Under the pieces are notes generated by a model. That model had not been told where the DNA came from. It worked only from the letters and a program-made list of their open reading frames with translations, and ran no database searches. DNA of 46,538 nucleotides, counting the filler, from Jimgerdemannia flammicorona (taxonomy: Eukaryota), in the NCBI GenBank assembly GCA_003990765.1. It is 2 parts of 2 records of this genome, joined end to end, with 100 filler letters (N's around TTAATTAATTAA, not from the genome) between each part and the next. Parts side by side here need not be neighbours in the genome. Positions count along the whole stretch, not along the records: positions 23,323 to 46,538 come from RBNJ01001137.1; 1 more part is not named here. One strand, written 5' to 3'. Positions 1 through 46,538 of the stretch are shown here, one piece after another (the stretch's first letter is position 1; each line of letters starts with the position of its first letter). The translations under genes were made by a program, and so were the position numbers.

Positions 1-170
1 TTGGCCAGAGCACGGGCATCCTCAACGTCAATACGTCTGCCTGAAGAGGAGCAAATAATTACGCACAGATTGTCAGTTGGAACTCATCAGACAGCTGCAC
101 TCAACAGTTTACTCAGTTCAAACATACGAGAGAGATCCAGGGTAGTCTGCGTCGTGAGAAGTATTCGCAT
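1..170 (-). CDS. 5' part of a putative RNI-like leucine-rich-repeat protein, spliced, runs off the left edge
   Basis: Exon 170-128, intron 127-41 (GTATGT...CTGAC...TCTTCAG), exon 40-1. Spliced translation MRILLTTQTTLDLSRRRIDVEDARALA resembles the RNI/NLRC3-type LRR consensus LTTLDLSxNxIGDEGAKALA. Start codon uncertain. Confidence 0.5.
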
Positions 171-542
171 GTTTGATTGTGTAGTTGTCAAGTGCGAAGT
201 GTCAAATGTTGGTTAATAAAGAACTTTATTTCTAACCCTAACCCTCGTCGACTTATAATCGTTTGATCCAACAACACACAATATGCGCCTTCTAAGGTCT
301 ACAACACTACTCTCTATCTCTGTAATCCCCACAGAATCTAAGACAACTGCACGATGAACATCCTTTTCGTTCACCTCAATAACACCCTCTTTGGTCTGTA
401 CCCTCAAGGACATCCCACTCTCCCGCCTCCTCCGCCATTAACCACTTCCCACTGGTGTCCATCGAGAACATTCTCCTGCACATCGCCGCACTCCCTTTCA
501 TAACTTATCTCTTTCGCCCTCACGAGTCGTCTCAGCGCCAAC

Positions 543-1040
543 ATGGCTACGACCCTCGTACTTGCGGGAGCGGTAGTTCAAAGCGCACTACGACGACACC
601 TCAACCTCTGGATTCCAGTTCTCCCTTACCGACGTGGAGATGGTACGGAAGTAAAAGGGATGTGTGTTGGCGTTTGTAGTGTAGAAGGGATGGTAACATA
701 TAATTACGTTGTGTCGTGTGGGAAGATCGAGGTGCGTGTGACGGCGTATCATACCAGACACCTACATTTAACCATCCTGCTCAATGCACCAACAAGCTCA
801 CTTCCTTTCCAACCGCCAGAGCTCGATGTTGGCTACACAGGCATCGACGTTATTGAAGCGATAAAGTCCTCCATTGCGGCCGGCGAGTCGACAGACGAGG
901 TTCTGGTCAAGATGACGTACCTCGCGGTGCCGTACTACAGATGCGCTGGACAAGAAACAATGGTTTGACACAATGAAACCCCGCCCTTAATGAGATCAAG
1001 AACATGCTCGAGCAGTATCGGTGGTCACGGTTCGGAGTCA
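543..1040 (+). pseudogene. Unknown spliced gene or pseudogene
   Basis: ORF 543-968 contains a plausible in-frame intron (GTACGG ~643 to CCGCCAG ~819). Coding-like sequence continues in shifted frames (DALDKKQWFDTMK / LNEIKNMLEQYRW). No recognisable domain. Confidence 0.3.
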
Positions 1041-1639
1041 GCGAGACCGACGACCACACCCATAGAAGGGAAACAAGATGATAAGCGGCGATGAGAATGA
1101 GGGCGAGGCACCGCCTGCTGCGAGCGATGATGAGATTTAGATGGGATGGATAGGTGGTGATGCGTGAAGAGGAACAAGGTTGTTTCATAAAAGCAAAAGT
1201 TCGGATAGTGAGCTCCGTTTTCTTTTTCGAGTTCGGATATCTGTGATTCGAGCATCCAATGCAACGCATCGCATTGCGATATAAATTGTTTGTGTGGGCA
1301 GTTCATATCGCATATATGTGCTGAACATTTAAGTGGAGGTCCCAGAGTTTAATTACTGACTCCATGCATAAAATAACAAAAACGGATTTTCTATCATTCA
1401 AATGTTCGTTGGGGGTTAAGCTTTCATTCCCGCCAGGCTGTTCAGGGTATTTGGAGTTCGACGTCACTGATTCTTGATCAGTGTCTTTGAATAGCCATTT
1501 TGATAACAGCATTAAGGCAAATATAAAATATATGGCAAACATGAATCCCTATAGTTATTAAATGTAAGGCCCGTTACAGTATTCATATTTCTAAGCCAAC
1601 TATCCATGACCTTATCAATCAGCCTCAGCAGTCTTTTAT

Positions 1640-2879
1640 CCGATATTCGCATGACCCACCAAAGCCCACAGCAGAATACATAATTGAATCCGTTGATCGA
1701 AAAGGAACAGGTGTCATTTAGGTGAAAATGCCATCACCAGCGGGAATTCGTTTCACAATAGAAAAATTGACGGTTGTTGTCGGATCGGAAGGTCCGTGCA
1801 TACGGTTTGCTGGAATTGTAAGTATCAAAATGTGAGAATTCCTCTCCAACGAGTCCAATCTCACACAAGTTGGAGTTGCCAATGGATTCAACCACAATGT
1901 TCCATTCGCATAGATCGTCGTGAACATTCATCCCGGGAATGGAAAGCCGTGCTGTCCGATCTGGATTCCCCGATGGAAGCTCCACAACCTGACCATCTTC
2001 CGAAACAACCACTTGAGAGCCGACTTTCGTTCTATCCCACTGGAAACCAACATTGTGGCGCGTCTCTTTGCGTCTTATGGACAGATGACCAGTAGGACAT
2101 ACGGTGTTCTTGCAGGCATGATGGTAAAAATGCTATGTAGTGTGGAGAGGTCTCGGCAAACTACCTCTGCAATGATTTTGAGTCAATGCGGACAAACAAG
2201 AGCGAGGTGAACGTGACTTATCATTTTGAGCAGTAAGGCGCGCGATGCGCCGTCCCCAAGCCAGACCGGACCGGCTGTCGCACCCCAAAACCATTTCATT
2301 GATGTCATGCAAAACAGTGTGGCGCTCTGAAACTGACGGAGCACTCTCGTTACATGCCCAAATCCAGTCGACGACGGGGAGCAAAGTGTCATGCTCAGGC
2401 ATGGAAATGGTCACTACCTCTGCCAGGAGCAACTCGAGGGCCTCTTCGGAGAGGCCGATCATCTCACCGATGGCAAGCTTGTGAGTGCAGAAGGGTTGAG
2501 AAGTACGTCGTAAAGGTCCTTGTTGGCCTCGCTTCAGGGGATGGTGGTGATGACTTCATTGAGAAGGGATGAGGCAACATCAAAATCAGCGCAGTCATAT
2601 GCACACTCCAGCATCATCTTCATAAGCTTGGGGAGGAGGAACGTTTGCTGCGAGGTATATTCCAACTGTAATGGAAATACCTACAGTGTTGTCGATGGAT
2701 TCAGTGTAAATGTAGCTGAAGACGATGTCGAGCACCACGGAGGTGATGTCATTGAGGAGGACATCACGAAAATATTTCGACATTCTGACACGCCTTACGC
2801 ATTCGCAAAAGTGCAGAATCAGAATGTAGCTTTTTGAATATCTGGATTGCCAGTCTAGATTGTATGCCTTGGAATGCAT
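1640..2879 (-). pseudogene. BTB/POZ-BACK-SPRY(B30.2)-like protein, frameshifted
   Basis: Domains in order across shifted frames: BTB (SKYFRDVLLNDITSVVLDIVFSYIYTESID...IYLAAN/FLLPKL), BACK-like (GLSEEALELLLAE...EHDTLLPVVDW...LLKMISHVHLALV), SPRY-like (FQWDRTKVGSQVVVSEDGQVV...CEWNIVVE...CEIGLV...HFHLNDTCSFSING). Several frameshifts and stops. Confidence 0.7.
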
Positions 2880-2989
2880 TGTTGGGAATGCTTACAGAAC
2901 TAGAATGATAGCCAGAATTTTACAAAATATCTGTAGAATGCACTATATATCCCTCAATTAAAAAACATCATACATTAATTGAAATTTAT

Positions 2990-3346
2990 TGTAAGCCCTG
3001 CATAGCAAGACAATAGTGTGGTGATTATTGTGGATATTTAGAATTATAGAAAAGGAAAAATATATATTGTAAAGGGGAAGGATGCTCGATCTACCTATTG
3101 CAAAAGGAGATCTAATCTAGAACTCTTCAGAGCCGCGACATACCAAGAATAGCGATCACGTGACCTGGCGAAGATGTCACGAACGAGCGACATACGAACG
3201 AGCTCACACCGTAGCAAACAATATTACTTAACCAATGTATTACCTAAAGGGTTTGTCCTGAGTACAAACAGTTGACCTGAATACAAACAGTCCTGAACAC
3301 AAACAGCATGTTTGCTTGTAGAACAAACAGAGTAGTCACATTTACA
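2990..3346. mobile_element. Solo LTR
   Basis: TGTAA...TTACA inverted termini, flanked by near-identical 5-mers TTTAT/TTTGT (TSD). Internal short repeats CTGA(G/A)(T/C)ACAAACAG and ACGAACGAGC. No coding domain. Confidence 0.65.
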
Positions 3347-3559
3347 TTTGTCATATATACTTAGTTAAAATTTGTAAACTATTATTATATTCGAAATAAA
3401 TCAGCTCTTAGTTCAGTACAAAACATGAAGTCCCCCTCCACACACATTCCCTCTGAGTTCTTAGTAATGATACCTAAGTTACTCTAGTATTTCTGACTAA
3501 ACTCCAGAAGTCTAATTAACTTCTACTATACTAAGAACTAGTATATAAATCTCTGAGAG

Positions 3560-4040
3560 TACTCAAGGTAATAAGTCTGGAGAGAAGGATAAGGTGAGTG
3601 CTGGGAGGGCTGGAGGGTCAATGTCTGATGAGGTGGGTGTAGGGGCTGGGGGGGCTGTCACTGGAGGCCAGAGTATATGACTGTTGATGATGAAGTTAGA
3701 GTAGATCTAGAAAAAAATCCAGATATAACTACTGATAGTAAGACTGAGCAGATAGAGTGCCTGGGGAAGAGAGATCTGACAGATAGTATGACAGACCTGG
3801 TGGTGGCTCTATTACTTAAGAAGTTGATCTCAGAATTTAGAGTTACTTTGTACTTCCAGAAGCTAGTGATAATAGTAAAGATAGTCTTAGATCTGATTGT
3901 AAACTAGATAACTAAAGTAGTCTCAGTAAAGTTTCTGCATAAGTTGGAGTGGGTTGAGGTAGGGTCTGAGGAGATGGGGCTGTTGAAGGAGGTCTTGAAG
4001 ACTAGGTTATCAGTTGGCAAAATAGTAATACTAATAGCTT
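3560..4040 (+). mobile_element. L1/Tx1-like LINE fragment (ORF1 5' part)
   Basis: Translation DLEKNPD...RDLTDSMTDLVVALLLKKLISEF is homologous to ORF1 at 13188-14384 (DLEKNPD...GDLADGVIDMVSAPLLKKSRSKF). Confidence 0.8.
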
Positions 4041-4049
4041 AGTATATCC

Positions 4050-6222
4050 TCCCCTCTCTCTATATCATAATATCAGTACTTATACTCACTAACTTATCCC
4101 ACCTCTTCTCTGGAATATTCTATAGCTTATCCTTTACAACTTCAATCACCAGCCTCCCTTTTACTATATCAGACCCCCCAAACCAGACTCTGTATATATG
4201 TACCTCTCATCTCTATATCCTCTATACTCTTTTGGACCTGAGCACCAGTTCTCATCTCTAACTTCTTCTTCTTCTCTCAGACCTTGAGCATACTGTCATT
4301 ATAAAGCCACTAGTCTCTAGTCTCCTGACTCTCTGCCACACCCTCTGGTAATATCCCAACTCTATCTCTTATCTAAGTACTTATCCTTGATCCTTATAAG
4401 CCCCCTATAGCCCCAGATATAGGCTCCTTTATTAAGTTTATCAGTAGGTTCTTCTGTCTCTTCTTACTCTAAGCCATCTTCCACAATACTTTATCAATAT
4501 ATTTCCTCTTTTTATTTACTATTTCCAAGTATATTGATGTCTCATAAGCTCTCTATATTACTGCTCTATACTCCACAGCCTCACTGAGGTCCTCTAGAGC
4601 CCCCAACAGATTCTTCTCCTTTTTCTAACTCTTCTTTATTCTCATTATCTTACAAATGAATATACTTTATATCATCACTAAAGGCCAATCACAAGCCTTT
4701 CCAGTAGCCTCTCTCTTAGCAAGCCTGAGCTGAATATCCATCTCTTCAGTTCTGAATATTATCTCCTTTCAGACTCTGAACCCAATATCTACTATATTGC
4801 TATACTCTGCCATTACCTCCTCTACTCTCCTTTTTATATTACTAGTGCTTCAAATAAGTCAATTTAATTCAGATAGATTCAGATTGAATTCAGATTAAAT
4901 CTCATCTGGATCAATTTAAATCAACTATTGTTTTGATTTCCAAATTAGACAATTAAATGTTTATATTAATAACTTGATAAATAATTATCAAATTTTGATG
5001 AATTGGTATCAAATGAAAGCCCTTAATAGGGTCTTTCTAATGATACTAAGAATATTGAAATAGAATTATGCATTGCCAAGCTATTAAGAAAAATGTTCTT
5101 TTGAGAAATTTCCAGAATTGGCAAGTTGAATAATATCCAAAATTGTCAAGTCAGACATTTTCCTTAATAACTCAACAACATATGATCAAATTCTAAAGCT
5201 CTGGATATCATTAGAAAGGCCTTATTGAGGGTATTCAAATAATACTAAGATAATCAAAATTAGATGATTATTCATTGAGTTATTGATATAAACATTTAAT
5301 TGTCTAATTTGGAAATCAAAACAATAGTGGATTCAAATCAATCCAAATGGAATTCAAATCTGATCTGGATCAGCTCATTCAGAGCACTAGCTATCACTAT
5401 GTATACTTCTTTCACTAGAAGCTAAACTATTCTTGAGTTCTATCTCAAGCAGTATATTATTAGTACTACTACCTCTCTAAGTATCAACTTAGTTTCCAAG
5501 ACCTCTAATGGCTCTATATCCTTAAAGCCCACCTCAACTCTCTCTAGTCCCTATAAGAACTTCACTAATACCACCTTAGCTATCTGCTTTAAGATTAGCT
5601 CTAGAGCTATCTTCATTATTACTATCAGCCCCCAAAAGTATAGTATGATAGTAAATACAGAGATCAACTTCTTAAGTAATAGAGACACCACTAGGCCTAT
5701 TATACTATCTATCAGATCTCTCTTCTCTATATATCCCATCTGCTCAGCCCTGCAATTAGTATTATATTTGGATTTTTTTTTCAGATTTCCTATTATACTA
5801 CTATCAGTAGTCACTTAGCTAAAGATCTCCAAGCTTCTATACTTATTTTCCCTAGCAGAGAACCTCCAGCCCTCTCTATACTCACCTTGTCCTTTCTGTC
5901 AGACTCACCAGCCTGAGCATCTACTGGCCAGCCTCCCACCTTCATCTTATCAGTAAAGCTCATAGATCTCTACTTGTCTCAGCTCCTGCTAGATATTAGC
6001 TGTTCTTCAGATCTCTCCTGATCATTCTCTCTATCAAAAAAGCCCAATATCATACTATATCCTCTTCTGATATACTGCCAACTAAAGGCCCTGGGTCTCC
6101 TCAACCCAGCATATCTATTAGAACTCTTATACATTATTATATTACTAGTTACTTTTCTCTATAAACTGTGTTAAAAGTATTATAAATTTTGTATAATATG
6201 AATTATAGTAGAGAAGATAGTG
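4050..6222 (-). mobile_element. L1/Tx1-like LINE, 5' UTR plus ORF1, 3'-truncated, interrupted by a MITE
   Basis: ORF 5551-5814 is homologous to ORF1 of the other copies. Its 5' end (~6222) matches the 5' end of the 35008 element (TTCTC...ATTATACAA...GAAAAGT.ACTAG). Confidence 0.8.
4845..5387. mobile_element. Palindromic MITE/foldback element with TA target duplication
   Basis: About 250-bp imperfect inverted arms, including the perfect core ACTATTGTTTTGATTTCCAAATTAGACAATTAAATGTTTATAT. Termini TA-GTGC...GCAC-TA. Removing the element and one TA restores colinearity with the LINE ORF1 at ~35845-35870. Confidence 0.85.
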
Positions 6223-6469
6223 ATATATAATAATGACCTTTATAATCAGCTTTTAATCTATGTCTTGTAGTATGATTGGTTACCAGTTCTTCTATTCCTC
6301 TCTTCTCTCTTTATTCTTAAACAGTAGTATCACCAGTCTCTTTTTTTTTTTTTTTTTTTTTTTTTTTATAGTCACTTGGACTTCTTTATTGTCTAATCTA
6401 ATATAATAGCAACTCTATGCCATGTCTGCTATAACATTAAAGTACAAAATTAAACTATAAAAATAAACC

Positions 6470-9400
6470 TTTTAGCCAACTCTCTCTTTCTACTAAACTT
6501 CTTGGTCATCTAACACCTAGTTGCCTCAGCTCTTCAGTATAATATCCTGTACCTTTCTTAAGACCCCCAGCTAGTACTGCTTCCTCTGATACTACTACTC
6601 TTATACCACCTCCCAGAGGAGCCACCACTACTGCTCAACTAATTCACCTATCCCCATCCATAGGTCTCATTTGAACCCCATCACCAATGTACTGCCATCA
6701 GAACCCAGACCTCTAAAACTCAGTCCAGTCTGCTCTAGACATCATCAGTCTCTTCCACCAGCTGGCACTTGACTACCAGACCAGTAGAATTCCCTAACTA
6801 CATACTCTCAGAGCCCCAATAACCCTCTAGAGTCTGCTAATATTCCTCAATACCTGGATTCACTACCAGGACATACTCTGGTATCTGAACTACCCCTCTA
6901 TCTATCTTACTACACCACTTACATTCCCAACCACCTTCTACCTCCATCCATCCTATCCTGTAATCCAGCATTATATTTTTCCTCAAGAATCACCACCATA
7001 CCACCCAGTATTTAGGTGGCACAACCTTAAGTAAGGAGGCCCCCCATCTCCAGACCTAACTCCAATCCCAGCCTTCCCTGAATCTGGCCTTCTGTTAACC
7101 CACTGGCCACTGCTCAAGGGGACCAGATCTGATCCATTCTATTGCCTCAGATAGAGAGTACTCTGCCAACTGCTGGCCCCCAACTTGCAGGTCCTCTAGC
7201 CACTACCATCACTATTCTGGATTCTTACCCTCACTCATCCCCTACCCTGCCAGCCCTATAGCCAGCCAGGCCTCTACAATACTCCACTAGAACCTCTTAA
7301 ACCACAATCTACTAACTCTTCCCATCTGGAGTAACTCTTGCATATCCTTCCAGACCTCACCATAGGGGCAGAACCTGACCTTCCAATTGTCTATTACTAG
7401 TCTGCCCCAACTACCTTCTCTCAACTCTATCAATCAATACTTCTACTAACCTCTGAGAACTTTCAACTGCCTCTAAAAGTCCACCAACCCCAGACCTGTC
7501 TACAACACTACTGTCTTCCAACCAATCTGCAGCCACCTACCTTACCACAATCATCCTTTCACTATCTTCTTCAACCACTGTACCACTCATTCAGGAAAGT
7601 CTAGATGGTATCCCAAGTACCACACCTTTGGCAACCAGTATATGTTCAGAACCACTACTTTTCTTACTAAGGAGAAGTACCTCTCTAATAAGTCTGTTAA
7701 AGCATCCTTCCACTTCTATATTATGCCACACCACTACTCTTTCAGCAATACTATCTCATATACTGAGAACCAGATGTCCAAGTAATAGACAGCTTTCTCC
7801 ATGGCCACTGTCTGTCTAAATCACTTATTCTCTCCCAAACCAGCACCAAGCTTCATTATCTCATACTTACCCCAGTTCAATTTTGCTCCTGCCATCCTCT
7901 CATATAGTCCTGCCCCTTTCTATAAGCTCTTCATATCCTCCAAACAACCTAACCCCACTACTATATCATCAGAAAAAGCCCCCAGCCATCAGACCACATT
8001 ACTCATCTGCAATACAGTAAGCTGTCCCTTCAGCCAAGCCAGTAAAAACTCCAAGGAGAGAATATATAAAAGGGGAAAAAGAGAGTCACCCTATAGCACA
8101 CCCCTCCCCAAGGTAAACTCTGGACCACTCCACCCATTCATCAGTACAGCCACTCAGCAATCTTACACAAGCCCCATCAATCTCCTTGCATCTGCTGCAC
8201 TGAACCCTATCTTCCATAGTAATGCTTTCAAATAATTCCACCACACCCTGTCATATGCCTTCTCTTGATCCAAGAAGACCATCTATCTATTCACTTATCA
8301 GCTCCTGCAGCCCTTCAACATATTCTGCACCCAGGCAGTACTATCTCTAATCTGTCTCCTCTTGACAAAACTATGCTGATTCTTACTCACCAAACTGCCA
8401 ATCCACTGCTACATCCCTAGCCAGAATCTTAGACACCAACTTTCTGTTCACATTCAGTAATATGATAGGCTGCCAATTCTACCACATGTGCTGATCCCTC
8501 TTCTCCTTATATAGCAGAGAGACTAAACCAAGAGAACCATTTCCAATTCAGCTGCCTTCTCTCAGAATAAAGTTTGCTATTTCCACTAACCAGCCACTGA
8601 ACTCAATCTGGAACTTCTTCTAGAATTCCCAAGATAGCCCATCCTCCCCAGGCAATAAACCTGCTTGTACTTTCCTCAACACCTCTAATACCTCTTTAAG
8701 GACCACTACTCCCAATACTGCCCCACCCATCTCTGGCAGTACTTCCACCAGCCAACTGCCAACTAAATTGGTATTATCTCTCTACAATACCTCACCCTCT
8801 ACAGGCCCCCATTCATCTTGCCAGAGAGCCTGCCATTACTCTGAAATTTCACCCAGCATTTCTGCAATTCTAGTAATCTTAGTACCATCCTCTCACAATA
8901 CTGAGGTCCAACTATATCATACCCTCTTGGCCTTCAGAACACCCAACAAATATATAGTAGACTGCTCTTCTTCTTCCAACCACTTAGCCTGTAGCCTCAC
9001 CAGCAGACCATCTATCATGCTATCCTTAGCTGCCTTTAATTCTAGCTACAACTCAGCCACCTCTGCTGCTAATAGGGAGCATATCTCCTCTGATAAGTTC
9101 CCCCCTTCCATCAATCTCCGTTGCCATTACAGCTCTTGTTTGACTCTCCTCTTCTTATTCTTCTGCTTCTTACTTACTACCTCTCCAATATCATGTTAAT
9201 AGGCACTTACTAAGTGTTTAAATTTACCCCATTACTGCTCAATTGGCTGACCTTCACCCTTCCACCACATTATCTCTTGTCTTACAATTGCAATAAATTG
9301 TTCCTGCTCTGCCCACCTTCTGAGTAGAGCTACATTGAGCCACCAGCATCCCCTATTCCCACTGATAGCCAGAAATCTACTACAAACCTCTACTCCCCAA

Positions 9401-10073
9401 TGATCTGACCAAGGGTACCACTATGTAAACTTAGCAATGTCCAGTATATTACCCTAGAATTCTGCCACCAGATCCCAGTCAATCCTTGTTCCCACCAGAC
9501 TCTCATCAACTGGATACTACTGAGTAAAGGGCCCTGACTTTTCCCCCTGACACTGCTGGACACTATCAATCAATCCCATATCTCTCTCAATTCAAAGCTA
9601 TTGCAAAAGCTCAACAGAGACCACTACCATAATGTTCTATCTTGTATCATATTAAAGTCCCTCCCTAGAATACCCAGCCCAACCTCCTCTCAGTCCTCCC
9701 AAGCCAGCCAGCTCTCCACTCATTAGTTTCACTCTCTGCCAACTATCAGAAGATAAACAGAGCCCACTACTAGTCCATATCTAGCACCTTCTTTCAATCT
9801 ACTCCAAATTATTCAATCACTATAAACCTCTATCTCTACTAGCTTATCTCTATCAATACTAACTAGTATGCCCACCTATATATTCCAGCCAGCACCACCA
9901 TACCATTCCCTACTCCACTTCTCATAATCCTGCTCACCATAGGCTTGAACATCCTGAAGAAGCACTATATCATACCTCCTGACTTTCAGCTACCAAAACT
10001 GACATTGTTGTTTAATGCTATCACATAGACTATTAACATTTAGTGATAATATATGCAGACTGTTCATCATCAT
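6470..10073 (-). pseudogene. LINE ORF2 (APE endonuclease plus reverse transcriptase), many stops
   Basis: APE start HILSLNVNSL...DIVLLQD. RT motifs VFLDQEKAYDRV, RGVL*GDSLFPLLY, GAFSDDIVV. 3' end approximate. Confidence 0.88.
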
Positions 10074-10079
10074 CAATAA

Positions 10080-11830
10080 AATGTTTAAAGCTCTGCAGGA
10101 ATCGCCACCACCTTCTCTGCCCTGCTACAGATGATTTCCTTTTGTTTCTCACAGATAGCCCTCCAGATACAAGTCCCACTCATGCTGCTACAGAAAGTAT
10201 CCATTCACTCTGATGCAACCTTACTAATATCTGCCATCTTTTTCCCATCTATATCATACTCCTCATCATCCAGAAGTGCTGCTACCATCACTGTTACCAA
10301 CTTCAGTTCCTGTATCACAATATTGAGAAATCCCTCCCAAGCCTCCTGAGATCTATGAAATACATCTACTTTCTTGATATCTTCCTCTGTGAGTTTCTTA
10401 AATACTGCCTGATATCAGCTATCTGTTGTCATTACCAAAGGCCCAGAGGTAGCCAGTCTAGGATTCCTACTTAACTCCTAAAGCAACTCTCTATCAGCTG
10501 AGACATTGGAGGCCATGTCCACCAGATCATCTTCTTGAGCCTCACTACTTTGTCTGTCTCCAGATATTCCCAATGAACATTTACTGCCCCCACTATATGG
10601 GTGTCCTTCTGCTGAGTCTCCAGCACTATATCTATAATATCCTCAAAGCCCCCCTCTCTCATCTCCTCCTTCTCAGTCCACTTCTCTGTTACTGATACAT
10701 AAACTGAACTCTCCACCCCCCCTAGCTGTAAGAAAGATACCTTCATAGTCTCCACCTCCTCTATCTGATTCTTAGCTACTTCTGCCCTCACTACTTCCTT
10801 CTTTTTCAAGCCCTTGAGAACTGTCTGCAGGCATTCCCAGTTTGTTTTCCACTACTGCTTTCTCCTCTCATCTATCAGAATCCAGACCCAGTCCTAACTC
10901 TTTCTACCTTTGCTTCTACATATCCTTTGCAGCCTCTCTCTCCTCTAGGCCAGCAACAACTCCTCCTCCTTCTGCTTAGATCTCTTCCTCCTCCAGACCT
11001 TATACTCTTGATCATCAATATGAATTACCTCCAGCCCGTCTCTCTCTAGCCCTGTGGCTGCCTTGCTCTCTAACCTCACCATTACCTCACAGTTGCCATT
11101 TCTCAGCTTGGTCCCTTCCCAGAACATAAAGCCAAAATCAACCATTTCACCAAAGCCCCCAAGTGCCTCTGCCACCATCTCCTTAGTCTTCTGCCTCTCC
11201 AGAGTCAGCAACCCCTCCACCACTAGATATACAGTATGTGGGTCCCACCTCAGGCACCTTGCCATCCCAACCTTGATGCCCTTGACCACCAACTCTTTCT
11301 CCAGAGCCTTCATCATCTCCTCCTTCTTGATAAATCCAATATTGACTGTCTCTGCAAATGGAATGAACTTCAGCAACTCTGCACCAGCAACCTTCTTACC
11401 CACTAGTCTCAGAATCTTCCTAGCAGACATATCCAGCCCCAAGAAGTTCACCAAAATCATCTATATCAATACTGATTTGTGAAAGAATGGGCACACCACC
11501 AGTTCACCAGAGCCAGCTACCATTGTCACCTTCCCTTTACCTCCAGATACTCCAGCAGTTACTCCTCCAGTCCTAGTAAGCCCACCAGCAGTCTCTCTCC
11601 CAGCTACTGGCCTAGTTCCAGAAATACTAGTCTCTGCCATTATACCCAGACCTCTGTCTCCTGTCAGTTACCTGACCTGTCATCTGACCTAGCACCTGAC
11701 TCCCACTCCTGACAACACTACACCTCCCCTGCCCTACCATCTGAGGCCTAGCCACTGTCCTCCTACCCCCCACCACAGTATATCAATTATCAATACTAGC
11801 AGACCTCTCCTGACCACTAGCATCTCCTGC
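10080..11830 (-). pseudogene. LINE ORF1 (RRM-like plus charged helical region)
   Basis: ORFs 10945-11460 (RCLRWDP...GFMFWEGTKLRNGNCEVMVRL) and 10471-10809, directly upstream of ORF2. Boundaries approximate. Confidence 0.75.
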
Positions 11831-12121
11831 CATATAGCTTGCTCCAGTCACCATTATATAGCTTTTGGAGAGGCCCAGGCCAGGCCTCCTCCTCTCTAAA
11901 TGCTCAGAACCAGATGAACTTTAGCTCACCATTTACTCAAAAATAGTCAGAATTTGATAAAACTTATAATAACTTGAAACTTGACCCTTGCTGCACCTGA
12001 TATATTTGAGAATGTAAAGTAAAAACTTGAAAACATATTGCTTTTCACATAAGAATTCTTGTGTGGCTTAGCTTGGTCAGTTTGGTTTGAGCAAAAGAAG
12101 TTCCTAAGTACCACCAGTCTC

Positions 12122-12790
12122 AGATATTGGTCTCCTATCTATACTTCTAAATTAATAATCTTATCATATATCAGCTGTAGCTTCTTTAGGACCATCTCTA
12201 TCTTTATAATTTAATTTCAGAAGTTCCAGGATAGTCTATCCTCTCCAGGAGTTATCTTGAGACTAGTCTCTACTAAGATCTTAGAATCTCCTCCCCCTGA
12301 TCTAAGACCTCTAACTCTGTTAGTCTCTCTGCTGAGTCAGAGTGCCAGTTCTCTGAATAGTACTCAATTGTCTGTATATTCTCACCTCTCTTCTTCTCAC
12401 TCTATAGTAATCTCTACCTTACACTCAGCTGATCCTAGATACTCTGAGTCCCAACTACCATCTCTCTCTCTATATTCAATACTCCATCTCAGTGCTAATA
12501 AATCACAAAAACTTCCTCAGTCTCTTCCCTTCCTCCAGACCCTGTCACTATAGTCTGGCCACCATACTCTATACTCGTATACTCTCTACTATCTGCAATA
12601 TATATTACAGTTACTCTATCTCTAACTGGGTATACCAAATCCTCTAATTCTCCACTTCCTCAATCTTTAGCTGATCAGTCCATCCCTTCAAGAGCCATTT
12701 CAACCTATATGAGACCCACTGTACACACTCTCTCTACTGGACACTTCTCATTCTCCCAGTCTCTCTGTAAGTACACAACCTCTAAGCCAT
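12122..12790 (-). mobile_element. Older LINE ORF2 remnant hosting the 6341-12106 insertion; continues at 6325-6223
   Basis: Reading across the TSD gives a continuous RT N-terminal region: TPGEDRLSWNF*...GDQYLRLVILLFKNKERREE*KNW*PIILQDID*KLIIKV. Confidence 0.8.
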
Positions 12791-13187
12791 CAAAACTGCA
12801 TATTACTCTTAGAACAAATTTGGTAAGAGCTCACACCAGTACTATTCAGCTGACACAAGACTCAGACAACACCTTTCTCAATATTTTTGGTGACAGATGA
12901 CTATTGGCATAGATGGTAATGATCGATCTGGTGAGCATACTGGCCAAGAGAGCAGTGGTGCCTTTGGCTGGTAACAGGTGGAGAGGAGGGGAGATGGTTT
13001 GGGGATGCCGGGGGCCTTGATGGCTGGCCAAGGCACTGGTGGTGGAGGAAGGGGCAGCTTGAGACAGCAAGGAGGGGAGAGATTGATCTTTGCTGACAAG
13101 GTCAAGATGGGGAAAATGGTCTTGGGTCTGAATAGCTGGCTGGGCCTGGAGAAGGCATCGATGGCTGCTGCTGGGGGTTAGGGAGGA

Positions 13188-14384
13188 GTGCCCAGGGGAG
13201 CATCTGATAGTAGGGGAGGGGGGGGAGTAGGGGCTGGTGATGTAACTGTTGATAGGACTGTGACTGGGGATCTGGAAAAAAATCCAGATATGATGGTAGT
13301 TGATGGATCAGGACAAAGGGTGGGCATGAGGCCTGGGGACCTGGCAGATGGGGTGATAGATATGGTGTCAGCACCATTACTCAAGAAATCAAGATCAAAA
13401 TTTGCCATCATATTGTGCTTCAGGGGCTTAGCAGTGACTGCGAGGATGATCTTAGAGTTGGTGGTGCAGGAGGTGAAGGGGGCAGTGTTGGTGAAGTTTT
13501 TGAAGAGAAAAGAAGGGGTTGAGGTGGGGTTTGAGGAAGAGGAAGCATTGCTGGCTGCCATGGAGAAGGGGATGACAGTGGGTGAAGTTGTGGTCTCTAT
13601 GGCCAGATGTATGCACTGGGACCCCCGAGTGGTACAGTTGATGGTGTTGGATCTTCCTACAGTATTGAGGGAGAAGGCCAGGAAGTTGATTGTGGGGGTG
13701 GTCAAGGAGTATGGAGAGATTGTGGACATCAGGTTCAAGGTCTGGGAAGGAACAGAGCTCTGGACTGGTGATGTTGATGTCTGGGTGAGGCTGGCTGGAA
13801 AGGAGAACATAGGAAAGATGAGGGATTGGCCAGCAATACTGAAGTGGAGATCAGTAGAGTGCAAGATCATGCAAGTGAAGGGGACTCTAGAAGAGGAGGA
13901 GGATTTGCTTGAGGCTCTCGAGGACTTGGAGGGGGCGGTTGAGAGGAGGAGATTGGTTTGGCAGGAGTATGAGGCAAAGACAGTAGCAGAAGTCATTGAG
14001 GGGAAGAAGTCTAGGGTGGACAAGGTGATCTGGGAGAAGATGCAAGGGGGGAGAATCCAGAAGGAGCTGCTGGCAAAGTTGGGGGACAGTGGAGCTGGCA
14101 GTATCACAGGGGACAGGAGAGCAGGATTGCATGCAAGTGACTGGGTGGGAGGAAGTGTGAGGGCCCAAGGTGGAGCCCAGGATGGACCAAGAGAGGAGGA
14201 GCAGAGCAGTGTGGAGGCAGATGCAGAGATGAGTGAAGAAGTCCAACCTCAGTATAGTGTCCCAGAGGGGGCAGGGGGTGAGGAAGAGTTAATGGATGTC
14301 CTGGATGAGGAGTGGGATGAGTTGGTGAGGAGGAGCACTCTGGTGGACCCAAGGGTGGGAATGGTCAGGTCACCCAGGATATAG
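13188..14384 (+). CDS. LINE ORF1 protein, longest surviving open stretch (398 codons; probably pseudogenic)
   Basis: ARCMHWDPRVVQLMVLDLP...EYGEIVDIRFKVWEGTELWTGDVDVWVRL, an RRM-like ORF1 motif shared with the other copies. Confidence 0.7.
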   Translation: MPRGASDSRGGGGVGAGDVTVDRTVTGDLEKNPDMMVVDGSGQRVGMRPGDLADGVIDMVSAPLLKKSRSKFAIILCFRGLAVTARMILELVVQEVKGAVLVKFLKRKEGVEVGFEEEEALLAAMEKGMTVGEVVVSMARCMHWDPRVVQLMVLDLPTVLREKARKLIVGVVKEYGEIVDIRFKVWEGTELWTGDVDVWVRLAGKENIGKMRDWPAILKWRSVECKIMQVKGTLEEEEDLLEALEDLEGAVERRRLVWQEYEAKTVAEVIEGKKSRVDKVIWEKMQGGRIQKELLAKLGDSGAGSITGDRRAGLHASDWVGGSVRAQGGAQDGPREEEQSSVEADAEMSEEVQPQYSVPEGAGGEEELMDVLDEEWDELVRRSTLVDPRVGMVRSPRI

Positions 14385-15711
14385 TAGAGGCAGTAGATTA
14401 GGAGAAGTGGCTGTGGAAGACTTTGGAAGGGGTGGCAGCAGAGGAGCTGGGGGGAGAGGACTTCTGGGTTATGGAGGAAAGGCATTGGGAGGATATCCTT
14501 CATGGGGAGGAGGTGCTGAGGAAGGTTAGGAATGAGATCCTGGCAGTACTATTGGAATCAGTTGAATATCAGGTTGATAATCAGAGAGAGGAGGAACTCC
14601 AGGAGATTGTGAATGATAGGGCAGCTTACTTGTGGAGATCAAGGAAGAGATTGGAGAAGTAGAGAGTGGTATGCACAGACTATAGTGCAGAGATGGAAGT
14701 GGTGGATAGAGTGGAATGTTAGGAAATCTTGGAGACATTGGATGCTCAGGCTGTAGCAGAAGGGGACTTGGAAGTGGAGCAACAATTGGATATAGTTGGG
14801 GATGAGATGAGCATGGAATACTAGGCTAGGTCATCACATTCAAACATTATTCAATATAAACAGTACAACTAGGATATTTTCTTTGAATGTGAATGGGTTG
14901 AGGGGAGTAGCTTGGTGGTGGCTCATATTTGGTTAGCTTAAGGGACTGGATGCAGATCTCTTTCTACTGCAGGATGTATGTTATGAGACAGAAGTGGACT
15001 TTCAAGATTGGACTAGGGAGTGGGGGGGAGTAGTAGTGTGGTTTGGATGAGTGGGTATCTTAGTGTAGAAGGGGATGGGGGACATTGGTAATATAGGACA
15101 TTAGGGGAGTTGGTTGGTGTATGGAGTATGGAAGAGACCTGGTTGGGGCCTGCCGACAGTTGGATCATGTTATTGCCGAGCAGAGAGGGGGGAGTAAATG
15201 GACTGGATCAGGAATTTGCAAGAGGCTGGTATCATGGTTGAGGCTGAAATTGAATGCCTGGGGGGGGACTTCAATATGGTTAGGGATAATGGAGTGGACC
15301 AGACTGATGGTGGGAGAGAGATGAAGGGCTGAAGTTGGGGATTGGATGGTTGGATGGAGATGGAGCAGTTGAGTTCTCTGGTGGACTTGGGGAGACTGTT
15401 CTGGGAGGATCGTCAAATTTATACTCACTGAGTGGCTGGTCTGGGTTCTAGATACTGACAGCAGAATGCTTTGGAGTGGATGTCTGGGCCATGCTGGAGG
15501 TTGTGTGGTGTCCATGGTCAGATCACTAGGGTCTGCTTGGGGGGGGGAGGTTCAGGAGATGTGGGGATGGGCCTGGACACTGGTGGCTCAATTCCTCTTT
15601 GTTGGAGAATAGTGAATTATAGGCTGGATGAGAGATAGAGGTTGTTGGAAAAATTGGTCAATGGCAGGAGCAGGGACTGACAATAGGAGATCATTAGAAA
15701 AGGCTGAAATT

Positions 15712-15799
15712 GAGTGCTCAGAGATATTGGAGGGAAGCAGGGAAAGGGAGGAGTGCTCAGGGACATTGGAGGGAAGCAGGGAAAGGGAGGAGTGCTCAG
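15712..15799 (+). repeat. 39-bp tandem duplication inside LINE ORF2
   Basis: GAGTGCTCAG(A/G)GA(T/C)ATTGGAGGGAAGCAGGGAAAGGGAG twice, plus a partial third start. Confidence 0.85.
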
Positions 15800-17159
15800 T
15801 GATAGCAGAGAGTGCACTGGGCCTTGCAGTGGCTGGAAATGCTCCTGGAGAGATGGGCAGATGTACTAGAAGATAGAGAGGTGGCAGACTGGTGCATTGA
15901 AAGGATTCAGAAGGAAGTCAGAGAACTTAAGGAGGTGCTACAAGTGGAGGAAGAGGCTAAATTGAAGGAGATGGTGGCAAGGTTGAGGTGGCAAGGGTTA
16001 GAGGAAGGGGAGTGACCCACTAGGTTTTTATTGCAGATGTTATAAGTGCAGAGAACTAAGCAGCAATGAGAGGGTATCTTGGATGAGGATGGGGAGATGG
16101 TGGTGGAGACTCCAGCGATTCTGGGATTGCTAAGGTCTCACTGGGAGGACCTATGGAGTGAGGAAGAAGGGGATGGAGATGTCTTAGATATTGAACAGCA
16201 GTTAGAGGATTGGCATCCAAACCCAGCAGTGGGTCTAGGGGCTCTAGGGGACCAAGTGAGAAGGGAGGAGGTGTGTAAGGTCCTGGCTTCGACAAGCAAG
16301 GGGATGGTATTAGGAGAGAATGAGCTTTCTTGGGATTTTTGGAAAAAGATGGCCAGGGTGGAGGCAGTGTTGGAGGAGTTGACAGGGATGTGCAATGAGG
16401 TTTTTCAGTCTGGAACTTGGATTGGGGGCCAGCATCTAGGGCTGGTCTCTTTGCTCTTTAAGGATAAGAGGAGAAGGGAAGATTGGAAGAACTGGTGTCC
16501 AATCATGCTCCTTGATATGGACCACAAGCTGGTTATGAAGGTCTTGGTGACTAGGCTGCAGGGGATTGCTCAGCAGGTGCTGGGAGTTGAGCAGAGAGGG
16601 TTTGTGGGTGGTTGGTTGATCTGAGATAGGACAGCCTAGGTCCATGGAGTGATTAAAGGGGTGTGGGCTACTAGGGTTGATGGCTGACTGATGTTTCTGG
16701 ATCAGGAGAAGGCTTATGATAGGGTGCAGAGAATCTGGCTAAAAGGGGTCCTGAAGTAGCATCATAAATTCAAGGTCCCATATATAAGGAGTACAATGTA
16801 TACTGATATATGATTTTGAGTTGATGGTATTAAATATACAAAACTGTACCTATGATGTCTGGTACCAAATTTTGGTACAACCAAAAAAATGTAAGTCACA
16901 TCTAAGGAGTACAACACATACTAATGTACAATTTTAGGTTGATAATATCAAATGTATAAAACCATACCTTTGATACAACCAACAAATCATATACAACCCT
17001 TTTTTGAAAAGTACAATTTGGAAATCTGAGGATGGCTGACATATAAACTTTGGTAGTATCTGAAGACACTAATGTATAACTGATAAAATCTTTTGGATCA
17101 CTGTACAGAACTACATTTTTTTTTATTTGAGTACTTGCATACAATAGTCGATCTATATT

Positions 17160-19193
17160 TTTATATCATACTAGAATGTATCCCCATCCCCAAATTGGTC
17201 CACGTCATACAGCTTGACTTGTTTGAGGTCTGGGTCACTGTGTACTTTTTTGGGTCATTTGGTATTACTGGGACACTCCACCTCTGCCTCCATCTTCTTC
17301 TGCAAACCCTTTAAATCCAATTTATGTAGCTGGACATACTTGCAGATTTTTCTGAGATACTTGTAATACCATTCAATATAGTCTTCACTTTTAAATGGGT
17401 GCATGATATCAGCTATCAGATAATATACCTATATAACAAAGACAGTAAGAAAGGGAGGCATCTCACAAGTACTCAAAAAATATAGAATAGCATACATAAT
17501 AACATACCAATATAGTTATGAATGTAAGCATGTAATCATTTATACATATCAGTATGATCGACATCAGAATATCTGGCTCTTCTCTCAAAAAAAAGGATCC
17601 ATATAGCATTCCAGATAATTGGTCCTGTAAATGGACTGGATAGTTTCCCATGATGCTGAGGAAGGCCAGTGCTGCTGTCAATCATAGGTATGCACTTCTT
17701 GTCATACAAGATTGGCAGTGGTTCAAAGATAAATTTGTCATTCACCTCCAGACCCTTTAATTTGGTCTTCCAGATCTCCTTCATATCCTTATTGCTCACT
17801 TTTACAATTTTCGTGATTTTATGGATAGTGACGATATGATGGAATTCCAGTTGAAGAATGTCCTTCATGATTGTTTTTACTTGGAATGCCATTTGATGGA
17901 ACTGCATCATATATGAGAATGATATAAGAAATACACGAAGATGATATAAGTATCCGAGATGCACAATATACAAAATCAGGTATGATGAACTGAATTTGGG
18001 TTTTCATTGCCTATCTTCATGACTAAAACTTTGGATTTTTGAAGTTTCTAAGGGCAACCCAGGAACTTGAGCTGGGAATTCAAAAATTCGCCATGTTCAA
18101 TATCTCCAAAACTGGAACCTCGGATCACATAAGCAATTATCGATAGTCTGGCTTATTCGAATTTGTGCAGCAAGATGTTGAACCTCGAGCATAATGTCTC
18201 CTGAGATAAATTCATTTTATCACCTTCATCATCATTGCTATCTTGATATATACTATATGAAATTCAGGTATTATTAGTCAAAGTTCAAGAGTATCCCAAT
18301 ACATAAAAGGCAAACTCCACTATTTGCAAGCATACCTGGGCTTAGTCAGGGCATAGGCACTAGGCTTCAGGAGTGACTGCACAGGCTGAAGCTGGGTATA
18401 CTGCAGGGTGAGAAGAGCATGCTGCATGGACTGCTGCAGGGCGAAGAGGGTATGCTGCATAGATTGCACAGACTGCACAGGTTGCACAGGCTGCTGCAGG
18501 GCGAAGCGGGCATGCTGCATGGGTTGCACGGACTGCTGTGGGGTGAAGAGGGCATGCTGCCAGGTTGCATGAGTTGCTGCAGAGTGAAGAGGGCATGCTG
18601 CATGGGTTGCACAGGCTGCATGGGCTGTAGTTGCGGCTGCAGAGTAGGCTATACAATGGGCTGTAACTGTGGGGCAGGCTGTATAGACTGCTGTATGGGC
18701 TGCTGCATGGGCTGCTGCATGGGCTGCTGCACAGACTGCTGTATAGACTGCTGCATAGACTACATGGGCTGGGCCTGCTGCATGGGCTGCATGAGCTGGG
18801 TCTGCTATATGGGCTGGGTCTGCTGTATAGGCTACTGCATGGGCTGGGTCTACTACATTGGCTGGGTCTGCTGCATGGACTGGGTCTGCTATATGGGCTG
18901 GGTCTGCTGTATAGGCTACTGCATGGGCTGGGTCTACTACATTGGCTGGGTCTGCTGCATGGACTGGGTCTGCTGCATGGACTGCTGCATGGGCTGGGTC
19001 TGCTGCTGCTGGGCATACTGAGTAGGCTACATGAGGGCATACTGTATGGCAGGAGTATAAGACTGCAAATAATTACCAAGTATGATTCATTATACTGAGG
19101 TTGCTCATTTGTTTCATTACTTTCATCTGATTGTGATTGATGTGCTCTCTTTCTTTGAAGTATTTGTTTGGTAGTGGCACACTTTTTGGCCAT
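17160..19193 (-). pseudogene. Spliced transposon-borne gene copy 1 (Gln-rich N-terminus; DUF6532-like C-terminal domain)
   Basis: ATG 19193, Q-rich repeat, then exons ...DKFIFEP...GKLSSPFTGPIIWNAIWILFF...LTFITIL | intron 17507-17429 (GTATGT..ATAG) | VYYLIADIMHPFKSEDYIEWYYKYLRKI. Premature stops. Confidence 0.6.
18360..19015 (-). repeat. Coding minisatellite for poly-Gln repeats (QQTQPM)n and (QPMQHALFALQQ)n
   Basis: 12/18-bp units CAGCAGACCCAGCCCATG on the minus strand. Many CAG codons are converted to TAG. Confidence 0.85.
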
Positions 19194-19368
19194 AATGGGG
19201 TTATTGGGGGGAAGATGGAGTTATTAGGAGAGGGGGAGTTCTTCTTCAAGATAGAAGTGGATACTTATAGAAATGCATATATGTTGAAGCCAGCAACATA
19301 ATATTATATCGCAATAATGTTGAAGCCAGCAACAAAGATCAATGATGTAAGTGTGAGAGTATGAATAA

Positions 19369-19510
19369 GCTTAGCAAGCTCTTGCAAGTATGAGCTTAGA
19401 TTAGCAAGCAAGCTTGGGTTAGCAAGCAATTGGGTTAGTGAGTGAGCTTGGGTTAGTGAGTGAGCTTGGGTTAGTGAGCGAGCTTGTGAGCTTGTGAGCT
19501 TAGGTGAGTG
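19369..19510. repeat. Short tandem repeat (~18-bp unit GAGCTTGGGTTAGTGAGT)
   Basis: Several imperfect consecutive copies upstream of the gene copy 1 start codon. Confidence 0.75.
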
Positions 19511-20149
19511 AACATGGAGATTAATGGCATATGAGCTTGGATATATGAAAATTATATGATGTCAAGGAGATCAATTAGATAATTAGCATATGTGTGTGAC
19601 ATCAGTCAGATCTCATGTATCAGTCAGATCTCATGCTCAATTATCAAGGTATCGGAAGAAGTCAGAGGTTTCCAGATATATCACCCAAAGTCCTGTCAAC
19701 ACAGTTCTTATTAACCTGTTATAGTTCTTATGTATCATCTGCTAATCTGAGTATTCTCAATATATATTAGACTGCTTAATGTATTCTATGTAGTATGTAT
19801 AGTATGATTGCAGATTACTAGGAAGATGATTTAGTTTTTTTTTGGGCTCTTAATATTTTAGAGATGAGTTATTTTTCTCAGGTATTCTATAATGTACGAT
19901 TATAAAATACTAGATAATACACTAAAGCTGATTTATGATCCTTGTGTAATATCTAATAATACAATGCATTCCAGTATACAATTTTGGCAGTATCAAATTT
20001 TGGTACCACCAAATAAAATCTTTTTGCATATCAGTCTCTTAAAATATTTTTGGATATTGGTCTCATCTGCAATATATAGAATAAATTTGAAGATGAATTT
20101 TATACTCTCAAGTATACTTATGATATATAAATTTAATCTGTACTACCAA

Positions 20150-22036
20150 AACATACCAGAATGTATCTCCAAACTGAGTCATATTGTAAAGCTGAACTTT
20201 TTCGAGATCCGGTTCACCTCACACTTTTGGCTTGGATCACTTAGTATTGTTTTGACACTTGACTTCTCTCTCGATCTTCTCATGGAGAGCCTTCAAATCC
20301 AATTGATCAAGCTATACATACTTATAGACCTTCTCAAGATACTCATAATACTTATTAATGTAGTTCTCGCTTTTGAATGGATGCATAATGTCTGCAATCA
20401 AATGATACATCTATATAACAGATAATAGTAATAAATATTAAATATCATAGTATGTACTTAAAGCATCTCACAAGTACTCAAATAACATACCAACATAGTT
20501 ATAAATGTAAGCATATGATCATTGATGTCTGTATGATTAATCTCTAAAAATTGAGCCTTCTTTTCAAAAAAGAGAATCCTGATTGCATTCCTGATGATCG
20601 GTCCTGTAAATGGCCCAGATAGTTTCCCATTATGCTGAGAAAGGTCGGTACTATTGTCTATCATAGCTGTATCACTCTCATCATACAGCACTGGTGGTGG
20701 CTCAAAGATGAATTTGTCATACTCCTCTAGACCCTTTAGCTCGACCTTCTGCTTTTTCTTAGCCTCTTTATCACTAGCATGGCCAATCTTCATTATGTTA
20801 CAGATGATTATGATGCAATACAATTCAAGCTGGGAGGTGTCTTTGGCAACCATCTTGACTTGGGATACAATTTGATGGAACTACATCATATACGAGGATG
20901 ATATAAATATCTGAGAACATAATATATAAAATCAGTGAATTTGGATATTCATTGCATATCTTTGTGATTAAGCATCTTGATTTTGAAAATTCCTGAGGAC
21001 AACTCAGAAACTCAAGTTGAGAGGTCAGGAATTCATCATGCTCACCTTTCTCTACAAATCTATCACCTTGGATCACCCAAGTGATGACTGCCACTCTGGA
21101 CTGCTCAAATTTATATGGCAAGATATTGTATCTAGTGCATAGCATCTCCTGAGACAATTGCTTTCTATTGCTGTTGTCATCAACATTATCAACTTCATTG
21201 TCATCATTTTTATCTTGATAATGTATGCTATATGAAATTCAGGTATCATCAGCCAAAGTTCAAGATTATCCCAATGTAATAGGTAAACTCCACAACTCAC
21301 AAGCATACCTGGACTTAATTGTCCCCATAACCTGTTGTTGGGGGGATCCTCGGTGTTATTCTGAATATTCTTGAAGAGTGAGAGCAGGTGGTGTGGTATA
21401 GACAGCAGGCTGCCAGGGCTGTGGAAAATAGGCTACAGTCTGCATGGTATGGGCACCAGATTGTGAAGAACAGATTGTTGTCTGCGTGATATGGGCATCA
21501 GGCTATAGAGAATGAGTCACAGTCTGTGTGCTATAGGCTGTAGACTGAATCCCATATGCATCATGGCTCATGCCTAGATGCTTTGGATACCAAGGTGGAG
21601 GGTTGTACTTGGAAGAGAGACAGCAATACACTTGTTGATTTTGGTCCATATGCTGGACTTGGCATGGCCACTCCATATTGTTGATAATTTGTTCATTATT
21701 CTCGAGCTGGCTGTCTTCAGCTGAGGAAGAGTTGTGGGCTTTAGCTGCAGCTGGGGAATGGTTGTGGGGGGTGGGAGATATCAATACCAATGACATTGCA
21801 CTTGAGGATGAACACCCTCTTTTACAAAAGTTTGGGAAAAGTGGCAAAGGGGCAAGATCATACTGTTGGTATCCTTGAAGGCAGCTGGGAGAATTTGCTG
21901 GTAGATGATTTTGATGGGAGTTTGCTGAAGATATATTCTTGCTGGCCTTAGGAATGCTTGGATGTACTTCATTCATACTTTTCTCCAGAGGTGCATTTTT
22001 TTTAGTGATGTATCTAGCTTTACTCAGCTTGGTTAT
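20150..22036 (-). pseudogene. Spliced transposon-borne gene copy 2 (paralogue of 17160-19193)
   Basis: ELKGLEEYDKFIFEP...GKLSGPFTGPIIRNAIRILFF...LTFITML | intron 20490-20411 at the same position | MYHLIADIMHPFKSENYINKYYEYLEKV. Different low-complexity N-terminus (ORF 21503-21976). Confidence 0.6.
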
Positions 22037-22277
22037 TGCAGATGGAAAAAGAGATTCTTCAAGATGGAAGGGGAGAATACATGAACAGATTAATGAGCAT
22101 AAGCATGAGCTTGATGAATGTAAATCACGTGGTCAGACATCATAATATTTTGGCACTATCCAGATATACCATATTTGTATTTCTTGTATCTCATACTAAT
22201 CTAGGCTAGTCTTGGTAATATGCCATAGATTATTATAACTCTCATAGTTCTTAGTATTACTTGGAATGTCTTGTGAT

Positions 22278-22866
22278 GAGTCATTTTATACAGATATTCT
22301 AAAAGTATGATTGCAGAATTCTAGGTAATATGCCAAAGATGATTAAGATATTTTAATGTATTACAAGCTCAATTTTGGATATTACTAAAAATCTATCAAT
22401 GTATATTAGAGTCATTTTTGCTCAGGTATTATTCAGTATGATTGCAGAATACTAGGTAATATGCCAAAGATGATTTAAGTATTTAACAATACTCAATATA
22501 TATTATCAACTAATCTGATGCATGATAGGTGTATAATGTATATAATGTATTTCAGAGATAAGTCATTTTTACCCAGGTATTTTATTCAGTATGATTGCAG
22601 AATACTAAGTAATATGCCAAAGATGATTTAGGTCTTTGAATGACAATCAATGTAATACATTTATCAATAATGTAATTCTTAGTATATTACAAGCTCTATA
22701 TTATAATATTATCTAACCTTGTGTATTATTAACTAAACTGATATATAATAGGTATATATTAGAGTAATTAATATACTTAATGTTTTTCAGAGATGAGTCA
22801 TTTTTGCTCAGGTATTTTATTCAGTATGATTGCAGATTACTAGGTAATATGCCAAAGATAATTTAG
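22278..22866. repeat. Array of four ~70-bp direct repeats with variable AT-rich spacers
   Basis: Core AGTATGATTGCAGAATACTAGGTAATATGCCAAAGATGATT starts at 22304, 22435, 22588 and 22823, each preceded by (G)AGTCATTTT...CAG(G/A)TATT. A partial copy lies at ~19801. Confidence 0.9.
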
Positions 22867-23035
22867 ATATTTGAATGACAATCAATATAATACATTTATC
22901 CTTATATATTATCAACTCTAATCTAGGTATTACCTAAATTTTATAGGCTTATCAGACTTTAGAGATAAGCTAAAGTTTTTGTATGATTGAAATTTAAGGG
23001 GTGAAATGGTTTCTGTCTTAAGAGCCTATCTAAAT

Positions 23036-23204
23036 ATGTCCAATAAATTCTACCACAATCCTTTAAGCCTGGAGTGTCCAGTATGTTTAAGGTTGTTCCA
23101 CTGTAGCCATGGCCTCACACAACATATGGATGTCATGCATACCTACTCAGTACCTGTCTGGAAGGCACCCTCAATATCGACCTTTAACCTTAGCACTAAT
23201 TCTA
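23036..23204 (+). pseudogene. C2H2 zinc-finger N-terminus, possibly of a Plavaka-type transposase; cut by a poly-T run and the gap
   Basis: MSNKFYHNPLSLE-CPVCLRLFHCSHGLTQHMDVMH (C-x2-C-x12-H-x4-H). Confidence 0.5.
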
Positions 23205-23222
23205 TTTTTTTTTTTTTTTTTT

Positions 23223-23322
23223 NNNNNNNNNNNNNNNNNNNNNNNNNNNNNNNNNNNNNNNNNNNNTTAATTAATTAANNNNNNNNNNNNNNNNNNNNNN
23301 NNNNNNNNNNNNNNNNNNNNNN
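23223..23322. other. Assembly gap with artificial six-frame stop linker
   Basis: N run, TTAATTAATTAA (23267-23278), N run. Confidence 0.95.
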
Positions 23323-23551
23323 TTTTTGGGAGGGAAGTGACAAGACAGGAGTGAGATCATATTACTCGATTATGGAGATTGTGGGAATCGCAGTATATCC
23401 AGGTCTTGCGCAAGCTTGGTATACTGTTATGTATTGCAAACCTGATCCAACCACAAACTCGCCGCACGTCCCGAAGCAAACACCATTTCTGACGGATACC
23501 AAACCGATGAGCTCCGATTCCCTTCCTAATCTCTCCTGCTTTTCACTCTAG

Positions 23552-25428
23552 GACATTGTCCGCATCGATCTTGCCGTCAAGCATAAGAAGTTCGGCAGCA
23601 CCCCGAACATTAAGGCATCGTTCGACCACGCCAAGGCCGGCAATGGGCGCATACACTTCCTCGGTCTTGTCTCCGACGGCGGTGTACACTCGCACATTGC
23701 GCACCTGTTCCATCTTCTCGAGTCGGCCAAGGAGGCTGGCGTGCCACACGCGTACGTGCATTTCTTCGGTGACGGACGTGACACGTCCCCCAAGTCGTCG
23801 ACCAAGTACCTGCGCGAACTGATCGACGAGATCAAGAAGATCGGGTACGGCGAACTGGCCACAATCGTCGGAAGGTATTACGCCATGGATAGGGACAAGC
23901 GGTGGGAGAGGGTTGGGAAGGCCGTTGATGGGTTGGTTAGGGGTGAGGGCGAGAAGAGCCACGATGCGATTAAGGTAAGGAGATTTGTCATTTGTGGATG
24001 GTTATGGTGGACGTCATCCCCGTACCACACATGCCTTACATACTGCCACTTCAAATTTGCTATATCTCATCAGATCGTCGAGGAGCGCTATGAGGCCGGT
24101 GAGACCGACGAGTTCCTGAAACCGATTATCTTGTCCGAGGAGGGCAGGATTAAGGGTGCGTGCTTATTTCACGCTACGTTTCATGGGTGAAATGGTTGTG
24201 TAGACGGCACTGCGCTGCGGCAAAATCTTATCGCGTACCCCGAACATGCAGCATACTCATTCGACCAAGTTCCTAACCATGCACAATGTTCACCCCCAAC
24301 AGACGGCGACACCCTCTTCTTCTTCAACTTCCGCTCCGACCGCATGCGCGAGATTGCCTCAGCCTTCGGCATCAAACCCCCTCCGTTCGAGACCGAGATT
24401 CCCAAGGATCTGGTACATGAAATGACCCCAACTTCCTATCCTTTACCACTCCCATTTTCTCTCCTTCCGTGACTCACCCTTCTCTCCACCCTCTCTAGCA
24501 CATCACCTCGATGACGCAGTACAAGTCGGACTTCCCGTTCCCCGTAGCGTTCCCACCACAAACAATGGACAACGTACTCGCGGAGTGGCTGGCCAAGAAC
24601 GAGGTCCCGCAAGTGCACGTGGCCGAGACGGAAAAGTACGCGCACGTCACCTTCTTCTTCAACGGCGGCACCGAGGCACAGTTCCCCCTTGAGGAAAGAT
24701 GCATGATTGCCAGCCCGAAGGTTGCCACCTACGACCTCCAACCCGCCATGAGCGCGCAGGAGGTTGCCGATAAAGTCGCCGAGGAGATCGCCAGTGGGAA
24801 GTACCCATTCGTCATGTGCAACTTCGCGCCCCCGGATATGGTGAGTTTTGAGATGGGTTTTGATGGGGTTTGAGGGTGAAGGTGATGTTGCGTTAGGTTC
24901 CTATGGCAAGCGTGATGGATCGCTACAAAATTGTCGAACGGTTTTATTCCCAACTTGGCTGGTACGCGAACGGTTTATTTATGCATTGCACCGTGTCTCT
25001 ATCAGGTTGGTCACACCGGTGTGTACGAGGCCGCCATCAAGGGCGTCGAAGCCACTGGTAAGTCGCATTTCACACTTCCCACGCCTTTCATACAACTTTA
25101 TTGCACCGAATTCCCCTTCCTAATCCCAGAAATTTTCCTACCACCAGACGCTGCGATTGGCACAATCTCTGAGGCGTGCAAATCGCACGACTACGTGCTC
25201 TTCGTGACAGCGGATCACGGCAACGCTGAGAAAATGTTATCGGACGACTTCTCAACCCCACATACTGCCCACACCACCGCCCCCGTGCCCTTCGTCATGG
25301 CCTCCCATAGCCACAAGTTCGTCGACGCCAAGGTCGGCGCCCTGTGCGATGTCGCCCCCACCGTCCTCAGGGTCATGGGCATCGATGTGCCCGAGGAGAT
25401 GACAGGCGTCAGCTTGTTGCAGGAGTAG
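23552..25428 (+). CDS. gpmI: 2,3-bisphosphoglycerate-independent phosphoglycerate mutase (iPGM), 5'-partial
   Basis: Exons 23552-23974, 24074-24155, 24303-24412, 24499-24840, 25006-25057, 25148-25428, all GT-AG and frame-consistent. Motifs GLVSDGGVHSH, DGRDT, GRYYAMDRDKRW, FNFRSDRMR, AETEKYAHVTFFFNGG, DMVGHTG, TADHGNAE, HTAHT. The N-terminal exon(s) with the catalytic Ser are not in this contig. Confidence 0.97.
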
Positions 25429-25945
25429 GGGGGAGGGAGATGGAGGGTCGGTGAAGTCGAAGTGATACGACATTTGGGATGGTAGCTATGTTCGCACCAA
25501 CAAAAAAAAAAAAAAACTAGCAAATGTATTGAATGGGTAAACATGTCCACTGTTGTGGCCAATTGCCTTTTGCGGTCATGAGAATCCTTCAATAAATTAC
25601 GAACGGCACACTAAGGATTCCTTTTTAGACACCATGCCGCCACATCCCATCCAATATACGGCCAACGACAGTCATTCGAAAGCGCATTCCAAGAGCGTGT
25701 TGAATGAAATCACACCATAAAACTCTCGTCCCATCGATACACATACAAAACGGTCTGGTATCCGGCAACTAATCCGACTAGTCAATATCTACAATTTATA
25801 AGTGGTGGCGCCGTAAAAAACGAGTGGAGGAAAGTAATATTCTGGCGATTATCGTTCTTTTCAAACCGCCGACAATGGGGAAGGAGGGAAAGGAGGGACG
25901 GAAAGATGGGGAAATGTGTGGGCGACAAAAAAGCGCGGAGGATAT

Positions 25946-26457
25946 TTAGAGGTTTGACTTGATCAGGTCCTGGAGCTTGGCAACGTTGGCACCGACGACC
26001 TCGCCGAGCCTTTGGCCATTCCTGAAGGCCAGGAAGGTCGGCATGGCGCGGATGTTCATCGCCTCGGAGACGTCCTGTGCGTGCAAAAAGGTGTGAGGCG
26101 GATTAGTTAGCGTCCCGAACGCGTAGTATGTGAAGCAGTGCATAAAAGGCCATAGACGTACTGGAATTTCGTCGACGTCAATCTTGACGAAGATAACATT
26201 GGAGTAGTCCTTTTCATTGGAGAAGCCCTCAAACTTGGGGGAAATGACCTGGCAGGGGCCACACCAAGTGGCGAAGAAGTCAACGACAACCTTTGCGAGG
26301 CGAGAGAGGTTAGGGAGCCGGTGAGCGATGTTATGACACGTTTTCAAAGCTGACGAGGAGGACGACTGGAAAGAAAAGGAGAGGACATGCATACCAGCTT
26401 GTCGCCGTTGATCAATTCGTTGAACGCATCAAGGTTGGCGGGGTGCTGGAGAGGCAT
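25946..26457 (-). CDS. TRX: Thioredoxin (106 aa, 3 exons)
   Basis: Exons 26457-26395, 26290-26162, 26074-25946 with GTATGC/AAG and GTACGT/CAG splice sites. VVVDFFATWCGPC active site and AMPTF cis-Pro motif. Confidence 0.97.
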
Positions 26458-26538
26458 GTTGAGTTGTTTTGTGGTAGGTTTGGGAAAGGTAAAAGCTTGC
26501 AAGAGAAGAGTATGTATTTTTTGAAATGTTGGACGCGG

Positions 26539-26546
26539 TTTATATA
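26539..26546 (-). promoter_or_regulatory. TATA box of thioredoxin
   Basis: TATATAAA on the minus strand ~85 bp upstream of the ATG. CCAAT motifs at ~26585 and ~26623. Confidence 0.55.
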
Positions 26547-27158
26547 GGTTGGAATATTTTACATTTGTCATATCCGATGACCGCATTGGAGCGCGCAGCC
26601 AACCAACCAGCACGCGCCGTAGCCAATGATGCCATCTCGTGGGAACGCGTCCGACACTGTTTTTGTCGGCACATTCGACATCGGTCCAGCCAGCACTGCG
26701 GTCGAGCTCCTCTTCAACATCGGTTCAGCACTGCGGTCGATCCCAAATAGGTATAAGTTCCTTGGCGGAATCAAAAGAGGATATTTGCTGCGCGCATGTA
26801 TGTAAATATCCGAGAAAGGAGAGATGGATAGACGATGTAGTCTGGGGGCTAGAAGCCATAAAGCTGGGGCGCTGAGGGTTAGAAACTATACACTGTTTCG
26901 TCCCCTTGGCCGTAGTTATATTAATTAACCCTCCAGATCAGTTTTGTATATCGGTTACTGTATGAAAATGTTGGAGGTAGGCAATGACCAAATAAGTATA
27001 AGTCGTACAAATGCTGGGCATTCGTCACTATAGGGGTAACCCAGCTGAACAGGGGTTCGGGCAAAGTGATTTATAGAACTATTCCGCTGGTCTCTTTGGG
27101 GGTAGAGGTGATTTGTGCTGACAATGAGATCACATGTCACTGATCTAAAATCCTACTA

Positions 27159-27432
27159 GTGTTCCGAACTGAGTTGACAGCAAAAATCCCGATTTCTATT
27201 TAAATTCAACGAAACGCCATGTTTTGGTTTCACTGAATTTGGAACAAAACGTCGTTCGGATCGAACTAAACTATGACCCATGGACGTTTTATCGAAACCT
27301 AGATTTCCAGAATGCCCTTAATCAGATGAATCTAGCAAGCATAGTTTCGTTGAATTTGGGCGAATATTCATAGAGAAATCGGGATTTTTGTCAGAGACCC
27401 ATGTCAACCCAAAAGCAATCTGTTCAGAACAC
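27159..27432. mobile_element. MITE with TIRs, TA-flanked
   Basis: TA-GTGTTCCGAAC...GTTCAGAACAC-TA. Internal inverted pairs CAAAAATCCCGATTTCT/AGAAATCGGGATTTTTG and AAATTCAACGAAAC/GTTTCGTTGAATTT. Confidence 0.8.
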
Positions 27433-27925
27433 TACTGCAGACAATGTCAATTTGAATTCAATTTGATTTATTTTCTGATATTGCTGCTATCCAATTTGAT
27501 TTTATTCTATATAAAAATATTTACCAACAATCAAATTCATGAACTAATTCACTAGTAATGTCTTTATTATCAATCAAACCTTCAAAAGTTAAATTATCTA
27601 CATTACTATCAAAATTATCCTCTGATTTTAAAATCTAAATCAATAATTAAAGAATTAGCTTTTGCTTCTTTTTATATAAAAAATTATATTTTATAACTAA
27701 ATCTTCTTTATTTTTATAAACTCTTTTTAGTACTCTAAATAGATTAAATTTATTCAGATAAGATTCAAATTAGATTTATTATATAATAGATTCAAATCAA
27801 CTAAATCAACTCAGATTTGCCTTTGATCCAATCTAATTAGATCAATCTGGATCAATCTGAATCAATTTGAATCTTTAATGATATTATTTCTTTTTTGTAT
27901 ATATTTGAATATATTCAATATATTA

Positions 27926-28388
27926 TATAATAGTTCTAGTTTCTTTAAGAGAAAGCAGCTTAATCTGGAAGTTCTAGTTAGTCTAAAGTAGCTTCAAGAG
28001 ATACTTAAAAGTTCAAGTGTTCTTGAAGAATTTCTGGAAGAAAATATTCTGAGCTTTATTCAGGTAGAGAATAAGGATATTTATATATGATCTAAAAGAA
28101 AGATCCAGAAGGATCTTGAAAAGAAAGAGAAATATCAAGAAATAAGTTCTCAGCAAAGCTGACTAATACTGTTCTATAATGTTCTGAAAGGTTCTATAAC
28201 TAGCTAAGACAAGATACTTAGTACCAAAGAAAGATAAGAATATTCTAGTAGTGTCTAGACATCAAGAGAAGATTTCTAAGTAAGTAGAAAGTGGCAGAAT
28301 ATAGTAGAATATTTAAGAAATAACAAGAAAAGACTAACTAAAAAACATGAAAATATACTAAGACTAAATATGACTATAAATTATTATA
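27926..28388 (-). repeat. 3' LTR (463 bp)
   Basis: Direct repeat of 33613-34076 and 44761-45224. Polypurine tract adjacent at 28389-28402 on the minus strand. Confidence 0.93.
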
Positions 28389-28739
28389 TCTCTCTTTTCT
28401 TAAGAACTAATATCCTCATTGAGTTCTTAGGTAATACAAGACTAGATATACTTAACCAAAATTTCTCAAACTTATATTGGCACATTAGTAGAGATTGACC
28501 ATCCTTATATAGAGCAGAGGGTCTATTATCAGATTAATCAACTAGGAGGGGTTCGAACCCAGCTAGTAGCTTTATTTTGATAGACTTCTTATTCATTAAA
28601 TATTCTGCTGGTTTTAGGATTCCAAAGTAAACTTCAAATGTATAAGATACTGATTATTACTATAGATTATTGACAATTCAAGAAAGTTACTATAGAGATT
28701 GGGTAATGTGTTTTATCTTGAAGTTTTGAACTAGATCTT

Positions 28740-28867
28740 AAGAGTTCTTGAGGTTGACCAGTAGTTTCCAGGTAGTATCATATTCAAAGTAATCCATCCA
28801 CTTAACTAGATATTCAGAATAGTGATAGTAGATTTATTTGTCAAGGATTTTCTCAGCTTTGTACTCA
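28740..28867 (-). pseudogene. Integrase C-terminal chromodomain
   Basis: EYKAEKILDK*IYYHYSEYLVKWMDYFEYDTTWKLLVNLKNS. Confidence 0.88.
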
Positions 28868-29097
28868 ATATAGTCTTCAATAATCACAGGGGCAGATGGC
28901 TTAGAAATTTGACCAGAGTAGAGCAGTAACTAGTTTTAGATCTTGAGGTATGATATATGAAAGACTAGGTATACTCTTATGATTTCAGATAGCTTGAGGT
29001 AGTAGGAGAATATAGAGACTTATTTAGTGATCTTGAAAGGTCCAATATACTTGAGTTGAAACTTATTCAAAGGATGGTTGACTTGAGATTATATTTT

Positions 29098-29124
29098 GAA
29101 TATTTATAAAAAAAAAAAAAAAAA
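29098..29124 (+). mobile_element. Extremely 5'-truncated retroposed insert (about 10 nt plus A17)
   Basis: GAATATTTAT(A)17 flanked by the 13-bp direct repeat GAGATTATATTTT (29085-29097, 29125-29137). Removing it restores integrase LSTKNLKI*SQVNHP. Confidence 0.85.
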
Positions 29125-32100
29125 GAGATTATATTTTAAGATTCTTAGTAGATAGTAGAACTTGATCTTCAATAGTGTAAGTGATATTATGATATTTCTT
29201 ATTAGTATACTTGACTTGATGCTATTGAGTCTTTTGAAGATTCATAGTAATAATCTTAAGTAGTTTGTCTATTTTGTCTATAAGACTCTTAGTAGTAGAG
29301 ACTTATATTTAACTACTTTTTTTGAAAGAGAATAGACTTACAAGAGTCTTGGAATCTTGACCATAAAGTAACCAAAAAGAGAAAAGACTAATAGATGATT
29401 GGATGGTATTGTTGTATATGAACTCTATATAAGTCAGATAGTGGTCTCAATTATCTTACTTATAAGAAATATAGTTTCTAAGTATTTGTTCTAGAGTTCT
29501 GTTCATGTACTTGGTTTGTCTATTAGTTTGTAGGTAAAAGATAGTAAATATAGCCAATTGGGTTCCTAGAGTCTTGAAGAGAGTTTGCTAGAAGTAACTG
29601 GTAAACTTGGGGTTATAATTACTAATAATTACTCATAGTAAGTCATAGTGATAGAAGATGAACTTGAAGAAGATTTTTACAATCTTGGGTATAGTAGTAT
29701 TGATGGTAGTTGGTTCAGTAACCATAGTCTTAGTCAGACAGTCAATAAATATAATGATAGCATCAGTATCAGATTGAGTTTGTAGTAGTTGAATTATGAA
29801 GTCCATGATAACTTACTTAAATTTCTTAGAAGGAATTGGTAGTGGTTATAGTAAACTAGTTGTCACTTAGTTGGTAGACTTGTTGTATTGGCATAGATTA
29901 TAGCTGGCAATATAGTTCTTGATTTTCTTGACCATACTTGGCCAATAATAGTAGCATTAGATGTTCTTGACAGTCTTCTCAATTTCTAGATAACTAGCAA
30001 GAGGAGAGTCATGGTGTTCTTGTAAAACCTTATAATATAGGTTCATGTTTTCAGATAGATAGACTTAGTCTTGATGATAGATCAGATTATTCTTAATAGC
30101 ATATATATCCTTGAGCTCATTTAAGAAAACTCTAGTAGTGACTGTGTCTTCTTTATAAGCTTGCCTAATTTGGTCTAGGAATTCTGATACCAAGGTGACT
30201 TACATGATTGTAGTGAGGTCAGAGTATCTTGATAAGATATCTAGTACTATAAGTATCTTACTAGGCTTGTAGATAATCATTAGATTGAAGGTTTGAAGTT
30301 TGAGGCTTTACTTGGCTTATAGATATGACAGAGTAGGTTAGATGTTGATATACTTAAGGAATTGATGGTCAGTAATGACATTAAACTCAATATCTTCTAG
30401 ATAGTATCATCAGTGGTCTAGTATATGTATTATTGCCAGTAATTCCTTCTTATAGATAACTAGCTTTTGTTTGGCTGAAGCTAACTTGTGGGACTTGAAA
30501 GCAATGGGATGATATTCTTTATTATTATCTTATAACAGAACTACTCTAATGGTAAAATTTGATACATTAGTAATAACTATGAATTTTAGACCTTAATCTA
30601 CATTATATAGAACTAGAGCATAGGTCAGATGATTCTTGAGTTCTTGAAAAGCTTATTGACAGAAGAGATCTCAGGTATAGGGTACATAGTAGTCTGAGTA
30701 TAGAGTCTTTCTTATGAGATTAGTCAGTGACTCAGCAATGCTAGAGAAGTTTCTGACAAAGTAGCAGTAGTAGCTAGCTAGACCAAAGAAGGATCAGAGT
30801 TCTATAAGGTTTGATAGAATAGACTATTCTTAAATTGCCACTATCTTGTATAGATCTACTTGAATTCCTTATATAGAGATAATGTAGCTAAGATATTTGA
30901 CTTATTTTTTGAAGAATTTGCACTTCTTGAGCTTAGTATAAAGCTTGTGTTTTCACAGGATCTCCAGAACTATTCAAATATATTTGAGGTATTCTTTTTT
31001 AGTTATACTAAAGATCAGAATATTGTCAAGATATATCAATAGGAAAATAAATAGTTAATTCTTGAATATCTTATTCATCAGAGTCTGGAATATGGCAGAT
31101 ATATTGGTGAGATCAAATACTAAGACCAAGAATTCATAGAGTCTAAAGAGGGTCATGAATGTAATATTGAGAATATCTTCTGACTTAATTTGAATTTGGT
31201 GCTATCTTAATATGAGGTCCAACTTAGTGAAGTACTTGGTATTCTTAAGAGTATTAAAGATTTAATCAATCAAGAATAGTAGATAGTAGTTCTTGATAGT
31301 AAGCTTGTTGAGTGTATGATAGTCTATGTATATTTGTAGAGTACTATTCTTCTTTTTGATGAATAAGACTAGTGAGCCATAAGGATATTTGCTTGGCTGG
31401 ATAGCTCCTTATATAAGTAGTTCTTCTAGTTTCTTCTTGACTGCTTCAATTTTAAGTAGTAATATATAATATATATATTTCTTAAGTAGTATAGCTCCTG
31501 AAGTCAGTTCAATTTCATGATCAACTTCTCATATAGGTGGTAGGCCAGATAGCTTATCTAGAAAGACATTTTTGAATTCTTCTAGTAGTAACTTGATACT
31601 TTCATTGACTGATAGTCTCTTGTCTTGTTTTTTGGAGCAGACCATTATAACAAAGGTATATATTATCTTCTTAAGTGCTCTCTTATACTGTATAGCTGAC
31701 AGTATTACAATCTGGGTTTTGCTCATAGTCTTGTCTATCTTGATAGTGATGTTGGCTCTATCTTGAAGTAAGATGACTTCATTCTTACACCAATCAATAT
31801 CTGAGTTGTGTTTTGTAAGCCAGGGTTTTCCTAGGATCAGATCATGATCTCTTAGTAGTATAACCTCAAAGTCTACTCATTCTCAATATTTCTGAATCTT
31901 GATGGATAGTTTGACAGCAATTGACTTGATGGGGTGCAGAGTACTATCTGTAGTAACTATACTATTGTTCTTGAGTATAGGCTTGGTAAGAATCTTGAGG
32001 CTTTCAATGAGGTTCTGATTGATGAAGTTCTCTGCAGCTCTGCTGTCTATAAGTACTTGAACTTCTTTTCCTTTGACTAGATCTTTGAAAATGAGTATAG

Positions 32101-32134
32101 CTTGAACTTGAATTTTACTAAGACTTGCTGCTTA

Positions 32135-32545
32135 ATCAGTACTACCAAAATCTTTTTGATCTTATTTAGTTTCAAGAAGTTCTTGAACTTCTGTAATTTT
32201 GAGTTAACTGGCTTTTTTTAAGATCATTTGTATGACTCAGTCTCCTTTCTTGACTGTGTAGTCTTGATCCTTCTGATTGATAAGTAGGACTTGAACTTAT
32301 CCTTGAAAGTCTAGATCAATAATACTAGTATCTGTATCTAAATAATGTTTAATACTAAGTTCTAATCATGGTGCAATTCTGGCATAATGATCTTCAGGAT
32401 ATTGAACTGCAATTCTAGTAGGTACTAGAGTTCAGTCCTTGGTTAGAATGGTGACTTATTTGACAGAGTGTAGGTCAAGACCAATAGCTCCTTCTGTTTG
32501 ATATTGAGAGATCTGGGCCTTCAGATGAAGCTTTTTGATCTTGAG
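32135..32545 (-). pseudogene. dut: Trimeric dUTPase domain within gag-pol
   Basis: LKIKKLH..AQI..QTEGAIGLDL (motif I), YARIAP*LEL (II), SIIDLDFQG*V (III), KKGD*VIQMI (IV), ETK*DQKDFGST (V). Most deviations from consensus are C>T/G>A changes. Confidence 0.92.
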
Positions 32546-33599
32546 CTCAGATTGACTAGTAGTGGAGTTGACAGGTATATCTTTGGATAATATGGTAACT
32601 GGTCTTGAGAGTTTACTAGTCTTCTTAAGACATTTGGTTGCAATGTATCCTATTTAATAATAGAAGAAATAAGCTCTAGATTTCTTCAGGCAGTCCTTTT
32701 CTTTAGGGGTAAGCTTGGTGTTCTTTTTTTTCATAGTGTTTAAATCTATTAATACTGGGCCAACTGTCCTTGATTAGTTTCTGTAACAGTTCTCAAAGTA
32801 GTTTTTTTTATAGTATTCTAGTTCAAAGTAGTTACCAAAGATAATGATATCAAACCTATCAGTAATTCTCATAGCTTCATCAAGGTTTTTGGACTCTTTT
32901 AGCTCAATCTTGACTCACGTGTTTCTCTTCAGACCTTGGACATAGTAGTCTATCTTTTTGTCCTCAGATATTGCTAGTAGCTCAAGTAGAATTGATAAGA
33001 ATTATGTATTGTAGCTTTGTACAGACTTGAATTGCTTGATGTTCACTAACTTATCTCTGGCTAGCTTGGTAGTATTAGCAGACTTGAACTACCTATAAAG
33101 GGCTCTTTTGAAAGCTTTCTAGTTTCTGATTTATATATATAAGTATATAGATATAGTCATAATATGATTACATCACCAGATAGCTACATTTTCTTAAAGA
33201 AGTGTAGTGGCAAATTAGACTTGTATATCTTCTTTCATTCTTGTAAGCTTAAAGTATTGGTCTAACTAGAAGGTCCATATATCTGTAGATAGTTCTCCTC
33301 AATGACTATTAAAGATATCTGACTTGAGTAGTTTGAAACTAACTAATACTATAGTAGAATGTGATATACTTGTAGTTCTTGTTTTCTGCTGTTCTAGTTG
33401 TACTTGAAGTTCTTGAATTTGGTAGGCTATAGTAGTAATTATTTCCTCTATACTAACTTATAGTCCTCCTACTTCTTCTGTAATAGAGAGATCTGACTGA
33501 TAGACTGACTCTTCACAGCTCATTTAGATTTGTGTGACTGGTTGTGACTGGTTTCTGAATTTATGTAAGGTTTCTTAATAAGGCAAGGTGTAATGACAT

Positions 33600-33612
33600 T
33601 GCTGCTACCAAG
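33600..33612 (-). promoter_or_regulatory. Primer binding site (initiator tRNA-Met type)
   Basis: CT-TGGTAGCAGCA immediately inside the 5' LTR. Confidence 0.75.
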
Positions 33613-34076
33613 TATAATGATTCTAGTTTCTTTAAGAGGAAGTGGCTTAATCTAGAAGTTCTGGTTGGCCTAAAGTAGCTCAAAGAGATACTTAAAGATT
33701 CAAGTGTTCTTGAAGAATTTCTGGGAGAAAATATTCCAAGCTTTATTTAAGTAGAGAATAAGGATATTTATATATGATCTAAAAGAAATATCCAGAAGGA
33801 TCTTGGAAAGAAAAAGAAATGCCAAGAAATAGCTTCTTAACAAAGCTGACTAATACTGTTCTACAATGTTCTGAAAGATTCTATAACTAGCTAAGACAAG
33901 ATACTTGGTGCTAAAGAAAGATAAGAATATTCTAGTAGTGTCTGAGCACTAAGAGAAGGTTTCTAAGCAAGTAGAAGATAGCAGAACATAGTAGAATATT
34001 TAAAAAATAACAAGAAAAGACTAACTAAAAGATGCAAAAATATACTAAGACTAAATATAATAGTAAAATTGTTGCA
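33613..34076 (-). repeat. 5' LTR (464 bp)
   Basis: Direct repeat of 27926-28388, adjacent to the PBS. Confidence 0.93.
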
Positions 34077-34139
34077 TACTATCTTTATATTTACTATCTT
34101 TATTATAATACTATAACCCCTCCTCTCCTTAGAGAACTA

Positions 34140-34378
34140 TTACTTAATACACTTATAAGTATACAACCTTCAAGTCAATGAAATCACATGTTACCCTCTA
34201 AACAAATCTGGAAATTATATATAAGATTATAAAGCTGAGTCAAACTGAAGTTATAGAATATAAAGCTAAGTCAACTTGAAATTATAGAATATAAGATTTA
34301 TACAAACAGAACCTTACTAACCAGGACTAAATATATATATACTGAGTACTCAGATGTATTGAAATAGAGAACTACAAT
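34140..34378 (+). repeat. ~240-bp direct repeat, copy 1 (copy 2 at 41126-41365)
   Basis: Shared GAAATTATATATAAGATTATAAAGCTGAGTCAAAC...ATTGAAATAGAGAACTA with an internal ~27-bp subrepeat. Confidence 0.85.
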
Positions 34379-34420
34379 AAATCAAACAAACAACTACAAC
34401 TCTTGAATATATATATAATC

Positions 34421-37400
34421 ATGACTACTAAGATCTACAACTATATCTATGCTGATATTTGAAATACCATTATCAATCAAGCCACACCTTTTCTGCCCCT
34501 CATAAATATCCATAGTCTAGCATCTCTCTACTTTATAGAAGCTCAATGGAATACTCTGAACATACTCAGCAAAGCTCACTGAATTAGACAAATCTCAAGC
34601 TACTACCAGATTGGCCATCTCCTAAAAGATATAGTTGAATACTATCATGATATAAACATTACCCAGATGTCTCAATATCAGAAACTCATCACCTATAAAT
34701 ATCAAGAACTCTTTTATAAATACAGTATCTTTATTCCCCACCTCTGAGTTACTACTGCTAAAATGGTTACCACTCTATCCTATGACCAAATCAATAATAT
34801 GATACAAAAACTCAACTACAAGTATATCAAGTATATTTAGACTATAGACAGAACCTTTCTGCACCCCAATGATCATATCTTACAAATGTTCCAAATTAGA
34901 TATATTATAAAGGATATCTATAATATAATCTAGTTTGATAATAATGAAGTAGAAGATAATGATCTCTCTGATACTGATATAACTTTTAGCCAAAGATCTC
35001 TGCCAGCATAAACACTTTTCTCCAGTATCACTTAGATTATACAACTTTCTAGTAATACTTATTAATACCATTTTTGAAGAAAAGTTACTAGTTTCATAAC
35101 AATCAATAAGTATTCCAAGGTATATACTGGGCAGAGTGGCTCTGATGTGTTCAACTAGCAGTATGTAGGGAGGGGCCCTAGCTTGGGGGGAAGTATGAGG
35201 GGCCTGCTGGCAGGAGGATGTAGTAAGAGAGGGGGTGGTATTGGAGACCAGAGAACAGAAAGGGTAAGCTTTGCAGAAAAGATGAAGGGGGATCAGCAGA
35301 GAGCTGGGCTAGAGAGTTGGCTGAGAGAGAAAAAGGCAATAGTGAAGACTACAGAGCAGAGACTTCAAGGGAGAGCCCCTCTAGAGAACCAGAGTAGTGG
35401 AGCTAATGGTATAGTGGCTGAGGAGGTGACTGCTGATGAGAGTGTGACAGGCAATCTGGAAAAAAAATCTAGATAGAACTACTGATAGTGGACTGAGTGA
35501 TGGGAAGGGCATGAGGCCTAGAGATCTGACTGATAGTATAGTGGGACTGGTAGTGGCACTATTATTCAAAAAGTCAATCTCAGAATTTGCAGTCATCCTA
35601 TACTTCAGAGGCTTGGCATTGATAGCAAAAATGGTTCTGAGGCTAATAGCAAAGTAGGTGGAAGACACAGTATCTGTTAAGTTCTTGAAGGGCCTGGAAG
35701 GAGTAGAGGTAGGCTTTGAGGAGACAGGGCCACTAGAGGAGACACTGAAGGCTGGGTTGATGGTTGGAGAGATATATATCTCAGTGGCATGGTGCTTGAG
35801 ATGGGACCCCAGAGTGATATAGCTCCTAATGAAGAGAGTGCCTATGGTGACTGTGGTGGAGATGAGGAGAAGAGTGGAGGAGGTTATGACTGAGTATGGG
35901 GAGGTGGTTGATATAGGGTTTAGGGTCTGAGAAGGGACTACCTTCTAGATAGGGGATGTTGACATTCAGATTAAATTGGCAGGAAGAGAGGCTATTGATA
36001 AGGCATGGGATTGGCTTTTGGTAATGATATAGAGAGCCTTTGTATACAAGGTAACAAGAGTAAAGAGGAGTGAAGAGGAGGATAAGGATCTGTTAGAGAT
36101 GCTAGAGGAGCTGAGTGGTGTAGTAGAGCAGAGGACAAAGGCTTGGAAGATGTATATGGAGTCAACACACCTGGAGATTGTTGATAAGAGGTGAGTCTAT
36201 ATTGACAAGGGGCTGTAGGAGAGGTCCCAAGATTGTAGGAGGTAGAGAGAGTTGCTAGTGAGTCTAGAGGTGAAGAAGACAAGGACTACTGATAGAAGTG
36301 AGGATGCTGGGAGAGCTTTGGCAAGTATCTGGGCTGAGAGACAAGGGGGAAATGTAGAGGTGGGTCTAGAGGAGGCCAGGAAGATACTGAGTGAGGATCT
36401 ATATAAGAATGGTACATTTGGAGTCTGGAAGCAGTCTCCTATACCAACCTCTCTTATCAGATAGAGACTGGCTGTAAGGGGCTGAGCAGTAGAGGATGTG
36501 CTCATATATGGGGCTCAGTGGGTACACTTTGGGATTCCTGAGGTGGCAAAAGGTGGACAAGTAGTAGCAGTTGGCAAGGAGGAGTAGAATGAGGCTACAA
36601 GTGTAAGAGAGGACATCTCAATGCTGAGTGGTGGTCAACCTGCAACCTCTGGGGGGAAAGAAGTGGGGAATCTACTGTAGATATGTTGGATGATGAACAA
36701 TCTTATAGCTGAGGAACTGGAAGAAGTGGACATGAGAGTGATGAGTGATGAGCACTGAGTGAGGATCTTATATAATAATGGAGTGGTAGAGGTACTAAGG
36801 GCAGAAATACTGGCAGTTTTCCTGGAGAAAGAAGGGTATAAGGTAGACAAGAAAAGAGAGGCTGAGCTGGCAGTTGTTACTGGTGAGTAGGCTATCTACT
36901 GCTGAGAGAAGCATCATAGTTTGTAGCTCTAGTAGAAGGCCTGCTTAGAGTATCATGAGAATTTTAGAGAAAAGAAGAATGGGGAAATGGCTGAGCTACT
37001 GAAAGGACTAGAAACTAAGAGGGCTAAAGAGAAGACAGTGTCTGCTGAATAAAATCTGGACTTGGCAAGAGAGGTGAGGGATATGGAGCAGTAGAGGATA
37101 TATTTTCAATTCTATAATATTTCTTATGAATAATACAACTAACATTTTTTCACTTAATATGAATGGGTTATAGGATTTATATCAGCATTGGAACATTTTT
37201 GCTTAGCTGAAGGAACTAGAGGCAGATCTCTTTCTTTTGTGGGATATCAGATATAAGAATAATTTGAATAGACTAGAGTAGACTAAGGAATGGGGAGAAG
37301 AGGCCATATAGAATAGCAAGGTAGGAATTCTGGTCTGAAGAGGCAGAGGAGAGATATGAGAAGTGAGGAGTTGAGAGATAGACTGATTTGGAGAGTGAAT

Positions 37401-40400
37401 TCAGGCAGGTTGGGAGCCAGTTATAGTAGAGTCTTGCTACTGCCCTATTGTATGGATAAAGTATGTGGGCTGGGTGAAGGGCCTCCAGAAAAGTGGGGCT
37501 CTTATAGAGACTGGAGTGAATATACTTGGAGGAGACTTCAATATAGTCCAGAATATGTTAGTAGATAGAACTGATAGAGGGAGGGGGGCTGAGGGTCAGA
37601 GTAGTGGTTTGGAAGCATGGAAGAAGGTAGAAAGACTGAGTGTACTAGTAGGTACTGGCAGGGGATTTTGGGGCAATAGGAGGATCTATATACACTGGAT
37701 CAGGAGTCTGGAGACAAGGATTAACTGGGTCTTAACTGCAGACTGCTGGGGATTTGATATCTGGAATCACTGGAGATTGAGTGGTATTCATGGTCAGATT
37801 ATTGGGGGTTATTAGGACAAGAATATTTTGGAAGAAGTGGGGATAGGCCTGGACATTGGTACCTAAATTCCTCTTTATTAGACAATAAGGAACTGTGAGA
37901 TAAGTAGGCTGTAGACATTTAGTAGAGGGTAGAGGATTGGATACAGAAGGGGGTCTCTATAGGTATCAGATAGATATGGCTGAAGAAGGCTACTAGGGTC
38001 TACTGGGGAGAGGCTGGCAAGATGGCTGGCAGACAGAAGAGGTGACAGGTGGCCTGAACTTCTGTTAGACTAGCTTGGCTTCTGGAGGATAGAGCTGGGC
38101 TATTAGCCCTAGAGGGGGGGGGAGACTGGTATTTGTTATAGGCATAGAAGGAGATTGAGGAGTTATAATTAATAGTGAGAGAGGAGAAGGAGGTGAGGGT
38201 ACAGAGTCTGGCAGTATGACTGTATTGGTAGGGACTAGAGAAAAGAGAGAGGCCCTCTAAATTCCTCACAAGGGCCCTTCAGGTAAGGAGAGTTCAGCAG
38301 AGATAGGAGAGGGCATTGAATCCTGATAGACATTTAGTGCATAGCATACATGACATTCTTATATTGTTAAAGGGAAAGTGGAGTGATCTGTGGAGTGAAG
38401 AGGAGGGGGAGGGGGCTGATGAGACTGCTATTGACCATATCTTGGAGGATTAGTATCCACTATCAGTAGGAGGAATAGACAGTCTGGTATTGCCAGTATA
38501 GGAGGAGGGGATTCATCAGGTTCTTACTGCAACTTTGCTGGGCATGGCACTAGGGGAGGATAGCTTGTCCTGGGACTTTTGAAAGAAGATAGTGGGAATC
38601 CCCAGTATACTAAAAGAATTGATAGTGATGTATAACTTGGTGCTAGGGTCAGAAAGATGGGTGGGTGATCAGGACCTGAGGCTGGTGGCTCTGCTTTATA
38701 AGGACAAAGGCAGGAGAGAGGACTGGAGAAACTGGTAGCTGATCATGCTGCTGGATATAGACAGAAAGCTAGTTACTAAGTTAGTGATAATGAGATTGCA
38801 GAAGGTGGTCCAGCAGATGTTGGGGAAGGAGCAGTAGGGCTTCATGGGTGGTCAGCTCATTAGAGATAGTACAGCTTGAGTATATAGTATTATTGAGGGA
38901 GCATGGGCCTGTAGACTGGATGGGCACCTGGTTTTTCTGGATCAAGAGAAGGCATACAATCATGTCTGGTGGGTCTGGCTGGCAAAAGTCCTGGATAGAA
39001 TTGGTGTCTCTCAGCAGTTCTGAGTGGCAATGATCAGCCTACTAGAAGGGAGTTAAGTGGCACTCATATATAATGGGTACTGAGGGGGGGCTTTTTCTCT
39101 GAGTAGGGGGGTCCCTCAAAGGGACCCACTGTTCCCTATTTTGTATGTACTCTCATTGGAGCTATTGATGGACAGGATTCAGCAGAAGATAGTAGGGCTC
39201 TTAGTATTAGACATTGGATAGAAGGTTGAAGTCTTTGCAAATGATATGGTGGTTGGCCTGAGATCAATCACCAATATAGTGAAACTCAAGACAATGGTAG
39301 AGTAGTATGAGGTGCATTCTGGGACTAAACTTAACTAGCATAAGTGTGAAATAATGGTGTTAGGTAATGGCCTGATGGAAAGGGATGTCATTGGAACAAT
39401 TGTCTCTACTGAGGAGACAGTGAGATACTTGGATATTTATTTATCAGTATATAGATCTGTTCTTCCCAAACTCTGGTGGGAGCAATAGGTGGTTATCTGG
39501 AGAGAGGCTCTGTAGAGCTGAGGAGGCTGCCACTTATCTCTGACAGATGTGTCTCTATCTTGAATACTTACTGGCTGCTGAAGTTATGGTATCTGGTATA
39601 TTATCTGGACTTCCTGGCCTGGATGATAAAGAGACTACTGAAACTAGCCAAGGGATAGATCTGGGTAGAGAAAAGGAGTCATATTTAGCTGGGAAATTTT
39701 ATCCTTACCAGTAACTAGAGGGAGACTTGGGCTAGTTGACTTCCTGAAGAGGTTATACTATCTGAGAGTATGGTGGCTGAAGAGAGCTGTTGAGCTGAGG
39801 GGTAGCAGCTGGGTTCTTCTATTGAAGAAGGTCTGAGAGATAAGATTCTCACCAAGAGGATCTATAGAAGATCTTCTGTTCTTAGTCAGACTTCAGAACA
39901 TTGGACATATACAATTTAAGGGCTTCTGGTGAAGTGTTGCTAAAGGGATATACTACATTAGCATTTATTAGTAGAGAGATGAGGGAGAAAGGCCTTGGGG
40001 CCCAGTGATATGGAGATGGGACTGTGTATTACTGGGGGGTATCCTCCTTAGTAACTTTGATATTAGTGATGGAGTTGAGTACCAGAGGGGGTTGGGGCAG
40101 GATCTGTGGCCCAGCAAATAGCAGTTAGTGAGTGTTGATAAGGAGTGGGACTGGAATGGGATCTGGAACTGGTGTGCTGAGGTTCAGCAGTGGCTGTTAC
40201 CAAGTATTAGATAGTCTGGTAGTGTATGTTGAGAAGGAATACCATGCTCAACTTTCACTCTAGCCACCAGGTGGAAGGGGGAACCTTTGACTATAAGGAG
40301 TACTATAATGTTAGATAGGAAGAGAGTTATATACAGACACCTGAACATTAGCTAGGAGAGTGTGAGGTACTCAGTGACTTCTGGATAGCAGTTGGGAAGA

Positions 40401-40843
40401 GGTTGGGTATTGAGCAGAGGGGAGATGGTGTAAGGAGTCAGTGGGAGGATCTGCAGGATAGATTGATGAAAGGGGTTGGAAGAGAGTACTTACTTTAGAG
40501 TGGGTTCTGGCTATATGAGTAGGGTTGGCAGGACACTAGCTATATGTATTTAAGGATAGAAGATAGTTGGGTTTAGGGGTATGACTATTGTAATAAAAAG
40601 GACTGATAGAGGATATTCTGATGGATTGGTAGTATGGGTGGGGACTGCAGAGTGGTTGGCAGTATTGTTTGATAGAGAAGATATGTGAATAGAGTGAGGG
40701 AAGAGTTGGGGTCATGGGAGATAGAGTAATTTTTAAGTATGAAGAGATGAGAGGGGAGGAAGGAGGAGAGTTTTCCTATAGGGATTGGGTAGTGGGAGGA
40801 GATAATGTAAATTTATATATAGATGCAAAGTCTGAGTAACTAT

Positions 40844-40874
<31 letters not shown>

Positions 40875-41217
40875 TCTACCAGCCCTGATCACTCCACCAA
40901 TCTTGTAAATGAACTTACAATAGTTCATAACTATCTATAAGACCTATTGAGATAATGACAACTAGTATAAATATCAAGCTGCATTTATATCTAATTACTT
41001 CAACTATAATAAAGAAACTGGAGAATATAACTTGTATCTCCAGACAACTCTTGAGATCAAACCAACAACCCCACCTCCTAAGTATAAATAAAATGAACCA
41101 CAGCCATCAGTCTACTACAATCCTACAACTTATAGTGCTTGTAAACACACAACCTCCAAGCTATCAAAATCACATATTACCTCAGAACAAATCCAGAAAT
41201 TATATATAAGATTATAA
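34421..41217 (+). pseudogene. Relic ~300-codon ORF of unknown function split by the LINE (34421-35007 plus 40884-41217)
   Basis: A single frame from ATG 34421 (MTTKIYNY...SYYQIGHLLKD...YQELFYKYSIFIPHL*VTTAKMVTTLSYDQI) stays in frame across the TSD. The stops are explainable as CGA/CAA/CAG transitions. Confidence 0.55.
35008..40869 (+). mobile_element. Full-length L1/Tx1-like LINE, degenerate (~5.9 kb)
   Basis: 14-bp TSD AGATCTCTGCCAGC (34994-35007) / GGATCTCTACCAGC (40870-40883). Poly(A) 40844-40869. ORF1 (WCLRWDP), APE (ILGGDFN), RT (FLDQEKAYNHV, GVPQRDPLFP, FANDMVV). Confidence 0.92.
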
Positions 41218-41365
41218 AGCTGAGTCAAACCAAAGTTACAGAGCATAAAGCTGAGTTAACTTGAAGTTACAGAATACAAAATTTACACAAATGAAATCTT
41301 ATCAATCAGAACTGAATATATATACTGAGCACTCAGATATATTGAAATAGAGAACTATAATCACA
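41126..41365 (+). repeat. ~240-bp direct repeat, copy 2
   Basis: Matches 34140-34378. Confidence 0.85.
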
Positions 41366-41491
41366 TTTGTACTAATAGTGCTATTATCTATAGAAGATAT
41401 ATAGATAGTAAATCTGATAAAAGTGAAGATAATATACCCCTTCTCCACCCACTGACACTCTACCTAGCATATAAGACAGATGATGCTCTCT

Positions 41492-44400
41492 TGTGAGATG
41501 GTAATATGGTCCCAACCTATTACTATATGAATGAATAGAGAGATATTATTCAAGAACCTCTCTTTTTAGATAACTACTTCATCAGAGATGATGTCATCAA
41601 TGGTGATCTCATTAAAGACTACCTAGACAGTATCTAAATCTATAGATAGCTTAGCAGTTATTAGTATAGTTAGATTAGTCTTATATAATGTGACTATATA
41701 TTAACTCAGCAGTCAGATGATCTTTTGATATATCAGTTTATACTTGTATTATATGACTGCATTCTGACTCAACAAGATACTAAGTATTATATATAGTCCA
41801 GATAGCCTCTCATTAGTATAAATATCCTCTCTTCAGACCTCAGAAACTCAGACATGAATAGATCTGAACATACAAGAACTTCTGAACACTTTTCTGTAAT
41901 ATCTCTTCACATAACTACTCCTAGTATAGCTATATCATAAATAGTAAATAAATCTATTTAATAACTATAAATCACTTTTAAGTAAATCTGTACCTTGTTA
42001 GATCTCACTCTAACCACATCATGAAATTTTCTAATTAGGTATTATTTATAGCAATATACCAATTCAACTAAGCTAGTTTTAGTTTTTTGAACTTCCTGAA
42101 ATTCAGAAAATTTTAAACATCCAGAACTAGTCCAAAAAAGAACTTTGATTGAGACATCAATCTGATCTTAAATAGAGAATATACTCTATATAAAATTGAT
42201 CTTGATCTTAAGAAAACAGTCTTTCAGAATATCTAAACTTTGAGAAAATGCTTCTAGAACTACATGCATAACAGTACTTTAATAAATAACCCTCTTATAA
42301 CTTAGTAGCAGTAGTTTATAATCCAATTCTGCTTCAAGATACTTTTTTACCATACTATAAATCTCTATGAGAATTCCTATAAGTTAGTATAAAGCCCAAC
42401 CTCTAAACTAGAATTTATTCTAAACTATCTAATAATCTGGAGAGAATTGAATCTAATGTATAAGGACAATTTGATCTCTATATCTATAATAAGTGAGACA
42501 GACTTCATTTACAAAAAGAAGTACTCTTATTAAATCAGTAGATAGATGAAACTCTATATACTAAACTCCTTACTCTACACTCCATAAGTCAAGACAAAGA
42601 AGGTCTTATAGAAGTCTTCTTTACTCTTCTCAATAAGAGTTTCATTAGCTCTACAAATTCAAGTAATCTAGAACAACCAGCAGCCATCTTTCTAGCCTTA
42701 GTTCTCCACAAAGCCTAAGCCTCTGTAGTCAAGTAGCTCAACTCTACTGACTTTCACTATACTAGGACCAAGACTATCTTATACTACTACTTTCAGAATT
42801 ATAAGGCCTGCTATATTCTTAAAGAAGAAGCAAGAGAAACCCTTCATCAATAATCTGATTCTGAATTAGAAGCAGACCTAGCTATAGTTCTATCTAAAAC
42901 TAAAACTAATACTGAATCAGATCAAGCTTTTAAATTAAGCTTATCTGAAATCTAGTATACAACTGATACTATCTACTTTAATACTGAGTAAACTCAATTA
43001 CACAGGAACTAAAGCAAGGAGAAGGAGGAGTATCTCAGTGAATTTAATTTCAGATATACTACTAAAGAAGATGTATTTTTTTTTTTTTTTTAATAGACTC
43101 AATGTTCTACAGATTTTTATTGGAAGGAAACCTAGACTATATAGGCCAAAACCCTCCCCCACCACCAAGCACTACCCTCTCATTAATCTAGACTAGCTAT
43201 TGTCCAGCAGCTTGACTATGCCAGATGCAGTAGGGCCAATTTGGCCTATACCTCATTCTGTGCACCATGCTCTCCCTACTACTAGAGAAAACCCAGCCAT
43301 ATACTAATGACTGAAAGTACATGCCCAAGAACCCAATGTATATACAAGGCCATACCTAAGCCAAATAGAATAACCCCTGCCATCTCAAAGAGAATGATAG
43401 GTAAAGAAAAAATCCTCATCAAAGTACAATATACCTGGTTCTCTCAGTCAAGGTGAGCAAAGGACTTATATGTAAGGCCCCAATATCCCACTACTCAAGC
43501 CTGTGGGCCTTGATCACATTGCCATGTCAGCTCCCAGTTTCAGTTGAGTGCAGCCAAGATATCTGAAATGAGTAGCCTCGGGCCCCCCAACCCCCCCTGA
43601 TGACTAGGGCCAAATCTGTCAAATTACCAAAAGAAGCCAAGAGTGATACTTATCACCTAACCATACTGCACCAATCAAAAGGTCCCACTGAAGCAGTATC
43701 TACCTCAGCCCTAACAATTGCTCCCAGCCTGGTACCCTACTGGTTCACCATTATCACCCTTCCTCCTATCTGTAACAGCCATCTCTCCTCCCATCCTGAC
43801 AATACCTGAAAAGCAGTCACCTATGCCAGAACCACACTTGTCAAGAAGCTTGCCAAAGCCAGAGGGCCCCACTACAGGCACCGAGGACCTGCAGGTAATC
43901 TATACTGAGTACTTGACACCTAAGGTTGGCTGACTTCCTATATAGCCTGAGACATACTGAGACAGCACCTTGTTAGTGATAGCAAAAGAAAAAAGGTGCT
44001 GCACCAAAATGGATACACTCCAGATGTAGCCAAAGACACCAGAAATCATGAAAAAGTAGAGAAGACACCGATCTGACACTGATAAAGGGGCAACTCATCA
44101 TCATTGCCTCCCTCTCACTGCCCTACAATAGGTACAGCAAACTAACCCAAGGTAGAGGGGGTAATAATTATGGAAAGTAAACTTGGAAGGTTGCCTACCA
44201 AACCATTATGACTGATAAGGTAGTAGAGAAAGGGGTAAAGAAGATGTATTCCTCTCAGGACAAAATATACCTATAGGACAATAGATAGTTATCTATTAAG
44301 TCCTTATTCCAGACTTACAACAGTTACTCCAGCAACTTATACAGACTTAAAGAATACTATTATATTCTACATCAGTACCTTAAGTCATATCAATAATACT

Positions 44401-44760
44401 ACTATCAATAGTCTAATTACCTCCAGTAAACAATATGGTAAACCAACAGATTTTAGACCTCACAGCTCAGATAGCTATAATGGTAGCAACTATTACTACC
44501 TTAGCTGAACAGACCTGACTAATAAAAAGTCTGAGTCTACCTACCTTTAATGATACTATACAGGAAGTCCAAAGCTTCATTAGTATAGTTGATATTAATT
44601 TTGAAGTCAACCAATGGACCAATGAGTAAGTTGCTAACTGTCTTCTGATAAACAATCAAGACCATACTCTGAAACAACTCTTTGCTACTAATATGGCCTA
44701 TGTCTATTAAGTTATTATATTCTTTTAAGGATCTGCTGAAGAATAGTGGTGAACCCTTCC
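41492..44760 (+). mobile_element. Second LTR retrotransposon family: 5' LTR, PBS and gag relic, interrupted
   Basis: LTR ~41492 (TGTGAG) to 42299 (CCCTCTTATA), then a mutated PBS TAGTAGCAGTAG. Gag motif LPTFND..EVQSFI..VDINFEVNQW...F*GSAEE*W at ~44535-44750. The LTR is homologous to 45951-46538 (inverted). LTR start inferred from terminal symmetry. Confidence 0.72.
43078..44235 (-). mobile_element. 5'-truncated LINE (~1.16 kb)
   Basis: Poly-T at 43076-43091. 15-bp TSD TAAAGAAGATGTATT at 43063-43077 and 44236-44250. Confidence 0.85.
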
Positions 44761-45920
44761 TATAATGATTCTAGTTTCTTTAAGAGAAAGTAGCTTAATC
44801 TGGAAGTTTTAGTTGGCCTAAAGTAGCTTGAAGAGATACTTAAAGGTTTAAGTATTCTTGAAGGATTTCTGAGAGAAAATATTCTGAACTTTATTCAGAT
44901 AGAGAATAAGAATATTTATATATAATCTAAAAGAAAGATCCAGAAGGATCTTAGAAAGAAAGAGAAATACTAAGAAATAGGTTCTTGGCAAAGCTGACTA
45001 ATACTATTTTACAATGTTCTAAAAGGTTCTATAACTAGCTAAGACAAGATACTTGGTGCCAAGGAAAGATAAGAATGTTCTAATAGTATCTGGACACTGA
45101 GAGAAGATTTCTAAACAAGTAGAAGATAGCGGAATATAGTAGAATATTCAAGAAATGATAAGAAAAGACTAATTAAAAGATATGAAAATATACTAAGACT
45201 AAATATGATTGTGAAATTGTTACATCCCTCTCTCTTTAAGAACTAACATTCTCATTGAGTTCTTAGGTAACACAAGACTAGATATACTTAACCAAAATTT
45301 CTCAAACTTATATTAGTGCATTGGTGGAGATTGACTATCCTTATATAAGATAAAGAGCCTATTACCAGATTAACCAATTGAGAGAAGTTTGAACCCAGCT
45401 AGTAGCTTTATTTTGATAGACTTTTTATTCATTAAATATTCTGCTAGTTCTAGAGTCCCAAAGTAAACTTCTAATATATAAAGTACTGATTATTGCCATA
45501 GGTTATCAATAATTTAAGGAAGTCACTATAGAGATTGAGTAATATATTTTGCCTCAAAGTCTTGAGAGTTCTTGAGGTTGACCAGTGGTTCCCAGATAGC
45601 ATCATATTCAGAATAACCCATCCACTTGACTAGGTATTCAGGATAGCAGTAGCAGATTCATTTGTTAAGGATTTTCTCAGCTTCATACTTAATATAGTCT
45701 TCAATAATCACAGGAGCAGAAGGCTTAGGAATTTGACTAGAGTAGAGCAGTGACTGATTCCAGGTCTTAAGGTATGATATATGAAAGACTGGGTGTACTC
45801 TTATAACTTCAGGTAGCTTGAGGTGATAGGAGGATATAGATACTTGTTCAGTGATCTTAAAAGGTCCAATATACTTGGATTGGAACTTATTCGAAGGGCA
45901 GTTGACTTGAGATATATCTT
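44761..45920 (-). mobile_element. Second copy of the chromovirus: 3' LTR (44761-45224), PPT, chromodomain and integrase tail
   Basis: Colinear with 27926-29097. Chromodomain YEAEKILNK*...EYLVKWMGYSEYDAIWEPLVNL and the IGPF motif. Confidence 0.93.
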
Positions 45921-45950
45921 CACCTTTCTCTGGTAATATTCAGGTTATAC
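45921..45950 (+). mobile_element. 5' terminus of a LINE of the 35008 family
   Basis: CACCTTTCTCTGGTAATATTCAGGTTATAC vs CACTTTTCTCCAGTATCACTTAGATTATAC (35013-35042): 22/30 identical, and 7 of 8 mismatches are transitions. Confidence 0.6.
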
Positions 45951-46538
45951 TGTAAGAGGGTTACTTTTTAGGGTGACCATTATGTAGTTCTGGAAAGGTT
46001 TTCTGGATATTCTGGATGTTCTGGAAGACCGTTTTCTTATGGTCAAGATCAATTTTGTATGGAGTACATCTTTTACGCTTATTGATTTCAAGATTGGGTT
46101 GACATCTCAACCAAAGTCCTTTTTCGGACTAGTTCTGGATGTTCAGGATTTTCCGTATTTCAGGAAGTTTAAGAAACTAAGACCAGTTTAGTTGAATTGG
46201 CGTATCGCTGCAGACAATACCCAATTAGGAAATTTCGTGATGGGGTTAAGAGTGGGACCTAACAGGGAGCAGATTTACTTAAGAGTGGTTTGTGAGTTAT
46301 GGAAATAGGTTTATTTGCTATTCATGATATTGCTATACTAGGAGTATTTGTATGAAGGGATATTGTGGGGAAGTGCTCAGGAGTTGTGTTCGGATTGTTC
46401 AAGTCTGAGATTCTGAGGTCTGGGGGAGGGGGTATTTATACTAGTGAGGGGCTATCTGGACTATGCTAGATATGGATGTAGCACTAAGTGCCTTGCTGAG
46501 TTGGAATGCAGTCACGTAGTATAAGTGTGATCTGACAT
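45951..46538 (-). mobile_element. LTR of the second family, runs off the right edge
   Basis: Begins TGTAAGAGGG. The reverse complement aligns with ~41730-42299. Retains more CpG than that copy. Confidence 0.8.

Follow-up and report, generated by a model that had tools for sequence, protein, structure and literature searches.

A Gypsy family in the genome of Jimgerdemannia flammicorona carries a strong, replicated insertion hotspot, one of at least two, for a dispersed LINE that apparently belongs to the L1 group. The site is a landing hotspot and not the mark of a target-specific LINE, because the LINEs likely to be responsible also lie at thousands of other places.

Two Gypsy copies are filled at the same base

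The window is the whole stretch of DNA that was analysed (46,538 nucleotides); positions 23323-46538 are contig G000:C1137, and the contig end is the window end (46538). Repeat-rich eukaryotic DNA extends throughout the window, and CpG is nearly gone from the repeats (observed/expected 0.00-0.07, versus about 1 in gene regions). The following features were recognised.

6341..12118, minus strand: second full-length, decayed LINE; 15-bp target site duplication (TSD), target T^GAGA
27926..34077, minus strand: Gypsy copy 1, chromovirus-like, decayed; LTRs at about 27926-28390 and 33613-34077
28485..28510, plus strand: hotspot 2, empty in the window; nick before 28491, at the pol end after the chromodomain-like region
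29085..29140, plus strand: hotspot 1, filled, in copy 1; left TSD, stub of 7-10 nt, A17, right TSD
35008..40869, plus strand: full-length, decayed LINE of the putative L1 group; A-tail, about 16-bp TSD, ordinary dispersed site
43076..44240, minus strand: 1.17-kb non-autonomous poly(A) retroelement; 15-bp TSD, 79% identical to the C17208 insert
44761..45920, minus strand: Gypsy copy 2, consisting of the 3' LTR (44761-45225) and the pol end up to hotspot 1
45921..45950, plus strand: LINE start in hotspot 1 of copy 2; first 30 nt of a full-length LINE of the putative L1 group
45951..46538, plus strand: LTR of a different LTR retrotransposon, interrupting the LINE and running to the contig end

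The two LTRs of copy 1 are 89% identical, and copy 2 is colinear with copy 1 up to 45920 (85% over 1173 nt). In translations of natural Gypsy copies we named regions that we take to be the integrase C-terminal region and a chromodomain-like region; hotspot 1 presumably lies in the former, upstream of the chromodomain-like stretch. The insertion point was located after base 29084 in copy 1 and after base 45908 in copy 2, and these junctions confirm the preliminary description, in which both copies were filled at one integrase site in the same orientation. The left TSD of copy 1 (29085-29097) is 13 bp when exact matches are required and 15-16 bp if transitions are allowed, A17 occupies 29108-29124, and the right TSD starts at 29125. 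The insert is antisense to the Gypsy and, with its short stub and A17 between the TSDs, is tail-only as had been described.

In copy 2 the left TSD (45909-45920) has one base missing and was said to be followed by a switch to a LINE 5' end. Taken alone, the likeness of these 30 nt to the 35008 LINE is weak: the best window-wide score was reached by 2 of 200 shuffles, and the best window-wide match in that comparison lay at about 4100, not at the 35008 LINE. Positions 45923-45950, however, match the 5' termini of the LINE copies L263, L211, L269, L195 and L250 with 2-4 mismatches, L211 and L250 being full-length and TSD-flanked. Because of these matches, 45921-45950 is a real LINE 5' end, and a chance similarity is ruled out. 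The described switch therefore stands as to the 5' terminus, but only 30 nt are LINE and another LTR follows from 45951. At least 8 further copies of this LTR begin at that same base, next to upstream flanks that are unrelated, and the LTR is 75% identical to the reverse of 41730-42297.

Hotspot 1 is filled repeatedly and independently

The Gypsy family comprises roughly 490 copies. Counting the insertions at the site across these copies, a check proposed at the outset, gave 10-13 independent retro-insertions at hotspot 1, all antisense to the Gypsy, versus 477 copies found empty in a genome-wide pattern search (the pattern recovered 34 of 36 sampled copies). Both junctions are present in five events, whereas five are right-only and three left-only. 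In nine contigs the right half of the site directly follows a poly(A) run; in two of these, C17512 and C1419, one or more of the initial Gs are replaced by A, which leaves the exact nick ambiguous. The left-junction search yielded 11 rows, namely three known junctions, three new retro-type junctions, one terminal-inverted-repeat element and four that were dropped as events (C1169, C1694, C3185 and C13008), these being mutated or deleted empty sites. A further junction, in C29153, is probable and is known from a listing entry alone.

Only 2-3 of the inserts are identifiable LINEs. A full-length LINE start with ORF1 was found in C15968, and the truncated LINEs at the site measure 16 nt and about 200 nt. 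The 1.17-kb non-autonomous element occupies the site in C17208 (G000), and C11552 contains an RPS21 retrocopy (Pfam S21e, E = 1e-9 and 2e-7) with an A-run at its end, where the contig stops. C1296 holds a 730-bp insert of no recognised kind between 16-bp TSDs and without an A-run, which is a complete tail-less event. The TSD starts at the identical base in all eight left junctions and is 15-16 bp long in seven of them (13 in copy 2). A search for reverse-orientation insertions at hotspot 1 found none. In addition, no more than 16 bp from the nick there are two DNA-transposon-like insertions with terminal inverted repeats (C9944 and C15309); one of them has an 8-bp TSD.

A single ancestral insertion, copied by amplification of the Gypsy, by segmental duplication or by gene conversion and then variably deleted, was considered as the origin of this pattern. 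The filled copies are indeed slightly more clustered in the host tree than expected from shuffled labels (6 changes, the shuffles averaging 8.9; as few were reached in 7-11 of 500), in a tree that is star-like, weakly supported and mostly unresolved. However, its starred branches require at least two changes, and the mean host identity between filled copies (81%, maximum 88%) is below that among empty ones (86%), with copies 1 and 2 at 84.6% ranking 11th of 35. Moreover, unrelated RNAs adjoin the same left TSD: LINE 5' ends, LINE 3' ends, the 1.17-kb element, RPS21 and the 730-bp insert. Common descent is refuted because the cargo differs, and it is scarcely credible as a general account, although it could still hold for pairs among the right-only contigs. 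As the cargo varies and filled hosts do not resemble one another more than they resemble empty ones, the evidence supports the proposal that a preferred site was entered independently, and a single insertion followed by deletion is rejected.

Insertion rate at the hotspots

For a baseline, 60 of the 477 copies with an empty site were chosen on the largest contigs; they represent 332 kb of Gypsy, and 14 tails were present in them at 13 mapped positions. The mean rate of 2.1e-5 per strand-position per copy corresponds to roughly 113 tails in the family, a rough total, since coverage is lower on small contigs and assembly breaks occur at poly(A). Leaving out the discovery copy, eight tail junctions were found at hotspot 1 where 0.01 would be expected (with a uniform rate, P is about 3e-21), an excess of about 800-fold over the family mean rate. 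Even for a 60-fold site, at least eight tails would have a P of about 3e-7. Three conserved GAGA control sites in the same Gypsy region had 0, 0 and 0 tails, with the pattern covering 30/30, 34/35 and 31/32 sampled copies, respectively. Repeated independent insertion at a single base, well beyond what its surroundings receive, characterises a hotspot, and the counts show hotspot 1 to be real across the genome.

Hotspot 2 had 11 tail junctions, seven in the Gypsy family and four in a related family; two of the seven are the discovery pair (28491-28492), which is among the 14 baseline tails. It is about as hot as hotspot 1 and was used by several LINE ends and by the 1.17-kb element. Both hotspots are on one strand, no more than 700 bp from the end of pol. 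Together they hold roughly 17 of some 110-130 family tails (roughly 15%) at 2 of about 12,300 positions. The positions 28695 and 28854 between them are cold; at 28695, considered as a third hotspot, only the discovery copy and one doubtful match were found, though a position matrix of TSDs (see below) ranked it 10th. Positions 28467, 28854, 29579 and 28695 serve as the cold controls.

The LINE is dispersed

The reverse transcriptase of the 35008 LINE, read with X at stops, matched RVT_1 (E = 2e-21). Its best PDB matches were to human L1 ORF2p (E about 1e-21), followed by R2 at 4e-7 or weaker, in a comparison in which L1 and R2 proteins were the only ones hit; no named Tx1 protein was among the matches. 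As the reverse transcriptase is most similar to L1 ORF2p, the LINE would be assigned to the L1 group (L1/Tx1). Poly(A) tails, variable TSDs near 15 bp and 5' truncation, which are traits of the L1 group, are all present; the 54 TSDs found among 163 tails were 11-21 bp long, with a mode of 15-17. The endonuclease domain gave no Pfam or PDB match in the decayed, X-containing stretch of the LINE, in which we recognised by eye what we take to be endonuclease motifs; PF03372 was detected in 12 of 14 homologues. A 400-aa open frame (13182-14384) is the candidate ORF1. It has no Pfam match, and its Atlas matches are unnamed, with zf-CCHC clusters appearing only at 0.83-0.84.

The LINE 3' end with poly(A) has 2959 pattern-matched occurrences genome-wide, two of which (0.07%) are at hotspot 1 and more than 99.9% elsewhere. 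Of the first 100 listed, 90 were examined, and the 89 readable junctions were all distinct, with none at hotspot 1 and four elsewhere in the same Gypsy family. The 1.17-kb element has 499 3' ends genome-wide, which were dispersed in 28 of 30 sampled, namely the 28 with a readable flank; no 3' end shared between it and the LINE was detected. The RPS21 copy with its 3' A-run at the same nick indicates that poly(A) RNAs were mobilised in trans, the mobilising enzyme being one that we infer.

A stringent LINE resembling Tx1L of Xenopus, perhaps a minor subfamily concealed by the dispersed ones, could in principle target the integrase site. The about 800-fold excess, the single orientation and the fixed nick would agree with such an element, which might be hidden in the 5-6 right-only contigs. 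Target-specific APE LINEs occur in the Tx1 and R1 clades (accessible parts of PMC4640811 and PMC3747384), and Tx1L inserts in the transposon Tx1D (accessible part of PMC1950540); the accessible part of PMC5203782 contains no fungal data. However, few LINE ends are at the site, as described above, and the identifiable ones are not alike and have their matches among dispersed copies. Furthermore, LINEs closely matching the 45921 5' end are inserted at unrelated targets, and hotspot 2 differs in sequence yet is used by the same families. A fixed nick and orientation were observed, whereas a majority of insertions at one target and a long consensus, as expected of a stringent LINE, were not. For the families seen, this alternative is largely refuted, and we regard it as very improbable overall. 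The initial proposal of a target-specific LINE was therefore abandoned, given the 2 of 2959 ends at the site, the 89 distinct sampled junctions, the mRNA copy at the same site and the second hotspot.

Sequence preference at the nick

A weak genome-wide preference for W^GAGA(T) was observed. The first non-A base after the tail was G in 50 of 89 sampled LINE junctions, GAGA was present in 14 of 134 sampled tails (11-fold over background) and GRGAT in 8 of 134 (16-fold), and T preceded the nick in 13 of 17 TSDs without a leading A, as counted by eye. The target of the 6341 LINE likewise reads T^GAGA, as had been stated. The nicked strand of hotspot 1, 5'-TCTC/AA-3', is a transition variant of the human L1 endonuclease consensus 5'-TTTT/AA-3' (accessible part of PMC1950540).

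It had been suggested that the TSDs be turned into a consensus. A matrix of 45 non-Gypsy TSDs (9 of the 54 were excluded as Gypsy-sited or doubtful) contained little information, about 3 bits over 16 positions, and did not rank the hotspots at the top. Hotspot 1 was ranked 407th (6-fold) or 1346th (2-fold) of 12,194 positions; the predicted enrichment was 2-6-fold and 7-12-fold for hotspots 1 and 2, respectively, and the three zero-tail controls ranked similar to or above hotspot 1. Because the motif or matrix gives only 2-16 of the about 800-fold, a factor of about 50 or more is unexplained.

Three further candidates were rejected. A GRGATT(G) super-motif occurred in only 1-2 of 134 sampled tails, and 28695, as noted, is not hot. 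A quasi-palindrome with nicks on both strands had 36 matches, 29 of them outside the hotspots versus roughly 20 expected by extrapolation from 100 listed rows, and neither a stem excess in 134 targets nor any reverse-orientation event was found. Three A10-GAGA junctions that recurred, making up 34 of the first 100 listed, were considered as larger hotspots; the 18 checked were intrinsic A-runs in repeats.

Discussion

One integrase base has been hit at least 10 times, most probably because a relaxed LINE machinery of the L1 group finds it unusually easy to nick and prime. ORF2p would nick the Gypsy sense strand within 5'-TCTC/AA-3' and start target-primed reverse transcription, copying whichever poly(A) RNA it holds, and a second nick would be made on the other strand 15-16 nt further. 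Site quality may be heavy-tailed and set by a short motif together with local DNA shape, and Gypsy amplification would have given each good site about 490 chances. Target selectivity has been attributed to DNA structure beyond the motif both for the L1 endonuclease and for the EhLINE1/EhSINE1 hotspots (accessible parts of PMC1950540 and PMC1635306, respectively). Three observations count against this explanation: the short motif is too weak for the effect size, the terminal-inverted-repeat insertions near the nick hint at general accessibility over endonuclease preference, and Pfam and PDB did not detect the endonuclease domain in the decayed copy.

Alternatively, the site could be hot by cellular state, as a nucleosome-free or protein-bound stretch near the pol 3' end, or because pre-integration Gypsy cDNA is exposed to any integrating machinery. 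The large part of the excess beyond the motif, the position of both hotspots at the end of pol on one strand, and perhaps the C9944 and C15309 insertions would fit such a state. In contrast, the base-level precision of the nick, the fixed orientation (0 reverse) and the fit of the GAGAT start to the genome-wide preference suggest that sequence is read, and positions between the hotspots are cold. We consider this alternative unlikely. It is quite unlikely that the machinery is semi-stringent, with an extended signature of sequence or shape beyond its weak consensus, or else a factor bound to the Gypsy, steering about 15% of the family insertions, always antisense, into two bases at the pol 3' end.

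The elements resemble human LINE-1 in the L1 ORF2p-like reverse transcriptase, pure poly(A) tails, about 15-bp TSDs, 5' truncation, dispersed insertion and short consensus. They also resemble LINE-1 with Alu and processed pseudogenes in trans, as a non-autonomous element and a cellular mRNA appear to have been mobilised. Unlike LINE-1, the nicked strand here often ends in C rather than in a T-tract, the consensus has only about 3 bits over 16 positions, and within one Gypsy family two single positions account for roughly 15% of all tails. The nearest precedent is reportedly that of Cantrell et al. 2001, which, going by its title, concerns SINE-insertion hotspots in the mys retrovirus-like element. 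By that title alone, both cases are recurrent retro-insertion hotspots inside an old LTR element, whereas the recurrence described here was counted over about 490 paralogues in one assembly. Tx1L shares with the present case an L1/Tx1-group LINE at a fixed base inside another transposon (Tx1D), but it nicks almost exclusively at its target (accessible part of PMC1950540), whereas here more than 99.9% of LINE ends are elsewhere. EhLINE1/EhSINE1 of Entamoeba is similar as a non-targeted LINE with hotspots attributed to a short nicking motif and DNA structure (accessible part of PMC1635306); the LINE and the motif are different, and the evidence there is biochemical whereas ours comes from sequence alone. 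No report of such a hotspot in a fungal Gypsy was found in the literature searched, in which subscription journals were thinly covered.

Parallel retro-insertion hotspots are known but have rarely been counted with several hundred target replicates and matched cold controls. As the hotspot counts are far above the prediction of a short consensus, what else picks an L1 insertion site becomes testable from one assembly. If the machinery were semi-stringent, it would fall between the promiscuous L1 and the stringent Tx1L and would disable the integrase of a competing retrotransposon. The hotspot also cautions against taking a shared insertion inside a repeat as a reliable sign of common descent. 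No new targeting system is involved, and the part worth following is the effect size beyond the short motif.

Repeats and host genes in the window

The window holds an island with intact CpG, which carries host genes, and several families of repeats.

12880–16762: a less decayed LINE, breaking off inside the RT
17167–21317: another repeat, in two diverged copies (68% identity)
23400–26460: host island, CpG intact
41730–42300 and 45951–46538: a second, younger LTR family (identity among copies up to 94%)
43076–44240: the 1.17-kb non-autonomous poly(A) retroelement

The LINE retains an open ORF1 of 400 aa (13182–14384), and a low-complexity tandem region (18423–19030) lies in one of the two diverged repeat copies. 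Of the two window copies of the second LTR family, that at 41730–42300 is older and inverted. The host island contains a BPG-independent phosphoglycerate mutase gene with an intron, as well as a minus-strand gene that was identified by eye as thioredoxin-like. The 1.17-kb element is present in at least 499 copies, the majority of them full length, and no similarity was detected when its 3′ end was compared with the LINEs.

Further insertions in the Gypsy family

The following insertions were found in stretches from other contigs of the assembly, at or near hotspot 1 (the recurrent insertion site in the Gypsy integrase region) and at one other Gypsy position.

L172:1524-1905 (G000:C11552): processed RPS21 copy (Pfam S21e) at hotspot 1
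L168:1525-2272 (G000:C1296): 730-bp insert, TSD of 16 bp, without an A-run
L032 (G000:C9944) and L175 (G000:C15309): two elements sharing a terminal inverted repeat at their start, 3 and 16 bp past the hotspot 1 nick
L167 (G000:C1169): pure A21 insertion at Gypsy position ~30480, with duplicated targets on either side

The RPS21 retrocopy has a pyrimidine tract at its start, and the LINE and the 1.17-kb element likewise carry one at their 5′ ends; we take these starts to resemble 5′TOP leaders. The element in G000:C9944 (~390 bp, 8-bp TSD) is presumably hAT-like.

Within its final bases, the 730-bp insert has an 11-nt run that recurs in the stub, the short insert remnant preceding A17 in Gypsy copy 1 (29099–29109). 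Because of this shared run, the stub could correspond to the 3′ tip of the family to which the 730-bp insert belongs.

Two more pairs of near-identical tail junctions, G000:C3080/C6014 and G000:C2336/C13823, were found among the matches listed, and may represent hotspots within other repeats or intrinsic A-runs. The A21 insertion at ~30480 in G000:C1169 shows that tail-only insertions occur elsewhere in the Gypsy family as well.

Follow-up and report, generated by a model that had tools for sequence, protein, structure and literature searches.

Among the Gypsy elements described from Postia placenta, a dUTPase stands at the amino terminus of Pol in PosPlaTy3-3, at the C terminus of Pol in PosPlaTy3-4 and between protease (PR) and reverse transcriptase (RT) in PosPlaTy3-5, according to the element descriptions in PMC2864245; that paper leaves the role of Gypsy dUTPases open. 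The dUTPases of fungal chromoviruses have already been compared with those of betaretroviruses, and their likeness is remarked on in the relevant part of PMC2774666. A dUTPase occurs in three of the four bdelloid LTR lineages, as far as the excerpts of PMC2864245, PMC5408684, PMC6431247 and PMC11011659 go, which provides a precedent for host-wide prevalence; the prior art also takes in excerpts of PMC11105155 and PMC3248453. Among the papers listed by our literature searches, none dealt with Gypsy elements of Endogonales that carry a dUTPase. The Phanerochaete elements and Tmt1 reportedly carry dUTPases as well, as relayed by papers that cite them.

Here we analysed a stretch of 46,538 nucleotides (the window) from Jimgerdemannia flammicorona, in which an N-run spacer around TTAATTAATTAA (23223-23322) joins contigs C1136 and C1137, two halves that need not be neighbours. 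The window contains a complete LTR element on the minus strand, running from 34076 to 27926 and flanked by a 5-bp target-site duplication (27921-27925 at the 3′ side and 34077-34081 at the 5′ side) whose copies differ by one transition. Alignment of the 464-bp LTRs, placed at 33613-34076 (5′, with TG...CA ends, some mutated) and 27926-28388 (3′), yielded 408 matches, 52 transitions and 4 transversions. A polypurine tract was recognized by sequence at 28389-28402, and a primer-binding site (PBS) at 33600-33610 can pair with the 3′ end of a tRNA-Met whose T-loop is of initiator type; the PBS is found in the window copy and in the related family B described below, and the genome has two tRNA-Met(CAT) genes with the complementary end. 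Tf1-type chromoviruses are self-priming and have no tRNA PBS. Assignment to this self-primed class was rejected because the PBS fits the 3′ ends of host tRNA-Met. Elsewhere in the window lie decayed LINE-like elements (13182-16621 and 35400-39000) whose GC skew is strong and which are 65-72% alike in patches, a tract of degenerate 12-18-bp tandem repeats with several frames open (18363-19095) and an inverted pair of about 590 bp that is 75% identical (41730-42297 and 45953-46538).

Translation of the minus strand from 33580 to approximately 29140, with X at stops, gave one frame with Pfam matches in the order Ty3_capsid, dUTPase, RVP_2, RVT_1, RT_RNaseH and Integrase_H2C2. The Gag capsid (Ty3_capsid/Retrotrans_gag, 32804-33325, with stops) is followed by a nucleocapsid (NC) CCHC knuckle (32630-32671), a trimeric-type dUTPase of 138 codons (32135-32548) in the frame common to knuckle and protease, the aspartic protease (31769-32098), RT (Pfam RVT_1, 30878-31483), RNase H (RH; RT_RNaseH, 30227-30661) and an integrase (IN) with H2C2 finger and core (Integrase_H2C2, 29399-30040), all on the minus strand. 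The original prediction, made from the sequence of the window, had placed an in-frame dUTPase between a mutated Gag knuckle and a protease with a DSG-to-DSR change; this was borne out together with its coordinates, three of the four knuckle ligands being Tyr in the window copy and the protease Asp codon lying at 32047. An SH3_Tf2-1 (GPY/F) module and a chromodomain follow on the same strand at 28717-29067 (PF24626, E 8e-8; PF00385, E 4e-7) but in another frame. The shift arises where 40 bp of poly-T have been inserted and 13 bp directly duplicated (29085-29137, strand not assigned) ahead of the chromodomain; the insertion is missing from the family-B copy L080, all domains of which share one frame, and the integrase-chromodomain distance is 533 nt in the window copy versus 493 nt in L080. 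The element leaves no room for an env gene and shows the hallmarks of chromoviruses, namely LTRs, a target-site duplication, PBS, polypurine tract, PR-RT-RH-IN order and a chromodomain after the GPY/F module. The Pfam chromodomain and the Endogonales host support the predicted fungal, chromodomain-bearing Gypsy identity.

The window element is a dead, heavily C-to-T mutated copy of this lineage and belongs to what we term family A. Its CpG observed/expected ratio is 0.00-0.03 and that of nearby genes is normal, including a cofactor-independent phosphoglycerate mutase gene (23552-25425) and a thioredoxin-like ORF with a WCGPC motif (25949-26428). The 33 family-A copies compared show 18 transitions for every transversion, with contexts ranked CpG, CpA, CpC, CpT, a ranking partly confounded by mutation on the opposite strand. 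The transition bias is clear from these alignments, although we do not accept RIP as the established cause of the decay.

A DNA search of the genome identified 39 other full-span copies (85-87%) and one partial copy (40 scored of 1,049 candidates), so that the predicted arrangement recurs beyond the window. In 24 of 32 family-A copies, no frameshifting indel interrupts the path from knuckle to protease. The remaining eight are broken at scattered sites, one of them between knuckle and dUTPase, and three carry a 1-nt deletion just upstream of the knuckle, within 10 nt of one another. The four knuckle ligands are canonical in 15, 16, 21 and 17 of 33 family-A copies, respectively. A PF00692 search of the genome returned 8,265 candidates, of which 150 were scored; the 30 loci examined comprised 28 of family B, one of a distant family C and one host-type copy. 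Family B, a younger sister of family A, retains a natural 822-aa open frame with capsid, an intact CCHC knuckle matching zf-CCHC, dUTPase, protease and RT, and family C runs in a single frame from gag through the chromodomain. A programmed gag-pro frameshift was rejected, given the frame shared in the 24 family-A copies and the open frame of family B. A single gag-dut-pro-pol-chromo ORF, as originally proposed, is thus supported for the lineage by L080 and family C, but does not survive in the window copy, where the poly-T insertion breaks it. Two further structures were observed: at L002 (G000:C1469) a second block of capsid, knuckle and partial dUTPase precedes a family-A copy in tandem, and the window itself holds a second family-A fragment with chromodomain and 3′ LTR (44761-45920, 85% identical), adjoined by a family-C capsid fragment on the plus strand (44525-44761).

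The window dUTPase matches Pfam over amino acids 355-481 (E 3.3e-22; 4.7e-24 for the domain alone) and scores 79-85 bits against a PF00692 cut-off of 22, a match obtained with X at stops and without the reverted sequence that the prediction had envisaged. The domain had been called complete. That holds for its length, and all five motifs can be located, but seven stops interrupt it, of which three fall at the Arg codons in motifs II, IV and V. No stop-free dUTPase domain was found among 33 family-A copies; the motif III Asp is present in 31 of those 33 and all five motif patterns occur without a stop in 8 of 34 family-B copies, counts biased upward because the copies were chosen as the best matches to the window or to PF00692. 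Motif I reads GAIGLDL where xAGYDL is usual, and the catalytic Asp and motifs II-V are canonical in less mutated copies. The best solved-structure matches are trimeric dUTPases (E 1e-33 to 1e-34); a single-sequence AlphaFold model of the family-B NC-dUT-PR stretch reached a pLDDT of 32. Judged by sequence, the lineage's domain is a trimeric-type dUTPase (PF00692) with five motifs and the Asp in motif III. Comparing 32 family-A with 35 family-B copies, we obtained a ratio of second-position to fourfold-site transversions of 0.25 (0.11-0.52) for the dUTPase; the same ratio was 0.32 for capsid, 0.16 for protease and 0.12 for RT, for which fewer copies passed the frame filter. The transversions thus show that the dUTPase evolved under purifying selection during the active life of the lineage.

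Among 121 outside proteins, dUTPase precedes protease in 10 and follows it in 49; a further 144, from the best 150 representatives, gave 10 and 11, the queries behind this second set having favoured the dUTPase-first order. The decayed window protein, used as query in a word-index search, returned one match. Two relatives from outside this genome, P0125 and P0129, each show the dUTPase-first order within a single chain that spans capsid through integrase. The order, initially put forward as new, thus recurs in public polyproteins and, as the description of PosPlaTy3-3 in PMC2864245 indicates, is already on record for fungal Gypsy elements; its novelty largely fails. In the RT-RH tree of the genome's families and outside polyproteins, families A, B, C and E (E from the survey below) group with P0129 in one clade apart from families D and F, and the lineage lies on the side holding all chromodomain-bearing rows, separated from D and F with 100/100 support; the RT-only tree leaves deep nodes open. 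In dUTPase trees, the first of which was built after removing 72 of 225 candidate rows as redundant, families A and B join the P0129 group on long branches and outside the cellular clade. Support at these deep nodes is weak, at 84/94 for the RT-RH clade and SH-aLRT 92, or 87/81 with one extra row, for the dUTPase grouping. AU tests did not reject a single origin for these families (p 0.71, 80 rows), nor a Mucoromycota host-gene donor (p 0.36 and, with 80 rows, 0.094). A recent capture from the host gene was rejected. These trees indicate that the capture is not private to family A, being shared with at least one sister family and with outside polyproteins, and that one old dUTPase capture in this lineage is likely.

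Taken together, these data make it highly probable that the lineage, single-ORF chromoviruses of an Endogonales fungus that are primed by tRNA-Met, descends from an ancestor that had acquired a trimeric dUTPase, placed after the Gag knuckle and before the protease, and that the enzyme was packaged, released and used to limit uracil in cDNA. The anatomy, the single frame, the conservation across copies and the purifying selection on the dUTPase are direct results; the subsequent steps are modelled on the retroviral dUTPase role as set out in parts of PMC4531489 and PMC2864245. Active elements would make one polyprotein without a frameshift, so that dUTPase and capsid would be synthesized in equal amounts and the enzyme would enter the particle within that polyprotein. 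The element's protease would then free the enzyme, by itself or with NC still attached, and the freed dUTPase may trimerize and hydrolyse dUTP near the reverse transcriptase, which would limit uracil in cDNA and reduce the destruction of cDNA by host uracil excision.

In a refinement of this scheme, rather than a replacement, NC and dUTPase would stay stably fused in the mature protein, as they do in MMTV and M-PMV, and the enzyme would be tethered to the RNA or cDNA being copied, a true convergence with betaretroviruses. Beyond the betaretroviral precedent, a short, conserved knuckle-dUTPase linker (about 25 codons in families A and B, about 14 in P0129) and the basic dUTPase of family B and P0129 (pI 9.0-9.4, versus 5.7 for the host enzyme) speak for such a fusion, but the dUTPases of the PR-dUT-RT families D1 and D2, which lie far from NC, are equally basic (pI 9.3-10.1), whereas that of the NC-adjacent family C is acidic (pI 5.4-6.2). 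Moreover, the annotated proteins of the outside relatives P0155 and P0025 begin just before the dUTPase, so NC adjacency may not be required. We therefore regard a stable fusion as possible but doubtful. That the domain was kept for a non-enzymatic role, for example to trimerize the protease precursor or as a spacer, appears improbable: motif I deviates, the motifs of family C deviate further and BIV has a conserved, inactive dUTPase-related peptide, but that peptide is truncated to about 74 residues according to the portion of PMC4531489 concerned, and the domain studied here is full length, with the canonical Asp and motifs II-V noted above.

The host's own dUTPase gene, L081 (G000:C33350), contains three introns, which are lacking from L031 (G000:C6287), a copy 97-99% identical to L081 with changes in motif II; dUTPase mRNA is therefore retro-copied in this genome. 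The nearest named match of L031 is a Jimgerdemannia flammicorona protein (96%), followed by Mucoromycota proteins of up to 78%. Although such retrocopying occurs, there is practically no chance that the dUTPase in the element is a one-off host retrocopy or nested fragment in one or a few dead copies, because the domain sits at the identical place in all 30 loci from the window search, counting that of the window, and likewise in 28 loci of family B, is only 43% identical to the host enzyme and bears the signature of selection; the copy survey refutes a private insertion.

We surveyed dUTPase-bearing elements across the genome in 100 contigs sampled at regular intervals (508 kb, longer contigs represented by their first 10 kb). 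The sample contained 20 dUTPase domains, 6 in NC-dUT-PR chromoviruses (families B, C and E, none in A) and 14 in the non-chromovirus families D1, D2 and F. The order is PR-dUT-RT in D1 and D2, and F was seen only from the dUTPase onward, its upstream part lying beyond the sampled stretch; dUTPase thus occupies two positions in unrelated Gypsy lineages of one genome. Weighting gave an estimate of approximately 10,000 dUTPase domains genome-wide (bootstrap about 6,100-14,700), and of 21 sampled Gypsy RT matches, 16 have a dUTPase upstream, 4 lie at a stretch end and 1 is without. Non-chromovirus loci with a dUTPase just upstream of RT include L092, L093, L096, L097, L100, L101, L112 and L171, as well as L106 and L176. 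A 45-aa Cys/His module lies beside the dUTPase in families C, E, D1 and D2 and is missing from A and B; it stands downstream of the dUTPase in the chromovirus families C and E and upstream in D1 and D2 (L070:4322-4480, L157:1083-1223, L100:4100-4240 and L112:4097-4237), and searches of Pfam and PDB gave no match to it. More speculatively, and with a rather low probability in our estimation, dUTPase could be close to obligatory for Ty3/Gypsy elements in this host, the Cys/His cassette perhaps having moved between lineages, under a host-wide uracil pressure (high dUTP or a deamination-based defence) that chromoviruses would meet by a frameshift-free NC-dUTPase fusion convergent with that of betaretroviruses. 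The genome-wide prevalence is more striking than the domain order and is the part worth following; its thousands of copies, spread over several families and two positions and including stop-free natural domains, provide material for testing activity, NC fusion and selection.

The lineage extends the set of described systems by a further host phylum and an unambiguous single-ORF example. PosPlaTy3-3 resembles the window element in being a fungal Gypsy placed among chromodomain-containing elements with its dUTPase between Gag and protease (PMC2864245, as far as its element description goes), but comes from a basidiomycete rather than from Mucoromycota (Endogonales); in the window lineage, Gag and Pol share one frame and the knuckle lies directly upstream of the dUTPase. 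PosPlaTy3-4, PosPlaTy3-5, the Phanerochaete elements, Tuber Tmt1, the bdelloid Juno, Vesta and TelKA, the planarian giant elements and a PNMA-related metavirus likewise hold a captured trimeric dUTPase within a polyprotein, in the accounts excerpted from PMC2864245, PMC5408684, PMC6431247 and PMC11011659; for those other Gypsy elements, by contrast, the positions stated there are between PR and RT or at the Pol C terminus. The betaretroviral parallel drawn in the original prediction holds for linear order, as MMTV and M-PMV also run NC, dUTPase, protease, and fails for mode of expression: their NC-dUTPase is a trans-frame product of gag-pro ribosomal frameshifting that was shown to stay fused to NC (PMC4531489, in the section concerned), whereas the window lineage joins the same three domains without a frameshift, has no room for env and carries a chromodomain integrase.
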